Source of the DNA: Parcubacteria group bacterium GW2011_GWA2_47_21
GTDB taxonomy: Bacteria > Patescibacteriota > Minisyncoccia > Phycocordibacterales > DSPV01
Length of the DNA: 64,000 bases
Assembly: GCA_001000545.1 (NCBI GenBank)
Contig: LCOC01000005.1
Coordinates: forward strand, 10,013 to 74,012
Reading direction: 5' to 3'
Position numbers and translations under genes: made by a program
In this document: piece after piece, positions 1 to 64,000 of the stretch
Layout of the letters: every line of letters begins with the position of its first letter
How positions within the stretch are numbered: position 1 is the stretch's first letter
The notes under the pieces: generated by a model
The model's input: only the letters and a program-made list of their open reading frames with translations
What the model was told of the DNA's origin: nothing
Database searches by the model: none

Positions 1-3000
1 AGACCTCGGTGATGCCCATCACCACATGCTCGGTCTTGGCCTCCGGCAAATCCTTCTCTTTGGTTTTTTTATTTTCTTCGGCCAATTCGTCCGAGCCAAC
101 AATATCGTGGGTGGCAAAACCGGTGCCACCCGGGTCTTTGACCTTTCGTCTGGAAAACATCTGCCGCACTATCAGTTCAATGTGTTTTCTGGCCACCGTT
201 TCGCCTTGCAATTCATAGGGCTTGGAGACTTCTTCAATGATGTAATTTTCCGTCCTCTCTTTGCCGGTGTATTTGAAAAGTTCGTCAATATCCGCCGAAC
301 CGTCCGTAAGGAAGTCGCCGGCTTTGACACTGTCGCCCGTCTTAACCAAAGGCGTGCGGCCGGCTAATGCGGTGTATTCAATGTTTTCCTTTTTGCCTTT
401 TTTGTCCGCGACTTCCGGAATCATGACAATGATTTTTTCGCGGCCGATGTCTTTGATTTCCGCGACCAAACCGTCTCCCTTAGAAATAATGGCCGGATTT
501 TTTGGCGAACGCTTCTCAAAAAGTTCTTCAACGCGCGGCAAACCCTGGGTGATGTCGCCGCCGACCGATGCCGTGCCGCCGGCGTGGAAAGTCCTCATCG
601 TAAGCTGGGTACCCGGCTCGCCGATGGCTTGGGCGGCCACCGTGCCGACCGCTTCGCCGATGTCAACCAATTTGTCCTTGCCCAAGTCAAAACCGTAACA
701 AAAGGCGCAGACACCGAAATTGGACTTGCAGGTCAAAGGCGAACGCACCTTGACGGCGTTTACTCCCGATTTTTCTACCGCCGCCGCGTCCGCTTTGGAA
801 AGGAGGTGGCCTTTTTTAAACAAAATCTTGCCGGCTGCTGAAACATCCTCCGCCACCACTCGTCCGCGAATCGCTTTGCCAATCAAAACCTCAATGCCGG
901 TCAAACTTTTATTGGTTATGGTCACAAAGTCCTTGGTGCCGCAATCCTCTTCGCCGACAATCGCATCTTGAGCCACATCAAACAGCCGGCGCGTCAAATA
1001 ACCGGCTTTGGCGGTGTTTAAAGCCGTATCAGTCAAGCCCTTTCTTGAGCCGTGGGTGGTAATAAAATATTCAATCGGCGTCAATCCTTCCTTCATTGAC
1101 GATAAAATCGGAAATTCAATGGTCTCGCCGGCCGTATTGGCGATAAGGCCCTTCATCCCGACCATCTGGGTAATCTGGGAAAGCGAGCCCCTAGCGCCGG
1201 ATTTCCACAAATCAAAGACCGAACCGACGGGATTTAGAGTGTCGGGAATTAGCCGCTCCACTTCATTTTTGGCTTCATGCCAAATCTGAATATTTTTCCT
1301 GATTCTTTCTTCTTCGGACAACAATCCGTCGTTAAATTCTTCGTTCACTTCATCGGAACGCTTCTTGGCTTTTTCAATCACCGCCCATTTGCCCTCAGGC
1401 ACCACCACATCGTCAATGCCCCAAGTAACGCCGGAGTAAGTGGCGTATTTGAAACCGAAGGCCTTGATTTTATCCATTATCGCCGGAATGTTTTCAATGC
1501 CGTATTTGATTATGAGCCCTTCCACAATGCCGGACATGGACTTCTTATCAATTTCTTTATTGATGAAAGGATAATCAGCCGGCAGGACGGTGTTGAAGAG
1601 CAAGCGCCCGACGGAGGTCTCAAAAAGCTCGCCTTGAAATTCTTTGTATTTGGGCTTATCGGTTGCCAGCACTTTTATCTTGGCGCGAAAATCCAAAACG
1701 CCGAAATCAAAAGCGGTAATGGCTGCGTTAGGGCTGGCAAAATATTTGCCTTCGCCCAAACCGCCCGGCACGATTTTAGTCATCCAGTAGCAACCCAAAA
1801 TGATATCCAGCAATTTGGCGGAAACAATCGGGTCGCCGCTTCCGGGTTTTAAGATATTTTTCGGCGCCGCCATAATTTCTTTCGCTTCCATCTGGGCTTC
1901 GTCGGAAAGCGGCACGTGAACGGCCATTTGGTCGCCGTCAAAGTCGGCGTTAAAGGCGGTGCAGACCAGAGGGTGGACTTGAATGGCGTTGCCTTCAACC
2001 AATATCGGCTGAAAGGCCTGAATGCCGAGCCGGTGGAGAGTCGGCGCGCGGTTTAGGAGCACGTGCTTACCTTTAATGACTTCCTCCAAAATCGCCCAGA
2101 CCTCAGGCGCGTCGTCTTCAATCAGCCGGCCGGCGCCCCTGATGTTGTAAGCCAATTCCCGCTCCAGAAGCTTGGCGATGACGAATGGGCGGAAAAGTTC
2201 AAGCGCCATATGCTTCGGCAAACCGCACTGATGAAGCCCCAATTCCGGACCAACCACAATGACCGAACGGCCCGAATAATCAACGCGTTTCCCCAAAAGA
2301 TTGGAGCGGAAAAGCCCTCTTTTACCCTTGAGATTGTCGGAAAGGGATTTGAGCGGCCGGCGGCTGGCCATAGTCGCCCCGCCGGCGGAGTTGGTGCTGT
2401 GACGGATTGAATTGTCAATCAGCGAATCCGCCGCCTCCTGAAGGATTCTTTTTTCGTTTCGAAGAATGACATCAGGCGCTTTTATCTCAAGGAGTTTCCT
2501 AAGCCGGTTGTTTCGGTTTATCACTCGGCGATAAAGGTCGTTGACATCGGAGGTGGCGTAGCGGCCGCCGTCCAGAGGCACCATCGGCCGAAGAGCCGGG
2601 GGAATGACGGGGATTCTCGTAAGAAACATCCATTCCGGCCGGAGGTTGTTCTTAATCATTGAGCGCACCAACCCCAGCCGTTTGGCGATTTTCTCCCGCT
2701 CGGCGGCGCCGGCATCGGCAAGGTCGCTTTCCAAATTTTCCGCCAGCTTACGCAAATCCAAACTCTTAAAAATTTCATAGATTGACTCGGCGCCAATGCC
2801 CGCCTCAAACATCGCTCCATACTTGACGGAGAAATGGTGGTAGGAAACCTCGTCAAGCACCCGCCCTTCTTGGACGGCGTCAATTTCGCTCTTGGCGTTT
2901 TTAAGCATTTCTTTAAGCGCTTCTTTGGTCTTGTCGTCTTGCACTCTCTTCACCTTGGTTTTGTATTCCGAATCAATGCTTTTAAGAATTTTCTCCCGTT

Positions 3001-3454
3001 CGCTTTCGTCAACGCGGGTGATGATGTAGCCGGCAAAATAAATGACTTTCTCCAAATCGGAGGAGGTCATGCCCAGGATAAGCCCCATTCTTGAAGGCAT
3101 GCTCCGGAGAAACCAAATATGGGATACGGGACTGGAAAGTTCAATATGCCCCATCCGGTCGCGCCGGACGATGGAGCGGGTAAGCTCCACGCCGCACTTT
3201 TCGCAGACGATTCCCTTGAAACGAATGCCGCGATATTTGCCGCAGTAACATTCAAAGTCCTTCTCCGGACCGAAAATCTTTTCGTCAAAGAGTCCGTTCT
3301 TCTCGCTTCTTTGGGTGCGATAATTGATGGTCTCCGGTTTCGTCACTTCGCCTTTTGACCACTCCAAAATTTTCTCCGGCGAAGCCAGTTGGAGGGCGAC
3401 CACGTTGAAGTCGTTAAAAGAAGACGCTTGGGGTTTTTTGTAATTGGTTCTCAT
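1..3454 (-). CDS. rpoC: DNA-directed RNA polymerase subunit beta' (3' end truncated by window edge)
   Basis: Own reverse-complement translation from ATG at 3452-3454 gives MRTNYKKPQASSFNDFNVVALQLASPEKILEWSKGEVTKPETINYRTQ..., Zn-finger CYCGKYRGIRFKGIVCEKCGVE, catalytic NADFDGDQMAVH; the frame continues open to position 1 (no stop, hence absent from ORF track); sits directly downstream of rpoB. All + strand ORFs listed in 9-3400 are antisense artefacts. Confidence 0.9.
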   Translation of the reverse strand, partial: MRTNYKKPQASSFNDFNVVALQLASPEKILEWSKGEVTKPETINYRTQRSEKNGLFDEKIFGPEKDFECYCGKYRGIRFKGIVCEKCGVELTRSIVRRDRMGHIELSSPVSHIWFLRSMPSRMGLILGMTSSDLEKVIYFAGYIITRVDESEREKILKSIDSEYKTKVKRVQDDKTKEALKEMLKNAKSEIDAVQEGRVLDEVSYHHFSVKYGAMFEAGIGAESIYEIFKSLDLRKLAENLESDLADAGAAEREKIAKRLGLVRSMIKNNLRPEWMFLTRIPVIPPALRPMVPLDGGRYATSDVNDLYRRVINRNNRLRKLLEIKAPDVILRNEKRILQEAADSLIDNSIRHSTNSAGGATMASRRPLKSLSDNLKGKRGLFRSNLLGKRVDYSGRSVIVVGPELGLHQCGLPKHMALELFRPFVIAKLLERELAYNIRGAGRLIEDDAPEVWAILEEVIKGKHVLLNRAPTLHRLGIQAFQPILVEGNAIQVHPLVCTAFNADFDGDQMAVHVPLSDEAQMEAKEIMAAPKNILKPGSGDPIVSAKLLDIILGCYWMTKIVPGGLGEGKYFASPNAAITAFDFGVLDFRAKIKVLATDKPKYKEFQGELFETSVGRLLFNTVLPADYPFINKEIDKKSMSGIVEGLIIKYGIENIPAIMDKIKAFGFKYATYSGVTWGIDDVVVPEGKWAVIEKAKKRSDEVNEEFNDGLLSEEERIRKNIQIWHEAKNEVERLIPDTLNPVGSVFDLWKSGARGSLSQITQMVGMKGLIANTAGETIEFPILSSMKEGLTPIEYFITTHGSRKGLTDTALNTAKAGYLTRRLFDVAQDAIVGEEDCGTKDFVTITNKSLTGIEVLIGKAIRGRVVAEDVSAAGKILFKKGHLLSKADAAAVEKSGVNAVKVRSPLTCKSNFGVCAFCYGFDLGKDKLVDIGEAVGTVAAQAIGEPGTQLTMRTFHAGGTASVGGDITQGLPRVEELFEKRSPKNPAIISKGDGLVAEIKDIGREKIIVMIPEVADKKGKKENIEYTALAGRTPLVKTGDSVKAGDFLTDGSADIDELFKYTGKERTENYIIEEVSKPYELQGETVARKHIELIVRQMFSRRKVKDPGGTGFATHDIVGSDELAEENKKTKEKDLPEAKTEHVVMGITEV

Positions 3455-3546
3455 ATGATTTTAATTGAATATAATCGCTTAATTTGTTTGGGAAAACTTT
3501 TGAACGGGGGGATTCCAAGAGGACGAATTTACTTTCTGGCAAGAAA

Positions 3547-6500
3547 CTATTGGGCATCCGCGCTCAAACCTTTGTCCGCGTTTCGACCTTCTTCCGGAAG
3601 CCGGAGCAATTCCACATTGAGCGACAGCCCTTTCAAGTTGTTCAAAAGCACGCTGAAAGAAGCGGGCGCGTTGGAGTCCTTAATGCGTTCGCCTTTGACG
3701 ATGGCGTCAAACGCCGCCGAGCGCCCCAAGATATCGTCGGATTTAATGGTGAGCATTTCCCGCAAAGTGTACGCGGCGCCGTGGCCCAAGAGAGCCCAGA
3801 CTTCCATTTCCCCGAATCGCTGGCCGCCGCCTTGAGCCTTGCCGCCCAAGGGCTGTTGGGTAATAAGCGAATACGGACCGATGGAGCGCATGTGGATTTT
3901 GTCTTCCACCATATGATGAAGTTTCAAAATATACATATAACCGACGGCGATATTTTGGCTGAATGATTCGCCGGTCCGGCCGTCATAGAGTTTCATCTTG
4001 CCGCTCCGGTCAAAACCGGCCTTTACCAATTCGTCTTTCACTTCCTCGTCGCTCGCGCCGGTAAAGGGGGGCACAATGGCCTGGTAACCCTGGGTGTGGG
4101 CGGCCAGGCCCAAATGTAATTCCAGAATTTGCCCCAAATTCATGCGCGACGGTACTCCGAGCGGAGTCAAAATAATGTCCACCGGCGTGCCGTCGGGCAG
4201 GTAAGGCATATCGGCTTCGGGCAGCACGCGGGAAATGACGCCTTTGTTGCCGTGCCGGCCAGCCAATTTGTCGCCCACCGAGACATTCCGGAGTTCCGCC
4301 ACTTCAATGTGAATTCGCTTCAAAATTCCGCTATCCAACTTATCGCCCCGTTCGCGGGAGAAAACTTTCACGCCGATTATCCGGCCCCTCTTGCCGTTCT
4401 CCATCCGCTTGGAGGTGTCTTTGACATCACGGGCTTTCTCGCCGAAAAGCGAGCGGAGCAATCGTTCCTCCGGAGTGAGCTGGGTTTCGCCTTTGGGCGT
4501 AATTTTCCCTACCAGAATATCACCCGGCCTAACTTCCGCCCCAACCCGGACAATGCCGTCCTCGTCAAGATTTTTGAGTTTGACTTCGCCGACATTCGGA
4601 ATATCGTGGGTCGTCACTTCGGGACCAAGCTTCGTGTCTCTGACATTCACCACAAATTCTTCAATGTGAATGGAAGTAAATTTACTGTCCTTGACCAACC
4701 GCTCGGAAATGATAATGGCGTCTTCGTAATTGAAACCGCTCCAAGACATAAAAGCGACCAGCACATTGTGGCCCAAAGCCATTTCCCCACCGACGCTTGA
4801 AGAGGTGTCGGCCAAAACCGTTCCTTTCTTTACTTTATCGCCAGCTTTGACAATCGGCCTCTGGTGGAAGACGGTAAAGCCGTTAGTTCGGGAAAAATTG
4901 ACAAGCTTGTATTCCCTGTCCTTGCTTTTGGAATTCTTGACGATAATTTTCTTGGCGTCAGAATAAGAGACCGTCCCTTCCTCAAGCGCGTTGACGACTC
5001 GGCCGGTGTCTTTAGCCGCCTGTTTTTCTATGCCCGTCGCAACCAAAGGCGCTTCCGGCACGATAGACGGCGTGGCTTGCTTTTGCATGTTTGAACCCAT
5101 AAGCGCTCTGTTGGCGTCGTCATGATTTAAAAATGGAATCATGGAGGTGGCGATGGAAAACGCTTGGTTGGTGGCGACATCTATAAAATCAACGCTTTCC
5201 TTTTTCGCCAAACCCGGCTTGCCACCAAGCCGGACTTCCGCCACTTCTTCCAGAAGCTCGCCTTTTTCGTTGTAGAGGGTGGCGGCGTGAGCGATATTGT
5301 AGTTTTCTTCTTCGTAAGCGTTTAGGTAGACGATTTCTTTGGTAATCATTCCGTTCTTCACTTTGGCATAAGGCGTCTCAATCATGCCGAAATCGTTTAT
5401 CCTGGCGTAGGTGGCCAATCTAAGAATCAAGCCGATGTTCGGGCCTTCCGGAGTGTGGATCGGACAAACCCGTCCGTAATGCGACGGGTGAACGTCCCGG
5501 ACTTCAAAACCGGCCCGCTCCCTGGTCAAACCGCCGGGGCCCAAAGCCGAAAAAGTCCGAAGGTGCTCCAACTCGGCCAAGATATTTTCTTGGGCCATAA
5601 ATTGGGAAAGCTGGTTGGTGGTGAAAAATTCTTTGATGCGGGCTTGCAGGGGCTTCGGAGAAATAAACTGGACCGGTGTCGTAACATCGGATTCAATCGT
5701 AGACATCCGGTCTTGGATATTCCGCTTTATCTGGGTCATACCAACGCGGATTTTTTGCTGGAGCAGTTCTCCCACATAGCGGACCCGCCGGCTTCCCAAG
5801 TGGTCTATATCGTCCTCCATCGCGCCGGCCGTGGTGTTTAATTTTATGATGTTGCCGACGATGTGAATCAAGTCGGTCAAGGTGATTTTCCTCTGCTCCA
5901 TGTCTTTTTCAGAAAGCCCCAAACCGAAGCGTTTGTTGAATTTGAAACGGCCGACTTTGGAAATATCATAACGCTCGGAGCTGAACAACCCATTGATGAA
6001 TTCCTTGGCATTATCTATGGAGCGCATATCGCCGTCGCGGAGCCGTTTGTGAATTTCAAGGTAGGATTCGGCAACGGTCTTGGCGTGGTCTTTTTCAAAA
6101 GACGCGTCAAGGAACGCCGGCGCTTCTTTAATGTCCGCAAAATGCTTTCTTATGATTTCGTCATTCTCGGCGCCAAACACCCGCAAGAGAGAGGTGATGG
6201 AGAATTTTCTCTGCCGGTCAATCCTAACGTAAATAGCACCGTCCGGCTCGGCATCTATCTCAACCCAAACGCCTCTGGAAGGAATAATCTTCGCGCCGAA
6301 ATACTGTTTGCCTTTGAATTCCGTCTTGGTAAAAAAGACGCCGAAAGAACGGGCCAGTTGCGGGACAATCACCCGCTCCACTCCGGAAATAATGAAAGTG
6401 CCGTGAGAGGTCATCATCGGCAAATCGGCGAGAAAAATTTCCTGCTCTTTGCTCACGCCCAATGTCTTATTTTTCAAACGAACGGTTACTTTAAGCGAAG

Positions 6501-6807
6501 CGTCATAAGTTAACTTATTGTCTTTGGCGAAATATTCGTCGCTCTTCGGCTCCCCGATTTTCAAACCCATGAAGTCCAATTCAAATTTTTTTCCCGAATG
6601 GTCTTTGAGCGCGGTGAACTCGCTTATCACTTCTTTGATGCCGTGGCTTAAAAGCCAGTTAAAGGAGTGGAGTTGCGATTCCACAAGGTTGGGCATGGTT
6701 ATTAGCGGCTCCTTGAAACGGCTCCAATATTTTTTGGGCCGGACGGCGCCATGAAGCAAAGGCGAAGCGATAAGTTGTTTGGTTATGGGAAATTTGTCGC
6801 TGGTCAT
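3547..6807 (-). CDS. rpoB: DNA-directed RNA polymerase subunit beta
   Basis: 1086-aa ORF; conserved RpoB blocks throughout (e.g. GRHGNKGVISRVLP, EVRDVHPSHYGRVCPIHTPEGPNIGLI, GGQRFGEMEVWALLGHGAAYTLREMLT); immediately followed by rpoC. Confidence 0.95.
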   Translation of the reverse strand: MTSDKFPITKQLIASPLLHGAVRPKKYWSRFKEPLITMPNLVESQLHSFNWLLSHGIKEVISEFTALKDHSGKKFELDFMGLKIGEPKSDEYFAKDNKLTYDASLKVTVRLKNKTLGVSKEQEIFLADLPMMTSHGTFIISGVERVIVPQLARSFGVFFTKTEFKGKQYFGAKIIPSRGVWVEIDAEPDGAIYVRIDRQRKFSITSLLRVFGAENDEIIRKHFADIKEAPAFLDASFEKDHAKTVAESYLEIHKRLRDGDMRSIDNAKEFINGLFSSERYDISKVGRFKFNKRFGLGLSEKDMEQRKITLTDLIHIVGNIIKLNTTAGAMEDDIDHLGSRRVRYVGELLQQKIRVGMTQIKRNIQDRMSTIESDVTTPVQFISPKPLQARIKEFFTTNQLSQFMAQENILAELEHLRTFSALGPGGLTRERAGFEVRDVHPSHYGRVCPIHTPEGPNIGLILRLATYARINDFGMIETPYAKVKNGMITKEIVYLNAYEEENYNIAHAATLYNEKGELLEEVAEVRLGGKPGLAKKESVDFIDVATNQAFSIATSMIPFLNHDDANRALMGSNMQKQATPSIVPEAPLVATGIEKQAAKDTGRVVNALEEGTVSYSDAKKIIVKNSKSKDREYKLVNFSRTNGFTVFHQRPIVKAGDKVKKGTVLADTSSSVGGEMALGHNVLVAFMSWSGFNYEDAIIISERLVKDSKFTSIHIEEFVVNVRDTKLGPEVTTHDIPNVGEVKLKNLDEDGIVRVGAEVRPGDILVGKITPKGETQLTPEERLLRSLFGEKARDVKDTSKRMENGKRGRIIGVKVFSRERGDKLDSGILKRIHIEVAELRNVSVGDKLAGRHGNKGVISRVLPEADMPYLPDGTPVDIILTPLGVPSRMNLGQILELHLGLAAHTQGYQAIVPPFTGASDEEVKDELVKAGFDRSGKMKLYDGRTGESFSQNIAVGYMYILKLHHMVEDKIHMRSIGPYSLITQQPLGGKAQGGGQRFGEMEVWALLGHGAAYTLREMLTIKSDDILGRSAAFDAIVKGERIKDSNAPASFSVLLNNLKGLSLNVELLRLPEEGRNADKGLSADAQ

Positions 6808-7284
6808 AAAAAATAACCGGTGAATTAATAAAAAAATTTAAATTAAAGAATGGCGCCGCGACGCCAACCAATATCCAAGTTCCTTTCGTAAAGTTAAAGC
6901 AAAAAACGAGGCCAAAAAGAAAAACACCCACGCAAAAAACCGCGTGAATCTTTAATAAGCCCTCGTTATTTAAAGTTTGCCAAAAAAATGGGGCGTTTAT
7001 TGGCTTCTAAAGCGTCGCCAGCCGCTACTCAATCGTGGCAGGTATTCTATACGAGCTATTTTTAATGTCAAGCGAAAAGTCAAGAGAGTTATCCACAACT
7101 GGATACGGAACAAGCGCGCCTGCCTGCCCCGCCGGGGCGGTAGGCAGGAAACTATACGACGCTAACGCAGAAAATACAAAGACGATTAAAGTGGGTTTTG
7201 CTCTACTGCCAAAATTAGTATGTTAACCCCATAAACCGAGAGCGTGTGCTATATTATTGTTCGGCAGGTATTAAAATAAAAGCC

Positions 7285-7366
7285 GGGCGAGTGGCGGAAC
7301 TGGCATACGCGTGCGCCTTAGGAGCGCATTCCGAAAGGATTGTGGGTTCAAATCCCACCTCGCCCA
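7285..7366 (+). tRNA. tRNA-Leu (anticodon UAG), class II with long variable arm
   Basis: Manual fold: acceptor GGGCGAG/CTCGCCC, D-arm with GG, anticodon stem TGCGC/GCGCA with loop CTTAGGA (UAG), 13-nt variable arm, T-arm GTGGG-TTCAAAT-CCCAC, discriminator A; no encoded CCA. Confidence 0.8.
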
Positions 7367-7530
7367 TTGAACGAAGTGAGACGGCGGAAGCATTGTGCCT
7401 ACGCACAATGCGGGTGGGATTTGAAAGGCTTTTCGTTATCGAACCGACTGGAAGGAGGTGAGATCGAAAAGCACCTGGCGATGATCGAAAAGCACCTGGC
7501 GATGTAGTCGCCAAATCCCACCCATTGACA
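7367..7530 (+). other. Structured non-coding region downstream of tRNA-Leu: local hairpin, 12-bp long-range inverted repeat (GGGTGGGATTTG...CAAATCCCACCC) enclosing a tandem 21-bp direct repeat (ATCGAAAAGCACCTGGCGATG x2); partial copy of tRNA-Leu 3' end (CAAATCCCACC..CCATTGA)
   Basis: Seen directly: CATTGTGC-ctac-GCACAATG hairpin at ~7393-7412; GGGTGGGATTTG at ~7412 pairs with CAAATCCCACCC at ~7513; exact 21-bp tandem duplication in between. Confidence 0.5.
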
Positions 7531-7620
7531 TTGATACATTAGATGTGCTAACTTTGTTTCCAGAGGCACAAATACAATTTTGGCTTCAATTCAAACACAC
7601 ACAGAAAAAACAGAAAGAAC

Positions 7621-8064
7621 ATGATAAGAACAAAAGTACTGTTAGTGTCTGGAAGGAGAGGCGGCAAAACCAAGGAGGAGATTAAAACCTTAATGAAAGA
7701 TGAGTTAGAGCAAGCGGGGCACGAAGTGCTCATTGCTCAAAATGTTGACGATGCGTTATACCTTGTCTACCACGAAGAAAACGTGTCGGTAATGATAACT
7801 GAGGCGGACATCACTGGTTATCAAGACGGCGTGGAGTTAATCAGGGCGGTCCATGATATAAACCACGGAACGACTAAGACCGTTCTCACCAGCGGCCGGT
7901 ATGTGGAAGAGTTAATTGAACTCGCCCACCTCGCTGGTGCCACCGCTTACTGGTCAAGACCGTCCAGCATGAAGAGTTTGGTCCACCTCATTGCCCAAAT
8001 TCTTCAAGACCAAGGAGAAATGGCGGCTGAAGCAATGGTCGCGACCGCGCCGGCAATGGCGTAA
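7621..8064 (+). CDS. CheY-like receiver-domain protein, atypical (stand-alone, degenerate acidic pocket)
   Basis: 147 aa; receiver-like spacing of conserved T (TKTVLTSG) and K-equivalent region (GATAYWSRP, K replaced by R); putative phospho-Asp in ITEAD; no output domain. Confidence 0.5.
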   Translation: MIRTKVLLVSGRRGGKTKEEIKTLMKDELEQAGHEVLIAQNVDDALYLVYHEENVSVMITEADITGYQDGVELIRAVHDINHGTTKTVLTSGRYVEELIELAHLAGATAYWSRPSSMKSLVHLIAQILQDQGEMAAEAMVATAPAMA

Positions 8065-8093
8065 CCTAATAACCGCCGAAGCCAAAATCACCA

Positions 8094-8126
8094 CAGGCCC
8101 GTCCGAAATGGACGGCCTGTTTTTTA
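8094..8126 (+). terminator. Rho-independent terminator after receiver gene
   Basis: CAGGCCCGTCC-gaaat-GGACGGCCTG followed by TTTTTT. Confidence 0.75.
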
Positions 8127-8220
8127 TGCTTCACCATTTTTTTACTACTTTTTTATGATTCATCTTTATAAATTTTATAAATTCTGGTTAGCAAAATCTC
8201 TTTAATTGAAGCCCCGCCAA

Positions 8221-8303
8221 CGCGTCAACCTGCCAGGTTGACGCGCAAAAATGGCTTTGTTTAGACGTATAATCTAAAGTGGTCAACCTGCCAGGTTGAC
8301 GCG
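8221..8303 (+). promoter_or_regulatory. Operator-like pair of palindromes (core GTCAACCTGCCAGGTTGAC) bracketing a TATAAT -10 element upstream of the SPFH operon
   Basis: CGCGTCAACCTGCCAGGTTGACGCG at 8221-8245 and GTCAACCTGCCAGGTTGACGCG at 8282-8303, centres ~59 bp apart with TATAAT at 8268-8273 between them; a third copy of the core occurs at 27902-27928. Confidence 0.5.
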
Positions 8304-8457
8304 TTGGGATGGCACGCAAGGACGGGAGGATAACACCCTCTGCTGTGACCATTTTTTCGACAAAACGCGACATTGACACAGTGAACATAATGTGATAGCT
8401 TATCCGACAGATTTCGTCAAAGTGGCCTTTGACAAAAGAAGAAACTGAAACACCATC

Positions 8458-9684
8458 ATGGAGTGGATTGTTCTATGGCTGGCTGAAAGGGATTTGTTCT
8501 TAACTACAGTAAAAGAGGCGCAAGCGAAGATCGTCGTGCGTTATGATGGGATTGACCGTTGTATCATGGCTTACAAGGACCATGTCTTGGCGCAAAAGGG
8601 CCAGACCTACAAAATGCCAATCAAAAAACTGAAACCGACTGATCCGAAGGAGTTGGAAGATGGGGCGGTGGATAAAAAGGTCGGAGAGGAGTACGAGACA
8701 TGGGTTAAAAACGCCGACGGCGCACTACAACAAAAAAAGTGCAAGTTGGACGAATGGGATGTGCTGCCGGCAGATTGGTTTCAAATAGACGCAAACGGAA
8801 ATACAACTCCCCCTTTGGAAGATGGGGGATGGCAAAAAAGATTCGGAGGGGGACTCCGCTGGCTCGGCTTGCCAGGCGTCAATACCATCTACAGATACAA
8901 CTTTATCTGGACAAGTCTAGAACAAAAAAAGGAAGAATCGTCTGGCAAAATCAAGACGGTCTTTGTCACCAAAGAATTCACGGGGGAGGCAGAAAAACGG
9001 GGCGGTAATGGTCCCATAGATTATGTTCCACTGTTTATTGACACCTATGTGGCCCAAGTGGAAGAAGCCGACAGCCGTGACGGGGTACCGTTTAATGTTC
9101 AGTACTTGATAACAGCTAGAGTGGTAAATCCGTACAAAGCTACACAAAAAGTCCATCGCTGGTTGGAGACCGTTCAAAACCAAATCGGTGGTAAAATTGT
9201 GGACTTTGTGCGCGACCACTCCTACACAGACCTATTAGATCAATCAAAAACGGATCCCAGTAAGCCGTCTGATTCCAAGATTGCGTTAGAATTAAACACT
9301 CTTCTATCGGACGAAAGACATTTCGATGAATTTGAGGAAAATCTGGGCGTTAAAGTGGACAAAATTCAAATCTGGGACATCAGTCCATCAAATCCAAAGT
9401 TCATTGAAACAGTCACGAAGAGGTTCACGGCCGAGCAGGAAGGTAAAGCCAATGTGGTTACAGCCACTTACTACCAACAACAACGCAAACTGGAGGCAAC
9501 CGCCGACGAGGATTACAACAGGAGGGTCTACGGCGCCATCAAGGAAGCCGGCGGCATGACGGTGGAAACGGCAAAACAACTCAAAGAAATCAAAGGTGTG
9601 TTGTCGCTTGGCGGCGAAGCTGCCAATATCATAGTCCAGCAACCACAACCAGAGAAAGAAAAGAAAGTGGAGGAAAAGAAATGA
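8458..9684 (+). CDS. SPFH/band-7 (stomatin/flotillin-like) domain protein with ~190-aa N-terminal extension
   Basis: Blocks alignable to SPFH consensus: RFGGGLRWLGLPGVNTIYRYNF (G..r.l.PG motif), LFIDTYVAQVEEADSRDGVPFNVQYLITARVVNP, IGGKIVDFVRDHSYTDLL, VKVDKIQIWDISPS..., C-terminal coiled-coil/lysine-glutamate tail. Confidence 0.55.
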   Translation: MEWIVLWLAERDLFLTTVKEAQAKIVVRYDGIDRCIMAYKDHVLAQKGQTYKMPIKKLKPTDPKELEDGAVDKKVGEEYETWVKNADGALQQKKCKLDEWDVLPADWFQIDANGNTTPPLEDGGWQKRFGGGLRWLGLPGVNTIYRYNFIWTSLEQKKEESSGKIKTVFVTKEFTGEAEKRGGNGPIDYVPLFIDTYVAQVEEADSRDGVPFNVQYLITARVVNPYKATQKVHRWLETVQNQIGGKIVDFVRDHSYTDLLDQSKTDPSKPSDSKIALELNTLLSDERHFDEFEENLGVKVDKIQIWDISPSNPKFIETVTKRFTAEQEGKANVVTATYYQQQRKLEATADEDYNRRVYGAIKEAGGMTVETAKQLKEIKGVLSLGGEAANIIVQQPQPEKEKKVEEKK

Positions 9685-10895
9685 TAACCCTTCTAACATT
9701 CATACACAACCTGAAGTCGCTTTGGGATGCGGCGTTTGAAGCTTGGTACGCTATCTTACTCACCGCTGTATTGGCGGCTGGAGTAATTTGGTGGCTTATC
9801 AAGTTCAAGCCATATAAGAAGGTGTGGACATGGATGCTTGCGGCGCTGAACTGGCCGGGGAAAATATTCGGATGGATGCTTGATAAGGTAGATAAAATGC
9901 TAAAGAAGTTGTTTTCTAAAACCACTTCGGCGCCGTTCAGCACTCGTTCAAGAATAATCGCGGCAATTGCCACCGGTATAGCTATCACCGGTATTGGATT
10001 AGCGGTCATACTAGGGACAGCCGGCGCCGGATTACCGTTACAGATGCCGAAAATCAGACAGGATGTACTGTGGGCAATCGGGGTTGTGTTTGTTTTGACA
10101 GTCATTGGCGGGTATTTCTTCTTCAAATGGCTCGTCGGTAAAGCAAAGTACAAACCAATCAGCACAGCGGCCGGCGGGAAAAAACCGTGGGATATCAAAA
10201 AGTTGAAGGATTCTCCGGTCGCCGGCACTTTGTTGGCACTGGCTGGGGTGGCTTTCATTTACTTCTTGACCAGCCAAATCTGGCCGAACTTCTGGGAAAA
10301 ATGGAGTGGTTCAGCTGGGTTTTGGTGGATACCGGTTGGCATTGCGGCGGGCTTCCTCCTTTACAACATTAAGGCGGGGTACGCGGCTACAGTTGCCGGT
10401 ATTGTCATTACCTTAATGTCCTTGGCCGTCATGGCAACCGCTCTATCCTCGTGCGTCGGGGTGTATAAGGAAAAGAAAACGGCGAAAATTGAAGCCGAAA
10501 GAAAGAAAAAGGAGGAAACAAAGCAATTGACGCTAGCAGAAGCGAGAAAAGACCCGACTAAGAGGGATTGGGAGTTGACATGGGAAAAAACGGATAATGT
10601 CGCGGGATACAATCCCCACCAGCGAAGCGGGACGTTCCAAGCAAAAGTAGTTCGGTTTGATGACAATGTCCTGGACATCCACGTCTATTACTCCCACGAA
10701 GGAAGGCGGTGGATATGCCGGATGAAAGGAGAAAAGCTGGGGCCGAAAACCTACGGCGGAACCTGGGAGCAGGACCCGCCGAAGTTACAAGGCCACTGGT
10801 CACTCACAAAAGTGGACGAAGACACCTTTATGGGTTGGCATACCAGTGAACGAAAAGAGAAGTATGTCCCCATGTGGCTCAAAGCCAAAAATTGA
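9681..10895 (+). CDS. Polytopic membrane protein with ~110-aa C-terminal soluble domain; translationally coupled partner of SPFH gene (ATGA overlap)
   Basis: Multiple hydrophobic helices over first ~260 aa, lysine-rich linker, then WELTWEKTDNVAGYNPHQ...DIHVYYSHEGRRWICRMKGEKLGPKTYGGTWEQ domain with no motif I recognise; start overlaps stop of upstream gene. Confidence 0.5.
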   Translation: MITLLTFIHNLKSLWDAAFEAWYAILLTAVLAAGVIWWLIKFKPYKKVWTWMLAALNWPGKIFGWMLDKVDKMLKKLFSKTTSAPFSTRSRIIAAIATGIAITGIGLAVILGTAGAGLPLQMPKIRQDVLWAIGVVFVLTVIGGYFFFKWLVGKAKYKPISTAAGGKKPWDIKKLKDSPVAGTLLALAGVAFIYFLTSQIWPNFWEKWSGSAGFWWIPVGIAAGFLLYNIKAGYAATVAGIVITLMSLAVMATALSSCVGVYKEKKTAKIEAERKKKEETKQLTLAEARKDPTKRDWELTWEKTDNVAGYNPHQRSGTFQAKVVRFDDNVLDIHVYYSHEGRRWICRMKGEKLGPKTYGGTWEQDPPKLQGHWSLTKVDEDTFMGWHTSERKEKYVPMWLKAKN

Positions 10896-10930
10896 AAAAA
10901 AGAAAAGGGATGTTCTTTAAGGATTCACAA

Positions 10931-10958
10931 AAGCGGGAAATGACTTCCCGCTTTTTTT
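10931..10958 (+). terminator. Rho-independent terminator after SPFH operon
   Basis: AAGCGGGAA-atgac-TTCCCGCTT followed by TTTTTTT. Confidence 0.75.
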
Positions 10959-11060
10959 ATGTTGCGCGCCCACCCCCCCCGCAACTTGCCGCGTGGGTAA
11001 GTTTTTTTATTCTCAATACGATGATAAGATAAAGAAAATTAAAAATAACTTATCCTCAAA

Positions 11061-12551
11061 GTGAAAATCGTGCTTTATGTCGTTGTTTTTATCGGGGGCG
11101 CGGTCGTTATGGTTTTAGAGTTGGTGGCGACCCGTATTATCGCGCCCTATCTCGGCGCGTCATCAATCGTCTGGACGAGTTTAATCGGCGTCATTCTGGC
11201 GGGCCTAAGCGTCGGCTACTTTGTAGGCGGAAAAATCGCCGATAAGAAAGCGACTTACAAAGGACTCGCGCTTATTTTCATAATTGCCGGACTTTTGGTG
11301 ATTCTCATTCTCTACTTCAAGCCCATACTCGGCTTAATCGCAAAAATAGAAAACCTGCAAGCCGGAGCATTGCTCGCCTCTTTAATCCTCTTTACGCCGG
11401 CGACAATCGCTTTGGGCACCATTGCTCCTTACGCCGTCCGTCTCCGGATTGAGTCGCTCCAAAATTCCGGAAATATCGTAGGGAAACTCTACGCTCTTTC
11501 AACGGTCGGAAGCATTGTCGGCACCTTCCTCGGCGGGTTTTTCCTTATCTCGTATTTCGGGAGCACTAAAATTCTAGAATACTTAAGCGCCACTCTGATT
11601 TTATCCGGGGTCTTCGTATATGTGGCAGATACCAGAAAATCAACCGGCTTAATTGCCCTGCCTTTGCTCCCCATAATACTGACAGCAATCATTCCCCCTT
11701 ATGGCTTAATCCTGGAAAAAAACGCCGAACTTCTCACCGATGTGGACAGCGAATACAGCCGGCTTTGGGTCTACGACAGCAGAGATAAAAAAACCAATCG
11801 GCCCGCCCGCTACCTTACGACAAGCGTTGAACTCACCCAATCGGGCATGTATCTCGATAACCCCGAAGAACTCCTCTTGGATTATGCCAAACTGCTTGAC
11901 CTGGCGGAAATGTTCAACCCGAAACTTAACCGCGGGCTTTTAATCGGCGCCGGGGCGTATTCATACCCAAAATACTTTTTGAAAAAGTATCCGGAAGCCA
12001 CCCTGGACGCGGTAGAAATAGATGAAAAAATGACAATGTTAGCCAGACAATATTTCTTTCTGAAAGATAACCCGCGGCTTGCCATATACCACCAAGACGG
12101 GAGGACATTTTTAAGTCGAATTGATAATAAATACGACGCGATTTTCATTGATGCTTTCCTCTCGCCTCTTTCCATTCCCTATCACCTTACAACGGTTGAA
12201 ATTATAAAAATGGCAGAGAGCAAGCTCGCCACAGAGGGAGTGGTGATTGTAAATATCATCGGCGCGCTTCAAGGCCACCGAAGCGATTTTTTCACAGCGG
12301 AATACGGCACTTACAAAACAGTGTTTCCTAATGTATACGTTTTTCGCGCGCAACCGGAGCGAAAACCCGATGAATTGCAAAACATTATTCTCGTGGCCGC
12401 AAAATCAAATAACACGCTCGTTATTGACAATAAGCTTAGGAAAAGCGATTACTTAAAAAATTGGTGGCCAGAAAAAGTAACGACAAATTTGCCCATCTTA
12501 ACCGACGACTTCGCTCCGGTAGAAAAATATGTGACAAAATCAATGTTCTGA
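11061..12551 (+). CDS. Fused polytopic membrane domain + spermidine-synthase-like (polyamine aminopropyltransferase fold) protein
   Basis: N-terminal ~8 predicted TM helices (LVATRIIAPYLGASSIVWTSLIGVILAGLSVGYFVGGKIADK) followed by class I MTase-like/spermidine synthase core (GLLIGAGAYSYPKYF...AVEIDEKM...DAIFIDAF); apparent GTG start. Confidence 0.65.
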   Translation: MKIVLYVVVFIGGAVVMVLELVATRIIAPYLGASSIVWTSLIGVILAGLSVGYFVGGKIADKKATYKGLALIFIIAGLLVILILYFKPILGLIAKIENLQAGALLASLILFTPATIALGTIAPYAVRLRIESLQNSGNIVGKLYALSTVGSIVGTFLGGFFLISYFGSTKILEYLSATLILSGVFVYVADTRKSTGLIALPLLPIILTAIIPPYGLILEKNAELLTDVDSEYSRLWVYDSRDKKTNRPARYLTTSVELTQSGMYLDNPEELLLDYAKLLDLAEMFNPKLNRGLLIGAGAYSYPKYFLKKYPEATLDAVEIDEKMTMLARQYFFLKDNPRLAIYHQDGRTFLSRIDNKYDAIFIDAFLSPLSIPYHLTTVEIIKMAESKLATEGVVIVNIIGALQGHRSDFFTAEYGTYKTVFPNVYVFRAQPERKPDELQNIILVAAKSNNTLVIDNKLRKSDYLKNWWPEKVTTNLPILTDDFAPVEKYVTKSMF

Positions 12552-12620
12552 AAGACGGATACGAGAGATTTTTAATTCCCGAGTGATTTAACGGTTTCCC
12601 CCATCAAATTCATAATCCCG
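12462..12620 (+). repeat. Direct repeat copy A (~158 bp): intact 3' end of the membrane/spermidine-synthase-like gene plus downstream junction
   Basis: TGGTGGCCAGAAAAAGTAACGACAAATTTGCCCATCTTAACCGACGACTTCGCTCCGGTAGAAAAATATGTGACAAAATCAATGTTCTGAAAGACGGATACGAGAGATTTTTAATTCCCGAGTGATTTAACGGTTTCCCCCATCAAATTCATAATCCC; recurs at 13924-13992 and 14782-14939. Confidence 0.9.
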
Positions 12621-12782
12621 AAAGGCTTTGTTGAATAATTCATTTTATGGCTCTAAATAAGAGCATTTTGGGCAGTCAAAAAATGGGGCAAAATAGAGAT
12701 ACGGCTTAAAATAAGGATATTTTGGTTGAATTATTCAACAACGCCATCCCGAAAACCGAAAACATTATCTTGCCGTAAAAAA

Positions 12783-13835
12783 TTACAAAAAATAATTCGC
12801 CTGTGAAAAATCGTGTTGTTCCAAAAATAATTTTTTTGCCAGCGAGGCGTTTTGCAGTTCATAAAACAAAATCATGGCTTTTTTGTATTCCGTCTCGCCA
12901 GCGCTCCGCAAAGAAAGCGGACAGGTATTGGCCGCCAAAAGACAAGCATTCGCCAAGAGCCGCGCCGTCCTTTTATTGCCATCTTCAAACGGCTGAATAT
13001 AAGAAATGACGATAAGAGCAATCAGCGCTTTGTTCCAGGGATCGCCTGCCTCGTTTATTTTTTCAAGCCCAAGCTCCAACGCTTCTTTAATTTGGTATTT
13101 ATTGTCCAAAGGCCGATAATTCGTGCCGGTAATGCCAACCGGTTTGCCCCGTAAACCAAAATTCACATTCAAACCATCAACCAAAAACCGATGAATGTCC
13201 TCCGTATCGCGCAAAGAAACCGTCTCAAATTTTTGCTTATTGCCAAAAATATAATCAAGGGCTTTCTTATGATTAAGAATCATTACCGCCTCTTCCTTCG
13301 GATGCCCCGCGGCCTCTCTGTTTTCCTTAATCAAGGTCTCGGTGTCCAAAAGAGTGTAAGTGTTGCCCTCAATTTTTGAGGACTTCCATGAAAACTCTAT
13401 GGTAATTCTCTCAAATTCCTTTTTTAAAATATCGGGCGGTAAACCAGCGATTCTTTTTTTATAATCGCCGTCTTTCGTTTTTAACGCAGCCAATTCTTTT
13501 TGATTTATCAAACCGCCGAGTTTTTCCACTGCCGTTGTCTTAAACGAAATAGGCGCCGGCGCGCGTTGGTCCGGTTCTTGCGCCAGATAACTCTCAAAAT
13601 CCATCGGTTTCAGAAACGGATGCGGGGCAACCGCCCGGTAAGCCAAAGAGCGGCCTTTGCCAAACTTTTCCAAAACGCCAGCCGCCACCAAAACCGAAAA
13701 TTCTCTGGCGACGGTTTCTCGGGAAAATGGTTCATTTTGTTCGGCAAAAAAAGCCACCAAATCAGAATTTCTAACGGAAGCTCGGGTGGCGGCAAATTCA
13801 AGTATTTTTTGTTGTCTTTTAGTTAATTGTGTCAT
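12783..13835 (-). CDS. Fic/Doc family protein (AMPylator-type toxin-like) with N-terminal winged-helix region
   Basis: Fic motif HxFx(D/E)GNxR present as IQPFEDGNKRTARLLANA; 350 aa. Confidence 0.75.
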   Translation of the reverse strand: MTQLTKRQQKILEFAATRASVRNSDLVAFFAEQNEPFSRETVAREFSVLVAAGVLEKFGKGRSLAYRAVAPHPFLKPMDFESYLAQEPDQRAPAPISFKTTAVEKLGGLINQKELAALKTKDGDYKKRIAGLPPDILKKEFERITIEFSWKSSKIEGNTYTLLDTETLIKENREAAGHPKEEAVMILNHKKALDYIFGNKQKFETVSLRDTEDIHRFLVDGLNVNFGLRGKPVGITGTNYRPLDNKYQIKEALELGLEKINEAGDPWNKALIALIVISYIQPFEDGNKRTARLLANACLLAANTCPLSLRSAGETEYKKAMILFYELQNASLAKKLFLEQHDFSQANYFL

Positions 13836-13923
13836 AAATTAACAACTATTCGCGTCAAGATGGCACAATTATACTGCCGTGTCTGACATAGAAGCAAATT
13901 CCGCGCAGAAGAATTCCTGACGG

Positions 13924-13992
13924 AAAATTTGCCCATCTTAACCGACGACTTCGCTCCGGTAGAAAAATATGTGACAAAATCAATGTTCTGAA
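13924..13992 (+). repeat. Direct repeat copy B (68-bp core of the junction repeat)
   Basis: AAATTTGCCCATCTTAACCGACGACTTCGCTCCGGTAGAAAAATATGTGACAAAATCAATGTTCTGAA identical to the core of copy A. Confidence 0.9.
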
Positions 13993-14047
13993 GAACAGAT
14001 GCGGATAATAATGGGATATGTCCTTAAAATTTTTCGTATTTATACGG

Positions 14048-14389
14048 TTATTCTAAATATTCCTTAATACGAAGTGCCGCTGCCGGCACATTATTCTTCA
14101 GTGTGTACCAGATGGTCGGCAAGTCAATGCTGAAATAATCGTGCGCCACAACATCGCGAAGTCCTGCCATCTGTTTCCATGGAATATCAATAGATATTTT
14201 AATTGAATCAGGCACTTTCTTGGCAAGTTCTCCAACAACTTCCAGTTGCATAATAACGGCGCTCTGGCTTTTGCTATCCACAGAAAAATCTTCATACGAC
14301 ATGCCTTCGGTAAAAGCGCGAATTTTAGCAAAGGCGTCAAGCATCAGACGAAGATACGCCGTGTCATCCTTGTTTTTATCTGGTCCCAT
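14048..14389 (-). CDS. HepT-like (DUF86) toxin of HepT/MNT type II TA pair
   Basis: R-x4-H-x-Y motif as LRDVVAHDY; overlaps upstream MNT gene by 14 bp. Confidence 0.7.
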   Translation of the reverse strand: MGPDKNKDDTAYLRLMLDAFAKIRAFTEGMSYEDFSVDSKSQSAVIMQLEVVGELAKKVPDSIKISIDIPWKQMAGLRDVVAHDYFSIDLPTIWYTLKNNVPAAALRIKEYLE

Positions 14390-14675
14390 AAATAATTTTC
14401 AAATCACGATAAATATAATCGCGAAAATACGGCACGATGGCTTTGTCAGAAATCAAATCAACCGGTTTTTGCAATCGTTCTGATAATTCTTCTTTAAACC
14501 CGACAAAATCCCACACGGAAAACGGCCGGTCTCCCAGAGAAACAAGAATATCCACATCACTGTCAGGTCTCGCATCACCGCGAGCGTATGACCCGAAAAT
14601 TCCGGCATAGCGAACTTCATATTTCCCCAAAATTGGTCTTATCGTGTCACCAATGTTTTGTATTGTCCTAGTCAT
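14376..14675 (-). CDS. MNT-type minimal nucleotidyltransferase antitoxin
   Basis: GSxxRG...DxD signature IFGSYARGDARPDSDVDILV. Confidence 0.75.
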   Translation of the reverse strand: MTRTIQNIGDTIRPILGKYEVRYAGIFGSYARGDARPDSDVDILVSLGDRPFSVWDFVGFKEELSERLQKPVDLISDKAIVPYFRDYIYRDLKIIYGTR

Positions 14676-14781
14676 ACAAAGATAATATCACAAGGAATGC
14701 GTGTTTGACAAAAAAAATAATAGCCAAAATACATCACTTGCGCCTAGAGAGCATAGAGAAAGGTTAAACCGCCGCCTTTCC

Positions 14782-14939
14782 TGGTGGCCAGAAAAAGTAA
14801 CGACAAATTTGCCCATCTTAACCGACGACTTCGCTCCGGTAGAAAAATATGCGACAAAATCAATGTTCTGAAAGACGGATACGAGAGATTTTTAATTCCC
14901 GAGTGATTTAACGGTTTCTCCTATCAAGTTCATAATCCC
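14782..14939 (+). repeat. Direct repeat copy C (~158 bp, 4 mismatches vs copy A), abutting first pilin-like gene
   Basis: Same 158-bp sequence as 12462-12620 with GTG->GCG and three substitutions in the distal part; its minus strand encodes the C-terminal tail (IMNLIGETVKSLGN*) of ORF 14892-15083. Confidence 0.9.
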
Positions 14940-15083
14940 AAACGCCGAGAACATTATGAACATTCCGATGATACCGAAGATAATCGCTAATCCGCCCTCT
15001 TTCCTCTTCGCCGCGTCATCACCTTTGGCTACATAACGAAAGACCCCCCAAATAAATACCAGAAAAGCCAGTGACAGAAGCAA
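14892..15083 (-). CDS. VirB2/TrbC-like small membrane protein paralog, N-terminally truncated (possible gene fragment)
   Basis: Two hydrophobic helices around loop VFRYVAKGDDAAKRKEGG; lacks signal peptide and overlaps 3' end of next paralog by 65 nt. Confidence 0.35.
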   Translation of the reverse strand: MLLSLAFLVFIWGVFRYVAKGDDAAKRKEGGLAIIFGIIGMFIMFSAFGIMNLIGETVKSLGN

Positions 15084-15528
15084 AAGGATAATCGGATTTC
15101 AAAAGTGGAATATCGTCGCTCTGCATTGTGCTGGAGCTCCCTGGAGCATCGGCTCTCTGCAAACCAAAAGTATAAAATAAAAGTTGGACAAACCCCCACA
15201 CCCCGACTAAAACCAACAAACCTATCACCCCATACATCATAAATTTACTTCCCTCGCTGCGTTGTTCCTCATTATGACCAGCGAAAACATATCGCATAAC
15301 CCCCCATAGAAATACCAATAAGCCCGCCCCCACTAATAATGAGAAAAGAGGAGCAAGAACCCCCCACCATGTCTCGGAAAGTAACGCCTCAACATAATTG
15401 CCGGGAGGAGCGAAATCAACGCGACCGGCAAAAACAAATCTAGAAAGCACAAAACCGGCAACGGTGGCCGTTACAGCCGTCGTCACACACTTTCTGACAA
15501 AAAATCTATTGGGGTTACTTCGGCTCAT
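15019..15528 (-). CDS. VirB2/TrbC-like (T4SS pilin-like) small membrane protein paralog
   Basis: Signal-peptide-like N-terminus then helix-loop-helix core LVFLWGVMRYVFAGHNEEQRSEGSKFMMYGVIGLLVLVGVWGFVQLL. Confidence 0.5.
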   Translation of the reverse strand: MSRSNPNRFFVRKCVTTAVTATVAGFVLSRFVFAGRVDFAPPGNYVEALLSETWWGVLAPLFSLLVGAGLLVFLWGVMRYVFAGHNEEQRSEGSKFMMYGVIGLLVLVGVWGFVQLLFYTFGLQRADAPGSSSTMQSDDIPLLKSDYPFASVTGFSGIYLGGLSLCSQR

Positions 15529-15664
15529 TTAAATAGACAATTATAAACCGTAACAATATCCTGTAGCTTACATGAAAGAGTTTTGACGAACGAAAAGCAA
15601 TCTTTGTTCTGAAGACATCCTAAATTCCACCCTCAATAAATTTAAAAAAATTCACACCGCCTAT

Positions 15665-16240
15665 CTACGAACACCCGGGCGACTTACCAATCAGCGTGCA
15701 CTCTGCATCCGTAAGTGGCGCCAATCGCGGTCCCGGCAAGGCGCCTCCCAAACCAACGCCCAAAGTATAAGCAAGAATGTTTACTATACCCCACACCCCG
15801 ACCATCACGAATAGAGCGATAACCCCAAAAACCATAAAACTGGCGCCCGCCTTCCGTTTCTCGTCATTGCCGCCGGCGCTTATGTATTTTACGACGCCCC
15901 ATAAAAACACTACCAAACCGATGCTGATGGCCAGGGCTATAAACTGATTTACCCATGTCTTCAGTGTGGCTATCACATCCTCAAAGTAGGTAAAATCTGG
16001 AGTCCCCGCACTGACAACTAGCGGTAGAAAAACTGCACCGATCACTGCGGCGGTACAAATTACCAATGACATAACTTGATTCTGATATTTTTTACCAATT
16101 AACTTCATAAAAACGGGATTTAAATGTTGAAAATTAAAAACGCGCGACTTAAGAAAACTTAATCTAGTCAGCCGCAAGACGACCTTAAGCATAATAGCAC
16201 GCAAACCTATAGCATTGGCAAGTGCGCAGACCGTACTCAC
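15665..16240 (-). CDS. VirB2/TrbC-like small membrane protein paralog (true start probably internal Met, MKLIGKK...)
   Basis: Core LVVFLWGVVKYISAGGNDEKRKAGASFMVFGVIALFVMVGVWGIVNIL preceded by signal peptide MSLVICTAAVIGAVFLPLVVSAG. Confidence 0.5.
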   Translation of the reverse strand: MSTVCALANAIGLRAIMLKVVLRLTRLSFLKSRVFNFQHLNPVFMKLIGKKYQNQVMSLVICTAAVIGAVFLPLVVSAGTPDFTYFEDVIATLKTWVNQFIALAISIGLVVFLWGVVKYISAGGNDEKRKAGASFMVFGVIALFVMVGVWGIVNILAYTLGVGLGGALPGPRLAPLTDAECTLIGKSPGCS

Positions 16241-16335
16241 TACGGAACCCCGCCACCGAACTAACCGGCGGCGGGGTTGTAATTACGACAGAAACCGCCC
16301 AGCAAACAACACTGAAATGTCTGGAAAGAATCCTC

Positions 16336-16743
16336 CTATGGAACAGGAACGATTGGGACTCCTCCACCAGACCGTCCACCTGTAAAATCAGGATTAGGCA
16401 CACTACCGCCAAGACCAACATTTAAGGTGTAAGCAAGCAACCGGACAAGACCCCAAACACCTACTATCACAAACAAAGCAATAACCCCCCAAATCATTGT
16501 TCCGCGAGCCGCTTTCTTTTGCTCCTCGTCAGCGCCGGCAGTAATATACCGAATCACGCCCCACATAAAGACAACCAAAGCAACTCCTATAAGGAGAGGG
16601 ACAAGAGCTACCACCCAGTTAACTAGCGTTGACAGAGCACTATCAACATATCCACTTTGGACAGCGGCGGCCGCCGCAAACGACGGCAGAAGTAATACTG
16701 AGACAATCCCAACCAAACCAATTATTTTTGCTTTAAGAGACAT
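16336..16743 (-). CDS. VirB2/TrbC-like small membrane protein paralog
   Basis: Signal peptide MSLKAKIIGLVGIVSVLLLPSFAAA then core LVVFMWGVIRYITAGADEEQKKAARGTMIWGVIALFVIVGVWGLVRLL; Gly/Pro-rich C-tail. Confidence 0.55.
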   Translation of the reverse strand: MSLKAKIIGLVGIVSVLLLPSFAAAAAVQSGYVDSALSTLVNWVVALVPLLIGVALVVFMWGVIRYITAGADEEQKKAARGTMIWGVIALFVIVGVWGLVRLLAYTLNVGLGGSVPNPDFTGGRSGGGVPIVPVP

Positions 16744-17166
16744 ATAATAAATATATATTTATTATTCGCTTGTAAATTTTTATGTTTTCTTTAATTCTAA
16801 ATAAAGACCGAAGACCCATTAAAACAAAGAAAACTAACTGATTTTAGTGCTTGCGCATTAAAAACCTCGACCTTTAACACGCGGCACACCAAACATCATG
16901 CACGGGATAAGTGTACCCTTAAGCCCGAAACCTCGCAAGGTACCCCTGTGAATTACTTTTTCCTGTCTATGAGACATCGGCTAAAGATTTTAGCGTCTCA
17001 ATAATAAGATTCATTATGCCACAAACCCCCAAACATTATAAACATACCCATTATTTCGTAATTCAAAATCCGTAAATAATGGCTTGACTTTCCTATCCTC
17101 CTTTACATTGAGTTTTGTGTTAAATGCGTCCATATCGCAATATTTACTTTTTTAATACATGATTAA

Positions 17167-17538
17167 TTAACTGGGAATTTCCGGCACCTCCGGATAGCTC
17201 CGACCGGTTTCGCCCGTACTGATGCCGAGCGTGCCGGCAATCAAAGAGACCAATCCCCACACACCCGCCATTACGAATATAAATACCAATCCCCAGAGCA
17301 TAAACTTACCCGCTTCTTTCCGTTGTTCTTCATTGTCAGCGGCGCCAAGATATCTAACAATCTGCCAAATGAAAAAAATTAGAGCAAACCCAATTAGAAC
17401 GGCAACCAGCGGGTTAAGAACTTTGTATAATCCATCAAGAAATTTGGCGTAGTAGGAGAAATCTTGAGCCAATACAATAAGAGGTGCGTAGCCAGAAACC
17501 AGAATAAGCAGGAATTTCAGCTTATAACATTTTGGCAT
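17167..17538 (-). CDS. VirB2/TrbC-like small membrane protein paralog
   Basis: Core FFIWQIVRYLGAADNEEQRKEAGKFMLWGLVFIFVMAGVWGLVSLI after signal peptide. Confidence 0.5.
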   Translation of the reverse strand: MPKCYKLKFLLILVSGYAPLIVLAQDFSYYAKFLDGLYKVLNPLVAVLIGFALIFFIWQIVRYLGAADNEEQRKEAGKFMLWGLVFIFVMAGVWGLVSLIAGTLGISTGETGRSYPEVPEIPS

Positions 17539-17560
17539 AAATTATTAAAAACTTTATCGT

Positions 17561-17986
17561 CTAGAAAGTCGGCGCGGTCGGCTTCGTCGACGACGAAAGA
17601 TTGAGTGTTACACTCAACAGATTTATCAACCCCCAAATTGAAAACATCACAAAAATACCGATGATGCCGAAGATAATAAAGTTCCGCGCCTCCTCTACCT
17701 TCTTACTGTCCGCCCCGGCGGTAATATACTTGAGCACGCCCCAAAGAAAAACCAGAACGGCAAGACCAATAACAAAAGCCACAAGTTGATTTACCAAAAT
17801 CTTCAAATTAACGACGATACTACTTAAAGTCGCGGCAAACACTACGGCCGGTAAAGCTGTTGCAAATAATGTCGGCAAGGCAACACCGGCAAAAAGTTTT
17901 TGGAAGTTTGCGCGCCCTGTTAGAAACCATGATGGTTTGTAGCGTGTCTTTGCCTCTAATGGGGAAATTTTGGCGATGGGGTTCAT
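17561..17986 (-). CDS. VirB2/TrbC-like small membrane protein paralog
   Basis: Core LVFLWGVLKYITAGADSKKVEEARNFIIFGIIGIFVMFSIWGLINLL after signal peptide. Confidence 0.5.
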   Translation of the reverse strand: MNPIAKISPLEAKTRYKPSWFLTGRANFQKLFAGVALPTLFATALPAVVFAATLSSIVVNLKILVNQLVAFVIGLAVLVFLWGVLKYITAGADSKKVEEARNFIIFGIIGIFVMFSIWGLINLLSVTLNLSSSTKPTAPTF

Positions 17987-18007
17987 TACTTGTCTTTTTA
18001 TTTTGCA

Positions 18008-18433
18008 CTAACTTTGCTTTTTCAAAAAAGCATCCACCAGTTTAACATACTCAACATATTGGCCGAAACCGTTCCTAATGTGGGCAACCATCAATTTTTT
18101 ATTAACATCGCCGTATTGATGGACAATGGCGTTTCTCATTCCGACCGATGGCGCGATTTTTAACGCAAAGTCAATGGGCAACATTCCCGCCTCGGCAATG
18201 ATTGAAAAACTACTCTGATAATCGTCAGCGGTTTTCAGTCCACTTTCAGCTATCAAATGCATATTGATATCCACCGCCGCGTCAACCATACCCTGAAAGT
18301 GCCTTTCCAGCGCAGCGAGAACATCTTCGTCGCGAAGAAAATGTTCATCTCCTTTCTGGAACAATCTTTCAATTTTCTGATATCGCGACTGAATCTCATC
18401 CATCTTTCTTTTTATCACTTCCTTGTCAATCAT
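18008..18433 (-). CDS. HepT-like (DUF86) toxin, second HepT/MNT pair, embedded in pilin-like array
   Basis: R-x4-H-x-Y motif as MRNAIVHQY. Confidence 0.7.
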   Translation of the reverse strand: MIDKEVIKRKMDEIQSRYQKIERLFQKGDEHFLRDEDVLAALERHFQGMVDAAVDINMHLIAESGLKTADDYQSSFSIIAEAGMLPIDFALKIAPSVGMRNAIVHQYGDVNKKLMVAHIRNGFGQYVEYVKLVDAFLKKQS

Positions 18434-18449
18434 ATTTTCCTACTCAATT

Positions 18450-18857
18450 TTAATGACTCAAGATAAATTTCTGAATCGCCGTTTCCCTTATTTCAAAAAG
18501 TCGTTTCGCTTCGGCAAAAAGTTTCAAAGCGTAAATTTTGAATGCGGCATATAGAGTCGATTTTTTTTGATAGAACAAAACGGAGTTGATCGCCACGTTT
18601 TTCATCAGAAGCGGCGGCGCTTTTTTCAAATCAACTAAGTCAGTTTTTCCGATTTTCAGAATCTCAGAAAGTTCAAACTCCATTCGGACTTGTTCTTCAA
18701 AACTTTTGGGTTGAGCGGAGATAAAACCAAAATCGTAATCGCTTTTTTTGTGAGTTTTGCCGGAAACCTGCGAACCGAACAACACCAACAAGTCCAAGTC
18801 GTGTTTCTCAGCGAATCCCGACGCTTTTTCTTTTATTATCTCTAAATTTTTCACCAT
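18450..18857 (-). CDS. MNT-type nucleotidyltransferase antitoxin (second pair)
   Basis: LFGSQVSGKTHKKSDYDFG nucleotidyltransferase signature; directly upstream of HepT. Confidence 0.7.
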   Translation of the reverse strand: MVKNLEIIKEKASGFAEKHDLDLLVLFGSQVSGKTHKKSDYDFGFISAQPKSFEEQVRMEFELSEILKIGKTDLVDLKKAPPLLMKNVAINSVLFYQKKSTLYAAFKIYALKLFAEAKRLFEIRETAIQKFILSH

Positions 18858-19010
18858 CTTATAATATCACAAGATATCGATATTTACCAAAAACCGGTGA
18901 TAGCAAAACGGCGGCGAGGATGGCAGCGAAAAGTTTTTGGGATTTTGCGCGCCCTGTTAGGCAAAACGAAGGTTTAGCTTCGTTTTATCTTATGCATACC
19001 CCCCCTCAAT

Positions 19011-19439
19011 CTACGGGCAGGTCTCAAACACAAACTTGCTGCCGGTAACCTGGCCGACTGTTTCGTTTAAGACCGTAGCGATAAGCCACGACCCCAATAA
19101 TACCGCCGTGCCGATAACCGCGCCGACAAAGGCGGTGCGGGCATTTTTTAGCGCCGCGGTGTCCCCTCCCGCCGTTACAAACAGAAAACCGGAGTAAATG
19201 ATAAATACGGCGGCGACAATAATGCCAATTTTAAGGAGGATATTAATGAACCCTTTGAGAAAACAGTAGATTGATGTTGAACAAAGGGGGTTGGGGAATC
19301 CCGTGCCCTCTCCTATGCTCCCGCCTGCCGGCGGCGTGCAGGCCGCGAGGACAAGCGCCGGCGCAATCGCGGTTAATAAAAGAATCAAAACCAGCGCCGG
19401 TATTTTTATTTTTTTGAAAAATTTGTTGAAAAACGCCAT
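19011..19439 (-). CDS. Divergent VirB2/TrbC-like small membrane protein paralog
   Basis: Signal peptide then VFIIYSGFLFVTAGGDTAALKNARTAFVGAVIGTAVLLGSWLIATVL (helix-AGGD loop-helix). Confidence 0.45.
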   Translation of the reverse strand: MAFFNKFFKKIKIPALVLILLLTAIAPALVLAACTPPAGGSIGEGTGFPNPLCSTSIYCFLKGFINILLKIGIIVAAVFIIYSGFLFVTAGGDTAALKNARTAFVGAVIGTAVLLGSWLIATVLNETVGQVTGSKFVFETCP

Positions 19440-19480
19440 AAATTCAATTCGGCCGAACTAAATTGTAACATATCGCCGCC

Positions 19481-19969
19481 CTACGGAAGATTCGAGAGTT
19501 GATAACCTGCCTTGGCGAGAACGGAAAGAATCGTGTCCACGATTAGCCAAGCGGTCAAAACCAGCACGAATCCTATAGCCGCATTTTTGAAAATCTTGTG
19601 GGCTTGCTTGATTTGGCCGACATCCCCGCCGGCGGTCATATATTTAAAACCGGCGAAAGCGAAAAGAAGAACGGCAATTAAAACGCTCATGTAAATCATG
19701 AAGTCCAGGAGATTATTCGCCAGAGCGACGGCGCCGTTCCAGTTACATTCCTCCATTGTGTTGGCATACGCCGGCCCATCATATGGGGCTACTCTGGTTG
19801 GCGGACCGCCTCCGGCCGGGTTTTCAATTTTACCGTCTCCATTCAAATCGTACCCGCACGGCACAAGCGCCTCTCCGGGTTTCCAAGCGAAAACCGCCGT
19901 TGGAACAAAAGTAAGCAAGACCACTACTACTCCGCAAAAGACCAAAAAAATATTTAGAGGGCGAGCCAT
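19481..19969 (-). CDS. Divergent VirB2/TrbC-like small membrane protein paralog
   Basis: LFAFAGFKYMTAGGDVGQIKQAHKIFKNAAIGFVLVLTAWLIVDTIL after signal peptide and Gly/Pro-rich segment. Confidence 0.45.
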   Translation of the reverse strand: MARPLNIFLVFCGVVVVLLTFVPTAVFAWKPGEALVPCGYDLNGDGKIENPAGGGPPTRVAPYDGPAYANTMEECNWNGAVALANNLLDFMIYMSVLIAVLLFAFAGFKYMTAGGDVGQIKQAHKIFKNAAIGFVLVLTAWLIVDTILSVLAKAGYQLSNLP

Positions 19970-19973
19970 TAAG

Positions 19974-20249
19974 TTATTTTACTATTAACTGAAGTCCCAA
20001 ACCATTAGTAACTTTTTTCAAAAAGGAAAGAGTCGGGTTAATCCTGCCCGACTCAAAACGAGCAAGCGCCGATTGCGTTACGCCAATCCTGCCCGCCAGC
20101 TGTTTTTGGGTTACCTTTTTATTTATTCGGGCCCGAATCATTGATTCGATAATGCGAAATTCCAAATCAATATCGGCTAATGCTTTTCGCACCCCTGCCC
20201 GTTTCAAAGAGGCCCGCTTAAATTGTTCAAATGTCTTCATTTTAATCAC
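19974..20249 (-). CDS. XRE-family HTH antitoxin (HigA-like)
   Basis: HTH block VTQKQLAGRIGVTQSALARFESGRINPTLSFLKKVTNGLG; immediately downstream of RelE/HigB-like gene. Confidence 0.65.
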   Translation of the reverse strand: MIKMKTFEQFKRASLKRAGVRKALADIDLEFRIIESMIRARINKKVTQKQLAGRIGVTQSALARFESGRINPTLSFLKKVTNGLGLQLIVK

Positions 20250-20275
20250 AAGGTCAATATAACATATACGCTATA

Positions 20276-20614
20276 TCAACGCAACCGCTTTTTCAACTGC
20301 AACACATAGTCAATCTCTTTTTTAGGAATCTTATTCGTCTTTTTAATAAGAGCGTGCAAAACCATGACTTCATCATTACGGTAAACAAAGAAAATTCTTA
20401 TATGCTTCACCCCAATCACTCGTAGCTCAAATATCCCTTGAGCCAGATATTTTGTATGCGGATATGCGGCAGTATTTCCGTATTTTTCAAGCAAACTTAA
20501 TGACCTGTTTATTCTAGCAACTGAACTATCGTCTAATGATAAAAGAAAGTCATAGGTCTTTGAAAAAAGAAATTTAATTTCCCTGCGCGCATTTAAGTAA
20601 TTCTTATCGTCCAA
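20276..20614 (-). CDS. RelE/ParE-superfamily toxin, HigB/Gp49-like
   Basis: Resembles phage Gp49/HigB family (GIFELRVIGVKHIRIFFVYRNDEVMVLHALIKKTNKIPKKEI); toxin-first, HTH-second order typical of higBA. Confidence 0.55.
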   Translation of the reverse strand: MDDKNYLNARREIKFLFSKTYDFLLSLDDSSVARINRSLSLLEKYGNTAAYPHTKYLAQGIFELRVIGVKHIRIFFVYRNDEVMVLHALIKKTNKIPKKEIDYVLQLKKRLR

Positions 20615-21890
20615 TCAGCGCGCTAAGTTCCGTGTTGGCTTGGCCGACCGCCTCGCTCACGCTTAAGCGGCCGGTAACCACCGCTTCAACCATCCGCTGG
20701 AAAATGGCGGACGTGGCGGATGGCGACGGGTCAGGCCAGCCCCTCGCCCAAAGCGCCGATTGGTCAAAAATGGCCCGCGCCGGATTGGTCTGGTCGGTGA
20801 AAAGCAAATCGCGCCTCGCCGACGGCAGGCCGGTCTTCGCGGACCACAGAAGTCCCGCGTTTTTATCAGTCAGCAAATAAATCCGGCTGACGGCGGCGGA
20901 GATGTTTCGGGAGGTTTTAAGAACCGCAACGGCGCGCATTTTACCGAAAGTGATTTTGTTCTTGGAATCCTTAAGCTGGGGAAGGCGGGAGACATCAAAA
21001 TTCAAATTGGGATTTTTCTCCCGAATCTCCTTAAATTCCGAAGCGAAACCGATGTAAATCGGCAAGGCGCCGGCCAGAAAATAATCTTTGGCCGGCGGAA
21101 AACTTTTATTCCACGAATAAACGGTCTTAAGCGGATTGGCAAAATCGGTGTAAAAACTCAAGACGGAAACAGCCGGATAAAGTTGCCCGACTGAATCCGC
21201 CAAAACCGCGTTAAAACCCTCGGGTGTCTTACCGATAATCGGCGTCCCCGCTTGAAGCAGGAGGGCCGAAAGAATCTCTTTGGCGTGGTTCACATTGCCG
21301 TATTCGCCGAAAGCCAAAGCGGGACTTACGACTTCGCCTTTTTCCGTTCGTTTGGCCAAACGGGAAACGACATAAAACATCTCCTCCCAAAATTCCGGCG
21401 GTCTGGGCAAACCGGCGGCCGAGAAAGAATCGCGGTTCCAATAAAGCACCAGCGGGTCAACGGAGAGGGGCAGGGCGGCGACGCCTTGCTCGGTTAGAAA
21501 CATCCCCCCTTCCTCAAGGAAAGTGTCTTTGAAGTCGCGAATCGGGTAGGAGTCGTAGGGAATGACCATCAACCGACTGGCAACGGCGGTAAAAAAGGAC
21601 TCCGGAAAAATGACAATGTCCGGCGCCACGCCATCGGCGATGGCGCTGATTAAATCCCGCTCAAAAGCCGCTTCGCTTTTGGCGACATAGACATTGGCGG
21701 TTTCGGTCTCCTGCGAGAACGACTCAACAAACGCGGAGTAGCTCGCGTCCGTGGGACCCCAGATTGTCAAATTAACGGCGCCCGGACCGCTTTTCCCTCC
21801 TTTATAAAGGGCAAAAGAAGCAACGCCCGCCAAAATGGCTACAAAAAACAGGCCGAGCAAAACCAGTTGGAATTTCGTCAAATTTTTCAT
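20604..21890 (-). CDS. Extracellular solute-binding protein (ABC-type SBP family 1-like), orphan
   Basis: N-terminal signal/anchor, LTIWGP and ALPLSVDPLVLYWNRD blocks typical of sugar-type SBPs; no permease/ATPase adjacent. Confidence 0.45.
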   Translation of the reverse strand: MKNLTKFQLVLLGLFFVAILAGVASFALYKGGKSGPGAVNLTIWGPTDASYSAFVESFSQETETANVYVAKSEAAFERDLISAIADGVAPDIVIFPESFFTAVASRLMVIPYDSYPIRDFKDTFLEEGGMFLTEQGVAALPLSVDPLVLYWNRDSFSAAGLPRPPEFWEEMFYVVSRLAKRTEKGEVVSPALAFGEYGNVNHAKEILSALLLQAGTPIIGKTPEGFNAVLADSVGQLYPAVSVLSFYTDFANPLKTVYSWNKSFPPAKDYFLAGALPIYIGFASEFKEIREKNPNLNFDVSRLPQLKDSKNKITFGKMRAVAVLKTSRNISAAVSRIYLLTDKNAGLLWSAKTGLPSARRDLLFTDQTNPARAIFDQSALWARGWPDPSPSATSAIFQRMVEAVVTGRLSVSEAVGQANTELSALIGR

Positions 21891-22414
21891 AGTTTTCTGG
21901 CGGTGAAGCCGTAGTGGTGAGCGCCGGCCAAGAAATTGGCTACGATTTCAAAACCGGATTTCTTAAAAATTTCCTTGGCCGATGCCGGAGGGACAACCAT
22001 ATTTGCCGTTGGCCCCAAATTGCCGAAGGACTCCGACCAATCAATAACAAACGCCCGGCCCCCTTTCTTCAAAATCCTCTTTACTTCGGACACGAGACCG
22101 GCTTTATTTTCCGCTTGAAACAAAACATTGGAGACAACGGCGGCGTCCAAGGAGTCGTCTTTGAGTTTTGTCCCGCCGATTTTTTCCGCGTCGCCCCAAA
22201 TAATTTCCAGATTATTGAGGTGCCCCTCCGCCGCCAAGCTCTTAAGCCGCGTGAGAAGATTCTCTTGCACATCAACGGCAAAAACCCGCCCGGAATCGCC
22301 GACGGCCTTCGCCAGAACCATTGAATACGCTCCGGAACCGGCGCCGATGTCGGCTACCTGCATGCCGGGTATTATGCCAAGCTGGTCAACGATGGATTGA
22401 GGGTTTAGGAACAT
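21887..22414 (-). CDS. Class I SAM-dependent methyltransferase (small, substrate unknown)
   Basis: Motif I VADIGAGSGAYS, motif post-I AVDVQ; 175 aa. Confidence 0.75.
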   Translation of the reverse strand: MFLNPQSIVDQLGIIPGMQVADIGAGSGAYSMVLAKAVGDSGRVFAVDVQENLLTRLKSLAAEGHLNNLEIIWGDAEKIGGTKLKDDSLDAAVVSNVLFQAENKAGLVSEVKRILKKGGRAFVIDWSESFGNLGPTANMVVPPASAKEIFKKSGFEIVANFLAGAHHYGFTARKL

Positions 22415-22450
22415 AGCTTCATAGCTTCATAGCTTCATAGCTTCATAGCT
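22415..22450 (-). repeat. Tandem 8-mer (ATGAAGCT on minus strand) x4.5 immediately upstream of the methyltransferase start codon, creating five in-register-shifted ATGs
   Basis: + strand AGCTTCAT x4 + AGCT directly 3' of CAT start (22412-22414); on the minus strand each unit reads ATG AAG CTA TGA (M K L stop) with TGA overlapping the next ATG. Confidence 0.9.
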
Positions 22451-22561
22451 AAAACAAATATGTCTTGAAACCAGTAATTATTTTCACTACCGCTACGATG
22501 ATGAAACTACCTTAAAAGTATACACTAAAATTATACACCAGTTATACACTGGCAAAGAACA

Positions 22562-22600
22562 CCGTGCCTGCCGGCGCGCAACGCGCGCCGGCAGGCACGG
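22562..22600. other. GC-rich perfect 18-bp-arm hairpin between gyrA 3' end and methyltransferase promoter region
   Basis: CCGTGCCTGCCGGCGCGC-aac-GCGCGCCGGCAGGCACGG; member of CCTGCC...GGCAGG palindrome family. Confidence 0.85.
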
Positions 22601-22608
22601 GAAACTAT

Positions 22609-22642
22609 GAAGCTAACGAAGCTAACGAAGCTAACGAAGCTA
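22609..22642. repeat. Tandem 9-mer (GAAGCTAAC) x3.5 abutting gyrA stop codon
   Basis: GAAGCTAACGAAGCTAACGAAGCTAACGAAGCTAAAT; + strand ORF 22607-22807 ([12 protein letters not shown]...) is just the translation of this repeat. Confidence 0.9.
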
Positions 22643-25096
22643 AATGGTAATAACCGATGCCAGCGAGTCCCCTTCTCTAAGTTTCATTATCCGAACCCCT
22701 TGGGTTTGCCGGCCGAGCGTTGGAATCTCTTTGAGAGCCACCCGAATCACTTGGCCTTTTTTGGAAATCGCCACCAATTCTGTTTCTTCATCGGTAACAA
22801 CCTTTGAGGTGATAAGCGAACCGGTCTTAGCCGTTACTTTGGCGGTCTTGATGCCCGAACCGCCTCGCTTTTGGATTTTGTATTCTTTGAGCTCGGAAAG
22901 CTTGCCGTAGCCATTCTCCGAAATGACAAGGAGCCGGGGGTTCGTCGCGGCCTTCCTCACGACATCGGCGCCGACGACAAAATCGCCCTTGCCGAGCCGC
23001 ACCGCCCGGACCCCGCCCGCGCCCCGCCCCATCACCCGAATATCGGACTCTTTGAAATGGATGGATTGACCTTTCCCCGTCGCCACCGCCGCTTCATCAC
23101 CCTTACCCACGAACGCGGCGTGCTTGAGCTCATCTCCCTGGTCTAAGCGGATGGCGATGATGCCGCTTCGCCTCACATCGTGGAAACCCTTTGAATCCAC
23201 TTTCTTGGCCACGCCGGCTTTAGTCACCATAAGTATGGCCGCTTCGGCTGCTTTGATTTCTTTAGGCATCGGCAAAACGGAAGTGACTTTTTCCTCGGCG
23301 GCCAGAGCCAGAAAATTCATAATGGACTTGCCTTTTGTTGCCCGCCGGCCTTCCGGAATCTCATACATTTTTATCTGATAGGCCTTGCCGCGGTCGGTGA
23401 AAAACAGAAGCTCGCTGTGAGTCGTGGTCGTAAGAAACATAGTCACAAAGTCCTCTTCTTTAGTGTCCAAATCAACCACCCCGACGCCCCCGCGGCGCTG
23501 TTTGCGGTACTCCTCCGGGTCGGTGCGCTTCACATAACCGCCCTTGGTAAGCACCAAAACGCTTTCTTCGTCGGCCACCAAATCCTCCATAGAGAAGCTC
23601 GCCGCCGCCGATTTGACGATTCTGGTCTTGCGCGGGTCGCCGTATTTCTCTTTGATTTCTTTGAATTCGTCTTTGATACTACCTAGAATTTTTTTCGGAT
23701 GAGCAAGGATGTCTTTGAGTTTGGCGATGAGCTCTTGGACACTCTTAAGCTCGTCCTCTATTTTCTTACGCTCCAAGCCCGCCAAGCGGGAAAGTTTCAT
23801 TTCCAAAATCGCCAGCGCCTGTCTTTCCGAAAACTTGAAGGACTTCATAAGGCCGGCTTTGGCTTCCTCCACGTCTTTAGATTTCTTTATTAACTTGATG
23901 ATTTCATCAATGTGGTCAAGGGCCTTCTTGAGGCCTAAGAGAATGTGCTCGCGGTCTTCCGCTTTGGCTAGGTCAAATTTCGTCCGTCGCTCTATCACCA
24001 CTTGGCGGTGAGAAACAAATTCTTCTAAAATGGATTTTAAGGAAAGGGTTTGAGGCACGCCGTTCACGAGCGCCACCATATTGAAATGGAAAGTGTCTTC
24101 CAGAGCGGTATGTTTGTAAAGAAAATTCAAAACGGTCTGGGGATGAGCGCCGTTCTTGAGGTCAATGACAATCCGAATATCGCGGGTGGACTCGTCGCGG
24201 AGCCCCTTAATGCCGTCCAATTTTTTCTCCCTGACCAAGTCGGCGATTTTCTCTATGAGGTCGGCTTTGTTGACGCGGTAAGGGATGGAGGTGATGACGA
24301 TTTGGAAAGCGCCGGCTTTCGTCTCAACAATTTCCGCTTCACCTCGGGCAACGACTCCGCCTTTCCCCGTGCTGTAAGCGTGGCGAATGTCATCCGCGCC
24401 AAAAATCACCCCGCCGGTCGGAAAATCGGGACCTTTGACGAATTTAAGCAAACCATCGGTGGTCATATCCGGGTCGTCTATTAGAGCGGACGCGGCATCC
24501 ACCACTTCGCCTAAGTTGTGAGTCGGAATGTTGGAAGCCATACCAACGGCGATGCCTAGCGTGCCGTTTAGAAGGAGTACCGGCACGGCGGCGGGCAAAA
24601 CTATCGGCTCTTTTTTGGTGCCGTCGTAATTGGGGCGAAAATCAACCGTGTCCTTCTCAATGTCCCGCAAAAGCTCGCCGGCGATTTTTGACATCTTGCA
24701 TTCGGTGTATCGGTACGCCGCCGCACTGTCGCCATCAATTGAACCCCAGTTGCCTTGGCCGATGACCAGTGGATATCTGATAGAAAAATCCTGAACCATT
24801 TTCACCATTGATTCATAGACGGCGGCGTCGCCGTGGGGATGATAACTGCCTAACACATCGCCGACCACCGTCGCCGATTTCTTAAATTTCGCCGAGGCCG
24901 TCAAACCCTTCTCGTGCATCACGTAAAGAATCCGCCGGTGGACCGGCTTTAAGCCGTCTCGCACATCAGGCAAAGCGCGGGCTGTTATCACCGACATGGC
25001 GTAATCCAAATACGCCTCTTTCATCTCCGTGCTGATATTTTGGAGTATCACGGCGCGAGCCACCGGCGCGCTTTTTGGTTCGGATTCTTTGGACAT
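22640..25096 (-). CDS. gyrA: DNA gyrase subunit A
   Basis: 818 aa; GyrA N-terminal blocks ([40 protein letters not shown], active-site Tyr region AAYRYTE) and C-terminal beta-pinwheel repeats. Confidence 0.95.
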
Positions 25097-25144
25097 AAGC
25101 GGCTATATTTTAGCAGAAAAAGCCGGCTTAAGCCAGCTTGAGTT

Positions 25145-25426
25145 CTAATTAGAAATCGCGTCGCTTGACGTCGCCAACGCCCCGAAATTTTCTTTAATCG
25201 CCTTAAACGATTCGCCGAAAGTGGAAAAACTTTCTTTCAGAACATTGAAAGGATTTTCGGTCTCTGCCCGTTTCTTTGCCTCGGCGTTAACCGCCAATTT
25301 GACTCGTAAATTGACAAGCCAAAAACCGGTAACGATGACGGTAAAAATGACAGTTACCGCCAAAGCAATCTGCCGCCTCCGCTCCGCCGGCAACCTCCTC
25401 AAGTTGTCTAGAATATTAAAAAACAT
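25145..25426 (-). CDS. Small hypothetical membrane protein
   Basis: One hydrophobic helix (IALAVTVIFTVIVTGFWLV); no recognisable motif. Confidence 0.3.
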   Translation of the reverse strand: MFFNILDNLRRLPAERRRQIALAVTVIFTVIVTGFWLVNLRVKLAVNAEAKKRAETENPFNVLKESFSTFGESFKAIKENFGALATSSDAISN

Positions 25427-25531
25427 GGAAAAAATAATAGGTAAGCGAGGTCAATTTGCTAGTAGCTGCAAGTTGAAAAAATCTTAAATCCTAAACAAAC
25501 CCCCAAATCATTTGTATATTGGTATAGTCAT

Positions 25532-26182
25532 TTATGGCTCTTTGAGCACCACTATCTCTCCCTCCTTGCCCTCCAAATCCTTTTTCTTGACTGTAAGCTT
25601 TTCAATGGGTTTGACTCCCTCGGCGCCGCTTTCTTTTAGAAAATTTTTAAGCGCATTGGGAACGCCAATCTCGCCAAAGTGAATCGGAATAATAATTTTC
25701 GGCTCTATCGCGACGGAGAGTTTATAGGCCTCGGCGGGAGTCAAAACGCCCTCGCCGCCAATCGGTATGAATAGAATATCAACATTATCAATCGCCTCAT
25801 TGGCTTCATGGGGCAAATCCTTGGTGTTTATCGCCCCCAAGTAACAGAGATTCATACCCTCCAAAGAAATCTGGTAGACGGTGTTTATTCTGTCGGCGGC
25901 AGCCGGTTTCTTGCCGTCATAACGGGAGGCGGATAAAAAACCTTTGATGAGCACGTCTTTAATTTCGTATTCACCCGGCCCTTGGACGATAAACGGCTGC
26001 TTGTCGCCAAACGCTGCTGCTTCAAAGCCGTTCGTATCCGCGTGATTTAGAGAAATCAAAGTCATATCAGCGCCGAACCGCGCCGCTTTTAAATTTGATT
26101 CTTTGGAAATAGGCCCGAGAGCGATGACGGTATTGCCGAATTGGAGCCGCACGCATTCCGCGCCATGGTAAGTGATTATCAT
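25532..26182 (-). CDS. MBL-fold metal-dependent hydrolase (UPF0173-like)
   Basis: MIITYHGAECVRLQF... start and overall pattern of beta-lactamase-fold hydrolases. Confidence 0.5.
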   Translation of the reverse strand: MIITYHGAECVRLQFGNTVIALGPISKESNLKAARFGADMTLISLNHADTNGFEAAAFGDKQPFIVQGPGEYEIKDVLIKGFLSASRYDGKKPAAADRINTVYQISLEGMNLCYLGAINTKDLPHEANEAIDNVDILFIPIGGEGVLTPAEAYKLSVAIEPKIIIPIHFGEIGVPNALKNFLKESGAEGVKPIEKLTVKKKDLEGKEGEIVVLKEP

Positions 26183-26507
26183 ACGACTATTATATAACAG
26201 GAATGCCGCGAATGAAAAACAAAGTGTCGCAAATCAACTGCCCAGAAGAGCGTGCTCTAAGTTGATTCACAAATATAAGCTGGCGTAACCTGTGAAAATC
26301 AGTTCTTCATAAATTGTGAGGAACTGATTTTCACAGAATCATAAAAACCCAAACTCACCCTCATGTTTCCCAAGGAAAAAATCTTTTGAAATCTTTTGCG
26401 AAACTCCGAGCGAAGAAGTTCGCCAAACGCGTAAGTCCAGAAATAGACAAAATGCGCTTTTCCCTTATACTACTCCTATTAACAACGCTGAAGCCGGTTA
26501 ACCCCGT

Positions 26508-27740
26508 TTGAGGCCGAAACGACTGCCAAACGGACACTACGCTTCGCAAAAACAAATGACCATAAAAGAGGATGTTAAGAAAAATAATAAAGTCGGCGAA
26601 AATGATTCAATAGACATTGGAAAAGAGGAAAATTTAGAAAAAAACGAGAGCGGTTTAGCCCCCAAAAAAGACGGGCTGATGACGAAACTTATCGGCAGTT
26701 CGGCTAATCCCCCGCAAGCCGGCGATTTGGTGGAAGGTCAAGTAAGCGCCGTGGAAAAAGCCGCTGTCTACGTGGATTTGCCGCCGTTCGGGGCCGGCAT
26801 TATTTATGGCCGGGAATACCAAAACGCCCGCGATTTGGTCAAAAAAATCCAAATCGGCGACAAGATTACGGCAAAGGTGGTAGACGCCGGCAATGAAAAC
26901 GGTTACATAGAATTATCTCTCCGCGAAGCCCGCCAAGCCCTTGTCTGGAACGAGGCCGAAGTGGCCATTAAAGAGCAGAAGGTGTTTGAATTGCCGATTA
27001 AAGACGCCAATAAAGGCGGCTTAATTATTGAGTGGCAAGGCATAGTCGGTTTCCTGCCCGCTTCCCAGCTTAAAAGCGAACACTACCCGAGAGTTGAGGG
27101 CGGCGACAAAGACAAGATTTTGGACGAACTCAAGAAGTTGGTCGGCACGCGCATGTCAGTCGCCATCATCACTGCGCTCCCCAAAGAGGGTAAATTGATT
27201 TTCTCCGAAAAGACATCCGAGGAGAAAGAGAAAGGCAAGATGGTGGAGAAATACAGCGTCGGCGACGAGTTGGCCGGCGTGGTAACCGGCATTGTTGACT
27301 TCGGCGTCTTCATCAAACTTGAAGACAATCTGGAGGGCTTGGTTCATATTTCAGAAATTGATTGGGGTTTGGTGGAAGACCCGCGAAAAATGTGCAAAGT
27401 CGGCGACCATGTGAAAGTAAAAGTCATTGAAGTCAAAGACGGCAAAGTGTCTCTTTCAATCAAGGCCTTAAAACCGAACCCGTGGATTGACGCGGCGACC
27501 AAATATAAAAAAGGCGACACGGTCAAGGGCATCATCATTAAATACAACAAGCACGGCGCGCTCGCTTCAATAGAAGAGGGAGTGGCCGGCTTGGTCCACA
27601 TCTCGGAATTCGGCGGAAGCGAGGAGAAACTCCGCGCGGCGCTTGAACTGGGCAAAGGATACGATTTCAAAATCGCCCTTTTTGACGCCAAAGAAATGAA
27701 GATGGCGCTCTCCTTTGCGGAGGCGAGTAAGAAGCAGTGA
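26508..27740 (+). CDS. rpsA: S1 RNA-binding domain protein (ribosomal protein S1-like, 4-5 S1 repeats)
   Basis: Repeated S1 motifs: GDLVEGQVSAVEKAAVYVDL, GDKITAKVVD, GDELAGVVTGIVDFGVFIKLEDNLEGLVHISEI, GDHVKVKVIEV, GDTVKGIIIKYNKHGALASIEEGVAGLVHISEF. Confidence 0.75.
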   Translation: MRPKRLPNGHYASQKQMTIKEDVKKNNKVGENDSIDIGKEENLEKNESGLAPKKDGLMTKLIGSSANPPQAGDLVEGQVSAVEKAAVYVDLPPFGAGIIYGREYQNARDLVKKIQIGDKITAKVVDAGNENGYIELSLREARQALVWNEAEVAIKEQKVFELPIKDANKGGLIIEWQGIVGFLPASQLKSEHYPRVEGGDKDKILDELKKLVGTRMSVAIITALPKEGKLIFSEKTSEEKEKGKMVEKYSVGDELAGVVTGIVDFGVFIKLEDNLEGLVHISEIDWGLVEDPRKMCKVGDHVKVKVIEVKDGKVSLSIKALKPNPWIDAATKYKKGDTVKGIIIKYNKHGALASIEEGVAGLVHISEFGGSEEKLRAALELGKGYDFKIALFDAKEMKMALSFAEASKKQ

Positions 27741-27901
27741 GAAGTTGTGTTGTCAATGTTTCTTTAAATTCCGTCTTTAAAAAAAGAAACGGGGCCGCTT
27801 CGCGGGCGGGGCATTAAAACCCTGCCCTTTGGAAACTCTTGCCCCCGCAGCCAGCTGCGGGGAAAGCTCCTGTATTCTAAAGACATTGTAAAAACACTCC
27901 C

Positions 27902-27928
27902 CCGTGTCAACCTGCCAGGTTGACACGG
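27902..27928. repeat. Third copy of GTCAACCTGCCAGGTTGAC palindrome (13-bp-stem hairpin) at convergent gene junction rpsA/pth
   Basis: CCGTGTCAACCTG-C-CAGGTTGACACGG. Confidence 0.85.
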
Positions 27929-28047
27929 AAATATGGCTTAACAAAAGCTTGGGCGCATCAGATTCTCCCAAACCGATTTGGGAGGAGCTGATGCTCCCAA
28001 AATGCTCCCGAAGACGGTGTTCCCGGAAGCTGAAAAATTAATGGGAG

Positions 28048-28641
28048 TTATGAAATCTTATTGAACTCCCCCATCGCCATCTCCCGCCCTAAAGTAATAA
28101 TCATTTGAAGCGCTTCATTCGTTTTCTTGGAAAGTTTCTTAAGAGCGGCAAGTTCGGCGGGTTTAAATTTGCCTAAAATGTGTTCAATAACGGCTTTTTC
28201 TCCGGCCGGCTTTTTTACTTTGCCTTTGGCGCCGGCGGACGAGATGCCGACCCGCACGCGGACGAAACCGTCGGTCTTGAGCATTTTGGAAATTGAGGCG
28301 ACGCCGCGATGTCCGCCGGCGCTTTTGTTGAAGGAAATTTTAAACCGGCCAAGCGGCAAATCTAAGTCATCGTGAACCACGACGAGCGCTTCGGCTTTTT
28401 TAGGCGAAATAATGAGTCCCTTAACGGCCTCGCCTGATTTATTCATAAAAGTCCCGGGCAGAAGAAGCAAGATTTTTTCTTTTCCGACTTTGCCTTCCGA
28501 AGTCAAGGACTTCTTTTTTTTATTTTCCTGCCAATCCGGAAAACCGGCGTAACGCCTGAAATTCTCAACCAAAAATGCCCCGGTATTATGACGAGTGTTT
28601 TCGTATTCGGCTCCCGGATTGCCCAAACCGACAATAATCAT
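28048..28641 (-). CDS. pth: Peptidyl-tRNA hydrolase
   Basis: MIIVGLGNPGAEYENTRHNTGAFLVE N-terminal signature; 197 aa. Confidence 0.9.
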   Translation of the reverse strand: MIIVGLGNPGAEYENTRHNTGAFLVENFRRYAGFPDWQENKKKKSLTSEGKVGKEKILLLLPGTFMNKSGEAVKGLIISPKKAEALVVVHDDLDLPLGRFKISFNKSAGGHRGVASISKMLKTDGFVRVRVGISSAGAKGKVKKPAGEKAVIEHILGKFKPAELAALKKLSKKTNEALQMIITLGREMAMGEFNKIS

Positions 28642-28879
28642 AAAAAATTTAAAGTAGAAAAGTCAAAGCGTAAAATGACAAAACTACAATTGACCTAAAT
28701 TAGGATTTGAGAATTGTTTAGAATAATTAGGATAATCAGGTAAATGAGAAATTGATTTATCATTCTTAATTTTGCCTGACTCGCTCAATGTTCCCGCAGT
28801 CGGCCGAGTGAACGTTTGCATTCTACATTCATCTTGAGTATTGCGTCAACGGCGCAAAAGGTAATACAATGTCGGCAAT

Positions 28880-29491
28880 ATGAATAAAGAGCAATCAAGC
28901 GCGAACGATGGAAACGCCGCTAACCCAACCCCCAAAAAAGAAAATTTCTGGTGGGAAACGCTAAAAATCATCATTACCACGCTGGCCATCGTTCTGCCTA
29001 TCCGTTACTTCATCGCCCAACCGTTCATTGTCGCCGGCAGTTCCATGTACCCCACTTTTGAGAACGGCGAGTACCTTATTATAGACGAAATTTCCTACCG
29101 ATTCGGCCCGCCAGAGCGCGGTGATGTCATAGTGTTCCGCTATCCCGGCAATCCGAAAAAGTTCTACATTAAAAGGATAGTCGGGTTGCCGGAAGAAACG
29201 ATAAAAATCAGAGACGAGGAAATCTTCATCACCACGCCGGCCGGCGAAACCTTTGAACTCTCGGAGTCCTATCTAAAAAGGCCGTCGCCGGGCAATTTCG
29301 TCTCTAATCTGGGACCGGACGAATATTACGTCTTGGGCGATAATCGGCAGGAAAGCTCTGACTCGCGCGTCTGGGGCGTTCTTCCCAAAGAGCTCATTAT
29401 CGGCAAACCGGTTGTCCGACTTTTACCTATCGGTAAAATAGACCTCTACCCGGGCAGGTTAACGGACGGCGAAGCGGCGACATCCGACTGA
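28880..29491 (+). CDS. lepB: Signal peptidase I (S26 family)
   Basis: Catalytic Ser block GSSMYPTF, RGDVIVFRYP, YIKRIVGLP, YYVLGDNRQESSDSRVWG. Confidence 0.9.
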   Translation: MNKEQSSANDGNAANPTPKKENFWWETLKIIITTLAIVLPIRYFIAQPFIVAGSSMYPTFENGEYLIIDEISYRFGPPERGDVIVFRYPGNPKKFYIKRIVGLPEETIKIRDEEIFITTPAGETFELSESYLKRPSPGNFVSNLGPDEYYVLGDNRQESSDSRVWGVLPKELIIGKPVVRLLPIGKIDLYPGRLTDGEAATSD

Positions 29492-29562
29492 GGAGTGGGG
29501 AAAAATAGATTGGCCGGCAAAAAATTTTTTGATTTTAAAATTACTTCAAAAAAACGCCAAAA

Positions 29563-30771
29563 ATGCAACCCAACACAGCAAAAGGTGGCGACATCCGCTT
29601 AAAAAACGCCAGCGTGGCCGAAGAGGTTGCCCTTTATTACGGCTTCAAGCCCGCCAGGGCACCCGCTGTGAACCGTGACGACTTGCACCAAGCCAAAATC
29701 CTAAGGGCCGGCGAAAGACGCTTAGTGGACGAGAAAACCATCGTCATCCGCCCGGAAGAACAAATCGCCATTCTACGGCTCTACGAAGAAAATAATTGGC
29801 ACAAAGAGCCCCAACCGATTTTTCTGTTCTTTGAGGGAAAGTTTCCCGGAGCGGCGGAACACAAAAACCCGCGGACTTTCCGACGAGTCCGTCTGGACAT
29901 CTTGGGTTCCTCAAAAAGCGTCTGTGAAGCCATCATAATAAAAACGGCGATAGAAATCCTCATTGAAGAGGGTTTTGAAAACCTCTATGTGGACATCAAC
30001 TCAATCGGCGATAAAGAATCCTTCCATTGTTTCAACAAGGACTTGGGCGCGTATTTAAGAAAGCGGGCCGGCGAGCTTCACGGCGTCTGCCGCGAAAAAC
30101 TGAAATTTGACCCTTTGGAGGCCTTAAATTGCGAAAATCAAAAATGCCAGGGCGTATTCGGCGAGGCGCCGAAGAGCATCTCTTATTTAAACGAGCCGAG
30201 CCGCAAACATTTTATGGAGGTCTTGGAATTTCTGGAATCAACCGGCATACCCTATCGCGTCAATGACCAGCTGGTTTCAAACCACGAAATGGCCTGCCAT
30301 ACGATTTTTGAAGTAAAATCATTAAATGACGAAACGGAGCAAAACCGAGCCCTGCCTTTGGCGTCCGGTTTTCGTTCCAACGGCTTGAGTAAAAAGGTCG
30401 GCTGGTCCCGCGATATAGCGTCAATCGGCATTGCTTTGCTTTACAAAGGCAACGGCAAAAATAAAAAAAATCTGCGTTTCAAGAAACCGAAAATCTACTT
30501 CGTGCAGATAGGTTTTGAAGCAAAACTTAAAAGCTTGAAGATAATAGAGATGCTTCGGAAGATTAAAGTGCCGCTTCTCCAAGCCCTTTCCAGAGACAAG
30601 CTAAGCGCCCAGCTCGCCACCGCGGAAAACCTGAAAATCCCCTACACCATCATTATGGGACAAAAAGAAGCGGTGGAAAATAACGTGATTATCCGCGATA
30701 TGAGCAACCGCTCCCAAGAGGTGGTGAAGATAGAAGAATTGCCGGCATACCTCAAAAAACTTGGGATTTAA
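29563..30771 (+). CDS. hisS: Histidine--tRNA ligase homolog (class II core + HGTP anticodon-binding domain), divergent
   Basis: Alignable to HisRS: RPEEQIAILRLYEENNW...FRRVRLDILG (motif 2 region), LYVDINSIG (cf. LELNSIG), EVLEFLESTGIPYRVNDQLV, C-terminal anticodon-binding fold (KIYFVQIGFEAK...IPYTIIMGQKE). Confidence 0.55.
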   Translation: MQPNTAKGGDIRLKNASVAEEVALYYGFKPARAPAVNRDDLHQAKILRAGERRLVDEKTIVIRPEEQIAILRLYEENNWHKEPQPIFLFFEGKFPGAAEHKNPRTFRRVRLDILGSSKSVCEAIIIKTAIEILIEEGFENLYVDINSIGDKESFHCFNKDLGAYLRKRAGELHGVCREKLKFDPLEALNCENQKCQGVFGEAPKSISYLNEPSRKHFMEVLEFLESTGIPYRVNDQLVSNHEMACHTIFEVKSLNDETEQNRALPLASGFRSNGLSKKVGWSRDIASIGIALLYKGNGKNKKNLRFKKPKIYFVQIGFEAKLKSLKIIEMLRKIKVPLLQALSRDKLSAQLATAENLKIPYTIIMGQKEAVENNVIIRDMSNRSQEVVKIEELPAYLKKLGI

Positions 30772-30789
30772 AAAGCGCGATGCCAATAC

Positions 30790-30900
30790 TGTCTCTGTGC
30801 AAACCTGCTTGCGCGCCGCCTGCCTGTGCGTGTCCTGCTTGCGCGCCGCGCGCAGGCAAGCCGCACGCAGACAGGCGCGCGGGCAAGCACACACAGGCAG
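30790..30900. repeat. GC-rich imperfect large palindrome with internal direct repeats between hisS and rpsU
   Basis: CCTGCTTGCGCGCCGC occurs twice 29 bp apart; region is largely self-complementary (CCTGCCTGTGCGTG...CAGACAGGCGCG...). Confidence 0.7.
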
Positions 30901-31024
30901 ATACTAACGCATACTTGCCCCGTAGTGAGCCGCGCTCTGCTAATGAGGCGAATGATACTAATGAAAAGTTCCTATCATTAACGCTGAATTTGCAGAGTAA
31001 AAAAACTCGTGTTAGTATCTCATT

Positions 31025-31279
31025 ATGTCAACCAATGTATCGGTAGAAAAAAATACCAATGAAAATACGGGCGGCCTGCTTCGCAGATTTTCAAGGAAAG
31101 TCCAAAGTTCCGGCGTCTTGCCTCGGGTCAAATCCATTCGTTACAAAGCCCGCAACCAATCACGCTACACGACAAGGAAAAAAGCTCTGAAAACCCTGCG
31201 CCGTCGCGCGGAAATAGCCAAACTAATCAAGCTTGGAAAATTGCCCGACAAACCGGCGCGCGGCTCATACAAGCGCTAA
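31025..31279 (+). CDS. rpsU: 30S ribosomal protein S21 with N-terminal extension
   Basis: LLRRFSRKVQSSGVLPRVKSIRYKARNQSRYTTRKKALKTLRRRAE matches S21 family pattern. Confidence 0.8.
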   Translation: MSTNVSVEKNTNENTGGLLRRFSRKVQSSGVLPRVKSIRYKARNQSRYTTRKKALKTLRRRAEIAKLIKLGKLPDKPARGSYKR

Positions 31280-31287
31280 AACGGAAG

Positions 31288-31668
31288 ATGAATCACTTGT
31301 CTTTAACCAACCTGACTCGCAGCGAATTGCCTCGCCTACCTTTTAGAAAAATTACAGAAAAAATCCTCAGTAAGAAATACTCTTTGTCGGTGGTTTTTAC
31401 CGGCAATAAGCGCGCCGCGCGCTTAAACAAAAAATATCGCGGCAAAAACTACGCGCCGGATGTCTTGGCTTTTCCTTTGTCGGACAAGTCGGGAGAAATA
31501 TTTATCGCGCCGAAGGCCGCTTCGCGGCAAGCGGCGCTTTTTGGAGAGCCAACGGCAAAATACATCGGACGCCTGTTTATCCACGGTTTGCTTCATTTGA
31601 AAGGATACCGCCATGGTAGTAAAATGGAGCATGAAGAAAGAAAAATTTTGAGAAGGATTGATTCTTAA
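31288..31668 (+). CDS. ybeY: rRNA maturation RNase YbeY
   Basis: HGLLHLKGYRHGSKMEHEE (H-x3-H-x5-H zinc motif); follows rpsU as in many bacteria. Confidence 0.85.
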   Translation: MNHLSLTNLTRSELPRLPFRKITEKILSKKYSLSVVFTGNKRAARLNKKYRGKNYAPDVLAFPLSDKSGEIFIAPKAASRQAALFGEPTAKYIGRLFIHGLLHLKGYRHGSKMEHEERKILRRIDS

Positions 31669-31843
31669 TTCTCAATATTTGCCGAAGACATCTGAAAAGG
31701 GCGGCGAGATTTTTAGCGACGGAGCGAATCATAGGCGCGGGGTGAAGGTTGGCGTCAGAATGCTTTATTATTTTGACACTGTCATCTTTTGTCGTTTATT
31801 GGCGAATTTTTAACGGCGTTGATTTTTTAAATTTTTTACTATC

Positions 31844-33016
31844 GTGACCAATAAAATCGGAGCGGGCATAGACATCGGCACTTACCATACCAAGGTTATG
31901 ATTGTTCAAAGCGCTTCCACGGACGGCAAGCCGCCGCGCATAATCGGCACGGGTTTTGCCGAAACGAAAGGCCTCCGGCACGGTTACATAATGAACAGAA
32001 ACGAAACGGCGGAAGGGCTCAAAACGGCTCTCCGGCAAGCGGAAAAAGCCGCCGGCGTCCCAATCAGGAAAGCGCTCGTGTCAGTCGGCGGAATCGGCCT
32101 CTCTTCAGTCGCGACATTCGGCAGCGCCGTCATTTCGCGCGCCGATTCTGAAATCACCAAGTTGGATATTGAGAAAGCCGTCGCCGCAAGCAACGAAGCC
32201 ATAACCGCGGCGGCTTCGCAAAACAGGAAAATCATTCACCGCATTCCCGTCCAATACAAAGTTGACGGCCGGCCGATAGTCGGCGCGACGCCGGTCGGCA
32301 TGAAAGGCGCCAAACTTGAAGTCAAAACCCTTTTCATCGCCTGCGCGGAACAACATTTAAACGATTTGATTCAAGCTGTGGAAGACAGCGGGGTGGAAAC
32401 CTTAGACCCCGTCGCCTCACCCTTGGCGGCCAGTATGGTGGTCTTAAACAAGACCCAAAAAATCGCCGGCGTCGTTTTGGCTAATATCGGCGCCGAGACC
32501 GTCTCTATCGCGGTTTTTGAAAACAACATCCCGATATCTTTGGAGGTCTTCCCTTACGGCGGCACCAATATCACGAATGACATCGCTTTGGGACTAAAAG
32601 TGCCGATTGAAGAGGCGGAGGAAATCAAACGCGGGAGCGTCCTTTCCACCAATTATTCGCGAAGAGAGTTGGACAAAATCGTCATCGCCCGTCTCCATGA
32701 CATTTTTGATTTGGTGGAGGCCCACCTTAAAAAAATCGGCCGGAGCGGACTTCTGCCGGCAGGCATTGTCATTACCGGCGGCGGTTCAAGAATTGAGACC
32801 ATTGAGGACTTGGCAAAAGCATCGTTAAATCTCCCTTCGCGCGTCGCGAAACTAAATTTCGGCGGCAATATCAGAGACCTCCATGATTCGGTTTGGTCGG
32901 TCTGTTACGGCCTCTGTCTTCTAAATCTCGCCGGAAGCGACAAGCCCTTCGGTTTTGATATATTCGCGAAAACCAAAAGACGTGCCGTTGACTGGCTCCG
33001 GCAGTTTCTGCCATAA
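31844..33016 (+). CDS. ftsA: Cell division protein FtsA
   Basis: Actin-fold N-terminus GIDIGTYHTKVMIV and C-terminal blocks (IVITGGGSRI); precedes ftsZ. Confidence 0.85.
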   Translation: MTNKIGAGIDIGTYHTKVMIVQSASTDGKPPRIIGTGFAETKGLRHGYIMNRNETAEGLKTALRQAEKAAGVPIRKALVSVGGIGLSSVATFGSAVISRADSEITKLDIEKAVAASNEAITAAASQNRKIIHRIPVQYKVDGRPIVGATPVGMKGAKLEVKTLFIACAEQHLNDLIQAVEDSGVETLDPVASPLAASMVVLNKTQKIAGVVLANIGAETVSIAVFENNIPISLEVFPYGGTNITNDIALGLKVPIEEAEEIKRGSVLSTNYSRRELDKIVIARLHDIFDLVEAHLKKIGRSGLLPAGIVITGGGSRIETIEDLAKASLNLPSRVAKLNFGGNIRDLHDSVWSVCYGLCLLNLAGSDKPFGFDIFAKTKRRAVDWLRQFLP

Positions 33017-33326
33017 AAATCGCCCGGGCATATGTTTTTCAACGCGCGACAAAACACCCCCCCAGCCGGGCGTTTTTTGTGCTCGCCTTGCCGCTTGCCC
33101 TGCCGCTTGCCAACTCCCGTTGGCAAGCGGCAGGATTCCCAAAAAAGACGCTGGGGTCAAATTTTTAAGAAACATTTGCTTGACTTGTCAACTCTTCCTT
33201 TTTTGAGCGGGTTTGTGTAGTATGCGACACTATAAAGCGGAGCGGATTCAAAACGGCGCTTCTGGCAAAAGCTCTCAAACGGTTTTTCATTTTTCGTTTG
33301 GCTTTTTAAATTTTACATAAATCATT

Positions 33327-34463
33327 ATGCCTCAAGTAAAACCCGAAGTTGAAGCGTTTGCGCGCATTAAAGTCATCGGGGTCGGCGGCTCGGGCAAGAA
33401 CGCCGTCAATCATATGCTCGGCGCCAAAGTCAAAGGCGTGGAATTCATCGTGGTCAATACCGACGCCCAAGACCTCCACAACGCGCAGGCGAGGAAGAAA
33501 ATCCACATCGGGAAAAATCTCACTCACGGGCTGGGGGCCGGCATGAATCCCGAAGTCGGCCGCAAAGCGGTTGAAGAAAATAAAGAAGAAATCCAAGAAG
33601 CCATCAAGGGCGCCGATATGGTGTTCGTGGCGGGAGGACTCGGTGGCGGCACTTACACCGGCGCGGCGCCGATGATCGCAAAAACCGCCAAGGAACTCGG
33701 CGCGCTCACTGTCGCCATCGCCACTAAGCCGTTTTTCTTTGAAGGCCAGCAAAGAATGAGAATTGCCGAAAGCGGGCTGGAAGAGCTTCGCCACTCGGTT
33801 GACGCCATCGTGGTCATTCCCAACGACCGCTTATTGGGAGTGGTGACCAAAGAGACCACCGCCAAGAACGCTTTCGCTATGTGCGATGAAGTGCTTAAGC
33901 AGGCGGTGGAAGGCATTTCCGACCTGATTACCATCCCGGGCATCATCAATGTTGATTTCGCCGATGTTAAAGCGGTTTTGGAAAATGCCGGCTCGGCTTT
34001 AATGGGCATCGGCATCGCCTCCGGCGAAAAAAGAGCCGAGGAAGCGGCCCGAGCGGCCATTAATTCCCCGCTTTTGGAGGTTTCAATCAGCGGCGCCAAA
34101 GGAGTCCTCTTCTCCATTGCCGGCGGCGACGACCTCACTATGTTTGAAATCCAAGATGCCGCCAAAGTCATTACCGAATCCATTGACCCTGACGCCAAAG
34201 TTATTTTTGGCACGGTCCGCGACGACAAACTCAAGAAAGGCGAAGTGAAAATTACGGTCATCGCTTCCGGTTTCCCCGAGCCGTCCACTCCCAGGAAAAC
34301 CTTATTTATGGCCGATTCGGAAGAGAAAAAAGGGAAAATTTTCAACGCAATGATGGCGCCGACCGCGGCCTCGGCCAACGAAACTAAAACGGACGGCAAG
34401 ACACTGCCTGAAGATGAAGACGAGTGGAGCGCCGTGCCGGCATTTCTAAGGAGGAAAAAGTAG
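33327..34463 (+). CDS. ftsZ: Cell division protein FtsZ
   Basis: Tubulin signature GGLGGGTYTGAAPMIAKTAKELGALTVAIATKPFFFEG and IKVIGVGGSGKNAVNHM. Confidence 0.95.
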   Translation: MPQVKPEVEAFARIKVIGVGGSGKNAVNHMLGAKVKGVEFIVVNTDAQDLHNAQARKKIHIGKNLTHGLGAGMNPEVGRKAVEENKEEIQEAIKGADMVFVAGGLGGGTYTGAAPMIAKTAKELGALTVAIATKPFFFEGQQRMRIAESGLEELRHSVDAIVVIPNDRLLGVVTKETTAKNAFAMCDEVLKQAVEGISDLITIPGIINVDFADVKAVLENAGSALMGIGIASGEKRAEEAARAAINSPLLEVSISGAKGVLFSIAGGDDLTMFEIQDAAKVITESIDPDAKVIFGTVRDDKLKKGEVKITVIASGFPEPSTPRKTLFMADSEEKKGKIFNAMMAPTAASANETKTDGKTLPEDEDEWSAVPAFLRRKK

Positions 34464-34600
34464 TTTAGTATTTTTCGCCTTTTTTAAATTCAAAGGAGGG
34501 TTTAAATTTTGGAATAAAAAAACTGCCCGCACGCAATGGTGTCGGGCTAGTTTAAGCTTTCATAGATTTTCACCTTTCTCTTTAGTGGGGATTGATTAGT

Positions 34601-35029
34601 TTAGTTGGGAATTTCAACGGCACTACCAGCGCTACGGAATGCTCTCTTGAGAAAACATTCTCTCTTTTCTGCAACGACTTGTGGCATCAAGTCGCGCACT
34701 TGATAGCACAGCCAGACAAGACGGTCTCCGCCTTGTTGTCCTTTGAAGCGGTGAGCAAGTTTTACTACCTCGCTCGCCAATTCGGGACTTTCACAGAGTA
34801 ATTTTCTCGCTGTATCCTTGAACTCACTGATTGATGAACAACTCTGGAGCAAAGTATAATGCTCCGTTCTATTTCCTTTACTCGCGACTTTTTTCCACAT
34901 AGCTTCGCGTTCGGCGAAACTATGAGCTTGGTCTGCAAGTGCCCGATCTCGTTCCTGTTGGTCAATCAGCCCAACTTTACACAATGCGTCTGCTAAGGAG
35001 TTAGCCATATTTTTATCACCAAGGTTCAA
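34601..35029 (-). CDS. Hypothetical protein in AT-richer segment
   Basis: 142-aa ORF with no motif I recognise; flanked by ~330-bp AT-rich non-coding DNA. Confidence 0.35.
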   Translation of the reverse strand: MNLGDKNMANSLADALCKVGLIDQQERDRALADQAHSFAEREAMWKKVASKGNRTEHYTLLQSCSSISEFKDTARKLLCESPELASEVVKLAHRFKGQQGGDRLVWLCYQVRDLMPQVVAEKRECFLKRAFRSAGSAVEIPN

Positions 35030-35357
35030 TTTCTAAGCTTGTTTTCTGGTACATACCAGGGCATTGCTTAGCCGCCAATAGGTTAGCATGGCTAATGATT
35101 TATGTCAATGGAGAAAAAATTTTGTGGATGAAGTGTCAAAATATGCCATTGTTTAACGATTTTTTCACCTACACCAACTTTCAACGATTGCTGTTTTTGT
35201 GTGTATGCCACAAAAATAAACGAAGGCATTAACAAGGTATTAACGAAGATATTTTTGCAAACAGCACAAACAGTAAATATCTGCCATAAATGTAATTTGC
35301 TAAATGGCGAAACTAAACATGAATCCTTCTTTGTAAAAGTGTGATAAACTATCGGTT

Positions 35358-36293
35358 ATGATTTACGATTTGGCCATCATCGGCGGGGGGCCGGCCGGCG
35401 TTGCGGCCGGCGTTTATGCTGCCAGAAAAAAACTCAAAACGATTTTTCTGACCATGGACTTTGGCGGCCAAAGCGTCGTTTCGCCCGACATTCAAAATTG
35501 GATTGGCACTATTTCCATTTCCGGCGAGGAATTGGCGAAAAACCTCAAGAATCATCTTTTGGCTTACGGCAAAGAAGTCGTGGCCGTGAAAGAAGGCCTT
35601 CGGGTTAAAAATGTAGAAAAGACCGAGGACGGCTTTGAAATCGCGCTTGATGACGGCGAGTCCTATCACGCAAAAATTGTCCTGATAACCACCGGTTCAA
35701 GCCGCCGGAAACTTTCTGTCCCGGGCGCCAAAGAATTTGAAAATAAAGGCATCACTTATTGCGCCACTTGCGACGGGCCGCTTTTCGCCGGCCAAGACGT
35801 CGCCGTCATCGGCGGGGGCAATGCCGCCTTTGAAACTGCCGTTCAGCTTTCCGCCTATTGTAAATCTGTAACACTACTCCAAAGAAGCGGGGGGTTCCGC
35901 GCCGACCCAGTCACGGCGGAGCGGGTTTTAGCTAAACCAAATGTTAAAGGCATTACCGGCACGGAAATCCTAGAAATCAAAGGCGGTAAATTCGTTTCTT
36001 CATTGCTCTTTAAGAAAACCGCTGCGGGAGAAATTACGGACCTGCCGGTAACCGGCATATTCGTTGAAATAGGCCTTGTGCCGGCCACCGGTTTCGTAAA
36101 AAATCTGCTCAAGTTAGACCCGTGGGGACATATAATCGTTGACCCGAAAACGCAAAGAACCTCATGCCCCGGTGTTTGGGCGGCTGGCGACTCCACCGAC
36201 GGACTATATCACCAAAATAACATCGCCGCCGGCGATGCCATTAAAGCGCTGGAAGATATTTATATGTTCCTTCACGCCGGTAAAACAAAGTAG
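35358..36293 (+). CDS. trxB: Thioredoxin-disulfide reductase
   Basis: FAD motif DLAIIGGGPAGVAAGVYAAR, redox-active CATCDG, NADPH motif VAVIGGGNAAFETA. Confidence 0.9.
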   Translation: MIYDLAIIGGGPAGVAAGVYAARKKLKTIFLTMDFGGQSVVSPDIQNWIGTISISGEELAKNLKNHLLAYGKEVVAVKEGLRVKNVEKTEDGFEIALDDGESYHAKIVLITTGSSRRKLSVPGAKEFENKGITYCATCDGPLFAGQDVAVIGGGNAAFETAVQLSAYCKSVTLLQRSGGFRADPVTAERVLAKPNVKGITGTEILEIKGGKFVSSLLFKKTAAGEITDLPVTGIFVEIGLVPATGFVKNLLKLDPWGHIIVDPKTQRTSCPGVWAAGDSTDGLYHQNNIAAGDAIKALEDIYMFLHAGKTK

Positions 36294-36491
36294 GCGTATC
36301 CTCCTCTGATTGACAATAACAATCAATGGAATACACTGGTAGTGGCAACAGTTCGCAGATTTCCGTCCCCAAAAAGCGTCTCTCGCATCTCCCAGTTACG
36401 TTTGAACGAACTCGATATGCAACACCCACAGCGAGCCACGCCTGACGCTTTGGTCTGCGTTCCTTCTTCGGAACTTTAGCCCGCCCTCGCA

Positions 36492-36839
36492 TTGATGTTG
36501 AGGGCGGGCTATCATTCTTCATATGAGGGTTTTTCAAGCGCAAGCGGCGGACACATTTTCTACCAGGGAGTGAAGAAACGCCAAAGGGGGCGACGCATTT
36601 TCCAAGACGACCTAGCGCCAAATACTCTTATCAGAATTATTCCATGGGACCGCTTCAGAGTGCTTTTCATAGATGATGACGGGAAGGAGAGGTTTCTTCA
36701 GCTAAACGCTCCCCTGCCGAAAGGCAACTGTTTTCGCACGGAGGCGGTTGGAGGGCAAATCCAACTTAAACCGATAGCGGACTTTGAAAGCGCGAGCAAC
36801 GAGGCCTTTGAAATGCCAGATGACTACAGACCGGCATAG
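36492..36839 (+). CDS. Hypothetical small protein
   Basis: 115-aa ORF followed by terminator-like hairpin AAGCCACC-TTT-GGGTGGCTT at ~36858-36878. Confidence 0.3.
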   Translation: MMLRAGYHSSYEGFSSASGGHIFYQGVKKRQRGRRIFQDDLAPNTLIRIIPWDRFRVLFIDDDGKERFLQLNAPLPKGNCFRTEAVGGQIQLKPIADFESASNEAFEMPDDYRPA

Positions 36840-36959
36840 CCAATCTTTTCGGCCGGCACAAGCCACCTTTGGGTGGCTTTCTCTTTGCGCACTTACTTAA
36901 AAAATGCGCTCGCGTGGTGGGGCTTCGATGCGGACGAGGCAAAGCAAAACTATTTTTGC

Positions 36960-37030
36960 GGGAGGAAAAGGATTTGCTTTGCCTCGGCTCTTTTTCCAAA
37001 ACCACGGGGATTTGGTATCCGCCGCGCCGG
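36960..37030. repeat. Inverted repeat, left copy (71 bp) flanking UDG-like/radical SAM cassette
   Basis: GGGAGGAAAAGGATTTGCTTTGCCTCGGCTCTTTTTCCAAAACCACGGGGATTTGGTATCCGCCGCGCCGG; exact reverse complement at 39184-39254. Confidence 0.9.
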
Positions 37031-37203
37031 TGTTGACGAAAAAACTGGAGATAGTTGGCGTAGATCGTGTGAGCGATTTTCGACACTTGGTTTTTTCTGC
37101 GACAATATCAAAATTATAAATTCCGATATATCGAGAAGATTCGTATGCTTCCCACTCTTCACGCGCGCTTCGCAAGCGATGTCCGTCCGCATCTCTTCCA
37201 TCT

Positions 37204-37686
37204 TCATGAGACAAGTCGTTCAATAACGGCTTTCACTGCTTGAACATATCGATTTTTTTCCTTTCGCTTGTACACCATGATGTACGAGGGATGTTGAATA
37301 GGCACATACCATTTCCCTCCATACTCAAAAGAGCGATATCTGTAAGACAATTTTGGCATCTGTAGTCCAATCTGACGAAGAACAAATGTTGCTGTCTTGT
37401 TACCAAGCAATAAGACAACGCGAGGATTAACTGTCTGAATCTCAACTTGTAGTTCAGGATAGCACAGCACACACTCTTCAGGTGTCGGATACCTCAACTT
37501 CCCCTTGGAATCCAATGGAGGAAACTTTACAAGGTTTGTTTTGTAAAAGCTTGCATGGCGGCATCGTGCCTCAATTTCTGCCACCAGCTTACCGGTGTTT
37601 GTGTCTATATGAAGAGGAGCGCAAATCTCGGCATTAATTGCCTTTTTCGCAGAAAGACCAACCCACATTACATTTGCGTTTTTCAT
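37204..37686 (-). CDS. Uracil-DNA glycosylase superfamily-like protein (family 4/5-like, non-canonical motif A)
   Basis: UDG-fold pattern: hydrophobic core VVLLLGNKTATFVL and C-terminal HPS motif (PIQHPSYI); N-terminal motif region VGLSAKKA instead of GEGPG. Confidence 0.45.
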   Translation of the reverse strand: MKNANVMWVGLSAKKAINAEICAPLHIDTNTGKLVAEIEARCRHASFYKTNLVKFPPLDSKGKLRYPTPEECVLCYPELQVEIQTVNPRVVLLLGNKTATFVLRQIGLQMPKLSYRYRSFEYGGKWYVPIQHPSYIMVYKRKEKNRYVQAVKAVIERLVS

Positions 37687-37749
37687 CGGTTTATTCCATT
37701 AGTTTCGGTAATGAATTTCCGAAGAATCTCATCGGACACTTCGGAAAAA

Positions 37750-38910
37750 TTACCACTCGTGAAATTGAAAGACGCTCGTCCTAAAGTTAACGCCATTTTT
37801 CACAGACGATTCTTTGAGTCCCGCCGCTAAATCGTAAGACATCCGCATATCATCAATGGTTTCAGTTTCAAAACCAAAAATGAAATACCCTTTTACATTT
37901 ATGCCGGCGAGGAATAATCTTTCGATGGTCCGTTTGATCAAATCCACATCCGAAGTTTTGTGAATCATTTTGAGTATGCGCGGAGATCCAGACTCAATAC
38001 CAATGAACACCTCCTTACAACCTGACCGCTTCAGTTCAAGTAATTGCGCATCACTCAATTTATAAAATGATAACACATGAGCCATGGCACGCCATGTTAC
38101 GGGAACATGCCCAAACATACGAACCGCACGCTCCACACTATCAGCATTCCTTAGGAATAAATCGTCAAGAACCCGCACCGAATCAACATTCGGGTACAGT
38201 TCGCATATCATCGCCACTTCATTTGCCACGCTTTGAGCATTTCTTTCTCTAATCGGTGTTTCCCTGTTCAGAGATCGAGCCGCTGAACAAAACGCGCAGT
38301 TATACATACACCCGCGACTGGTCACAATACTCACTTCGTTGAATCCTAACGTGTGTCGCAACGGCTGATTTACGAAGAATGACCTGTCTAAGGGAATATT
38401 GGAAATATCCTGAGGGAAATACGGTGAACTCACAGATACCGTAATAACCCGCTTATTACCTTTCTGACTAATGATATCAAGGGGCTTCCCCTGCACAATC
38501 GCGCTGACCACAAAATCCCCTTCTCCAATGACTATATCCACGGGACAAGAAGTATTCCAATGCAATATAGTTTTATAGAGATTCTTCGTAGCTAATCCAC
38601 CGATGATGAACCGTACTCCACCCTTAATTGATTCAACTATTTCACGAACCAAGTGCAAATTAGTTGTGAATACATTCAGAGCCACATAGCACGGACGCTT
38701 TTGACGAATAACCGCCAAAAGAATTTCAAGAGAAATGTTTGCCTCAACAGTATCCAACAGTTCAACGGTTATTCCATTACTCCAGAGATCCGTAGCTATA
38801 TACCCTAATCCAAGTGGTGGTAAAGAATCTTCATCGTATCCGTCCACCTTATCTCGAAATAAGGGTGAGTTGATAATCAAAACATCGAGCGATTGACTTT
38901 CTTCTTGCAT
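37750..38910 (-). CDS. Cobalamin-binding-domain (class B) radical SAM protein
   Basis: N-terminal B12-binding-like Rossmann segment (LPPLGLGYIATDL...VRFIIGGLATKN...DIVIGEGD) followed by radical SAM CxxxCxxC (GCMYNCAFCSA). Confidence 0.7.
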   Translation of the reverse strand: MQEESQSLDVLIINSPLFRDKVDGYDEDSLPPLGLGYIATDLWSNGITVELLDTVEANISLEILLAVIRQKRPCYVALNVFTTNLHLVREIVESIKGGVRFIIGGLATKNLYKTILHWNTSCPVDIVIGEGDFVVSAIVQGKPLDIISQKGNKRVITVSVSSPYFPQDISNIPLDRSFFVNQPLRHTLGFNEVSIVTSRGCMYNCAFCSAARSLNRETPIRERNAQSVANEVAMICELYPNVDSVRVLDDLFLRNADSVERAVRMFGHVPVTWRAMAHVLSFYKLSDAQLLELKRSGCKEVFIGIESGSPRILKMIHKTSDVDLIKRTIERLFLAGINVKGYFIFGFETETIDDMRMSYDLAAGLKESSVKNGVNFRTSVFQFHEW

Positions 38911-39183
38911 GACACTTTCCTCCTTTTTCTGTGTTGTGAGTGTTCTGGGTTTGCTGTACTGGCGGATAAACGCCGTCGCTTTTCTTCATTCACGAACGAG
39001 CCGTGAATGAGTCGATTTATCTTTCTTGAGCGAATGTTGAGTTGTCTTTTGATCCACCATGTTTTTATCTCCTTTCTTTTTTAGATTGTCAAAAAACAGC
39101 TTTGACTGATTGCTATTCTACATTAGTTTTTGATTTTGTGCAAGGCCGCCCGCCGAAAATCCGCCGCGCATTCCTCCCCACAC

Positions 39184-39254
39184 CCGGCGCGGCGGATACC
39201 AAATCCCCGTGGTTTTGGAAAAAGAGCCGAGGCAAAGCAAATCCTTTTCCTCCC
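39184..39254. repeat. Inverted repeat, right copy (71 bp)
   Basis: Reverse complement of 36960-37030; the two copies enclose 37031-39183. Confidence 0.9.
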
Positions 39255-39326
39255 TTTTGAAAATAGGTGCGAGCTTGGTACAATAGACACACCATAAGGA
39301 GATTAGGAGGAATTTTTCCTATTTCA

Positions 39327-39355
39327 CAATGGGCTTCCGCAATGGAAGCCCATTG
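39327..39355. repeat. Hairpin repeat element CAATGGGCTTCC-GCAAT-GGAAGCCCATTG, copy 1
   Basis: 31-bp identity (CACAATGGGCTTCCGCAATGGAAGCCCATTG) with 46290-46320. Confidence 0.9.
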
Positions 39356-39643
39356 AATTTCCGCAACGCCGCGCGCTTCGCGCGCGTGAAGTGTCAGGTT
39401 CAATCCGAAGATTTTTTGAGCGAACGATTTTTTGAGAGAAAGAGGGGCGAAGACATTTAATATAATGCTTGCCCCACGCCACCCGTGCGCGCATTATGAA
39501 AACTTTGCCGATTTTCAAATCGGCAACTCCATAAGATACGAGTTAAGTTCCTATAACTTCTTCACCTCGTTAGAAACGCTCTCAATACCGCAAAGATTTT
39601 ATTTTTCATTATTTCAATCAACCGGCGATTGGTGTCGGCTATT

Positions 39644-42637
39644 TTAGCCTTCATTATGTCTGTATAAATCTCCAAGTTTCAAAACGCTCCGATTCTCCCA
39701 CCAGCTTATATCCTTTTTCCCAACTTCCAGATTTTCTAGAATGAATAAATAACGCCATTCCTCTTTTGCCGGATCTGCCTCGGTTAGCATCGAGACATAT
39801 TTCTCGCCCCGCTCTTTTTTCGCCTTGTCTCGCTCGTCCATTCGTCCCTTTACTTCAATAATATAATTTACTACTCTATCGCCTTCATTTGCGCGTGCGA
39901 TAAAATCTGGAAAGTAATTTACATAAAACCCTTGCCAAAGATACTCAAAGTTATATCCCACGCCCTGCTGATGATTATAAATCCAGCCACTCACGTCCTC
40001 ACACGCATCTAATAATTGTGCGGCGCGCAACTCGTCATTATTAGCCATGCATTGCTTATCAAAACCGGCTCGCTCGGGATTCTCAAGGGCATTTTCAAAA
40101 ATCACCTGGTATGGCTCAATAACCCTGCTTTCTAAAATATCAAATTTGTCCGTCGCTGGTTTCTCATTTGAGCGCAAGCCGTTGATAAATTTGACGAGTT
40201 CCTGCTTCACCGCCGCCATCACATCGTCATTGAATATATTTTTCTTCACGATCTTGTCTGTCTTTTCATCCACCGAATCCAACCGCAAGGACGCACCGGC
40301 AGGAAGATCAAATACCCGCTTTTCCAAAAATCGCTTCACCACATCGAGTACGCGCAATTTATCGGAATGAGACAAACGCAATTCATTTAAAATCGGCCGG
40401 ACATAGCCAGAAATAAGTAACCGATCCAGCCCGTAATAATTTGCTGATTGTTCAAACTCAAATTCAAGCCCCTTTTCAATATCTTTCTCAAACTGTGTTT
40501 TGATCTTTAGTTTATCGGCAAATTCAATCCATTCAAGTCGCTTTGCCAACTCCGGCAAATCTGCCTCGCGGAAATTATCATGCCAAGTTTTTACATGCTC
40601 AATCAGCCCTAAAAATTTAATCATTCTCACATTACGAGCCTTCCGCACATCCGCATCAGAGAGCGGATTTACAACTGTGTATACTGGCGGTTCTTTCTCT
40701 CCTGCGTCCACTTCATCAACAATGTCGTCTATCTCGTCAATAATCGCTTGAAATGAGGGATGCTGGATAACATAGAGATTTTCAGGTTTGGAATATACTG
40801 CCCCCTCATCATCCATTTCCGGTTGATGCATTTTGCGAAGCCCTCGGCCCAATGTCTGCTCCGCTAGGGTCCGTGAATCACACGGCCGAAGTGGCACAAT
40901 GGTTTTCACATTCCGCACATCCCAGCCCTCTTTCAGCATCAAAACCGCGACAATCACGTTAAATGGATTCTCCACTACTTCGCCCTTCAATTGTGGATCC
41001 TCAATATATTCCTTATCTATCAAATGCACGAGCTTACGCACTTTGTCCCACTCCTTGTCGTTTTTAAGTTCCTTTTCGCCGATGTGTATTTGCACAACAG
41101 TTGTTTTGTCATCTTTTACAAACAGTGTTTGCTTGGCTTCGTCATCATAAAATCCTTTCACCGGCAGATTGTCTTGTGATAAGTCTTTGCCCTCATCGTC
41201 AATCTCCCGATACACTAAATAATTATATATCTGATTGGCTTCTTTTCTATCGTTACAGATAATAAAAAGAATTTGTTTGCGCTTATCGCCTTCTTGGTCA
41301 AAAACTTTTTGATTTTCCTGCCAGCGTTTGATACCTGTACGGAGCAGATTTTCGTACTTCTCCCAAGCGCATAGCTTTTCGTTATTGATAATACCGCGTG
41401 CCTCATCGCCCTCGTACACTTTCACCTTTTCCAGTTTTGGGAGTTTTATTATGCCGTCCCGTTTCGCATCGCCGAGCGAATACAAATCAACTGTGTGTTT
41501 GAATAAATCCATCCAACGGTAACGAATCTCCTCATTATCGTTCTTTTTCGTTTTATGAGACCCCTTTTCTTCAAAAAGCGTGGCCGATAAATCAATCTGT
41601 AAGCCAACTTCGCAAAGCTTATCTATATTTCTTATAGAGCGAATCCAACCCAATTCTTCGGCCGCCTGCTTTTCTTTCACGCCAATTTCCTTCAGGTTCT
41701 TTGTTTTCTTTTCATACTCCTTGTGCTTTTCTTCGTCGTGAACATGATGTGCCTCGTCGTTGATGACGAGAACATTCGATGAATTCTTAAAACTATCAAC
41801 CAATGCTCGCTTTTGGTTCTCTAACTTTTTGGGCATTGCCGTTTCAAAAATGCCAAGTTCCTTCGATAATCCCACGCTTTCTTCTTCACCTTCGTTTCCC
41901 GATTCCCTATAGAGCTTGTGGATGTTCGTTACTATAAGCGCACCTTCATCCGGCGCAAGCTCGCTTGGCACGGTTTCCGGCGAATACACTTTGAGATTCC
42001 AATATCGCTCAAGTTCTTTTGGAACTACCGGATCACCGTGGAAAATATCCGGCCTTTCATCTGACGGCGAAAAGTCCTCCAAAAGACGGTCAAGCACAAA
42101 CAAGTTCGGTGCAATCAAAATACTATGCTTGCCAATGTTTAAATGTTTTTCACCTTCAATCACTGCGTTTAAGTAACTCCATGCAATTACCAAGCCCATG
42201 ATTTTAGTCTTGCCGGAACCTGTTGCAAGTTGCGCGCCAAGCTTGGTCCAATCGTCGCGTTGGGGCACAATTTCAAAATCGATCACTTTGGAGATGTCCT
42301 CACGCCGACGAACCCCACAAACTTCGTAAAGATAAATAAAAGTTTCAAGTGCACGCCTCTGATGCGGCCAGTATTTGAAGCGATAACTTTTCCCGTCCCT
42401 TCCTTTTAACTCATGCGGAAATGGACGAAACCAATGTCTCAAAAGTAAATCCGTTGTTTCTGAAATATTCTTTTCAAACGGCATAACTGGCTTGTATCTT
42501 GGTTGCTCTTTCGGATAGGGCAGTTTAGCGCTTTGCAAAGCAAACCTTCGCCAAGCATCTACACGCTCACGGAGTTTTTGGATGACGATTTTCTGCGCTG
42601 GCAGAGTTTTCTCAGTTTTAGATGGTTTTGTAGGCAT
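39644..42637 (-). CDS. res: Type III restriction-modification system restriction subunit (Res), SF2 helicase + nuclease
   Basis: 997 aa; Walker A LATGSGKTKIM, DEAH box VINDEAHHV, helicase motifs; last gene of C-mod-...-res operon. Confidence 0.8.
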   Translation of the reverse strand: MPTKPSKTEKTLPAQKIVIQKLRERVDAWRRFALQSAKLPYPKEQPRYKPVMPFEKNISETTDLLLRHWFRPFPHELKGRDGKSYRFKYWPHQRRALETFIYLYEVCGVRRREDISKVIDFEIVPQRDDWTKLGAQLATGSGKTKIMGLVIAWSYLNAVIEGEKHLNIGKHSILIAPNLFVLDRLLEDFSPSDERPDIFHGDPVVPKELERYWNLKVYSPETVPSELAPDEGALIVTNIHKLYRESGNEGEEESVGLSKELGIFETAMPKKLENQKRALVDSFKNSSNVLVINDEAHHVHDEEKHKEYEKKTKNLKEIGVKEKQAAEELGWIRSIRNIDKLCEVGLQIDLSATLFEEKGSHKTKKNDNEEIRYRWMDLFKHTVDLYSLGDAKRDGIIKLPKLEKVKVYEGDEARGIINNEKLCAWEKYENLLRTGIKRWQENQKVFDQEGDKRKQILFIICNDRKEANQIYNYLVYREIDDEGKDLSQDNLPVKGFYDDEAKQTLFVKDDKTTVVQIHIGEKELKNDKEWDKVRKLVHLIDKEYIEDPQLKGEVVENPFNVIVAVLMLKEGWDVRNVKTIVPLRPCDSRTLAEQTLGRGLRKMHQPEMDDEGAVYSKPENLYVIQHPSFQAIIDEIDDIVDEVDAGEKEPPVYTVVNPLSDADVRKARNVRMIKFLGLIEHVKTWHDNFREADLPELAKRLEWIEFADKLKIKTQFEKDIEKGLEFEFEQSANYYGLDRLLISGYVRPILNELRLSHSDKLRVLDVVKRFLEKRVFDLPAGASLRLDSVDEKTDKIVKKNIFNDDVMAAVKQELVKFINGLRSNEKPATDKFDILESRVIEPYQVIFENALENPERAGFDKQCMANNDELRAAQLLDACEDVSGWIYNHQQGVGYNFEYLWQGFYVNYFPDFIARANEGDRVVNYIIEVKGRMDERDKAKKERGEKYVSMLTEADPAKEEWRYLFILENLEVGKKDISWWENRSVLKLGDLYRHNEG

Positions 42638-42708
42638 TGTGGATAACTATTGATTTTTAATAAGGGCTTGCTACAATACAGATGATCGTAAGATCACGGA
42701 TTTTAGAG

Positions 42709-43485
42709 CTAAGGGGCCCCAGAAATGGGGTCCTTTGTGCGTTTACCGTTATACTCCTTTTTCCAACAAATAAAATCTCTGATATTAAAAATATCAAATA
42801 TCCCCAAACCGCTTGTTTTGAGTTCGTTTAATTCCCTAGAGATTCGGCCGGCGGTTGCGAATAAAACAACCTTTTTGCCCACTTTAAGCAACCTTTCTAA
42901 GGGATCGGCGAAATCACTATCTCCGCTCCATAGTATAAAAGTTTCGGCGCTGTTTCGCTCACAATCAAGAAGCATATCAACTCCGATTTCAACATCAAAA
43001 TTACATTTCATATCCTCAATAAAATACTCCCCTTTTTTATTCATATCCTTGAAACGCTCATTCAAATATTCAATGGTCGCAATTTCATATTTCTTTAAAA
43101 GCGCCCGGCGAATAAACTGACTAACCAATACCGTTGAATCAGGCAATATACTGGAAACATCAATGGAAAAATTCATAATTTTTACCGGCTTTGTCCGAAG
43201 AATGTATTTGCAGTTCTCTGCTTCTGTTTTTTCTTTCTCTGATCTTTCATTTCCAGCCAAATAACCATTATAAAAATTAACTGCTTCAACTGTATCAAAA
43301 GAACCCAGAAATTGTTTTAATCTTTTAAGTTCAATATGCCAACCAAGTTTTTCACTCCACGGGCGCACGTTCGCATAATCAATATAGACACGAGTTTTTG
43401 CGCTAAAAATACTATCGAGTTGGCTAATAATTTCTTGCTGGTCCTTGGCAATTTTTTCAATCCTTTCTGTTTTTGGTGTGAACAT
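42709..43485 (-). CDS. NYN-domain (LabA-like, PIN-related) nuclease-family protein
   Basis: NYN blocks VYIDYANV, DVEIGVDML, LWSGDSDFADPL. Confidence 0.65.
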   Translation of the reverse strand: MFTPKTERIEKIAKDQQEIISQLDSIFSAKTRVYIDYANVRPWSEKLGWHIELKRLKQFLGSFDTVEAVNFYNGYLAGNERSEKEKTEAENCKYILRTKPVKIMNFSIDVSSILPDSTVLVSQFIRRALLKKYEIATIEYLNERFKDMNKKGEYFIEDMKCNFDVEIGVDMLLDCERNSAETFILWSGDSDFADPLERLLKVGKKVVLFATAGRISRELNELKTSGLGIFDIFNIRDFICWKKEYNGKRTKDPISGAP

Positions 43486-43497
43486 ATGGGTAGGTAA

Positions 43498-43710
43498 TTA
43501 GCTTATTTTCTGGTATCGATAACTATATCGAATATTGTCGTTAAGGAATTGCCCCGGCGATGAGGCCTGAAAAAATTGCCGATATAAATGATCCGGCACA
43601 TTAAAATACTGATATATATCGCCCGAAGTAAACTCCACCTCTAAAGTACCCAACTGCCGATCGTAGCCAATTGAGCGAATATTTGAGGACGATACTGATA
43701 CTCTATGCAT
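43498..43710 (-). CDS. KTSC-domain protein
   Basis: 70 aa; IRSIGYDRQLGTLEVEFTSGDIYQYFNVPDHLYRQFFQASSPGQFLNDNIRYSYRYQKI matches KTSC domain pattern. Confidence 0.6.
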   Translation of the reverse strand: MHRVSVSSSNIRSIGYDRQLGTLEVEFTSGDIYQYFNVPDHLYRQFFQASSPGQFLNDNIRYSYRYQKIS

Positions 43711-43712
43711 AG

Positions 43713-45800
43713 TTATTTTATCACGACTTTCGTCATCACAATCCCGTCGTTTCCGAAAATGTCTACGACCTTGACGGCAATGGTATATTCGCCGGATTTT
43801 TCGTAAGTATGGAAGGCCTTAAAAATCAAATCCTCAACCACTTTTTTGCCTTTTCGCTTGCGGAAACTCTGCCACTCATTTTCAAAAATAGGCCCATGTC
43901 CGTCTTCTTCATTCTTCAAATTTTCGTAATTCCAATCTACCGCCCAGAAATCCACAAAGCTCTGCCAGCTTTTTTCTTTTTCCAGCCACTTTTTGAGCTC
44001 ATCCCTTCGTTCCGGCTTCTGGCTTTCAAGAAAACTCTCCACATCCACCTCAAGCCCAGAAAGTTCAATGCTGGCCTCTTTGCCATCGACAACTTTGTGA
44101 ACCTTTACCGCAAGTGGCGCGAAAAAAGCAATATTGGGCATATCACTCACTTTCTCTGGACTCTTAACGCCTTGTTTAATGAGCTCCAAGCGTTTTTTCA
44201 CTTCTTCAATGGCGCTTGCCGGAATCATGCGTACAAAAACCTGCACGCCAAATTCTTCTTTCGCCTTTTCAACTGCCTGATTAAGGTGCGCGGTAAAATC
44301 CGCCGAAAGCACATAACACTTTTTAAAATCGGTGTCTTTGACTTCTTTGGCAATCGCTTGGATTTGCTCGGAAACTATCGGCTGGGAAAGCGGACCAACA
44401 TGAATCCACGCGCCTCTTTTCTTGCCGTGTAGTAATTTTGAATATGGCGTGTACTCTCCGCCAAAAAGTTCAATAATTGCTTGCCGATAAGCATCGGCTT
44501 GATTCCCAACCTGAATCGGGTCCCATTTCACGCCGCGTTGATAATAACCCATATTCTCAACCGTAAACGGACGGACTTTATAAACCCCCGCATTCTTTTC
44601 ACTTTTTTGCTTGCCGTTTAGCTCAATCAATCTTTTTCGTGCAGTATGAACAGCAAATTTTGAGTTATCAATCCCAATCCATGTGTAATTTAAACCGTCT
44701 GTCATTTGCTCAGTAGCTTTACAAGTTGTACCAGAGCCCATGAAAGAGTCCAAAATCACACCATTTTTAGGACAAGACGTTTCAATGATTCTCAATAATA
44801 GCTCAATTGGTTTTTGAGTAGGGTACCCTGTACGCTCAAGAGCTTTTGGATGCTCTTTATTGATTAACCAGTAGTCTCTTAGTGGGTTACCTTCTGGATC
44901 TTTGTAAATGACACGAGCGAATTTATTACTTTTAATTAATGCTTTTATATTTTCCTTATTTTCACTTCCCTTATAAACGATTAATTGTTTCTCACCATTT
45001 TTAAGTAAGTTGGTGGTATATCCTCTGTCAAGCGTTAGTTGTCTTTTGTCATCAATTTCTCTAAGTGATCGAAAATAATAATCATCGGTTTTGCTATATC
45101 GTAGTATGACATCATGGTCTTTTTGAAAATCGTTAGATGGAGCTGGCCACTTATCATAACACCAGACCACTTCGTTTCTAAAGTTTTGATATTCAAAAAT
45201 TTCATCCATCAATACTTTTACATAGTGAGATGTGTGCCAATCTAAATGCACATAAATTGAACCTGTAGGGGCGAGAAGCTCTTTCATTAAAAGCAACCGC
45301 TCGCGCATCATTTGGAGAAAACTATCCAACCCATTTTTCCAGGTGTCTTTGTAGGCAATCGTTTCTATAATCGTCGGCTCTTTTACTGACATCACGCCCT
45401 CCTCCTCATCCACCTCAATATCAATAGAATTTTCTGCCACAAAATCGTTCTGTACCATAAACGGCGGATCTATGTAGATAAGGTCAATTTTATTGCGGTA
45501 TCTATGTTCGCCAGAGATGGAATCTTTTTCGTCTAAAAGCGTCTTGAGCGCAACTAAATTATCGTTTGTCCAAATAAGCCGATTTTTAGGAAAATCCGCT
45601 GATTTAATAATTTTACCGGTCCCAATTTGTCCTTCGTGAAAAAATCTAAGGGTTTCGCCCTTCTTTTCTTCTTCGTTTGATTTATGCGGATAAACAATTT
45701 CCACTACTTGCGTAGGCACGGCTTCCGCAAGCGTCTTTTTGTCCATGCCGACATAGGCGAGCTTTGGCTTCTTTGGTTTTAGTTCAATTTCTTTTTTCAT
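43713..45800 (-). CDS. mod: Type III restriction-modification system methyltransferase subunit (Mod), beta-class N6-adenine MTase
   Basis: Mod hallmark WTNDNLVALKTL, motif IV DPPF (LIYIDPPF) before motif I FMGSGTT, TGYPTQKP. Confidence 0.85.
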   Translation of the reverse strand: MKKEIELKPKKPKLAYVGMDKKTLAEAVPTQVVEIVYPHKSNEEEKKGETLRFFHEGQIGTGKIIKSADFPKNRLIWTNDNLVALKTLLDEKDSISGEHRYRNKIDLIYIDPPFMVQNDFVAENSIDIEVDEEEGVMSVKEPTIIETIAYKDTWKNGLDSFLQMMRERLLLMKELLAPTGSIYVHLDWHTSHYVKVLMDEIFEYQNFRNEVVWCYDKWPAPSNDFQKDHDVILRYSKTDDYYFRSLREIDDKRQLTLDRGYTTNLLKNGEKQLIVYKGSENKENIKALIKSNKFARVIYKDPEGNPLRDYWLINKEHPKALERTGYPTQKPIELLLRIIETSCPKNGVILDSFMGSGTTCKATEQMTDGLNYTWIGIDNSKFAVHTARKRLIELNGKQKSEKNAGVYKVRPFTVENMGYYQRGVKWDPIQVGNQADAYRQAIIELFGGEYTPYSKLLHGKKRGAWIHVGPLSQPIVSEQIQAIAKEVKDTDFKKCYVLSADFTAHLNQAVEKAKEEFGVQVFVRMIPASAIEEVKKRLELIKQGVKSPEKVSDMPNIAFFAPLAVKVHKVVDGKEASIELSGLEVDVESFLESQKPERRDELKKWLEKEKSWQSFVDFWAVDWNYENLKNEEDGHGPIFENEWQSFRKRKGKKVVEDLIFKAFHTYEKSGEYTIAVKVVDIFGNDGIVMTKVVIK

Positions 45801-45801
45801 A

Positions 45802-46005
45802 TTATTTCAAAAGCTCATCGCTTGAAACACCAAGAGCTTTTGCCAGTTTCGTAATAGTTGAAAGTGTAGGATTCGTCTTTCCGTTTTCTATGTTGCTTAC
45901 AAACCCTTTATCCACGGCAAGTATCCGGCCAATCTCACCTTGGGATATGCCCTTCGCGGTTCTAATGCATTTTAGATTTTTGCCTAGTTTCGCAGATTCG
46001 TTCAT
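45802..46005 (-). CDS. XRE-family HTH regulator, controller (C-protein)-like, immediately upstream of mod
   Basis: 67 aa, HTH ISQGEIGRILAVDKGFVSNIENGKTNPTLSTITKLAKALGV; stop 2 bp before mod start codon. Confidence 0.6.
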   Translation of the reverse strand: MNESAKLGKNLKCIRTAKGISQGEIGRILAVDKGFVSNIENGKTNPTLSTITKLAKALGVSSDELLK

Positions 46006-46063
46006 TATTCATAGTATATCCTGTTGTTGTATTCTACACTATCCGTTGTGGTATACTATAACT

Positions 46064-46291
46064 ATGCCTAATTACTTTCTCTACGCTCGCAAAAGCACCG
46101 ATGTTGAAGACAAGCAAGTCCGGTCTATTGACGACCAACTTACTGTCTTGCGAGCGTTGGCGAAAGAGCAAAATTTCTCCATCACCCGAGAGTTCATAAA
46201 GAGGCAATCCGCGAAAATGCCCGGACACCCCGTCTTTGATGAAATGCTCGCCCTGATTGAGAAAGGCGAAGCGCGCGGCGGTCCACAAACA
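46064..46291 (+). pseudogene. Serine recombinase (resolvase/invertase-type) N-terminal catalytic-domain fragment, interrupted after ~75 aa by the hairpin repeat
   Basis: MPNYFLYARKSTDVEDKQVRSIDDQLTVLRALAKEQNFSITREFIKRQSAKMPGHPVFDEMLALIEKGEA matches Y-x-R-x-S-T...Q...L serine recombinase N-terminus; similarity ends where palindrome 46290-46320 begins. Confidence 0.6.
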
Positions 46292-46320
46292 CAATGGGCT
46301 TCCGCAATGGAAGCCCATTG
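46292..46320. repeat. Hairpin repeat element, copy 2
   Basis: Identical 31-bp core to 39325-39355. Confidence 0.9.
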
Positions 46321-46549
46321 TTTGGCTGGTAAAAAATCTTTCAGTTGGATTATGGTGGGCGGTATAGGGCTCGACCCTTACAGGGTCAGTACACCTTTCC
46401 CATTTTCTCGCGATAAGAATCGCTCGAAAATATGGGAGAAGGTCTTCAAATCCTCTCTCGCAACCAAAATCTTTTGCCCATCTAAATATATCAAAAAACT
46501 TGTTTGTTACAACTCAAACCAATTTTTTCAAAAAGTCATTTTCAAAAAC

Positions 46550-46636
46550 GGAAGGGGTGGGATTCGAACCCACGTGGGGCTTGCGCCCCCAGCCGATTTC
46601 GAGTCGGCGCCGTTATGACCGCTTCGGTACCCTTCC
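46550..46636 (-). tRNA. tRNA-Ser (anticodon CGA), class II
   Basis: Manual fold of reverse complement: acceptor GGAAGGG/CCCUUCC, anticodon stem GCCGA/UCGGC loop CUCGAAA, variable stem-loop GGGGGC-GCAA-GCCCC, T-arm GUGGG-UUCGAAU-CCCAC; 3' end faces the R-M island. Confidence 0.75.
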
Positions 46637-46700
46637 AACTGGTAGCTTTAGACCCCTGCCCGCCGAAGTCTCGGTGTAGGCGGGACTCAGCCACCCTTCC
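46637..46700 (-). other. tRNA-like 5' fragment (GGAAGGGUGGCUGAGU...) directly upstream of tRNA-Ser, not foldable into a complete tRNA
   Basis: First 16 nt resemble acceptor+D-arm start of a class II tRNA with the same acceptor 5' strand as tRNA-Ser; remainder forms an unrelated GC hairpin; no matching 3' acceptor strand. Confidence 0.5.
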
Positions 46701-46794
46701 CATAGAACGATAGCAATTTTTTGAATTTTTTTCAAAAAATGCTATTGTATGTCTGCCGTTTTTAGTTTTTCGCTTTTCGTTTTTAATTTACCGC

Positions 46795-46866
46795 GGCCCT
46801 ATCGTCTAACGGTTAGGACACAGGCTTTTCAAGCCTGGAATCGGGGTTCGATTCCCCGTGGGGTCA
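46795..46866 (+). tRNA. tRNA-Glu (anticodon UUC)
   Basis: Manual fold: D-arm GUCU-AACGGUUA-GGAC, anticodon stem CAGGC/GCCUG loop UUUUCAA, T-arm CGGGG-UUCGAUU-CCCCG; acceptor has two G-U pairs. Confidence 0.65.
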
Positions 46867-46926
46867 AAGTTTTTGAGCATGGCGAGAAAACTTTGAGCCC
46901 AAGCAAGCAAACTGCTTGGCTTGCGT

Positions 46927-47037
46927 CGGGGAATCGAACGGCGGAGTATGTCGCGAGTTTCGAGCGACGACGAGCCGGTGCCCAGACAAATTTTTGCGAC
47001 GGCAAAAATTTAGTCGCGGGCGATTCCCCGTGGGTCA
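46927..47037. repeat. Partial tRNA-Glu T-arm/3'-end-like copies downstream of tRNA-Glu (one inverted ~46927-46947, one direct ~47021-47037)
   Basis: CGATTCCCCGTGGGTCA (direct) vs tRNA 3' end TCGATTCCCCGTGGGGTCA; CGTCGGGGAATCGAACGG is an inverted GTTCGATTCCCC-like segment. Confidence 0.55.
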
Positions 47038-47107
47038 CCGAAAGAAACTTTGCCGAGATTTCGTAGTTGTAATATTTGTTGTATAGCCGGTGTTTTCTTC
47101 AATATAA

Positions 47108-47878
47108 ATGGACCAATTCAAAATAATTATTCTCGCCGCGGGCAAAGGCAAGCGGATGAATTCAAATTCACCAAAAGTGCTTCTCCCTCTTCGGGGGAAG
47201 CCCTTGCTTTTACATTTGCTTGATTCGGTGGCTAAATCAGAAATCACCGAGCCGGCCACTATCGTTGTTGGCATTGGAAAAGAATTAGTTCAAACTGCCG
47301 CCGGAAACGATTATCATTATGTTCATCAAAAAGAACAACTCGGCACCGGACACGCCGTCGCCTCCGCCGAAACGAAGCTTCGCGGAAAAGCAAAATACAT
47401 TATGGTGCTTTACGGCGACCACCCCCTCCTTGAGGCAAGGGCTATAAACAAGATTGCCAAGACCCACCTTCGGGGAAACATGCCGATAACTATGGCAACG
47501 GTAAGCGTTTCTGATTTCAATGATTGGCGAGCCGGGTTCTTTGATTTTGGCAGAATTGTCCGCGATAAGTCAGGAGAAATTATAAGAATCGTTGAGAAAA
47601 AAGACGCGACGCCAGTAGAGCAGAGTATCACGGAAATCAATCCGTCTTATATGTGTTTTGATTCTGAATGGCTCTGGGAACGGCTGAAACTGCTTAAAAA
47701 CGACAACGCCCAGAAAGAATATTATTTGACTGACTTGCCGGGTATCGCCCAAAAAGAGGGGTTGGGAATAAATTCGGTTGAAATAGAACCGGAAGCCGCT
47801 CTTGGCGCCAATACCAAAGAACAACTCCAAATCCTTGAACAAATTCTTGAGGAAAGAGAGGGTGGCAAACAGATTTAA
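47108..47878 (+). CDS. Sugar-phosphate nucleotidyltransferase (GlmU N-terminal domain-like, no acetyltransferase domain)
   Basis: IILAAGKGKRMNSNSPKVLLPLRGKPLL nucleotide-binding loop; 256 aa. Confidence 0.7.
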   Translation: MDQFKIIILAAGKGKRMNSNSPKVLLPLRGKPLLLHLLDSVAKSEITEPATIVVGIGKELVQTAAGNDYHYVHQKEQLGTGHAVASAETKLRGKAKYIMVLYGDHPLLEARAINKIAKTHLRGNMPITMATVSVSDFNDWRAGFFDFGRIVRDKSGEIIRIVEKKDATPVEQSITEINPSYMCFDSEWLWERLKLLKNDNAQKEYYLTDLPGIAQKEGLGINSVEIEPEAALGANTKEQLQILEQILEEREGGKQI

Positions 47879-47896
47879 TTCTTGTAATATAACGAA

Positions 47897-49282
47897 ATGG
47901 TGATTTTAGGCGTTGAAACGAGTTGTGACGAAACGGCTCTGGCTTTAATAGAAGCCGAGGACGATTCGGTGCGGGTCCTGGCAGACATCACGCATTCGCA
48001 AGCGGCGCTTCACGCAAAATACGGTGGCGTGTTTCCTAATCTTGCCAAACGGGAACACAGCCGAAACCTGATTCCATTGCTGAAAAATCTCTTAGCGGAA
48101 TCAGGTTTCGGAAATCCCAAATCACAAGCGCCCCGCCTGCCAATCGGCGGGCAGGCAAATTCCCTGCCTGCGCCGAATCGGCTTCGGCAGGCAGGCAAAC
48201 AAATCCAAAGTGTTAAATCCAAAACACTAAACGCTAAACGCTCTACGCTAAACGCTATCTTCGAGCGGGAGCCGGAGTTGTGGGAACAATTTGAGAGGTT
48301 TATCCCGACAATTGAAAAGCCGCCGATTGATGCGATTGCAGTAACCTACGGACCCGGGCTTGAGCCGGCGCTGTGGGTCGGCATTAATTTCGCGAAAGCG
48401 CTCGGAGTGATTTGGAACATCCCGGTGATTCCAACGAATCATATGGAAGGGCACATCGTTTCCGCGCTGTTGCGCAGAAACGCAAACTCTAAATCCGAAA
48501 CTCTAAATTCCCTGCCTGCGCCGAATCGGCTTCGGCAGGCAGGCAAACAAATCCTAAATTCAAAATCTCAAATACTAAATGCTACACGCTATACACTACA
48601 CGCCATACGCTTTCCTGCTATTGCTTTACTCATCTCCGGCGGGCATACAGAGTTGGTGCTGGTTAAAAAGCTGGGACAATACGAAATTATTGGCGAGACG
48701 AAAGATGATGCGGTCGGCGAGGCGTTTGATAAAGTGGCGCGCATCCTTGGACTTCCCTATCCTGGAGGACCGGAAATCTCCGCGCTGGCAGAGCGGGCGC
48801 GGCAAGCAAAACAAGGTTCGACCTTGGAGTCGGGAAAAAGGTCGAACCTTGTTTTGCCAAGACCCATGCTCCATTCGGGCGACTACCACTTTTCTTTTTC
48901 CGGTTTAAAAACTGCGGTGCTGTACACGGTAAAAAAGATTCCGAGGGTCACGGCCGCAATCAAACAAGCGCTCGCGAAAGAGTTTGAAGATTCCGTCACG
49001 GAAGTGCTCATTTCCAAAACAACCAAAGCCATCAAAGAATACGAAGCAAAGACCTTAATCATCGCCGGCGGGGTAATCGCCAACAAACACATCCGCTCCG
49101 CCTTTGAGGAACTTCGCGCATCTGCCTTCCCTTCCCTTGAGCTCCTCATCCCCGAAATCCCCCATTCCACCGACAACGCACTCATGATCGCCGTTGCGGG
49201 GTATCTCAACCTAAAATCCGGCCGCCGACCAGCAAAGGGAAACGAGTTTATAATCATCGCCTCCGGCCGCGTTCGACTGTAA
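47897..49282 (+). CDS. tsaD: tRNA N6-adenosine threonylcarbamoyltransferase TsaD (Kae1/Gcp family) carrying in-frame repeat insertions
   Basis: ILGVETSCDETA, NHMEGH, LISGGHTELVLV, DDAVGEAFDKVARILGLPYPGGP, FSFSGLKT conserved blocks; interrupted by two copies of a 49-bp palindromic repeat and AT-rich simple repeats (peptide NSLPAPNRLRQAGKQI occurs twice). Confidence 0.85.
   Translation: MVILGVETSCDETALALIEAEDDSVRVLADITHSQAALHAKYGGVFPNLAKREHSRNLIPLLKNLLAESGFGNPKSQAPRLPIGGQANSLPAPNRLRQAGKQIQSVKSKTLNAKRSTLNAIFEREPELWEQFERFIPTIEKPPIDAIAVTYGPGLEPALWVGINFAKALGVIWNIPVIPTNHMEGHIVSALLRRNANSKSETLNSLPAPNRLRQAGKQILNSKSQILNATRYTLHAIRFPAIALLISGGHTELVLVKKLGQYEIIGETKDDAVGEAFDKVARILGLPYPGGPEISALAERARQAKQGSTLESGKRSNLVLPRPMLHSGDYHFSFSGLKTAVLYTVKKIPRVTAAIKQALAKEFEDSVTEVLISKTTKAIKEYEAKTLIIAGGVIANKHIRSAFEELRASAFPSLELLIPEIPHSTDNALMIAVAGYLNLKSGRRPAKGNEFIIIASGRVRL
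48158..48206. repeat. Palindromic repeat copy 1 inside tsaD (AATTCCCTGCCTGCGCCGAATCGGCTTCGGCAGGCAGGCAAACAAATCC)
   Basis: Identical 49-mer at 48506-48554; nested palindrome CCTGCCTGC...GCAGGCAGG. Confidence 0.9.
48506..48554. repeat. Palindromic repeat copy 2 inside tsaD
   Basis: Same 49-mer as 48158-48206. Confidence 0.9.
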
Positions 49283-49422
49283 GCTGAGTAGAAACCACCT
49301 CAAGAATAAAAACAAACGGTTGAGATGTAGACATCAGATGTCTACAGCGTGTTAAAGTTCCTAAAATGGCAGAAAGTGGAAACCTTTTGGGGAAAAACCT
49401 TATTTCTGATACTATTTCTTGA

Positions 49423-51597
49423 ATGGCACTACCGGAAAAATTTTTAAAACCCTACAACCACACCGAGACGGAGGCGCGGATTTACAAACTCTGGGAAGAG
49501 GGCGGCTTTTTCCAGCCCGAGGCTGGTCGGCCTTGGGCCGATAACCCTGACTCTCCCTCTACCAACCACAAACTATCAACTAACAACTTCTGCATCATTA
49601 TGCCTCCCCCGAACGCCAACGGCCACCTTCACGCCGGCCACGCGCTTTTTATCACCCTTGAAGACATTATGACCCGCTATAAACGAATGCGGGGTTTTAA
49701 GACACTCTGGCTTCCCGGCGCCGACCACGCCGGTTTTGAGACCCAAATCGTCTACGAGAAAAAACTGGAAAAGGAGGGGCGCTCTCGTTTCAAAATGGCG
49801 CCTAAAGAGCTTTTTGACGAAATAATGGCTTTTACGCTAGAAAATAAAAAGTTCATGGAAGCGGAAGTCCGAGCGCTCGGCGCTTCATGCGACTGGACGA
49901 GAGAACGTTTTACGCTTGACCCCGATATCATCAAAAAAGTCCAACAAACATTCAAGAAAATGTATGACGACGGCCTTATCTATCGCGGACCGAGAATCGT
50001 CAACTGGTGTTCCAAACATCTGACTTCCCTTTCCGATGTGGAAACGGAAAACCGCGAAGTGAAAGACAAATTTTATTATTTCCAATACGGCCCGTTCGTT
50101 ATCGGCACATCAAGGCCGGAAACCAAGTTTGGCGACAAATATGTGGTCATGCACCCCAAGGACAAACGCTATGACAAATACAAAGACGGGGAGAAAATGG
50201 AACTGGAATGGATTAACGGAAAAATCACCGCCACCGTCATTAAAGACGAAGCGGTTGATATGGAATTCGGCACCGGCGTCATGACCATCACCCCGTGGCA
50301 CGACGCGGCGGACTTTGAAATCGCCAAGCGCCACAACCTTGACCAAGAACAAATCATTGATTGGCGCGGGAAACTTCTGCCCATCGCCGGAGAATTTGCG
50401 GGAATGAAAATCGCCGAAGCCCGCCCCAAAATCGTGGAAAAACTCAAAGCCAAAGGCCTCTTGGTCAAAGTGGAAGAAAATTACGTCCATAATGTGCCAA
50501 TCTGCTATAAATGCGAAACGCCAATTGAGCCGCAAATTATGCCGCAATGGTTCGTCAAAATGGCGCCCTTAGCGAAGCTCGCCACGGACGCGGTGGAAGC
50601 GGGAAAAATAAAATTTATGCCCGACAACTACCGAAAAATTTTCCTCTACTGGATGAAAAACGCGCTGGACTGGAACATTTCCCGCCAAATCGTCTGGGGT
50701 ATTCCGATTCCGGCAAAAATCTGCGACAACTGCGGCGAAGGAACGCCGGACTTGGACAACGAGGTGAGAGAATGTCCGAAGTGCAAAGGCGTTATCCGCG
50801 CCGATACTGACACCTTTGACACTTGGTTCTCTTCCGGCCAGTGGCCGCTTCTCACTTTGAATTTCCCAGACGGCGAGGACTTCAAGGCCTTCTATCCGAC
50901 CGATGTGATGGAAACCGGCTCCGACCTAATTTTCAAGTGGGTGCCGAGAATGGTGATTTTCGGCCTATACCTAGCGGACGAGGTGCCCTTTAGGACCGTC
51001 TACCTCCACGGTTTGGTCAACGACGCTAAGGGGCAAAAGATGTCCAAAAGCAAGGGCAACATTATCAATCCTTTAGAACTCACGGCGAAATACGGCACTG
51101 ACGCTTTGCGCATCGCTCTCATTATCGGCAATACGCCGGGTACCGCTCTGTCACTTTCGGAGAATCGCATCAGGGGTTACAAACATTTTGCCAATAAACT
51201 CTGGAACATTACCCGTTTTGCTCTGGAAAATATTCCGGAAGACATCCTTGACAAAGAACCAAAGCTCTCCGAGACGGACGAAATCCACCTTAAAAATTTT
51301 GAGGCCTTAACGCGCGAAGTGACCGAGGATATGGAACAGTTTCGTTTTTATCTCGCCGCCGAAAAACTCTATCACTATGTCTGGCACGAATTTGCTGATA
51401 AAATAATTGAGGAGAAAAAAAATAATCTAAACGGCGACGATACTCCGGCGAAAAAATCAGCCGAACGACTCCTGCAACATATCCTGAAAAATTCGCTCGT
51501 CATGCTCCACCCCTTCATTCCTTTCGTTACTGAAGAAATTTGGTCGCACCTGAAGAAAAAGGAGATGCTTATGGTAGAAAGATGGCCTGTTGAATAG
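49423..51597 (+). CDS. valS: Valine--tRNA ligase (short form, no long C-terminal coiled coil)
   Basis: Class I HIGH variant PPPNANGHLHAGHA, KMSKSKGN, ValRS-like N-terminus YNHTETEARIYKLWEEGGFF. Confidence 0.75.
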   Translation: MALPEKFLKPYNHTETEARIYKLWEEGGFFQPEAGRPWADNPDSPSTNHKLSTNNFCIIMPPPNANGHLHAGHALFITLEDIMTRYKRMRGFKTLWLPGADHAGFETQIVYEKKLEKEGRSRFKMAPKELFDEIMAFTLENKKFMEAEVRALGASCDWTRERFTLDPDIIKKVQQTFKKMYDDGLIYRGPRIVNWCSKHLTSLSDVETENREVKDKFYYFQYGPFVIGTSRPETKFGDKYVVMHPKDKRYDKYKDGEKMELEWINGKITATVIKDEAVDMEFGTGVMTITPWHDAADFEIAKRHNLDQEQIIDWRGKLLPIAGEFAGMKIAEARPKIVEKLKAKGLLVKVEENYVHNVPICYKCETPIEPQIMPQWFVKMAPLAKLATDAVEAGKIKFMPDNYRKIFLYWMKNALDWNISRQIVWGIPIPAKICDNCGEGTPDLDNEVRECPKCKGVIRADTDTFDTWFSSGQWPLLTLNFPDGEDFKAFYPTDVMETGSDLIFKWVPRMVIFGLYLADEVPFRTVYLHGLVNDAKGQKMSKSKGNIINPLELTAKYGTDALRIALIIGNTPGTALSLSENRIRGYKHFANKLWNITRFALENIPEDILDKEPKLSETDEIHLKNFEALTREVTEDMEQFRFYLAAEKLYHYVWHEFADKIIEEKKNNLNGDDTPAKKSAERLLQHILKNSLVMLHPFIPFVTEEIWSHLKKKEMLMVERWPVE

Positions 51598-51600
51598 ATT

Positions 51601-51730
51601 AAAGAAAAAAATTCCAAATAACAAATCCTAAACAAGATTAAAATCTGAATGTTCAAAATTACAAAAGTTTAGAAGTTTTGAATTTAGAATTTGTTTGTTA
51701 TTTGGAATTTGTGATTTGTAATTTTAACAT
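51601..51730. repeat. AT-rich simple-repeat/inverted-repeat element (AAATCC/GGATTT family) downstream of valS
   Basis: ATTCCAAATAACAAATCCTAAAC ... GTTTGTTATTTGGAATTTG inverted arms plus TTTAGAA/TTGAATTTAGAATTTG units. Confidence 0.7.
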
Positions 51731-51781
51731 TGGCGCTTTTTTAGAAATTAGGTCAATTAGAGCAATTAGAAATTTATTCTG

Positions 51782-52507
51782 ATGTCTTTCCCAACCATTC
51801 TTTATGCCATTCTCGGCGGCCTTCTTCCCGCCCTCCTTTGGCTTTGGTTCTGGCGGCATGAAGACGGGCGCCATCCGGAGCCGAGACGGCTCATCGCTAT
51901 CGCTTTTCTCGCCGGCGTCCTGGCGGTGCCCTTTGCCATACCGCTGGAAAAATTCGTCTTGGAAGAAATCCTTGGTGGGCAAAATGTTGAACTCGCGGCG
52001 AAAGCATTGCCACTCGCCGCCCTCTTAGCCGTTCTCCTTTGGGCCATTATAGAAGAGCTCCTTAAATTCATCGCCGCCTATTTATCCGTCCTTACGAGAC
52101 CTTCGGTAGACGAACCGATTGACCCGGTGATTTATATGATAAGCGCGGGACTCGGCTTTGCCGCCGCCGAAAATATTATGTTTTTAATTGAACCGATTCT
52201 GGCTGGCGAGACCACGGTAAGCTTTATGACGGGAAATCTCCGATTTATGGGCGCCACGCTTCTCCACATCACCGCTTCGGCTATAATAGGAGCGGCTTTA
52301 GGATTTGGCTTCTATAAACAAAAGAAAATCCGCCGGCGGATTGCCGGCTTGGGAGTTATCCTCGCCATAACCTTGCATACGGTTTTCAACTTTCTTATAA
52401 TTATTGAAACCCCTGTCGGCATATTCGCGTCTTTCCTCTTGGTCTGGCTCGCCGTCATCGCCCTCATCGTCGCGTTGGAAAAAGTAAAACGAGTCCATCC
52501 GGCGTAA
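51782..52507 (+). CDS. PrsW-family intramembrane metalloprotease
   Basis: PrsW motifs EELLKF, FAAAEN, HTVFN across polytopic membrane protein. Confidence 0.7.
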   Translation: MSFPTILYAILGGLLPALLWLWFWRHEDGRHPEPRRLIAIAFLAGVLAVPFAIPLEKFVLEEILGGQNVELAAKALPLAALLAVLLWAIIEELLKFIAAYLSVLTRPSVDEPIDPVIYMISAGLGFAAAENIMFLIEPILAGETTVSFMTGNLRFMGATLLHITASAIIGAALGFGFYKQKKIRRRIAGLGVILAITLHTVFNFLIIIETPVGIFASFLLVWLAVIALIVALEKVKRVHPA

Positions 52508-52583
52508 TCTTTAAAAAGTCGGCCGAAGAATCCACGCCCTCAAACTGTTTAATAAAAAATTATTAGATTTAAAAATATAAACT

Positions 52584-53039
52584 ATGGCAAAAGACAAGCG
52601 GTCATTTTTTGAACGGCTAACCGGCGCCGGCGCCGAGGAGCTTGAAGATGAAAAAGAATTATCGGTTTCCCAAAATCTATCCCCTCTGTCCGATTCGGAC
52701 GACGAGGCCGGCGAGCTGGCCGTTGATGTGTATCAGACGGCCGACAATATCATCATCAAAGCGATGGTCGCGGGCATTAAGCCGGACGATTTGGACATCG
52801 CCATCACGCGCGATATGGTAACCATCAAAGGAACGCGCGAATCCGACCGCGAGGCCAACGATGAAAATTTCTTTTTCAAAGAGCTTTACTGGGGCTCGTT
52901 CTCCCGCACGATTCTCCTGCCCCAAGAAGTGGAGGTGGAGGAAGCCGAGGCCTCGGAGAAAAACGGCTTGCTAACCATTAAATTGCCGAAAGTAGACAAG
53001 GGACGCCAAACCAAACTCAAGGTCCGCTCGTCAAGCTAA
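52584..53039 (+). CDS. Hsp20/alpha-crystallin family small heat-shock protein
   Basis: ACD pattern AVDVYQTADNIIIKAMVAGIKPDDLDIAI...NGLLTIKLPK. Confidence 0.8.
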   Translation: MAKDKRSFFERLTGAGAEELEDEKELSVSQNLSPLSDSDDEAGELAVDVYQTADNIIIKAMVAGIKPDDLDIAITRDMVTIKGTRESDREANDENFFFKELYWGSFSRTILLPQEVEVEEAEASEKNGLLTIKLPKVDKGRQTKLKVRSSS

Positions 53040-53045
53040 TTCATC

Positions 53046-53074
53046 AAAAAATCACGCTAGCGCGTGATTTTTTG
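53046..53074 (+). terminator. Rho-independent terminator after hsp20
   Basis: AATCACGC-tagc-GCGTGATT followed by TTTTT. Confidence 0.75.
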
Positions 53075-53081
53075 ATAACGG

Positions 53082-53154
53082 TGCCGAGACCCAGGTTTGC
53101 ACTGGGGACCCTTCGCTCTTCAGGCGAATGCTCTACTAACTGAGCTATCTCGGC
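53082..53154 (-). tRNA. tRNA-Phe (anticodon GAA)
   Basis: Reverse complement GCCGAGAUAGCUCAGUUAGUAGAGCAUUCGCCUGAAGAGCGAAGGGUCCCCAGUGCAAACCUGGGUCUCGGCA; anticodon loop CUGAAGA; unusual T-loop UGCAAAC. Confidence 0.75.
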
Positions 53155-53225
53155 GTGTATTATTTAACTCTGCCAAACTATTAGTTTAATTTAACGCCTT
53201 TACTGAATACAATCAAGAGACGGGG

Positions 53226-53492
53226 TTATTCCGCTAACTGTTTTAAGGAATCGCCGACATTCCGCACGCTTTCCACACTTTGCCTGACTGTCCCTATGGA
53301 GCCGGTAATCGCTTCCAAATACGGCTGAATGAGCCAATACGCGCCGAAAGCAGTGCCGAGAATGAGAACCCAGTAAGTTATCTTAATCGCTCTCCCCCAT
53401 TTGTGGCTCCTGTAAAATTTTTTGATAATCTCATTGTTCTCTGCCGCCAGCCGATGGGTTTCCTCCAGTAATTCTTTTTCTTCTTCGTTCAT
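53226..53492 (-). CDS. Small hypothetical membrane protein
   Basis: One TM helix (ITYWVLILGTAFGAYWLI); no motif recognised. Confidence 0.35.
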   Translation of the reverse strand: MNEEEKELLEETHRLAAENNEIIKKFYRSHKWGRAIKITYWVLILGTAFGAYWLIQPYLEAITGSIGTVRQSVESVRNVGDSLKQLAE

Positions 53493-53555
53493 AAAATTAA
53501 AATAAAAATGTTAGCTGTAAATCCCAAAAAGAACTTGGAACTATTTTATCACAAA

Positions 53556-53627
53556 TGCCACCGACAGGAATCGAACCTGTATCTAGACGTTAGGAGTGTC
53601 TTGTTCTATCCATTGAACTACGGCGGC
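53556..53627 (-). tRNA. tRNA-Arg (anticodon CCU)
   Basis: Reverse complement GCCGCCGUAGUUCAAUGGAUAGAACAAGACACUCCUAACGUCUAGAUACAGGUUCGAUUCCUGUCGGUGGCA; anticodon loop CUCCUAA. Confidence 0.7.
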
Positions 53628-53736
53628 AACGGATTAAATCTACGCTCTACAACTTACCACCGACGACATCCAAAAACAAACCGGGCTAATCTGCTATTTT
53701 AGCGAACTTGAGTTGTCAGTGGTTAATTGTAAGCGG

Positions 53737-53973
53737 TCAGTTAATTCCTAATGCTGCCGCGATTTTGGGTTGGTTGTAACCCACAATAAGTTCATCGTCT
53801 ATTGTAATCACCGGCACGCCCATCTGGCCGCTTTTGTCCATCATTTCTCTGCGTTTCTCCAAATCACTGGCTACATTATGTTCGGTATAAGAAATATTGT
53901 GGGCGTTAAAGAGGTCCTTGGCGGCGTTGCAATAAACACAGGTTGGGGTTGAATAGATGACAACTTTTTTCAT
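53737..53973 (-). CDS. Glutaredoxin-like/NrdH-like redoxin
   Basis: 78 aa, VVIYSTPTCVYCNAAK CxxC thioredoxin-fold start, GVPVITIDD. Confidence 0.75.
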   Translation of the reverse strand: MKKVVIYSTPTCVYCNAAKDLFNAHNISYTEHNVASDLEKRREMMDKSGQMGVPVITIDDELIVGYNQPKIAAALGIN

Positions 53974-54177
53974 TTTTTTCTCAAGTTAAACGGATAAGGA
54001 AAGTCATTATATCAACCGAAGCCGTCTTTGCGCAAAAAATTCAATCGTTAACCAAAGAAAAAAACCATCCGTCAATATGTTCATCCGAGCGAACTCATTA
54101 TTTCCTAGCGAGAATCGGCTACTACATAGCCAGATGGTTTTCGTTATCGCCGCGAGCGAATATAGGTCCCCACGGCA

Positions 54178-54220
54178 GACCTGCCTGCCCTGTCTGCGTC
54201 TGGACGCACAGGCGGGCAGG
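54178..54220. repeat. GC-rich imperfect palindrome of CCTGCC...GGCAGG family
   Basis: GACCTGCCTGCCCTGTCTGCGTCTGGACGCACAGGCGGGCAGG. Confidence 0.8.
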
Positions 54221-54291
54221 AACCACGCGGTCTTGACCTAATTTGCGTTACTCGCTTAACTCGCAAAATACATACGCCTCGCTCATTATTT

Positions 54292-54362
54292 TGCGGGTAG
54301 CGAGAATCGAACTCGCGTCTCAACCTTGGGAAGGTCGCATTCTGCCACTAAACCATACCCGC
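54292..54362 (-). tRNA. tRNA-Gly (anticodon CCC)
   Basis: Reverse complement GCGGGUAUGGUUUAGUGGCAGAAUGCGACCUUCCCAAGGUUGAGACGCGAGUUCGAUUCUCGCUACCCGCA; anticodon loop UUCCCAA; D-stem with two G-U pairs. Confidence 0.65.
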
Positions 54363-54369
54363 TTAAAAA

Positions 54370-54750
54370 TCAGATTCCTAAAATTTTTTTAAATTTATCC
54401 CATAAATTTTCACTTTCTCCTTTGCCATATAAAGACCCGCCATCATCGTCGTTCACAATAACCACAGTTCGCTCGCCCTCTTTCTCCATTCCGAATTTCC
54501 CTCTGATTTCCTCTTCAACGCCGGCGGGCGTTTGAAGCCGGCCGAGCGCCGCTTGAATAAAATCCCTTCTCGCCGATAGCGCGTCGCGCCTAGAAGCTAC
54601 GCCTTGGAGAAGCGCTTTGCTCTCCGCGCTCTTTTGATAAGCGCTATACGCTGTTTGGACCAAAAAAACGGCGACGATAATCGCGAGAATTATGAATACT
54701 GGCGAGTGGCTTATTTTCTTAAAATTGTTTTTCTTTTCAAATAAACGCAT
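54370..54750 (-). CDS. Hypothetical membrane-anchored protein (single N-terminal TM, possibly FtsB/DivIC-like)
   Basis: N-terminal helix VFIILAIIVAVFLV then charged/coiled region; weak resemblance only. Confidence 0.3.
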   Translation of the reverse strand: MRLFEKKNNFKKISHSPVFIILAIIVAVFLVQTAYSAYQKSAESKALLQGVASRRDALSARRDFIQAALGRLQTPAGVEEEIRGKFGMEKEGERTVVIVNDDDGGSLYGKGESENLWDKFKKILGI

Positions 54751-54997
54751 AAATGTTGCAAGTTACACGGTATATAGTACATAATATTCTCATGTTTTTC
54801 CAAAATAAACATCGCAAAAAAATAAATGCCATCTGGGCGGTGCTTTGCGTGCTCATAATCATCAGCATGATACTTCTTTACACGCCGATATTGTTTTACT
54901 AAAATATATACTTGAGACAGGACTCCTTATTCTAAATAACAAGTAAATACTATTCGTAGTTATTGGTAGATTGGTATCATTCGTATATTGGTATTTT

Positions 54998-56890
54998 TTA
55001 TTGTCTCATCATCTTCACAAACACCTCCTCCGGAATATTGACCTTGCCTCGCTCTTTGAGCCGTTTCTTGCCTTCCTTTTGTTTCTCCCACAGTTTTCTT
55101 TTTCGCGTGATATCGCCGCCGTATAAATAGCCGGTAACATCTTTTCGGAGCGCTGAAAGGGTGCGGGAAGAAATAATGCGGCCCAAGGCCTTGGCTTGAA
55201 TTTTTGTTGCAAACATTTGGCGAGGCAGAATTTTGTGAAGTTTTTCAACGCTGGCTTCGGCTTCGGTTTCAAGGCGTCGCCGCGATACGATGCGGGCAAA
55301 AGCCGGCACCGATTCCCCAGCCACCAGAATTTCCATCTTTACCACATCGGCCATTTCTTCTCCTTGGATTTTATAAGAAAGGGAGCCGTAACCGGAGGTG
55401 GCACTTTTGAGCTCGTCAAAAAAATTCCGCATCAGTTCCCTAAGAGGCATTCTGGCTTCCACCTCGGTCCGGTTGTCGCTTAAATTTTCCGTGACGCCAA
55501 CCACCGCTTCGTGTTCGTAAAAAAGCTGCATCACATTGCCCAGATAATCCGCCGGCGCGATTATTTGGACGGCGGCCCACGGCTCCCGAACTGACACCAC
55601 CTCGCCGTGGTCGGGAAAATGAATCGGCGAGTAAGCGATTTTCTGCCGGCCGGCGCGGTCGGTTACCTCGTAACTGATTGAGGGCGTGGTAACAATTATT
55701 TTCAGACCAAATTCCCGCCGAAGCCGTTCGGTAATAATTTCCAAGTGAAGCATCCCGAGAAAACCGACCCGAAATCCCCGCCCCAAGACGCCGGAGGACT
55801 CTTCCTCATAAGCGAACGATGAATCGGAAAGCCGAAGGCGCGCCAAGGCCTGACGCAAAGCATTAAAGTCATCCTGACTTTCCGGATAGACGGACGCCCA
55901 GACCACCGGAGCGGGTTTGCCGTAACCGGGGAGCGCTAAGGCCGGGTTTTTATCGGAAGTAACCGTGTCGCCAACCGTCGCAATACCCGGCTCTTTTATG
56001 CCCGTTATAATGTAGCCGATTTCGCCAGCCGAGAGGGTTTCTGTCGGCATTTCTTTTGGCGAGAAAACCCCAAGATCAATCGGGATAAAGCGGGCTTTGC
56101 CGGCAATGAGGCGAAGCGCGTCTCTCTTATTCACTTCGCCCGCCATTACCCTAAGATAAAGAATTACGCCGGTGTGATTAGAGTATTGGAAATCAAAAAT
56201 GAGGGCCTGGAAGTTTTCTCCTGTTTGTTTCGGCGGCGGCACTTTCCCAATGATTTCTTCAAGAAGTTCAGGAACGCCTTGGCCGGTTCTACCCGATACT
56301 TCCATTATCTCGCCTTCCGCTACGTGGAGAAGTTTTGCCATATCGGCCTTAACATCGACCACTCTTGCCAAAGGCGAATCAATTTTATTTACCGCCGGAA
56401 TAATGGCTAGGCCCTGTTCCCTGGCCATCTGAAGCACTGAAAGCGTCTGTGCCTGCACACCCTGCGTCGCGTCTACCAGTAAAATCGCGCCCTCCACGGC
56501 CTTAAGCGCGCGTGACACCTCATACGAGAAATCAATGTGACCCGGCGTGTCTATCAAATTCAGAATGAATTCTGAACCTGCAAACCCTAAACTCGAAACC
56601 CTAATCTCTAAACTTTTTGGGAAATTTGGATTTGAATATTGGGATTTGTTTAGAATTTTGGATTTAGAACTTAAATTTTCCGCATGATTCCCTTTGTAAA
56701 TCATGCGGACGGGTTTCATCTTTATGGTGATTCCCCTTTCCCGTTCGAGCTCCATGGAATCAAGCACTTGGTCTTGCATCTTTCTTTTTTCAATCGTGCC
56801 AGTCAGCTCCAAAAAACGGTCCGCAAGCGTGGACTTGCCGTGGTCTATATGCGCTATGACGCAAAAGTTGCGGATGTTTTCCAGACCCAT
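54998..56890 (-). CDS. lepA: Translation elongation factor 4 (LepA) with ~40-aa low-complexity insertion in G domain
   Basis: MGLENIRNFCVIAHIDHGKSTLADR G1 motif, DTPGH G3 motif, LepA C-terminal domain; insertion AENLSSKSKILNKSQYSNPNFPKSLEIRVSSLGFAGSEF encoded by AT-rich simple repeat at 56570-56680. Confidence 0.9.
   Translation of the reverse strand: MGLENIRNFCVIAHIDHGKSTLADRFLELTGTIEKRKMQDQVLDSMELERERGITIKMKPVRMIYKGNHAENLSSKSKILNKSQYSNPNFPKSLEIRVSSLGFAGSEFILNLIDTPGHIDFSYEVSRALKAVEGAILLVDATQGVQAQTLSVLQMAREQGLAIIPAVNKIDSPLARVVDVKADMAKLLHVAEGEIMEVSGRTGQGVPELLEEIIGKVPPPKQTGENFQALIFDFQYSNHTGVILYLRVMAGEVNKRDALRLIAGKARFIPIDLGVFSPKEMPTETLSAGEIGYIITGIKEPGIATVGDTVTSDKNPALALPGYGKPAPVVWASVYPESQDDFNALRQALARLRLSDSSFAYEEESSGVLGRGFRVGFLGMLHLEIITERLRREFGLKIIVTTPSISYEVTDRAGRQKIAYSPIHFPDHGEVVSVREPWAAVQIIAPADYLGNVMQLFYEHEAVVGVTENLSDNRTEVEARMPLRELMRNFFDELKSATSGYGSLSYKIQGEEMADVVKMEILVAGESVPAFARIVSRRRLETEAEASVEKLHKILPRQMFATKIQAKALGRIISSRTLSALRKDVTGYLYGGDITRKRKLWEKQKEGKKRLKERGKVNIPEEVFVKMMRQ
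56570..56680. repeat. AT-rich AAACCCTAA / TTGGATTT simple-repeat element lying in-frame inside lepA
   Basis: AAACCCTAAACTCGAAACCCTAATCTCTAAAC...GGAAATTTGGATTTGAATATTGGGATTTGTTTAGAATTTTGGATTTAGAAC. Confidence 0.8.
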
Positions 56891-56936
56891 CGGCTTATCC
56901 TAACAGAAATCCGCTCAACTGTTTAGCTTCCTTCAT

Positions 56937-57416
56937 TTGTGGTATAGTATGGGCATGGTAGAAATAGACAAAAACAAAATCGCGGAAATTATGGAGAAAC
57001 ACAGCATCATTGTTGGGTATGTTTTCGGTTCGGTTGCGCGTGGCACTTTGAGACCACATTCCGATATTGATGTGGCAGTGCTCTTTCCATACGACATGCC
57101 GAAAGAAAAACAAGGAATGTCCAGGGAAGAAATACGCGATGAAATCGCTAGTGTTTTTGGTGTTGAGAAAGTGGATGTTATTAACTTAAACCAACAGACA
57201 AATCCGGTACTGCGCTATGACGCCGTACTTGAAGGCAAAGCGGTTCTCGTTAAAGATGTTGCCGTCAAAGCGCAGCTTACTCGTGCGGTGCTTCGCGAAT
57301 ACGAAAACACCAGACATCTTCGGGAAACTTCCTATAAAATTTTGCGCCGGCAGATACGGTCTGGACAATTCGGCCGAGCGGCAATCAATTCTCAAAAATA
57401 TGTCTCCTTTAAATAA
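56937..57416 (+). CDS. MNT-type nucleotidyltransferase antitoxin (third HepT/MNT pair)
   Basis: VFGSVARGTLRPHSDIDVAVLF signature. Confidence 0.7.
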   Translation: MWYSMGMVEIDKNKIAEIMEKHSIIVGYVFGSVARGTLRPHSDIDVAVLFPYDMPKEKQGMSREEIRDEIASVFGVEKVDVINLNQQTNPVLRYDAVLEGKAVLVKDVAVKAQLTRAVLREYENTRHLRETSYKILRRQIRSGQFGRAAINSQKYVSFK

Positions 57417-57840
57417 AAAAACAATTCACGAAAAGTTATTTAAACTTCAAGAATCAGTTAAAATTCTTGAAGAATTGCGAGCCGAGGGACGCAATCCGTT
57501 TTTTACTGACAGAAAAAATCAAGACGTCGCTTTACTTAATATGTTTGTTTCTATTGAACTGATTACTGACATTGGTAACCATATAATCACGGAAGTTTTC
57601 CAAAAGCAGGCAAAAAACTACAAAGAAATTATTGAGCTCTTGGGTAAAACCGGGGTCATAACGGAAATATTTGCGAAAGAAAACGAAGATATGACAAAAT
57701 TCCGAAACCTAATTGCTCATGATTACGAGAAAATTACACCAGAGGGCATCTATGAAAATCTCCAAAAAGCTCCGGATGTCTTCCGCGAGTTTGCAAAATA
57801 TTTCGTGGAATTTATGGACAAGCAGCCAAGTAAAGATTAA
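57400..57840 (+). CDS. HepT-like (DUF86) toxin, third pair; start at internal ATG 57400 (ORF-track 57217 start is an upstream extension overlapping MNT)
   Basis: R-x4-H-x-Y motif as FRNLIAHDY; ATG 57400 overlaps MNT stop by 17 bp in the same frame as track ORF. Confidence 0.65.
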   Translation: MSPLNKKTIHEKLFKLQESVKILEELRAEGRNPFFTDRKNQDVALLNMFVSIELITDIGNHIITEVFQKQAKNYKEIIELLGKTGVITEIFAKENEDMTKFRNLIAHDYEKITPEGIYENLQKAPDVFREFAKYFVEFMDKQPSKD

Positions 57841-57902
57841 GGATGGGTAAAACACCATGGATAATCTCACTCTCCCGACAGGCCAGACACCGCCGACATT
57901 GA

Positions 57903-58649
57903 ATGCGGCAGATGAAAATATTATGGGTATTCCGCCCGAAAAACCGCGCGGCAATAAAACCGCCCTCTGTATATTTAATCGTTGCAACCCTAACGGTGGT
58001 AGTTGTAGTCTCTGGATACCTCGCTCTCAACTCTATCAAGAGGCCGCCTACCATTCCTACCACACCAACAAACGAGCCCCAAACCGAAAGCACCGCCGAC
58101 AAAACCGTCAACTGGCAAATTTATCAAAATGAAAAGTATGGTTTGGAGTTCAAATATCCTACTGAAGCTAGGTTATTTCTTGGGGCTGATTGTCTGGGGT
58201 GCTCTGATGAAGAACTGGAAGCAGTAAATAGCGCAAGAGTGATCATCGATTATTCAGGCGGAATAATTTTTCAGGTTCAGATTTTAGAATATAACAAGAC
58301 GCAACCACAATTTGTTAAAATAGGTAAAAACGCAGAACAAACAGCCGAGTTATGGCGGAAATATAACAAAGAGGGGGAAAATAATCCAAATGTTTTCACC
58401 TACGTTAGCAGAATTGTGGAGCAAAACACAAATGGCCTTGGAGGTTATTCATACACGGTTTCAGGTAGTATCAACTTCCCTTGGGAAATGGGGTTACTTT
58501 CTTACCCAATGAGATTTAATTTTTTTGATTTCCCAGCACGACCAGAAACTATAATTGTGATATCACTATCAATTAGGGAGGAAAATTTGAATGATGTGTC
58601 AAATCAAATTATCTCCACCTTCAAATTCTTCGAGCCGACAGAAAAATAA
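57903..58649 (+). CDS. Hypothetical membrane-anchored/secreted protein
   Basis: N-terminal hydrophobic helix, Pro/Thr-rich linker, no motif recognised. Confidence 0.4.
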   Translation: MRQMKILWVFRPKNRAAIKPPSVYLIVATLTVVVVVSGYLALNSIKRPPTIPTTPTNEPQTESTADKTVNWQIYQNEKYGLEFKYPTEARLFLGADCLGCSDEELEAVNSARVIIDYSGGIIFQVQILEYNKTQPQFVKIGKNAEQTAELWRKYNKEGENNPNVFTYVSRIVEQNTNGLGGYSYTVSGSINFPWEMGLLSYPMRFNFFDFPARPETIIVISLSIREENLNDVSNQIISTFKFFEPTEK

Positions 58650-58780
58650 TTATTTCATTCCTACAAGCTAACCTCCTACAAGCTACAAGCTCTCTTGCTC
58701 CGGCACGATGACTTTGGCCTTCCAAATTTTGTGGTGGAGGGTTATCCAAACTTCTTTGAGTTCTCTATTCTTGAGGAGTA

Positions 58781-60244
58781 TCAAGACAACCAAACCGACC
58801 GCGATACCAAGGAGAAAACCTCAAAAAATGTTTTATTGACCTGCGGGGAAAATTCTTTAAACCGCCGGGCGAAGTAATACCAGAAGACAGCGGCGTTAAG
58901 AAGCATGGCCGTTGAAAAGCCGAGCGGGAGCATGAGGACTTCGGTGCCGGCAACCTCCGGCACCCGAAGCAAACTCTCAATAAAGTAGCGAAAGAACTCC
59001 CACTCGCGGAAGATTCTCAAAAAACCAAAGGCAAAAATGACGACAAAAAGCGAAGCGATGATATTTATAACAAGTGGTTTCTTAGTATTCCCTCCGGCGT
59101 AATAGCCGCGGACAAATAAGAGAATCAGCGACTGCGCCAAAATTGAGATGGAGAACAAAGCGAGAGCGGCGGCGGTAAGGCGTGTGTCCGTCCAATCAAA
59201 ACTGCCCGAGCCCAAAATCGTTCTGACAATTTGCGCGCGAAGCACTATAAAAAGGATGATTATCGGCACCGACCAGAAGGTAATATGGCGCGCCGCTACC
59301 GTCATCTCCTCCAAAAATTTCTGCCGTTCGCCGTTTGAAAAAAGGCGGCTAATAGTCGGAAACAGGGCGACGGTATAACTCACGCCGACGAGCGCGAGCG
59401 GCACCGACTGCAAATTCCAAGCGAAATTAAACACCGCCACCGAGCCGGACGCCAAAATCGCCGCCATAATAATCAACACAAGAGTGGAAAGCTGGCTTCC
59501 GGAAAGAGCGAGGGTGCGAGAGAACGACAGTCCGACCACCTCCCGAATCGTCCGGAAATCAAAAGGAAAACTAAAAGACGGAAAGGGCTTGGTAATGGTT
59601 GAAAGCTGGCAGAGCAGATGGAGAACGGCGCCGATAACGACTCCTAAAGAGAGTCCTTTGAGGCCCATTTTAGGATAGAGAAAAACGACGCCGATGATAA
59701 TGCCGGCATTGTAGAAAATTGGGCTCAAAGCGTAAGAGATGAAGCGGTGCCTTGCCTGAGCGATGGACGCAAACAAATTAGAAAAGCCGAGAAGAATCGG
59801 CGAGAGGAGCATAATCCTCGTCATTGAGACAAACTCCGCGCCGTAAGCGGAAGAGGTAAGCTCTGGAAAAAGCTGAGCGAGCAGCCAAGGCACAAAGGCG
59901 AAGCAAATAGCGCTCACGAGAATGATAAGCACCGAGAAAAAAGAAAAAATGGAATCAACAAAACGCTTCGCCTCACCCTCGCTCCTTTCAAGCCGCTCAA
60001 TCACAAAAGGCACCAGCACGGAAACCGATACAATGGAAGCGACAGACACGAAGATTAAATCGGGTATCCTGAAAGCGCTGTAATAAGTATCCAAGGCAAG
60101 GCCCGCTCCGAAGATATGAGCCAAAACCCGGTCGCGGAATAGTCCTAAAACTTGAGAAAGAAAAGTGAAGAACGCCAAAAGATAAGCGGCCTCGTGGAGT
60201 CCGCTTATCTCTTTGTTAATGAACCGAAGAATTCTTGAAACCAT
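58781..60244 (-). CDS. murJ: Lipid II flippase MurJ (MviN family)
   Basis: LGLFRDRVLAHIFGAGLALDTYYSAFRIPDL N-terminal MurJ signature; polytopic 487 aa. Confidence 0.8.
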   Translation of the reverse strand: MVSRILRFINKEISGLHEAAYLLAFFTFLSQVLGLFRDRVLAHIFGAGLALDTYYSAFRIPDLIFVSVASIVSVSVLVPFVIERLERSEGEAKRFVDSIFSFFSVLIILVSAICFAFVPWLLAQLFPELTSSAYGAEFVSMTRIMLLSPILLGFSNLFASIAQARHRFISYALSPIFYNAGIIIGVVFLYPKMGLKGLSLGVVIGAVLHLLCQLSTITKPFPSFSFPFDFRTIREVVGLSFSRTLALSGSQLSTLVLIIMAAILASGSVAVFNFAWNLQSVPLALVGVSYTVALFPTISRLFSNGERQKFLEEMTVAARHITFWSVPIIILFIVLRAQIVRTILGSGSFDWTDTRLTAAALALFSISILAQSLILLFVRGYYAGGNTKKPLVINIIASLFVVIFAFGFLRIFREWEFFRYFIESLLRVPEVAGTEVLMLPLGFSTAMLLNAAVFWYYFARRFKEFSPQVNKTFFEVFSLVSRSVWLS

Positions 60245-60251
60245 ATTCTAA

Positions 60252-62708
60252 CTATTGCCCCGCACCGTTTTCGGAAACCGGCAAGGTGTTGCGATTCTCC
60301 GGGCTGGCTTCCGGAATGCCGGCAAAGGGCGTCCGGCCGGCTTTGATGTTTTTTATAATCGTCGGCAATTCTTTGTTGTCCGGGTTGGTCTTCCGAATTT
60401 CCTCAAATTGCGCCAAGGCCTCGGCGTCCCGAGCCACCCTCTCATAGGAAAGCCCCAGGAAGTAACGAGCGTTGGCGTAAACCGGATTAAGACCGACGGC
60501 CCGCTCTAAGGCGGTTACGGCGCCGCGATAATCCTTGTCGTTGAATTTAAGAACGCCTAGCTGGAAGTGAATGACCGCGTCATTGGGCGCTATAAGCGCG
60601 CCGGCTTCGGCCGCGGTTATCGCCTTGTCAATATTGCCGAGTCCCGCTTCAAGCTGCGACTCAAAGAACACCGCTTCCAGATAGTTGGTCTTCTTGGCGC
60701 GAGCGGCCGCCAATCTCTCTTTGGCCTTGTTGAAATTCCGATTGGCTACTTCCAACCGAGCCAAAACCAAATCAATTTCCGGGTTCGTGGGATTTAAAGC
60801 CATAGCGCTATTGTAAACCCGAAGAGCGTTGTCATAGGCCCCTTGAACGCCAAGCGGCACAACCGATTCATACACCCGGCCAAGCTGCATGTAATTCTGG
60901 TAGTTTTTGTCGTTGAAGCTTACGGCGGCCTGGGCGTCAGAAAGCGCGGCGCCGAAAATATCTTTAAATTGATTCTGAACCGCCTCGGTGGACAAATTCT
61001 GATTGGCGCTTACCAATTGGTTAAGTTTGACGAGTTTTAATTCGGAAAGAAAACGATAAGCGGTATCTGTTTTGCTGGTTTTAAGCGATTTGGAAATCAG
61101 ATTCTCCGCCCTCTCCATATTGCCGTCGGTGTTTAACACCAGCACTCCCTTCTGAAGCCGCCACAAAGCGAGAAATTTCGAGGTCTCGGCGTAAGCCAGT
61201 GAAATTGACAGCACCAAGAACATAATCATTGCCACCACCAAAGCAAAACCGATTTTCGGCTGTTCGGGGAAAGAAACCGTTTTCACCTTAAGCGTATTTT
61301 CCAATACCAGGCTTGCGATTAGCAGACCAGAGAGAAAGAAAGCTAAAGCCGTGCTGGATAAACTCGGCACATAGAAAAAAGTAATGGTAAAGAGATAAAG
61401 GGCGCCGAGGAACGAAGTAACGCCCAGATACCGGCTAAATCGGTCGGCTGGTTGGCTAAAGAATAACTTAAGCCCGGTTGACAGGAAAAAGACGGCGAAA
61501 AGCAGCCACGAAAGCAGTCCCAGGAGCCCGGTGCTTATGATAAAGGTCGGAATCAAACCGACGGCAAAAACAAAATCAGAGGACCAAAAGACCGTTTCGT
61601 TGACGCCGGCCGGCTTGTGGCTTTGCCACTGATTGACAAAGGTGTTCGGTCCAGCGCCAAAAATCGGGTTTGCCTTCACGCTCTCTTTGGCGATATTCAG
61701 AGTGGCGCTCCATGATGGCCTGGTTTCAAGTTGGAAAATTTGGAAGAAGTTAGAAATGGCGGTGCTAAGCGGCCTGCTCTCGCTGAAGGCGTATCGCTCG
61801 GTAATAAACACAGCCGATACGACAAGGAGAATAACGGGTAAAATTGGAATTCTTTTTTTATTTGTTGCGCCACCAGAATCCAAATCATCCGGTTTAGGCG
61901 TCGTGTGGGCTCTCGGAAAATTCTTATAGCCGGAAAACCCAAGGTAGACGATAAGTAGCAGCGAGAAAACAGCCAGCACGACCCAAGCGGTGTCAAAATT
62001 CACAATCGCAAGGAGCGCGAGCGAGATAGTAAATACTCCGTAAAATGTGATTCGTAATTTTCTACTGAGCGAAGCGATTTCGAGCGCCAAAGCGGAAATG
62101 AGCGCGCTTAAACCAAAGAGGACGGCGAGGTCATTCCACTTGCCGAGGAAGTTGGCGGTTACGTTAGTAAAAATACCGAAAGAGAGAAAATCGGGACCTA
62201 TAATAAGTTTCAGAAGCTGATACAAAGCCAGAATGGAGGTGACGGCAAAAAGCGCGAGATAGGCGCCAAAAATCCGGCCTTTAGAATTAAAAACTTGAGC
62301 TGAAACGAAGAATAAGGCGAACAAAACAATAAGCGATGCCAGAGTGCCCAACTCAAAGTTTCCTCCCACAAACGAATTCCTGAAACCGCCGGAAAAAATG
62401 GCCGACAACAAAGCGCTTATGAGCACTAAGAACGCCCCGATGTTTAAGTGGCTCTGGCTAAACTCGAACCGACCAACCTTCAATCGGGCGACTAGCCAAA
62501 AAGCAACGCCGATTAAAACGAAAAATGAAATAAAAGCGATTTTCCCAACTTGAAAGGGATAGGAGGTTGACGGTAAAAAGAAAAGCGGAGCGAGTAGCGC
62601 GCCAATAGCGATAAAAATACAGGACATTTTATCTAAAAAAGAACTGCGGGCGGCACGGGGCTCTTCTTGACTCTCCACGACCTCAACATTTTCATTTTGC
62701 GTATCCAT
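60252..62708 (-). CDS. O-antigen-ligase-like polytopic membrane protein with C-terminal TPR repeats
   Basis: ~12 TM helices with Wzy_C-like central region; C-terminal ~250 aa of TPR-like repeats (RGAVTALERAVGLNPVYANARYFLGLSYERVARDAEALAQF...). Confidence 0.55.
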   Translation of the reverse strand: MDTQNENVEVVESQEEPRAARSSFLDKMSCIFIAIGALLAPLFFLPSTSYPFQVGKIAFISFFVLIGVAFWLVARLKVGRFEFSQSHLNIGAFLVLISALLSAIFSGGFRNSFVGGNFELGTLASLIVLFALFFVSAQVFNSKGRIFGAYLALFAVTSILALYQLLKLIIGPDFLSFGIFTNVTANFLGKWNDLAVLFGLSALISALALEIASLSRKLRITFYGVFTISLALLAIVNFDTAWVVLAVFSLLLIVYLGFSGYKNFPRAHTTPKPDDLDSGGATNKKRIPILPVILLVVSAVFITERYAFSESRPLSTAISNFFQIFQLETRPSWSATLNIAKESVKANPIFGAGPNTFVNQWQSHKPAGVNETVFWSSDFVFAVGLIPTFIISTGLLGLLSWLLFAVFFLSTGLKLFFSQPADRFSRYLGVTSFLGALYLFTITFFYVPSLSSTALAFFLSGLLIASLVLENTLKVKTVSFPEQPKIGFALVVAMIMFLVLSISLAYAETSKFLALWRLQKGVLVLNTDGNMERAENLISKSLKTSKTDTAYRFLSELKLVKLNQLVSANQNLSTEAVQNQFKDIFGAALSDAQAAVSFNDKNYQNYMQLGRVYESVVPLGVQGAYDNALRVYNSAMALNPTNPEIDLVLARLEVANRNFNKAKERLAAARAKKTNYLEAVFFESQLEAGLGNIDKAITAAEAGALIAPNDAVIHFQLGVLKFNDKDYRGAVTALERAVGLNPVYANARYFLGLSYERVARDAEALAQFEEIRKTNPDNKELPTIIKNIKAGRTPFAGIPEASPENRNTLPVSENGAGQ

Positions 62709-63079
62709 AAATTAACTTTTGCTTAAAATTTATAATATTGCCGTTAATTATAACAATGAGAATTGAATAATCAACAAGAGAGTGTTAATTAAAAGGACCA
62801 GTGCCATTATTATTGCAACAAAAATCAGCTTGTGGTAGTTTAATGGACGGAAAACACAAAGGTGTATCAAGAGTGTGGAGGAGGGCCTGGCCCGTTATTA
62901 CTCCATCGGCAACTTGTCCTAAGTGGCTAAGCATTGGTGCTTTTGCGAAACCACTAAAAGATAAAGTGCCAATTCCAACCCGCTTGGCGGGAACGATACT
63001 TAACTGATTGGGTCTGTTTGACCATCAGTGAATATCTTGGAATATCTCTTGATACACCTCGACATTTCGTCGGGGTGTT

Positions 63080-63331
63080 TTGTTCGTTGAAAATATGCCT
63101 ATCCTGTCTCTATACCCTCGATATGTTGCAGTTAAATTTACGGATGACACGCGTTCACGCGGAGAGCAGATTATCTTTACTCAAACGAAGGAAAGTGTCG
63201 GTCTTCGTCATGGCATCAATGTATTAGGGGAAGAAGACCTAGTTCACCTTGATTGTGCGGGTATTGAATACGCACGATACTACCCTAAGTCTATTGAGAC
63301 TAGAGAGATATACGAGTTTTTCGGTGTCTAA
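63080..63331 (+). CDS. Hypothetical small protein
   Basis: 83-aa ORF followed by strong terminator; no motif recognised. Confidence 0.3.
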   Translation: MFVENMPILSLYPRYVAVKFTDDTRSRGEQIIFTQTKESVGLRHGINVLGEEDLVHLDCAGIEYARYYPKSIETREIYEFFGV

Positions 63332-63362
63332 TAAAAATCCGTAGAATTTGTATTTACACCGC

Positions 63363-63390
63363 AAAACCCCGCTTTTTTAAGCGGGGTTTT
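63363..63390. terminator. Bidirectional rho-independent terminator (A-tract/hairpin/T-tract)
   Basis: AAAACCCCGC-ttttttaa-GCGGGGTTTT. Confidence 0.8.
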
Positions 63391-63429
63391 CATTTTGAAT
63401 TTGTAATTTTAAATTTTGCGTTTTTAATT

Positions 63430-64000
63430 TTACACTATCTCGCACACCCCCGCCACACAGGCCAGTTCTTTCTTGGGGTCCGTTTCGTTTTGCTTTTCGT
63501 AAGTCAAAATCTTTGAGTAATCAATGTGGGTCAAACGCTTGGCCAGCTCGTTGTAGCGCTTCTCGTCAATCGTTTCGTAGGGCGCCAGCTGATAAACATG
63601 ATTGTCGCGCGGCAAAAACGAGAGTCCGCCGATGTAATCCCAATTTTTATAAAGCCAGTCAGCCGCGGCAATCCACTCGTCTTCTCCGATTGAAACCGTA
63701 ACGGACGGATTGTGTTCGGTATAATTTTGTTTGACCGACTTCCAATGTTCAAGCTGTTCAATCGCCGACAAATCATCGCGAAAAACTTTCGTGCCAGCCG
63801 GCGCTTTGACCGGAAATTCTAAAACATAAGTCGTGGCATTTTCCGGCGACTGGCCGACTTCCGGATAATAAAGCACGCCCTGGTCTTTAAGCATCTTGAA
63901 AAGAGCGTCGGTGGCGGCAATTCTGATTCGTCTGATGTAATAGGCGGAGTGCCTCGGATGCATGCCGGAAGAACAGTCAACCATTTGGGAAAGCGTGCCC
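63430..64000 (-). CDS. C-terminal part of a larger protein running off window end; possibly class II (B12-dependent) ribonucleotide reductase-like C-terminus
   Basis: Minus-strand frame open to 64000; C-terminal tail ...LACVAGVCEIV with C-x4-C pair reminiscent of RNR C-terminal redox cysteines; weak assignment. Confidence 0.3.
   Translation of the reverse strand, partial: GTLSQMVDCSSGMHPRHSAYYIRRIRIAATDALFKMLKDQGVLYYPEVGQSPENATTYVLEFPVKAPAGTKVFRDDLSAIEQLEHWKSVKQNYTEHNPSVTVSIGEDEWIAAADWLYKNWDYIGGLSFLPRDNHVYQLAPYETIDEKRYNELAKRLTHIDYSKILTYEKQNETDPKKELACVAGVCEIV

Follow-up and report, generated by a model that had tools for sequence, protein, structure and literature searches.

Genes for a KTSC-domain protein and a NYN nuclease separate the mod and res genes of a type III restriction-modification (R-M) operon in Parcubacteria group bacterium GW2011_GWA2_47_21. 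Are these two genes an integral part of the restriction system, regulators of its nuclease, or passengers with a history of their own? The window, i.e., the whole 64,000-nucleotide stretch of contig LCOC01000005.1 that was analyzed, encodes on its minus strand the gene order HTH-mod-KTSC-NYN-res. All five open reading frames (ORFs) listed in the first-pass annotation, and the domains assigned to them, were confirmed, as were its intergenic gaps of 2, 12, and 71 nt, but the first gap, also given there as 2 nt, reads 1 nt. The genes and signals of the operon are as follows.

46055..46083, minus strand: promoter-like site upstream of the HTH gene
46006-46018 and 46052-46064: 13-nt inverted repeat, a possible operator, overlapping the -10 and start region
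45802..46005, minus strand: HTH_3/XRE regulator, 67 aa, C-protein-like, first gene of the operon (Pfam HTH_3, E=2.9e-14; PADLOC HTH_VI, 2.4e-13, and Control_protein, 3.7e-11)
43713..45800, minus strand: type III Mod methyltransferase, 695 aa (N6_N4_Mtase, 2.2e-41; PADLOC MTase_III, 2.5e-68)
43498..43710, minus strand: KTSC-domain protein, 70 aa, 2 nt past the mod stop (Pfam ID PF13619, 2e-23)
42709..43485, minus strand: LabA-like NYN nuclease, 258 aa (Pfam ID PF01936, 8.8e-14)
39644..42637, minus strand: type III Res, 997 aa, SF2 helicase (ResIII, 7.5e-12)
39505..39526, minus strand: terminator-like hairpin, 118 nt past the res stop, at the operon end

Near its C terminus, Res shows a PD...EVK endonuclease motif, read from the sequence. 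It aligns over its full length with the NCBIfam model of the BPTD_3080-family restriction endonuclease (2.6e-70), albeit at a score, 237 bits, that is under the model cutoff of 800 bits, and its relatives in the CPR are 75-92% identical to it. A controller-type HTH gene ahead of a type III mod had been considered uncommon, but small HTH genes also precede mod in the relatives L052, L093, and, weakly, L091. Judging from these gene orders, the HTH is a trait of the host R-M clade and not peculiar to this locus. Apart from the two intervening genes and the sequence that accompanies them, the locus would be a type III operon of the usual HTH-mod-res layout from a Patescibacteria-type clade, a view that we hold with moderate confidence and as one piece with the model favored below.

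The expectation that mod and res are adjacent in this family is borne out by relatives that lack the two genes (L091/L092, L093, L098, L099, L101, and L102). At the six places examined, five of them distinct, mod and res are spaced 1-3 nt apart, and the respective Res proteins are 75-86% identical to that of the window; its Mod is 64-69% identical to those of the empty-site loci L093 and L091. The relatives read ...VIVK-stop-CC-ATG(res) and ...VVIK-stop-T-ATG(res) at this junction, to be compared with ...VVIK-stop-CT-cassette-ATG(res) in the window. In L100, whose Res is 92% identical, the same junction is filled by another two-gene insert. Comparison with 80 other loci shows that the DNA similarity sets in ~10 nt ahead of the ATG of KTSC and stops 26-71 nt past the NYN stop, and these limits, at KTSC and past an RNA promoter described below, hold regardless of the flanking genes. 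The cassette is a precise lineage-specific insertion located exactly between the mod stop and the res start. A 42- to 120-nt copy of the res 5' end is found upstream of KTSC in three loci (L001, L007, and L035). The inserted DNA and the elements at its res-proximal end are as follows.

42638..43710, minus strand: inserted cassette, 1,073 bp, comprising KTSC, NYN, an antisense RNA gene with its promoter, and the TTATCCACA end
42638..42646, minus strand: putative DnaA box, consensus TTATCCACA, at the cassette end, abutting the res ATG just upstream of the -35 of the RNA promoter
42650..42677, plus strand: promoter TTGATT-16 nt-TGc-TACAAT with an extended -10, from a promoter scan, aimed into the NYN 3' end
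42684..42746, plus strand: predicted cis-antisense RNA of ~62 nt, convergent with NYN, ends inferred
42683-42696, plus strand: 5' hairpin of the RNA with a GUAA (GNRA) loop

The 71-nt gap between NYN and res is thus not an empty spacer but contains a convergent promoter and most of the antisense RNA gene. The five genes are co-directional, in line with the single operon that had been proposed, but this near-consensus promoter fires against it. The predicted RNA covers the NYN stop codon and the final ~35 nt of the NYN ORF. Its two hairpins are connected by the conserved linker UUUUAGAGCU, and a terminator hairpin, rich in GC and including one G.U pair, forms the 3' part and precedes UUUGUGCGUUU. 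In 29 of 80 loci, a DnaA box with at most one mismatch is present no more than 48 nt from the -35, versus 1% of random windows.

We predict that this element is a previously undescribed structured antisense RNA. In an alignment of 72 loci (RNAalifold), 98.2% of the cells are paired, as compared with 36-65% in slid-alignment controls, and 12 of the 15 pairs show compensatory changes, a result equaled by none of 500 shuffles; there are 123 double-change cells versus 24 in the shuffles. For the window sequence, the minimum free energy is -29.6 kcal/mol (z=-5.0), versus -17.8 kcal/mol (z=-2.3) on the opposite strand. A covariance model finds a single match in the window (42650-42753; 87 bits; E=1.4e-17) and, in 80 of 82 loci, exactly one match each, invariably in convergent orientation to NYN, with no further matches elsewhere in 1.2 Mb; it also recognizes a copy beside a NYN of 48% identity. 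An Rfam search gave no match. Among the loci examined, the RNA was never missing where the NYN 3' end was intact, whereas in five metagenomic loci the RNA gene is whole and NYN is reduced to its last 25-30 codons. The linkage between NYN and the RNA is strict. A search for a second, trans target found none. The RNA gene, as the third part of the insert, was absent from the first-pass annotation.

Promoterless co-directional cassettes with a structured 3' end resemble those of integrons, and the same hairpins would form in single-stranded DNA, so the element might be read as an attC-like recombination site or a mere bidirectional terminator. We find this hardly credible, given that the spacing of the extended -10 is fixed and its sequence nearly invariant (T, A, and T in 71, 70, and 66 of 72 loci, with the T and G at -15/-14 in 52 and 47 of them). 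Features favored on a single strand include GNRA and UUCG loops (GNRA in 46 of 72 sequences) and G.U pairs (65 of 72 at one stem position), and pairing drops to 87% if the hairpins are read on the NYN-sense strand. The U-rich tail after the terminator stem is limited to the RNA strand, and no U run follows the hairpin on the NYN-sense strand. In addition, attC sites are usually much less conserved in sequence, and the cassette neighbors include no integrase.

The two proteins offer some clues to function. The KTSC protein is homologous to two KTSC proteins of solved structure, 7X8C (2.3e-14) and 4RGI, as well as to the arm at the C terminus of Paenibacillus HerA (8WIV). KTSC domains occur in other defense machines, as the arm domain of SIR2-HerA (PMC11472057) and in HerA-KTSC-endoDNase systems (PMC9503650). 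In NYN, the invariant acidic alignment columns (D36, D164, E166, D189, and D191) point to an intact active site. It has 1,860 homologues, the best 120 of which are 76-99% identical, and KTSC lies upstream where NYN is at least ~64% identical to that of the window. An AlphaFold model with a mean pLDDT of 66 has the LabA-like 2QIP as its best PDB match (E=1.1e-5). We know of no NYN/LabA-like protein that has been proven toxic.

The cassette is spread over ~400 species-level genomes. Most of the comparators are metagenome-assembled genomes, whose taxonomic labels are often unreliable. In 40 of 43 loci, KTSC is preceded by a gene in the same orientation. KTSC-bearing cassettes lie in type I, IIG, II, and III R-M operons in 23-24 of 45 cases, as opposed to 1 of 33 for KTSC-less NYN-RNA modules (Fisher P=3e-6); hence, the proposed accessory association with R-M operons is recurrent, and the preference belongs to the KTSC-bearing variant. 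This recurrence fits the idea of embedded defense genes (bioRxiv 10.1101/2024.01.29.577857). A further ~47% of KTSC cassettes are found in housekeeping operons (pyruvate kinase, Mur ligase, glycosyltransferase, and ABC transporter), which indicates that the module does not depend on R-M, and the NYN-RNA pair is also found alone, its KTSC-less form being scattered among housekeeping genes. The first-pass annotation had regarded its reading as open to refutation by an independent and mobile insertion that carries a promoter and a terminator of its own and lies in a neighborhood conserved nowhere else. The insert is independent and mobile and has both signals, but the neighborhood does recur, inside R-M systems, although with unrelated partners and about half of the time outside R-M.

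These data bear on the proposal that KTSC-NYN is a second-line effector physically licensed by Mod/Res, or a Res regulator, in one complex with the type III enzyme. Tight co-directional packing, the strong enrichment of the KTSC variant in R-M, the protein-protein role of the KTSC arm in SIR2-HerA (PMC11472057), and the PrrC precedent (10.1101/2024.01.29.577857) speak for it. However, the closest Mod/Res relatives work without the cassette. The R-M partners, of types I, IIG, and II and two type III families, are mutually unrelated, which counts against a specific physical partnership: the same cassette, at ~75% identity, is found with all of them, including a 27%-identical type III family, and also sits within the housekeeping operons. 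In ten type III loci, the cassette proteins are 64-80% identical to those of the window and Mod/Res 25-32%. One conserved cassette cannot have coevolved interfaces with every partner, and we consider such licensing unlikely.

It is very improbable that the module serves to regulate res, with Res delayed or dampened relative to Mod by the RNA duplex and by the promoter that opposes the operon, in place of mod-res translational coupling. The promoter does fire against the operon, the 71-nt gap holds no res promoter or Shine-Dalgarno sequence, and EcoRI is regulated by antisense RNAs (PMC3141266). Nevertheless, the RNA is tied to NYN and not to res: it follows NYN even with no R-M gene downstream or with the next gene on the opposite strand, and in type I loci the cassette comes after hsdS, at the operon end.

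The surroundings of the operon are relevant to another alternative.

39326..39381: left arm of a 56-nt inverted repeat, holding a perfect 31-nt palindromic element
46064-46282, plus strand: resolvase N-terminal fragment (Pfam Resolvase, 1.3e-7, profile positions 2-63 of 145)
46266..46321: right arm of the repeat, truncating the resolvase fragment
46548-46637: tRNA-Ser, adjoining the right arm

The cassette could be a purely selfish element of the homing type, spread by break-induced recombination, with KTSC as the DNA-binding and NYN as the DNA-cutting component and the R-M link reflecting co-transfer on mobile islands. Precise intergenic insertion, 70-80% DNA identity across distant lineages, the duplicated res 5' ends, the view of KTSC as DNA binding by Aravind and colleagues (PMC9503650), and the bracketing of the window's R-M island by both repeat arms beside a resolvase remnant and a tRNA are all compatible with this scheme. 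Still, we found no target-site consensus at the left junctions, NYN/PIN-like enzymes studied to date are mainly RNases (PMC5499597), a dedicated antisense RNA is foreign to known homing endonuclease genes, and the R-M bias is confined to the KTSC variant. Accordingly, selfish homing appears decidedly unlikely.

The interpretation that we favor, with the same moderate confidence, is that of a mobile nuclease module restrained by its RNA, resembling a toxin-antitoxin (TA) or abortive-infection system and carried within R-M operons as an embedded accessory. Since no 5' promoter is conserved in the cassette, KTSC and NYN are probably transcribed from the host operon, here from the R-M promoter. 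NYN would be a nuclease with the potential to do harm, most probably an RNase. Its expression would be kept low by the convergent RNA, which shows full complementarity to the NYN message at its 3' end, through duplex formation or transcriptional collision, by analogy with type I TA pairs with a 3' overlap. KTSC might be a small adaptor or neutralizer acquired with the operon-embedded lifestyle. The module could act as an addiction or stabilization element or, in parallel with PrrC inside EcoprrI, as a backup abortive-infection effector for R-M; as side effects, its insertion would break mod-res translational coupling and place an opposing promoter in front of res. Embedded defense genes, one NYN protein included, have already been described, and that protein, HEC-09, the sole NYN candidate tried, protected against no phage tried (10.1101/2024.01.29.577857). 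This null result, the lack of any known NYN/LabA-like toxin, the housekeeping copies, the unrelated R-M partners, and the failure to find a recombinase, a target consensus, or a trans target of the RNA count against the favored model.

Among known systems, the host operon resembles EcoP15I-type type III R-M in having an N6/N4 Mod followed by a Res with an SF2 core and a C-terminal PD-(D/E)xK, co-directional and under one upstream promoter, but differs in the 1,073-bp foreign cassette that splits the junction, in the HTH gene, and in its sub-cutoff Res (237 versus 800 bits). Defense genes embedded in R-M, BREX, DISARM, or Hma operons, such as PrrC in EcoprrI and the "guilt-by-embedding" candidates, HEC-09 among them (10.1101/2024.01.29.577857), are likewise co-directional nuclease genes nested in multigene R-M operons and recurring across host systems, and HEC-09 has a NYN fold. 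In contrast to these, the cassette brings its own antisense RNA gene and occurs chiefly in Patescibacteria, with about half of its copies outside defense operons; the window NYN matches the HEC-09 model weakly and in the NYN core only (E=1.6e-6), and it is paired with KTSC rather than with an N-terminal HTH-like domain. This NYN shares the Pfam family and fold of LabA-like NYN proteins (COG1432; PDB 2QIP) but has an N-terminal helical extension and an insertion of ~60 residues, modeled at low confidence, and is part of a separate mobile subfamily that is highly conserved and linked to the RNA gene.

Type I TA pairs with convergent 3'-overlapping antisense RNAs include bsrG/SR4 and txpA/RatA, and nuclease toxins with sRNA antitoxins include SymE/SymR and RalR/RalA. 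The cassette is similar to type I systems in its short structured cis-encoded RNA with a strong promoter and terminator of its own, in the convergent overlap with the 3' end of an mRNA for a potentially harmful protein, and in the orphan RNA copies that persist after loss of the protein gene; the putative toxin, though, would be a 258-aa enzyme instead of a small membrane peptide, and there is a second small protein, KTSC. As in VapBC type II systems, a small gene lies 12 nt upstream of a gene for a PIN-superfamily nuclease (PMC5499597), but KTSC is unrelated to VapB, many genomes have NYN and the RNA without KTSC, and no promoter or operator is conserved ahead of KTSC. Finally, the EcoRI system (PMC3141266) also has an antisense promoter inside an R-M operon, whereas the RNA described here belongs to the cassette and travels with NYN rather than with the R-M genes.

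The first-pass annotation had described a single type III restriction-modification (R-M) operon with what could be an embedded defence module on the minus strand between positions 39644 and 46005. All five of its open reading frames are present with the domains ascribed to them, at E-values from 1e-12 to 1e-68:

45802-46005, minus strand, HTH_3 protein, 67 aa (HTH_3, 2.9e-14; PADLOC Control_protein, 3.7e-11)
43713-45800, minus strand, Mod, N6/N4 (beta-class) DNA methyltransferase, 695 aa (PF01555, 2.2e-41)
43498-43710, minus strand, KTSC protein, 70 aa (PF13619, 2e-23, full profile)
42709-43485, minus strand, NYN protein, 258 aa (PF01936, 8.8e-14)
39644-42637, minus strand, Res, ResIII helicase-nuclease with an SF2 helicase/ATPase core, 997 aa (ResIII, 7.5e-12)

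The last three gaps in this series are 2, 12 and 71 nt, as reported, and the first is 1 nt rather than 2. A promoter-like site lies 5' of the HTH gene and a terminator-like hairpin 118 nt past res; the GC content of the locus (0.38 to 0.45) is below that of its surroundings. The PADLOC MTase_III profile aligns to residues 69-689 of Mod (2.5e-68), which identifies it as a type III Mod. Res combines its helicase with a PD-(D/E)xK motif, read from the translation as 'PDF...IIEVKG' near the C-terminus, and aligns end to end with the BPTD_3080-family restriction endonuclease of NCBIfam at 2.6e-70, below the curated cutoff. What departs from the type III pattern is the junction, where mod is normally followed directly by res: 1,073 bp separate the two genes in the window, versus 1 to 3 nt in relatives. 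The window system is a type III R-M member with an interrupted junction, and in itself an ordinary one.

The small HTH protein encoded within the R-M operon resembles controller (C) proteins. A 13-nt inverted repeat (85%; 46006-46018 and 46052-46064) overlaps the predicted -10 and start region and could be an operator. Because small HTH genes also precede mod in two related loci, L052 and L093 (HTH_17), and, more weakly, in a third (L091), this regulator is a trait of the R-M clade, unconnected with the KTSC and NYN genes.

Relatives of the window Res protein at 71 to 100% identity form a clade, in which the mod-res junction was examined at eight places. Two of these, L091 and L092, share the same Res protein and the same downstream genes and are counted as one independent relative.

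Junctions in relatives of the window R-M system (locus; Res identity; state of the mod-res junction)
L091/L092; 81%; mod and res adjacent
L093; 75%; mod and res adjacent
L098; 79%; mod and res adjacent
L099; 82%; mod and res adjacent
L101; 86%; mod and res adjacent
L102; 82%; mod and res adjacent
L100; 92%; a different two-gene insert

The spacing in the adjacent relatives is 1 to 3 nt, with junctions of the form '...VIVK* CC ATG' and '...VVIK* T ATG', and in a distant Myxococcus relative (45% identical) mod and res overlap. The window reads '...VVIK* CT', followed by KTSC, NYN and the sequence TTATCCACA and then by the ATG of res, so that the comparison delimits an insert of 1,073 bp, 42638-43710. 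The gene order that had been described is therefore real, but KTSC and NYN are not a native part of the R-M system: against these empty sites they belong to a mobile cassette inserted precisely at the mod|res junction. Since L100 carries other genes at the same place (233-771, two genes whose products, of 73 aa and 103 aa, have no Pfam match; the longer has a hydrophobic stretch and is a putative membrane protein), the junction appears to act as a slot for accessory cargo, which would extend "guilt by embedding" to type III systems. Unusual operon architectures may thus be recent insertions, a warning to annotators, and alleles of one R-M system with and without the cassette provide natural, ideal controls.

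Several features around the R-M genes deserve mention in their own right. A 56-nt inverted repeat (39326-39381 and 46266-46321) encloses the R-M island, each arm having a perfect 31-nt palindromic element found in the window in these two copies only. The right arm cuts a Resolvase N-terminal domain (46064-46282; Pfam 1.3e-7, profile positions 2-63 of 145), and a tRNA-Ser gene (46548-46637) lies about 230 nt from it. The island looks like the remains of one borne by a serine recombinase. In L099, a full large serine recombinase directly follows res; the resolvase fragment of the window shows no similarity to its N-terminus, and inversion of the repeat-bracketed island would not restore a recombinase gene, the flanking ORF not being recombinase-like. 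The neighbouring segment is flanked by the arms of a perfect 71-nt inverted repeat (36960-37030 and 39184-39254) and encodes a UDG-superfamily protein (37204-37686) and a B12-binding radical SAM protein (37750-38910) that matches the PADLOC candidate PDC-M51A at 2.4e-14; it may be further defence cargo. Res relatives at 44 to 47% identity in Myxococcota and Planctomycetota (P0153-P0240) are about 1,180 aa long, and a LexA-like Peptidase_S24 domain is found in many, evidently within the roughly 180 residues added at the N-terminus (e.g., 7001-10528 in locus L094 of Myxococcus faecalis), a fusion that would be unusual for a type III Res subunit. Directly 3' of res, L093 has a GmrSD-like gene and a gene for a different NYN protein (12517-13473), 318 aa long and with a weak PLDc_2 match besides NYN, so that this R-M family has NYN genes of more than one form in its vicinity. 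Elsewhere in the window, ORF 47897-49282 contains a 102-nt direct repeat (86% identical; 48157-48258 and 48505-48606) encoding a duplicated peptide, '..NSLPAPNRLRQAGKQI..', a repeated insertion in the protein. In the region 12462-14942, a 161-nt repeat occurs twice and its 84-nt core three times, at 93 to 99% identity and spacings of 0.9 to 2.3 kb.

The NYN protein is a LabA-like (COG1432) member of the PIN superfamily, in which the acidic residues D36, D164, E166, D189 and D191 are invariant among 21 sequences. Its structure model has a confident core and a low-confidence insertion of about 60 residues; 2QIP is the best structural match, and a sequence search of the PDB gave none. The PADLOC NYN and HEC-09 models cover the core only, the latter aligning over residues 149-226 with positions 92-171 of its 203 (E=1.6e-6). 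Bacterial LabA-like NYN proteins were listed in the 2017 PIN classification as 'function unknown', probably RNA-processing (PMC5499597). The KTSC protein has the size (the domain is about 60 residues) and the central YxY motif of its family, the latter as 'IYQYF'. Its homologues with solved structures are 7X8C (2.3e-14), 4RGI and, in a SIR2-HerA defence complex (PMC11472057), the arm at the C-terminus of Paenibacillus HerA; according to Iyer et al. (PMC9503650), KTSC binds DNA and is linked in restriction-like systems with HerA and an endoDNase.

The database holds 1,860 relatives of NYN, the best 120 of which are all about 258 aa long, 76 to 99% identical and mostly from Patescibacteria/Parcubacteria. 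Among genomes sampled at one per species, 395 contain a relative, and 80 loci were retrieved. In ten other type III loci with the pair, KTSC (64 to 80%) and NYN (69 to 79%) are close to those of the window at Mod and Res identities of 27 to 32% and 25 to 28%. DNA similarity between the window and other loci runs from about 10 nt 5' of the KTSC ATG to 26 to 71 nt past the NYN stop codon, with the same limits regardless of the flanking genes. Three relatives illustrate the range of contexts of the KTSC-NYN pair: a different type III operon, a position after type I hsdS, and one beside dnaB and rpoB. Altogether, the R-M hosts of KTSC cassettes comprise two unrelated type III families, type I systems (after hsdS), an Eco57I/MmeI-like type IIG enzyme and an EcoRI-type methylase with GmrSD/HNH; other hosts are operons for pyruvate kinase, Mur ligase/DegT, glycosyltransferase, ABC transporter, ALAD and UvrD/AddA-type proteins. 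The rival proposal that KTSC and NYN form a complex licensed by Mod and Res has to be read against both halves of this list.

KTSC is absent next to NYN homologues of less than about 62% identity, which keep the 3' element described below, an RNA gene. R-M genes adjoin 23 to 24 of 45 non-redundant KTSC-bearing loci versus 1 of 33 KTSC-less NYN-RNA modules (Fisher p=2.9e-6), the neighbours of the latter being mostly housekeeping genes; the R-M bias is confined to the KTSC form. The gene 5' of the cassette is co-directional in 40 of 43 KTSC-bearing loci, and that 5' of the KTSC-less modules is co-directional in 17 and opposed in 15. No conserved promoter was found 5' of KTSC (a TGaTAAAAT-like box occurs in some loci only), and no convincing left-end motif or terminal inverted repeat among the loci. 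The next gene typically starts 61 to 78 nt past NYN, directly beyond the RNA promoter. In the other type III family, one or two variable ORFs, with DUF6864 as the only Pfam domain, separate mod from KTSC. At three loci (L001, ~7680-7747; L007, ~7687-7728; L035, ~3463-3582), a duplicate of the 5' coding end of res (42 to 120 nt, 79 to 88% identical) lies directly 5' of KTSC, a recombination scar which suggests that the cassette spread between R-M loci by recombination that dragged res flanks along. A purely selfish element of the homing type is a rival reading of this mobility, to be weighed with the R-M preference of the KTSC form. A phage origin was rejected: 2.9 million viral contigs yielded one true relative, with a 48% identical NYN and an adjoining match to the RNA covariance model. 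Bacteria of the Candidate Phyla Radiation (CPR) have tiny genomes and few recognized defence systems besides R-M; a cassette in some 400 species-level genomes with a preference for R-M would be a substantial unrecognized piece of CPR conflict machinery.

The 71-nt gap and the last NYN codons are conserved in DNA even where the NYN ORF ends earlier. When the NYN 3' regions of 72 sequences were aligned on an anchoring motif, two hairpins with many compensatory changes emerged. Read opposite the NYN strand, the layout is a promoter (a TTGACT-like -35, a 16- to 17-nt spacer and TGn-TAnnnT), then about 6 nt, a hairpin of 4 to 5 bp capped by a GNRA loop, a single-stranded linker that is conserved (..UUCUAGAGCUU..), a GC-rich hairpin of 9 bp and UUUGC(G/U)UU. 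RNAalifold predicts 15 pairs, with compensatory changes in 12. Paired cells make up 98.2% of the alignment, as against 36 to 65% in slid controls, and double-change cells number 123 versus 23.8 in shuffles, none of 500 of which reached as high. Of the 72 sequences, 46 have GNRA in the first loop, and most of the rest have GNRA or UUCG there with one extra closing pair. The -10 element is nearly invariant (T in 71, A in 70 and T in 66 of 72, with an upstream TG in about two thirds), and in the tail T accounts for a median of 6 of the 10 nt past the second stem. The predicted RNA of the window overlaps NYN by its stop codon and roughly the 35 nt of coding sequence before it:

42650-42677, opposite the NYN strand, RNA promoter, predicted by promoter scan
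42684 to near 42746, opposite the NYN strand, predicted RNA, with a conserved G as its likely start

A rival interpretation holds that this 3' element is a recombination site acting as DNA. It has to account for the strand preference of the pairing: 65 of 72 sequences have G.U at one stem position, which would be A.C on the NYN-sense strand, where overall pairing falls to 87.1%. The window RNA folds at -29.6 kcal/mol (z=-5.0), versus -17.8 (z=-2.3) for the opposite strand.

A covariance model built from the alignment matches the window once (87 bits, E=1.4e-17) and finds exactly one match, always convergent with NYN, in each of 80 of 82 loci, the two misses being contig ends, with no further match in 1.2 Mb. 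Rfam 15 matched only two tRNAs in 39000-47000 at E<=1. Of 50 metagenomic loci retrieved by an exact 18-mer of the RNA, seven are chance hits with no covariance-model match; among the 47 with sufficient flanking sequence, 35 have NYN ending beside the RNA. Loci L001-L003 and L110-L131 derive from the Hainich assemblies, an example of groundwater rich in the cassette. Five loci (L110, L112, L124, L145 and L146) have an intact RNA gene (85 to 104 bits) and NYN reduced to its last 25 to 30 codons, the remnants beginning at a similar point, near '..MIFDIQKIRDFICWKKE', and a 5' piece of res being joined to that of L146. Among the loci examined, none with an intact NYN 3' end was found to lack the RNA. 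The linkage of NYN to the RNA is strict, and the asymmetry is as toxin-antitoxin logic predicts, though also compatible with simple deletion scars. A search for a second, trans target in the KTSC-NYN message gave only scattered 7- to 10-nt matches at chance level. In 29 of 80 loci, compared with about 1% of random windows, the 48 nt upstream of the RNA -35 include the DnaA-box consensus TTATCCACA on either strand with one mismatch at most; in the window it occupies the last 9 nt of the cassette (42638-42646), abutting the res ATG, and this DnaA-box-like site may serve in regulation or mark the end of the cassette. The RNA represents a new structured family, for which a covariance model is in hand, and the first candidate RNA partner of a LabA-like NYN nuclease.

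We propose that KTSC and NYN are transcribed from the R-M promoter, with KTSC, which starts 2 nt past the mod stop codon, possibly coupled to mod in translation. A strong promoter would drive the convergent RNA, which would limit NYN, presumably a harmful nuclease, by pairing with the 3' end of the message or by transcription collision. Once released, NYN would either stabilize the element or act on infected cells when R-M fails, killing or arresting them, and KTSC may be an adaptor or neutralizer required for life inside an operon. The cost or side effect would be a res uncoupled from mod and placed behind an opposing promoter, the same arrangement that underlies the rival view of the cassette as a regulator of res. 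Our confidence differs among the parts of this proposal. The structural claims about the cassette are nearly certain; the package as a whole, a mobile cassette with a harmful NYN limited by RNA, seems to us somewhat favoured; and for a toxin or abortive-infection function the balance is roughly even. It is a tentative and rather doubtful extension that NYN and its convergent RNA represent a new, widespread class of RNA-restrained toxins in Patescibacteria, the KTSC form being an abortive-infection back-up wired to R-M, released when a phage disturbs R-M transcription or the short-lived RNA, with an RNA promoter perhaps tuned through TTATCCACA.

Defence genes are often nested within R-M, BREX and DISARM operons (10.1101/2024.01.29.577857). 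Embedding in R-M is all that the cassette shares with PrrC/RloC, in which an ABC-ATPase N-domain is joined to a C-terminal anticodon nuclease in a type I hsd locus, as against the KTSC and NYN domains here. HEC-09, an NYN protein embedded in Hma loci that gave no protection in the published screen (10.1101/2024.01.29.577857), consists of an N-terminal HTH-like domain and NYN, and the window protein does not match it over its full length. With type I toxin-antitoxin systems the cassette shares a cis antisense RNA that has its own promoter and terminator over the mRNA, as predicted here for NYN, but their toxins are small (less than about 60 aa) and hydrophobic, whereas NYN is a soluble enzyme of 258 aa. 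Type III (ToxIN-like) systems have tandem RNA repeats upstream and co-directional with the toxin gene, unlike the single-copy, downstream and convergent RNA of the window. An integron gene cassette, with an attC of R''/L''-L'/R' architecture and a nearby integrase, was rejected: the 3' element shows neither, consisting of two separate short hairpins with a promoter and U-tail, and no integron integrase occurs among the neighbour gene families. In open-access text we found no paper that mentions KTSC and NYN together, links an NYN domain to an RNA antitoxin or describes the cassette. Accessory nucleases embedded in R-M operons and toxins controlled by antisense RNA are known kinds. What appears to be new is the three-part cassette itself, an RNA in it that covariation supports and Rfam 15 lacks, the combination of an RNA gene and a LabA-like NYN enzyme, and the scale of the cassette's presence in Patescibacteria.

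Follow-up and report, generated by a model that had tools for sequence, protein, structure and literature searches.

How has a conserved essential gene come to carry the same palindromic sequence twice, in frame, and from where did it obtain this sequence? The question is raised by tsaD, the gene of a tRNA-modification enzyme, in the stretch of 64,000 nucleotides of DNA of an uncultured Parcubacteria (CPR) bacterium analyzed here (the window). The first-pass annotation had reported a 49-mer, AATTCCCTGCCTGCGCCGAATCGGCTTCGGCAGGCAGGCAAACAAATCC, twice inside this gene, and we found it exact at 48158-48206 and 48506-48554, encoding the same peptide NSLPAPNRLRQAGKQI in the identical frame of one 461-aa ORF; shuffled controls gave 0 matches in 100. 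The 49-mer is part of a direct repeat of 102 nt, built around a GC-rich hairpin that we call hpB. A related hairpin, hpA, adjoins the first copy of hpB and is the palindrome noticed earlier at about 48134. Altogether, three hairpin copies (hpA and two hpB) are located within the tsaD coding sequence. The features are, in positions of the window:

47897-49282, plus strand: tsaD coding sequence, 461 aa, TsaD (PF00814).
48134-48157, plus strand: hpA, 24 nt (8 codons, phase 0), CGCCTGCCAATCGGCGGGCAGGCA, a GC hairpin insertion that encodes RLPIGGQA.
48157-48258, plus strand: first copy of the 102-nt unit, composed of AAATTC, hpB, a CAAACAAATCC tail, an A/C-rich tract and a heptamer array.
48163-48195, plus strand: hpB copy 1, 33 nt, CCTGCCTGCGCCGAATCGGCTTCGGCAGGCAGG, 11 codons, LPAPNRLRQAG.
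48505-48606, plus strand: second copy of the 102-nt unit, 86% identical to the first, with the first 50 nt identical.
48511-48543, plus strand: hpB copy 2, 33 nt, identical to copy 1 and in the same frame and codon phase.

The sequence is of metagenomic source, and assemblers can be misled by repeats, so that an assembly or binning artefact, in which a repeat-induced mis-join doubled the 49-mer, had to be considered. We give it practically no credence and have dismissed it, since the tsaD DNA is identical in three independent assemblies of different projects (JGI 3300025308, ENA ERZ27254745 and a Rifle ANAN16 scaffold with an overall identity of 99.3%). Besides, the exact TsaD protein was found on 13 contigs, and the ORF is intact, with the frame, every conserved TsaD motif and all the family-invariant residues kept. 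Among the GTDB representatives, the top tsaD hit had 68% identity. Loops 1 and 2 of TsaD were longer in the window than in any of 69 Parcubacteria orthologs.

At the first site, the closest relative (L001/L006) matches the flanks almost exactly but lacks 57 nt. Two outgroup orthologs, L091 and L092, display an empty site that reads GCNCCA AATTCC AAACAAATTCC. This indicates that the window gained two phase-0 insertions, one of 24 nt (hpA, 8 codons) and one of 33 nt (hpB, 11 codons), and rules out a deletion in L001 instead. hpA is missing from L001, L091 and L092, and hpB copy 1 interrupts the ancestral tract, with AATTCC on its left and AAACAAATCC on its right. When compared with L001, identical-codon use around the 57-nt indel was 0.80-0.93, against a background of 0.35-0.45, and the position of the indel inside such a tract suggests that the insertion event was recent. 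The site-1 flanks are 87-96% identical to those of L001; a constraint at the nucleotide level was dismissed as the cause and inter-lineage recombination preferred, given that other relatives share different high-identity tracts.

The loop in which the hairpins sit is older than they are and consists of heptamer arrays and A/C-rich tracts. The earlier view of repeat insertions in tsaD is therefore right for the hairpins but too wide for the flanking low-complexity and heptamer parts, which are older and common to the orthologs, so that the hairpins alone are new. Similarly, the element was said to be inserted twice; the two identical copies are there, but they may derive from a single insertion followed by intragenic copying.

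The inserts had been expected to fall in surface loops. The alignment shows orthologs without the hairpins and places the inserts in variable loops. The AlphaFold2 pLDDT drops below 50-65 only at amino acids ~71-110, 200-225 and 301-320, which correspond to the three insert sites, and the model predicts disorder for the inserts and sets them outside the TsaD core that it resolves with confidence. Across orthologs, the loops that hold them range from 21 to 60 and from 63 to 97 aa. No stop was found in any of the six frames of the 49-mer, each insert has a length divisible by three and the loops are variable, all of which indicates, partly by prediction, that the inserts are tolerated. Frame conservation and stop avoidance suggest that they are translated, and most likely they are neutral passengers.

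Copies of the hairpin are also found elsewhere, a point that the first-pass annotation had proposed to check. A metagenome scan for exact matches of the 33-mer detected it, with its A-rich tail, at at least three other metagenomic loci. The sites beyond tsaD were a spacer between rnhB and rpmF, two 23S rRNA helices, at whose tips it is carried by insertions of 204 and 209 nt, and the region upstream of a DUF1016 gene. Its presence in spacer, 23S and upstream DNA identifies a dispersed repeat of the type of REP or Rickettsia palindromic elements (RPE), not a loop generated at the protein level. We conclude that a GC-rich, non-coding hairpin repeat, dispersed and specific to the lineage, has copies in tsaD; its usual home is in A/C-rich heptanucleotide tracts, either intergenic or within the insertions at the tips of 23S rRNA helices.

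The hpB element consists of the 33 nt and a CAAAC-type A-rich tail. A constant 3' tail CAAA(C/T) accompanies the hairpin, and CAAA follows both hpA and hpB on the sense strand of tsaD. The segment in common varies with the locus: the two tsaD sites share 50 nt with each other, L087 shares a double hairpin of ~61 nt, and L090 shares hairpin and tail only, in flanks that are not low-complexity and on a contig of 54% GC. Neither the hpB core nor the degenerate family pattern was found in the viral contigs of IMG/VR, and a phage origin was dismissed on this ground.

The non-coding copies are also what largely refutes a reading at the protein level, by which these would be ordinary lineage-specific loops with NSLPAPNRLRQAGKQI as a selected motif, for example for partner binding. 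Long loops at these three positions are indeed found in most Parcubacteria TsaDs, and low-complexity modules (SKQIPNSK, LNAKRYTLNA) recur in orthologs. However, besides the same DNA being present in rRNA and intergenic sequence, the tsaD copies are identical in DNA over 50 nt with zero synonymous differences, the closest orthologs lack the peptide and disorder is predicted for this part of the protein. We consider a selected motif highly improbable.

The window contains other palindromes with the same termini. The pattern CCTGCC-N(2-30)-GGCAGG has seven distinct sites in the 64 kb (7119-7148, 22567-22595, 33099-33134, 48136-48155, 48163-48195, 48511-48543 and 54180-54220), against 0.08 expected; there were three in 14 kb of L089, two in 15 kb of L087 and none in L001/L006. 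Outside tsaD, the palindromes of the window, to which no strand is assigned, are:

7119-7148: intergenic CCTGCC..GGCAGG palindrome, followed by AAACTATACGACGCTAACG.
22562-22600: intergenic palindrome with an 18-bp stem and a CCTGCC/GGCAGG core at 22567-22595, flanked by the arrays (CATAGCTT)x4.9 at 22412-22450 and (GAAGCTAAC)x3.9 at 22609-22643.
30789-30900: nested GC-rich palindrome of 112 nt, downstream of the gene at 29563-30771.
33099-33134: intergenic CCTGCC..GGCAGG palindrome whose left arm is made of CTTGCCG heptamers, inside a longer, terminator-like T-run/A-run hairpin.
54180-54220: intergenic CCTGCC..GGCAGG palindrome, downstream of a tRNA-Gly (minus strand) and upstream of a tRNA-Arg.

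The first-pass annotation, which missed the one at 7119-7148, took these palindromes as related to those of tsaD. The termini are shared but the interiors differ, and a single family for all of them was dismissed, because within the window an interior-specific pattern matches only the tsaD copies.

Further hairpins and heptamer arrays are found in tsaD itself, and two other genes of the window, valS and lepA, have in-frame inserts similar to those of tsaD:

48061-48111, plus strand: hairpin H0, with perfect arms of 15 bp, CCGAAACCTGATTCC and GGAATCAGGTTTCGG, and a 21-nt loop; the arms are the native residues SRNLIP and ESGFG.
48222-48257, plus strand: heptamer array (CTAAACG)x5, encoding LNAKRSTLNA.
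48457-48482, plus strand: hairpin H2, immediately 3' of the HMEGH motif.
48581-48611, plus strand: heptamer array (GCTACAC)x4.4, encoding ATRYTLHAIR.
48806-48857, plus strand: hairpin H3, with perfect arms of 20 bp (48806-48825 and 48838-48857) and a 12-nt loop.
49513-49542, plus strand: in-frame GC-rich hairpin insert of 30 nt in valS, encoding QPEAGRPWAD, missing from L001 and followed by CTAWCAA heptamers.
56564-56692, minus strand: in-frame insert of 129 nt in lepA, where A/C-rich heptamers pair with G/T-rich heptamers ((AAACCCT)x4.6).

Thus, as in tsaD, the frame is kept in other genes, with a GC hairpin in valS and a low-complexity palindromic insert in lepA. The edges of the lepA insert are inverted copies of the native codons CCGCATGATT..AATCATGCGG and TTCAGAAT..ATTCTGAA. 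The left arm of H2 consists of native codons (IVSALL) and its right arm of an inverted copy of them (RRN), and many orthologs have equivalent hairpins of differing sequence. H3, too, is made from an inverted copy of adjoining native codons, with a right arm that encodes the residues preceding the conserved PRPM. It corresponds to the third palindrome described earlier (48812-48851), which is real, but its arms have 20 nt instead of 12 and it belongs to another family than hpA and hpB. H3 was kept in L001, L007 and L010 with three compensatory pairs, and this conservation marks it as a different, older class. One arm in conserved native codons, the signature of template switching, is common to H0, H2, H3 and the lepA junction hairpins; the sequence of hpA and hpB is foreign to tsaD and no arm of theirs inverts native codons.

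Hairpins of this kind are frequent in the gene. The 69 tsaD orthologs contain 53 perfect hairpins with stems of 9 bp or more, versus 7.6 after synonymous-codon shuffling (~7-fold excess), 42 of them in the three loops and many with one arm formed by native codons. The heptamer arrays are similarly widespread: (CTAAACG)n is present also in valS, lepA and intergenic DNA of relatives, an identical 32-mer module occupies loop 1 in the window and L001 and loop 3 in L092, and units of 7 nt are the main class of short tandem repeat in the clade (50 of 61 arrays). One unit of the array at 48222-48257 is CTCTACG, which removes an in-frame TAA.

The hairpins, hpA and hpB included, could be selected as cis-acting RNA or DNA structures, which in tsaD would serve in mRNA processing or stability or as translational pause sites between folding units, and in rRNA as functional expansion segments. 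Their stability is very high (z from -3 to -7), with folding energies of -33.4 kcal/mol for H3 (z = -6.9), -21.9 for hpB (33 nt) and -15 for hpA (24 nt). H3 keeps 92.5% of its pairs in four orthologs with three double compensatory changes, which could reflect selection for structure, although template switching can produce such double changes in one step (PMC8794818). Many orthologs have a hairpin of the H2 type at the same codons, though of another sequence, and tsaD holds four of the 11 perfect coding hairpins in the 46.6 kb of coding DNA of the window. Against this, any given hairpin is missing from most orthologs, the same hairpin appears in unrelated contexts, and the closest relatives have neither hpA nor hpB, so that tsaD does not need them. 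A scan for terminators on both strands did not call hpA or hpB, which have no T-run, and a terminator role was dismissed accordingly. With Rfam, six tRNAs were the only matches to reach the gathering score in the window; none was in tsaD, and a known RNA family or riboswitch was discarded there. Overall, we regard selection for structure as quite unlikely.

What remains is how the repeat moves. We propose that it is copied by templated events, guided by homology or microhomology, between similar A/C-rich tracts, by ectopic gene conversion or replication template switching. The second tsaD copy would then derive from the first by intragenic copying, or the reverse. The same type of process may have placed the identical 32-nt heptamer module in different tsaD loops of different genomes, and may have generated the hairpins of tsaD, lepA and valS in which one arm is the inverse of adjacent native codons. 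Template switching is a documented route by which hairpins are created and maintained (PMC8794818). Templated copying is favored by the variable length of the shared segment, with no transposase, fixed ends or clear target duplication in view; no Y1/RAYT or other transposase was seen among 20 small and medium ORFs of the 64-kb window nor in the Pfam lists of the loci. To the whole explanation, that is, a dispersed hairpin repeat in tsaD, tolerated in loops, neutral and spread by templated copying, we assign a probability of roughly 0.55.

A non-autonomous mobile element would account for some observations better. It could be REP/REPIN-like and moved by a RAYT, which may be encoded in the genome beyond the 64 kb analyzed, or a mini-element derived from IS200/IS605 that uses the hairpin end, with AAATYC^AAAC as target and with essential genes keeping only the in-frame insertions in loops. 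The identical 33-mers in unrelated contexts point this way, and so do the constant 3' tail that moves with the hairpin, the same junctions at both tsaD copies and the abundance of the family in the lineage while its nearest relative lacks it. The L090 copy, with its flanks of ordinary complexity and the different GC content of its contig, fits active movement better than homology-guided copying. The identical flanks of 7 and 11 nt at the tsaD copies could equally be a site-specific insertion target, and the AATTTCC on either side of the related L091 hairpin a target duplication. However, this sequence, like AAATTCC and AAATCC at the sides in the window, lies inside tandem tracts, where an apparent duplication is indistinguishable from pre-existing sequence. 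The hairpin is the sole inverted repeat, with no terminal ones besides the palindrome, the length of the shared segment differs per locus, and neither a transposase in the ORFs scanned nor copies in viral contigs were detected. Mobilization seems to us rather unlikely.

Templated copying can be extended into a broader proposal, which we offer tentatively as a possibility. The clade might run a distinctive sequence-generating process that seeds heptanucleotide arrays of ~30 nt and inverted-copy hairpins and shuffles them between loci, with the same modules building expansion segments at the helix tips of 23S rRNA, intergenic spacers and the surface loops of TsaD, ValS and LepA. Its driver might be the loss of exonucleases that suppress template switching, or a dedicated polymerase or recombinase. 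If true, this would be a bacterial parallel to the rRNA expansion segments and the low-complexity protein inserts of eukaryotes. The dominance of 7-nt arrays and the junction hairpins made of native codons make the mutational mechanism directly testable.

The colonization of essential genes by in-frame palindromes has been regarded as a peculiarity of Rickettsia. That it also occurs in a free-standing lineage of the CPR suggests that the evolution of small bacterial genomes leads to it more generally, a view strengthened by the identical module at rRNA helix tips. The inserts provide natural maps of insertion tolerance for TsaD, ValS and LepA and help to explain the unexpected length of some proteins and rRNAs of CPR bacteria. 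They also call for caution in annotation and phylogenetics, since the "conserved" marker genes of these genomes are in part repeat-derived and mosaic.

There are several known systems to which these repeats can be compared. The cyanobacterial STRR are short tandem heptanucleotide repeats described as intergenic. Our arrays share the tandem 7-nt units with them but differ in unit sequences and phylum, and lie also within the coding sequence of tsaD, valS and lepA. Yeast mitochondria have GC clusters and byp elements, mobile short GC-rich hairpins in the coding sequence of an AT-richer genome; byps break the frame, and the ribosome skips over them. The tsaD inserts are also short GC-rich hairpins in coding sequence but, unlike byps, every one of them keeps the frame and contains no stop, an argument for normal translation.

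REP and REPIN sequences (PMC3116915, PMC3184786) are GC-rich imperfect palindromes of 20-40 nt, lineage-specific, often in tandem pairs, as hpA and hpB here, and mostly extragenic. REPs are, however, extragenic by definition and linked to a RAYT gene; here three copies are in the coding sequence of tsaD and appear to be translated, and a RAYT was seen neither among the ORFs scanned in the window nor at the loci. MITEs that give in-frame fusions, such as the QMITEs of Coxiella, ERIC and Correia (PMC5896051, PMC10969869), are similarly small non-autonomous repeats that can lie in ORFs and add a peptide, but the tsaD element is much smaller and shows neither terminal inverted repeats around a distinct body nor an unambiguous target-site duplication. 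The hairpins H0, H2, H3 and those of the lepA junctions resemble the template-switch hairpins (PMC8794818) in having an arm that is the reverse complement of adjacent sequence, perfect pairing and apparent compensatory changes. That work treats RNA genes, though, while here protein-coding loops are involved and hpB, moreover, is copied between distant loci.

Numerous insertions are known from the rRNA genes of CPR bacteria, located at the tip or base of a stem-loop and in some cases short and ORF-free (PMC11270868), and the hpB-bearing insertions at helix tips match this description. A search of that text found palindromes and repeats unmentioned, and the sharing of a module between rRNA insertions and protein loops is apparently not described there. 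The first-pass annotation knew of no described family for this lineage, and our full-text search of the literature likewise turned up no report of palindromic or heptamer repeats lying in frame in genes of CPR bacteria.

The closest parallel drawn earlier was with the RPEs, dispersed palindromic repeats that are intergenic and also in-frame in housekeeping genes, with a peptide that the fold tolerates (PMC10969869). The tsaD element shares the dispersed palindromic character, the locations both between and inside ORFs, the preserved host ORF, the sites predicted to be compatible with the fold and the presence of several copies (two in tsaD and at least three further 33-mer loci). On the other hand, RPEs have ~100-150 bp and a conserved encoded peptide and belong to an alphaproteobacterial genus. 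The tsaD element is best seen as an analogue, much shorter and from a different phylum, rather than as a member of that family. Its core is a hairpin of 24-33 nt with a short A-rich tail, in a unit of 50-102 nt, and it is set apart by size, by its CPR host and by its setting, embedded in heptamer tracts and with further copies in 23S rRNA insertions.

The exact 49-mer occurs twice, at 48158-48206 and 48506-48554, and shuffled windows gave no match to it, even at 3 mismatches. Both copies are located in a single ORF of 461 aa, 47897..49282 (+), that codes for TsaD (PF00814), and, as the first-pass annotation had claimed, share a reading frame, which yields the peptide NSLPAPNRLRQAGKQI. The true unit is longer than it had supposed: the full direct repeat covers 102 nt with 86% identity (48157-48258 vs. 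48505-48606), the initial 50 nt being identical. The relatives of this TsaD are exclusively Parcubacteria/Paceibacteria, the nearest being 'Candidatus Taylorbacteria'. An assembly artefact was ruled out because three independent assemblies contain the exact tsaD DNA, one of them from a strain just 99.3% identical overall, and 13 contigs encode the exact protein. The hairpins of the gene discussed first are:

48134-48157 (+): 24-nt GC hairpin (hpA), the palindrome noted near 48134, real and stable
48163-48195 and 48511-48543 (+): two copies of a 33-nt hairpin (hpB)
48806-48857 (+): the large palindrome (H3), real and stable, with perfect arms of 20 bp and not 12 as first described (-33.4 kcal/mol, z = -6.9)

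Palindromes of the type CCTGCC-N(2-30)-GGCAGG occupy 7 distinct sites in the window vs. 0.08 expected, and 30789-30900 is a nested palindrome of 112 nt. CCTGCC..GGCAGG palindromes are also frequent in the metagenomic contigs L087 and L089, and none was found in the 21 kb of L001. The latter, a contig that is syntenic with the window and comes from the same metagenome, has a TsaD identical to that of L006 (GW2011_GWC2_48_17) and is the closest relative with DNA. At the first of three length-variable loops of TsaD (site 1), L001 has nearly the same low-complexity sequence as the window, without the 57 nt that carry both hairpins. The more distant syntenic orthologs L091 and L092 display the empty site, ..CAAGCACCA AATTCC AAACAAATTCC.. 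(QAPNSKQIPN), where the window reads GCGCCC[24-nt hpA]AATTCC[33-nt hpB]AAACAAATCC. This is an insertion polymorphism that comprises two distinct insertions, one of 8 codons and the other of 11, both from codon phase 0. As the first-pass annotation had anticipated, the inserts sit in loops, whose length among 69 Parcubacteria orthologs varied between 63-97 aa (site 1), 21-60 aa (site 2) and 18-45 aa (site 3), the window TsaD being the longest at sites 1 and 2. The orthologs share the A/C-rich tract and the (CTAAACG)n heptamer array that flank the hairpins, and these are an older component than the hairpins.

The genes of the window and L001 have a DNA identity of 55-70% and use identical codons at 35-45% of identical residues. 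Along aa 46-124 of tsaD the proportion was 0.80-0.93, and because of this difference the hairpin insertion event is taken as recent. Similar high-identity tracts are shared with the relatives L007 and L008 in other segments of tsaD; the gene is therefore a recombination mosaic, and nucleotide-level constraint was rejected on the same evidence. Along 47897-49282 the tracts with near-identical codons measure ~50-250 nt, the matching relative (L001, L007 or L008) differing by tract. The mosaic indicates that co-occurring lineages of Parcubacteria frequently undergo homologous recombination with one another.

That copies should exist elsewhere was borne out by a scan of a metagenome collection for exact matches to the 24-nt interior of hpB, which recovered five contigs representing three further loci. 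The identical hairpin is thus dispersed over the following contexts (the third line being a one-mismatch copy):

L087/L088: rnhB-rpmF spacer, with a related hairpin before and CAAACAAATTC.. after
L086/L089: within a 204-nt insertion replacing the 4-nt loop of a 23S rRNA helix, model position ~2237
L086/L089: within a 209-nt insertion at the tip of another 23S helix, model position ~2820
L090: upstream of a DUF1016 gene, adjoining a second CCTG-type palindrome

Both 23S rRNA insertions are set among heptamer arrays, e.g. (AAATCCC)x4. L090 (Ga0114946_10132457), a 1.4-kb contig of 54% GC with DUF1016 and TPS-domain genes, carries the identical 33-nt hairpin at 350-382, and the flanks of this copy are not of low complexity. 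If the contig derives from another phylum, as it may, the hairpin crosses phylum boundaries. A related hairpin, CCGCCTGCGCCAAAGCTTCGGCGGGCAGG, was found in TsaD loop 2 of L091, and CCTGCCTGCGCAGGCAGG in TsaD loop 3 of the relative L024. Since the same DNA sits in coding, rRNA and intergenic contexts, a protein-level explanation of the repeated peptide is excluded.

The 49-mer lacks stop codons in all six frames, and each insert has a length divisible by three. An AlphaFold2 model of TsaD, built on an alignment of 89 sequences, had a mean pLDDT of 84.9, with 317 residues at or above 90; its low-confidence segments (aa ~71-110, 200-225 and 301-320) are exactly the three insert sites, the rest being confident. 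All family-invariant residues are present. One unit of the heptamer array is CTCTACG, not CTAAACG, so that an in-frame TAA is removed, which argues that the heptamer tract is probably translated.

There is also a second class of hairpins. The 69 tsaD orthologs contain 53 perfect hairpins of at least 9 bp vs. 7.6 in synonymous-codon shuffles (a seven-fold excess), 42 of them in the three loops; tsaD also has 4 of the 11 such hairpins in 46.6 kb of window coding DNA. In many, one arm consists of conserved native codons and the second of their reverse complement:

48457-48482 (+): directly after HMEGH (22 bp in the relative L012)
48806-48857 (+): directly before PRPM (20 bp in the relative L054)
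lepA insert: at both ends

The palindrome at 48806-48857 had been counted in the CCTGCC family. L001, L007 and the relative L010 have it as well; pairing is kept in 92.5% of cells, and in 3 pairs both sides have changed. The palindrome is therefore an older structure kept in orthologs and not a copy of that family. Replication template switching yields such native-arm stems, including apparent compensatory changes (PMC8794818), although selection for an RNA structure is also possible.

The phenomenon extends beyond tsaD and beyond hairpins, and frame is kept in other genes. In the window, a 30-nt GC-hairpin insert in valS precedes CTAWCAA heptamers, and the same loop holds (CTAAACG)n in L001 and a GC hairpin flanked by heptamers in L091. 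The lepA gene has a 129-nt in-frame insert in which A/C-rich heptamers pair with G/T-rich ones. In lepA of L001 the native beta-hairpin before LNLIDTPGH is encoded by (CTAYACG)n heptamers (19673-19703, YTLDATRYTL), and a separate 26-aa insert (78 nt) of CGCAGA-type repeats is located in the region 18700-18780. An identical 32-mer, CTAAACGCTAAACGCTCTACGCTAAACGCTAT, appears in TsaD loop 1 of the window and L001 and in loop 3 of L092. Counting arrays of at least 3 copies, the period was 7 in 50 of the 61 short tandem arrays of the clade (window, L001, L007, L087, L089, L091 and L092; 158 kb) and in 80 of 150 from other Parcubacteria (1.1 Mb); two thirds of the clade arrays fall outside long ORFs. 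Heptanucleotide arrays of ~3-6 copies are the dominant short tandem repeat, with lineage-specific units (CTAAACG, AAATCCC, AGCTAAC, ATTTTCA, ACGCAGA and others).

Repeats of other kinds were also observed. A structured element of ~70-120 nt lies in or beside the 3' halves of tRNA-like sequences, at 46349-46467 in the window and in L001 at 4588-4706, 5670-6109 (three tandem copies, period 185 nt) and ~6520-6780 (inverted copies). Two genomes with coding DNA only ~65% identical share this element at 96-97% identity, and it may be a mobile element targeting tRNA genes. A 71-nt inverted repeat, 100% complementary (36960-37030/39184-39254), surrounds a 2.15-kb segment with UDG and radical-SAM/B12-binding genes that is inverted in the independent assembly L003, either as an invertible segment or through assembly ambiguity. 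Inverted repeats of 56 nt (39326-39381 and 46266-46321), each with the hairpin ACAATGGGCTTCCGCAATGGAAGCCCATTG, enclose a 6.9-kb island adjoining tRNA-Ser with ResIII helicase, NYN, N6/N4 methyltransferase and HTH genes, likely a mobile restriction-modification island. On either side of the 22562-22600 palindrome are two perfect arrays, near-inverted versions of one another: (CATAGCTT)x4.9 (22412-22450) extends into the start codon (ATG) of the methyltransferase gene 21887..22414 (-), and (GAAGCTAAC)x3.9 (22609-22643) adjoins the stop codon of gene 22640..25096 (-). A second palindrome family, CGCGTCAACCTGCCAGGTTGACGCG, has three copies (8221-8257, 8279-8315, 27903-27939), two of them an inverted pair 58 nt apart. 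Direct repeats of 84-161 nt (93-99% identity) surround a Fic-domain gene (12462-12622, 13920-14003, 14782-14942), with a 95% identical copy on L087 (13529-13650). At least 7 small paralogous T4SS_pilin (PF18895) genes cluster at 15019-19969 (-), with a common 55-nt repeat (family D2).

As to how the hairpin moves, we favour templated copying among the many similar A/C-rich tracts, which would proceed by ectopic conversion or template switching. We infer this because the length of the shared segment differs among loci (50 nt for the two tsaD sites, ~61 nt for L087, hairpin and tail only for L090), because heptamer modules have likewise moved between loops, and because neither a transposase nor terminal repeats nor a clear target duplication were seen in the window ORFs scanned and the loci. 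Movement by a REP/RAYT-like or IS200/IS605-like mechanism is possible; in its favour are that the CAAA(C/T) tail is constant, that both tsaD copies have identical junctions and that the L090 copy sits in foreign flanks. No RAYT was seen in the window ORFs scanned and the loci. Viral contigs yielded no copy of the element.

A full-text literature search revealed no account of palindromic or heptamer repeats lying in-frame in CPR bacteria, and a text search of a survey of CPR rRNA insertions gave no mention of repeats or palindromes. The tsaD element is like REPs in size and composition but fails the 'extragenic' criterion. The likeness to Rickettsia palindromic elements (PMC10969869) put forward by the first-pass annotation holds at the level of function: they are the functionally closest analogue known to us, and because size, lineage and architecture differ, the tsaD element is a functional analogue and not a member of that family.

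What the first reader, a model, noticed from the sequence alone, without database searches (positions are those of the whole stretch)
48225..56680. AT-rich AAATCC/GGATTT-type simple-repeat elements occurring in-frame in tsaD and lepA and intergenically after valS
Similar low-complexity repeats appear at 48225-48265 and 48480-48610 (tsaD), 56570-56680 (lepA) and 51601-51730 (after valS). The last is organised as an inverted repeat. In lepA this adds ~40 residues between the G1 and G3 motifs of the GTPase domain without breaking the frame. Together with the GC-rich palindromes, this suggests a genome colonised by short repeats that are tolerated inside essential proteins.
Basis: seen in the sequence. 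Interest (0 to 1): 0.55.

Follow-up and report, generated by a model that had tools for sequence, protein, structure and literature searches.

The report
In-frame hairpin repeats in essential genes
A groundwater Parcubacteria genome carries short AT-rich seven-base repeats and hairpins that are translated as floppy extra loops inside two essential proteins, and the way their edges copy the neighbouring gene sequence backwards points to DNA-copying errors rather than a classic jumping gene as their source.

Summary
The window comes from Parcubacteria bacterium GW2011_GWA2_47_21. Its tsaD, lepA and the spacer after valS carry mutually similar AAATCC/GGATTT-type tracts. These are degenerate 7-nt tandem arrays. 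In tsaD they lie in direct orientation around a GC-rich palindrome. In lepA and after valS they form inverted arrays.

Five independent assemblies give identical sequence, so this is neither an artefact nor a length polymorphism. The gene-internal copies are in frame and stop-free, and they map to predicted disordered surface loops (pLDDT below 50).

Across relatives the same sites are insertion hot spots with different fillers. 57 of 80 LepA orthologues, including the closest, have no insert.

Insert edges are often perfect fold-back copies of the adjoining host codons, and they covary with them (10 of 23 insert-bearing versus 0 of 57 insert-free lepA). No terminal inverted repeats, target-site duplications or transposase were found.

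Best reading: these are template-switch and slippage products, filtered by selection for translatability. They are analogous to Rickettsia palindromic elements but not classic MITEs.

In other lineages the same LepA loop holds an in-frame PD-(D/E)XK nuclease domain with the same boundary hairpins. That keeps a mobile-cassette reading open.

The parts
47897..49282 (+). tsaD coding sequence (461 aa, against about 335 aa for canonical TsaD). It hosts three inserts.
   Evidence: Pfam TsaD. PDB alignment splits it into three blocks: aa 3-70, 142-194 and 237-442.
48107..48262 (+). tsaD insert 1, variable part (aa 71-122). It holds AAATCC-type units, two GC-rich palindromes and a (CTAAACG)n heptamer array at 48222-48257.
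   Evidence: pLDDT is below 50 for aa 77-107. The AT-rich array differs at only 1 of about 66 nt from L084, but the 63-nt palindrome block is absent there.
48133..48198 (+). Two adjacent GC-rich palindromes: CCCGCCTGCCAATCGGCGGGCAGG, and TTCCCTGCCTGCGCCGAATCGGCTTCGGCAGGCAGGCAA at 48160-48198. They are nested in insert 1 and encode RLPIGGQANSLPAPNRLRQAG.
   Evidence: Absent from orthologues P0001 and P0002. The same palindrome family occurs in 61 metagenome stretches, often flanked by heptamer repeats.
48457..48482 (+). Fold-back hairpin at the left edge of tsaD insert 2: CGTTTCCGCGC-tgtt-GCGCAGAAACG. The codons of VSAL are mirrored as LRRN.
   Evidence: It covaries in relatives: L084 TCTTTTCTGCGC/GCGCAGAAAAGA, L086 TCTTCTCGGCGC/GCGCCGAGAAGA, plus L003, L026 and L073. 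It is present only in orthologues with larger inserts.
48479..48604 (+). tsaD insert 2 (aa 195-236). It runs AAACTCT/AAATCCG units, then the GC palindrome at 48508-48546, then heptamers NAAATNC and CTAYACG at 48542-48611.
   Evidence: (D3). pLDDT is below 50 for aa 199-227. RYTLHAIRF is predicted as a strand.
48806..48857 (+). tsaD insert 3: a 20-bp-stem palindrome GCAAAACAAGGTTCGACC...GGTCGAACCTTGTTTTGC, in frame (QGSTLESGKRSNL).
   Evidence: It adds about 13 residues relative to PDB TsaD. pLDDT is below 50 for aa 307-315. The same CAAGGTTCGACC palindrome family fills the LepA loop of L074.
51598..51735 (.). Long AT-rich inverted repeat made of AAATCC-type heptamer arrays. It fills the valS-prsW spacer.
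   Evidence: Fold and duplex energy -29.4 kcal/mol, reached by 0 of 300 shuffles. Syntenic relatives L084 and L086 have a long hairpin at the same place built from unrelated heptamers.
54998..56890 (-). lepA (EF4) coding sequence, 630 aa.
   Evidence: It is 100% identical to P0121 of Parcubacteria bacterium GW2011_GWA2_47_21.
56577..56684 (-). lepA insert (aa ~69-104), in frame, at the tip of the beta2-beta3 hairpin of the G domain. The central part is an imperfect inverted repeat of heptamer units.
   Evidence: pLDDT is about 30 for aa 68-104, between strands 60-65 and 106-113. The insert is absent in P0122/L087.
56679..56709 (-). Hairpin A: the host codons of V-R-M-I (TCCGCATGATT) and their perfect inverted copy (AATCATGCGGA, read as NHAE) at the start of the insert.
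   Evidence: There is covariation with the Arg codon across orthologues.
56559..56576 (-). Hairpin C: the end of the insert (TTCAGAAT, read as GSE) is the inverted copy of the host I-L-N codons (ATTCTGAA).
   Evidence: Longer versions (13-21 bp) occur in L006, L008, L016, L027, L081 and L082.
28690..28745 (.). Intergenic AAATCC/GGATTT-like tract related to the tsaD and lepA tracts.
   Evidence: Similarity exceeds shuffles (0 of 200) against tsaD2R and lepA.
63381..63442 (.). Intergenic period-7 and period-21 T-rich tract next to a terminator-like hairpin at 63363-63390. It is related to the valS-downstream tract and to the tracts at 46740-46800 and 33279-33334.
   Evidence: (I5, D5, D19).

Best explanation
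The AAATCC/GGATTT tracts are degenerate heptanucleotide simple-repeat arrays, often organised as hairpins. They are generated and turned over locally by replication errors, not by a transposase.

Proposed steps:
1. Template switching copies adjacent or nearby sequence as its reverse complement. This creates the perfect fold-back hairpins at insert edges and the inverted arrays.
2. Polymerase slippage expands the 7-nt units.
3. Homologous recombination between co-occurring relatives shuffles the results.
4. Inside genes, only products that fall in permissive surface loops, keep the frame and lack stop codons survive. These are translated into disordered loops with no required function in TsaD (three loops) and LepA (the beta2-beta3 turn).
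5. In spacers such as the one after valS, the same material forms long hairpins at gene 3' ends. These probably serve as, or extend, terminator or 3'-end structures.

Shown: anatomy, frame, loop location, presence/absence among orthologues, fold-back copies with covariation. Inferred: the mutational mechanism, neutrality, and the terminator role.
For: (1) Period-7 arrays are real: 7 tracts against 0.4 in shuffles. They also occur in relatives with lineage-specific units.

(2) The same sites are hot spots clade-wide with unrelated fillers.
- LepA loop: 23 of 80 loci have at least 5 extra residues. These are scattered over the tree, and the closest orthologue is empty.
- TsaD loops vary in every lineage.
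- The valS-prsW spacer has a long hairpin in three syntenic genomes built from different heptamers.

(3) Insert edges are reverse-complement copies of each genome's own flanking codons.
- A perfect hairpin of at least 8 bp is seen in 10 of 23 insert-bearing lepA and 0 of 57 insert-free lepA.
- Own-flank matches of at least 8 nt occur in 6 of 20 (left) and 8 of 20 (right), against 0.5-1.25% in shuffles and 5-11% with other genomes' flanks.
- The Arg codons CGC, CGA and AGG are mirrored as GCG (A), TCG (S) and CCT (P). 8 positions in hairpin A and 5 in hairpin C show at least two Watson-Crick pair types.
- The same holds at the left edge of tsaD insert 2.

(4) Fold-back centres differ between lineages. 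A minimal case (L017) is only the inverted copy, adding 6 aa. That fits recurrent events.

(5) Perfect hairpins inside ORF cores number 62 against 5 in shuffles over 1.1 Mb of ORF core in the window and its relatives.

(6) The inserts are translated rather than removed. All 80 lepA genes are intact. There are 0 in-frame stops against 15-38 in the other frames. The array unit that would create an in-frame TAA is replaced by CTCTACG. pLDDT is below 50 exactly at the inserts.

(7) No terminal inverted repeats, target-site duplications or transposase were found.

(8) Published mechanism. Template switching creates and maintains perfect hairpins (PMC8794818). Heptameric SSRs are over-represented in bacteria and vary between close relatives at fixed loci, possibly through polymerase slippage (PMC4692102).
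Against: - The tracts at different loci resemble each other beyond composition.
- The identical 39-nt GC palindrome sits at equivalent points of both tsaD inserts. Its family is dispersed in many metagenomes. That needs ectopic copying or real mobility.
- 13 of 23 insert-bearing lepA have no flank hairpin.
- Hairpins persist with compensatory changes even in a vertically inherited nuclease insert, L081 versus L082. This could mean selection for the structure rather than neutral correction.
- The nuclease-bearing inserts share the boundary architecture, which hints at an enzyme-driven process.
- No template-switch event was observed directly, and no ancestral reconstruction was done.
- The terminator role is untested: the consensus scan found nothing there.
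Confidence: 0.5

Rival explanations
1. The inserts are non-autonomous copies of a mobile hairpin cassette, MITE-like or RPE-like. The autonomous form carries a PD-(D/E)XK (GxxExxY, PF13366) nuclease ORF between inverted short-repeat arrays. The nuclease cuts permissive-loop targets, and repair leaves the cassette bounded by fold-back copies of the flanks. ORF-less derivatives are the heptamer hairpins seen here.
For: - In a LepA subclade, a complete PF13366 domain (110.8 bits, profile positions 2-117 of 117) sits in exactly the same loop.
- That insert is bounded by the same flank-inverted hairpins: 10 bp on the left and about 21 bp on the right in L082.
- The ORF is bracketed by inverted arrays ACGCAGA/TCTGCGT. 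Duplex energies are -44 to -65 kcal/mol against -26 to -36 in shuffles.
- The same domain is inserted mid-gene in a DHFR.
- Some nuclease pairs are more alike than their hosts: 82-83% against 68-69%.
- Inserts are patchy on the LepA tree.
- Tracts are similar across loci, and the GC palindrome family is dispersed.
Against: - Overall, nuclease identity tracks host identity (74% against 76%, r=0.68). That fits vertical descent.
- The DHFR case lacks clear flank hairpins.
- The heptamer units of the short inserts are unrelated to the nuclease-flanking units, and they differ in every genome.
- There are no target-site duplications.
- No nuclease or transposase was found in the 10 larger ORFs of the window that were scanned.
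- Nuclease activity and target specificity are unknown.
Confidence: 0.25
2. The inserts are functional, lineage-specific protein loops, for example interaction surfaces. They are kept by selection at the protein level, and the DNA repetitiveness is incidental.
For: - Insert sites in TsaD are conserved across Parcubacteria.
- Parts of them are conserved and predicted to be structured: the EREPEL... helices at aa 108-141 (pLDDT 80-89) and the RYTLHA strand.
- The frames are kept open.
Against: - The repeat-bearing parts are hypervariable in length and sequence.
- They are absent from the closest LepA orthologue and from 57 of 80 relatives.
- They are predicted disordered.
- Residues at the edges are dictated by the complementary host codons, not by a conserved peptide motif.
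Confidence: 0.08
3. The inserts are intervening sequences that are not part of the mature protein. They would be removed from the mRNA, or bypassed by the ribosome as with T4 gene 60 or the mitochondrial 'byps', with the flank-pairing hairpins defining the junctions.
For: Insert ends pair with both flanking 'exon' sequences. This is reminiscent of intron-exon pairings and of take-off hairpins.
Against: - Every insert in 80 lepA and 24 tsaD loci is a multiple of 3 nt and stop-free in the host frame, while the other frames are full of stops.
- No Rfam intron family was detected.
- The inserts are far smaller than any self-splicing intron.
- No intein domain was detected.
Confidence: 0.03
4. The tracts are an assembly or chimera artefact of low-complexity sequence.
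For: Low-complexity and palindromic sequence is error-prone in short-read assemblies.
Against: Sequence is identical in contigs assembled independently from up to five samples with different assemblers. Comparable inserts occur in dozens of other genomes.
Confidence: 0.01

Closest known systems
Rickettsia palindromic elements (RPEs; Ogata et al. 2000, summarised in PMC10969869)
   Same: Short palindromic repeats are inserted in frame into unrelated housekeeping genes of a reduced-genome bacterium. They are translated and placed where the fold tolerates them (for the published description; here).
   Different: RPEs are about 150-bp families with a conserved consensus and encoded peptide. Here there is no conserved consensus between genomes. 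The fillers are heptamer arrays that differ by lineage, and the edges are inverted copies of host codons. The same loop is hit repeatedly across the clade.
Heptanucleotide simple repeats: cyanobacterial STRR, Xanthomonas GGGAATC and Nostoc GGGGAYT repeats (PMC4692102)
   Same: These are tandem 7-nt units, sometimes arranged as inverted pairs. They sit at the same intergenic locus in relatives but with extensive length and sequence variation.
   Different: Those repeats are intergenic and G-rich. Here they are AT-rich, G-poor on the sense strand, and also read through in frame inside essential genes.
Small dispersed repeats nested in heptamer arrays in Nostoc (Elhai et al. 2008 Genome Res; cited in PMC3116915; content recalled from memory, paper not held)
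   Same: Very short GC-rich palindromes are found inside tandem heptamer repeats and are absent from orthologous sites of relatives. The GC palindrome in tsaD behaves in this way.
   Different: The phylum differs. Here the palindrome is nested in coding sequence and translated. Mobility was not demonstrated.
Template-switch mutations and quasipalindrome correction (PMC8794818; E. coli work by Ripley and by Lovett, recalled from memory)
   Same: A single event yields a reverse-complement copy of adjacent sequence, giving a perfect stem with a short loop. Later events restore pairing, giving apparent compensatory changes.
   Different: That mechanism was described for RNA genes and mutation hot spots. 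It was not described as a recurrent source of in-frame loop insertions in essential protein genes.
Intervening sequences of 23S/16S rRNA, and inteins or homing endonuclease insertions
   Same: These are sporadically distributed insertions at fixed permissive sites of essential genes. They have a long-stem architecture with an optional ORF. The nuclease-bearing LepA variant resembles this.
   Different: There is no RNA excision, no protein splicing domain and no intron RNA. The insert stays in the protein.

Membership tests
MITE / RPE-type transposable repeat | A multi-copy family with a conserved consensus over the whole element within a genome. | tested here: inconclusive
   Only 25-30-nt stretches at 84-86% are shared between loci, plus one 102-nt pair at 86% within tsaD. 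Only 64 kb of the genome was available.
MITE / RPE-type transposable repeat | Terminal inverted repeats and a direct target-site duplication. | tested here: not met
   The insert ends are not complementary to each other. Each is complementary to its own host flank, so the duplication is inverted, not direct.
MITE / RPE-type transposable repeat | In-frame insertion into ORFs, with presence/absence among orthologues. | tested here: met
MITE / RPE-type transposable repeat | A cognate transposase in the genome. | not testable with these tools
   No transposase was found in the 10 larger ORFs of the window that were scanned. The rest of the genome was not available.
Heptanucleotide SSR (STRR-like) | Head-to-tail units of 7 nt. 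| tested here: met
   TRF finds period 7 at 48222-48257, 48581-48611, 51668-51724, 56582-56613 and 63392-63432. Enrichment over shuffles is shown.
Heptanucleotide SSR (STRR-like) | Length and sequence variation at a fixed locus between close relatives. | tested here: met
   The valS-prsW spacer in WIN, L084 and L086, and the LepA and TsaD loops. No variation was seen within the population.
Template-switch (quasipalindrome) product | The novel segment is the reverse complement of adjacent sequence, giving a perfect stem and a short loop. | tested here: met
   Stems are 10-21 bp with loops of 2-9 nt at the edges of the lepA and tsaD inserts. The count is 0 of 57 insert-free against 10 of 23 insert-bearing.
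Template-switch (quasipalindrome) product | The event is inferred on a phylogeny by ancestral reconstruction, or observed directly. | not tested
   Only a rough NJ tree was made. No four-point TSM inference was run.
REP / REPIN (for the nested GC palindrome) | A short GC-rich imperfect palindrome dispersed in many copies. | tested here: met
   There are 61 metagenome stretches with the same stems, multi-copy on single contigs. Related CCTGCC...GGCAGG palindromes lie at 7119, 22562, 33099 and 54178 in the window.
REP / REPIN (for the nested GC palindrome) | An associated RAYT (Y1 transposase) gene and an inverted-doublet organisation. | not testable with these tools
   No RAYT was found in the 10 larger ORFs of the window that were scanned. 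The doublet in insert 1 is two different palindromes in tandem.
Intein / self-splicing intron / bypass element | A Hint or splicing domain, or an intron RNA fold. For bypass, no constraint on frame. | tested here: not met
   Pfam shows only the host domains. Rfam finds no intron. All inserts are in frame and stop-free.

The most novel reading that the evidence does not exclude
Parcubacteria may harbour a previously undescribed class of in-frame 'loop cassettes'. These would be hairpin-bounded mobile insertions that target permissive surface loops of essential genes (LepA, DHFR, possibly TsaD). The autonomous form would encode a GxxExxY PD-(D/E)XK nuclease displayed as an extra domain of the host protein, in effect an intein-less homing element. 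Its decayed, ORF-less derivatives would be the heptamer hairpin fillers seen in this window. The fold-back copies of host flanks would be the signature of its integration or repair chemistry.
Probability: 0.15. Interest if true: 0.85.

Novelty: new variant of a known kind. Interest (0 to 1): 0.6.

Why it matters
If the reading is right, essential proteins of these ultra-small bacteria gain and lose disordered loops through a simple DNA-copying error that can be recognised from sequence. This is not transposition. It would be a concrete route by which new protein segments, and new RNA or DNA hairpins, arise.

There are practical consequences. It explains many odd low-complexity 'insertions' in candidate-phyla-radiation (CPR) proteins. 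It warns annotators not to treat them as functional motifs or as misassemblies. It also supplies natural examples of insertion-tolerant sites in TsaD and EF4.

The link to an in-frame nuclease domain at the same LepA site, if causal, would add a new kind of selfish element.

Tried and rejected
- Assembly artefact or read-level length polymorphism: rejected. Five independent assemblies are identical.
- A valS N-terminal low-complexity stretch (about 49530-49595) as a further in-frame insert: rejected. It aligns with T. thermophilus ValRS with only 2 extra residues.
- Known RNA families or introns in the window: only six tRNAs were found. The stretch 54020-54300 gave nothing.
- Canonical terminator or promoter at the valS-downstream element: the consensus scan was uninformative.
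- A plain AT-richness scan: too unspecific.
- Transposase or RAYT among the larger unexplained ORFs of the window: none. They are type III R-M, NYN, Fic, HepT, UDG and radical SAM proteins.
- Flank-inverted hairpins at the nuclease insert in DHFR: not clear.
- Literature searches for CPR or Parcubacteria heptanucleotide or in-frame palindromic inserts: nothing found.
- Elhai et al. 2008: the paper is not held.
- The period-7 excess in relatives is only about 2-3-fold over other periods that are not multiples of 3. It is much weaker than in the window.

Full report
**Source and genes.** LepA of the window is 100% identical to the protein of Parcubacteria group bacterium GW2011_GWA2_47_21. TsaD relatives are named Candidatus Taylorbacteria or Parcubacteria. 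The genes are tsaD 47897-49282(+), valS 49423-51597(+) and lepA 54998-56890(-).

**Observation.**
- They are not merely AT-rich. Tandem Repeats Finder reports period-7 arrays at 48222-48257 (AAACGCT), 48581-48611, 51668-51724, 56582-56613 and 63392-63432.
- An autocorrelation scan finds 7 period-7 tracts and 10 period-14 tracts in 64 kb, against 0.4-0.5 in block shuffles.
- The four named tracts are more alike than composition-preserving shuffles allow: 0-2 of 200 shuffles reach the observed score.
- They share the 9-mer AACAAATCC. Four of its five occurrences in the window lie in these tracts.
- The two tsaD inserts share 102 nt at 86% identity, 348 nt apart.
- The valS-downstream tract and the lepA insert are both inverted repeats.
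- Contigs assembled independently from up to five samples are identical across all of these regions. This rules out an artefact, and it shows no length polymorphism in that population.

**Position in the proteins.**
- Against solved EF4, the LepA insert is a clean addition of about 36 residues between residues aligned to position 73 of T. thermophilus EF4. That places it between the switch-I strand and DTPGH.
- Against solved TsaD there are three additions: aa 71-141, 195-236 and about 300-315.
- AlphaFold models built on orthologue alignments give confident cores. pLDDT falls below 50 exactly at TsaD 77-107, 199-227 and 307-315, and at LepA 68-104. The LepA segment sits at the tip of a beta hairpin formed by strands 60-65 and 106-113.
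- TsaD aa 108-141 (EREPEL... helices) and RYTLHAIRF (a strand) are conserved and predicted to be structured. Not all of the 'extra' sequence is filler.

**Orthologues.**
- All Parcubacteria TsaD sequences examined carry extra residues at the same sites. Length and sequence differ in every lineage, and the fillers have a low-complexity character such as IPNSQFLI, ITNYEL or ESRIMNH. These are translations of 7-nt arrays.
- LepA is more telling. The closest orthologue (78% identity, 594 aa) has no insert.
- Among 80 GTDB loci, 57 have the 28-34-residue baseline segment (32 in most) and 23 have at least 5 extra residues, always in this loop.
- The insert-bearing genes are scattered on a rough tree.
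- All 80 genes are intact. Over 18 inserts there are no stops in the host frame, against 15-38 in each other frame.
- In the tsaD array, the unit that would give an in-frame TAA reads CTCTACG instead of CTAAACG.
- The inserts are therefore translated and are filtered for translatability.

**Boundary architecture (the unexpected part).**
- In the window, the lepA insert starts with AATCATGCGGA. This is the perfect reverse complement of the host codons TCCGCATGATT (V-R-M-I) lying 9 nt upstream.
- It ends with TTCAGAAT, the complement of the host ATTCTGAA (I-L-N).
- The same three-hairpin layout (flank hairpin, central heptamer hairpin, flank hairpin) recurs in other insert-bearing lepA genes, each time matching that genome's own codons.
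  - The Arg codons CGC, CGA and AGG are mirrored as Ala GCG, Ser TCG and Pro CCT.
  - L053 mirrors its own ATGGCTTGG.
  - L006 and L008 mirror AATCTG and AACTTG respectively.
- Counts:
  - A perfect hairpin of at least 8 bp occurs in 10 of 23 insert-bearing segments and in 0 of 57 insert-free segments.
  - Own-flank complementarity of at least 8 nt occurs in 6 of 20 and 8 of 20, against about 1% in shuffles.
  - 8 stem positions in one hairpin and 5 in the other show two or more Watson-Crick pair types.
- The left edge of tsaD insert 2 behaves the same way. WIN, L084 and L086 share a hairpin centre, with TCC/TCT/TCG mirrored by AGA/AGA/CGA and GTT/TTT/TTC mirrored by AAC/AAA/GAA. L073 has a centre shifted by 2 nt, and orthologues with short loops have no hairpin.
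- One lepA (L017) has only the 12-bp fold-back, adding 6 residues.
- Over the window and related loci, perfect hairpins inside ORF cores number 62 against 5 in shuffles.

**Spacers.**
- The valS-prsW spacer carries a long hairpin in three syntenic genomes. It is built from unrelated heptamers in each: AAATCC-type, GTAGAAG/CTACTTT, and AATTTTC/GAAAATT.
- Downstream of lepA, 18 of 80 loci have strongly stable structures (z of -3 or lower). Several consist of a GC-rich core stem extended by complementary heptamer arrays.
- Position and architecture are therefore conserved while sequence is not.

**Nested GC palindromes.**
- Both tsaD inserts contain the identical 39-nt palindrome TTCCCTGCCTGCGCCGAATCGGCTTCGGCAGGCAGGCAA. 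Insert 1 has a second palindrome next to it.
- L084 differs at only 1 of about 66 nt across the surrounding AT-rich array, yet it has GATTCCG in place of the 63-nt palindrome block.
- A metagenome scan for the same stems found 61 stretches in contigs of 34-69% GC. Single large contigs carry multiple copies, and the palindromes are often flanked by heptamer repeats.
- tsaD itself is a recombination mosaic of L084-like and L086-like segments. Recombination therefore also moves these fillers.

**Interpretation.**
- The features fit published template-switch mutation. That process makes reverse-complement copies of neighbouring sequence, creates perfect stems in one step, and then keeps them paired (PMC8794818).
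- They also fit the known excess and rapid turnover of heptameric simple repeats (PMC4692102).
- They do not fit a classic MITE. There are no terminal inverted repeats, no direct target duplications, no shared consensus between genomes, and no transposase in the ORFs scanned.
- The outcome is the same as for Rickettsia palindromic elements: in-frame, tolerated peptide insertions in housekeeping genes (PMC10969869).

**The open rival.**
- In a LepA subclade, the same loop holds a complete PF13366 PD-(D/E)XK domain. It is bounded by the same flank-inverted hairpins and bracketed by inverted short-repeat arrays.
- The same domain splits a DHFR.
- Nuclease divergence mostly tracks host divergence, and the DHFR case lacks clear flank hairpins. 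I therefore rate a nuclease-driven mobile cassette as possible but not the best reading.

**What I could not separate.**
- I could not distinguish neutral maintenance of the hairpins by repeated template switching from selection on the hairpins.
- I could not test the suspected terminator role of the spacer hairpins.

**Verdict.** This is a new variant of known kinds of repeat, of moderate to high interest.

Noticed in passing
L081 3001-5298; L082 3001-5289 (lepA of relatives); P0153, P0169, P0172, P0175, P0184, P0193, P0198, P0203, P0205: A complete GxxExxY PD-(D/E)XK nuclease domain (PF13366) is inserted in frame in the same LepA beta2-beta3 loop. It is bounded by 10-21-bp inverted copies of the host flanks and bracketed by inverted ACGCAGA/TCTGCGT arrays. 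Its divergence mostly tracks that of the host.
   Followed up: partly
L155 559-1437 (P0250): The same PF13366 nuclease domain splits a dihydrofolate reductase in frame. It carries similar low-complexity terminal motifs: TQIDAD... at one end and ...SASYQRSSA at the other.
   Followed up: partly
window 47897-49282 compared with L084 9001-10296 and L086 447-1769: tsaD is a recombination mosaic. It is 85-96% identical to L084 over 47987-48250, but 80-92% identical to L086 over most of 48607-49130 (53% around insert 3, 48787-48866). All three genomes occur in the same aquifer metagenome.
   Followed up: partly
window 48806-48857; L074 10197-10240: A perfect or near-perfect 20-bp palindrome of the CAAGGTTCGACC family is read in frame (QGSTL...RSNL). 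It appears both in tsaD insert 3 and in the LepA loop of another genome.
   Followed up: partly
window 22412-22643: An intergenic 18-bp-stem GC palindrome (CCGTGCCTGCCGGCGCGC...) is flanked by CATAGCTT x5 on one side and GAAGCTAAC x4 on the other. A related palindrome at 7119-7148 is followed by a similar GGAAACTAT...GCTAACG tail.
   Followed up: no
window 39325-39355 and 46290-46320: Identical 31-nt palindromes (CACAATGGGCTTCCGCAATGGAAGCCCATTG) bracket a type III restriction-modification and NYN gene block next to tRNA-Ser. This may be a mobile island. Relatives L089 and L090 differ in this neighbourhood (one has a resolvase ORF).
   Followed up: no
window 36960-37030 and 39184-39254: A 71-nt perfect inverted repeat, with arms 2.15 kb apart, encloses a UDG-family gene and a B12-binding radical SAM gene.
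   Followed up: no
window 12462-12622, 13920-14003, 14782-14942: Direct repeats of 84-161 nt at 93-99% identity lie around the Fic and HepT-like toxin genes.
   Followed up: no
window 54085-54292 (-): A GC-rich structured stretch lies downstream of tRNA-Gly and contains a CCTGCC...GGCAGG palindrome. It has no Rfam match, and its fold z-score is only -2.3.
   Followed up: partly
window 46757-46790, 33281-33314, 63384-63431: T-rich heptamer tracts (GTTTTTA type) are related to each other. They lie directly upstream of tRNA-Glu, upstream of the gene at 33327, and beside a terminator-like hairpin. They may be promoter or UP-like elements, or terminator tails.
   Followed up: no
L087 7282-9066 (closest insert-free lepA): Even the 'empty' LepA loop YTLHATSYTLNL is encoded by a heptamer array (CTACACC CTACACG CTACGTC CTACACC). 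This is the same CTAYACG unit that encodes RYTLHA in tsaD.
   Followed up: no
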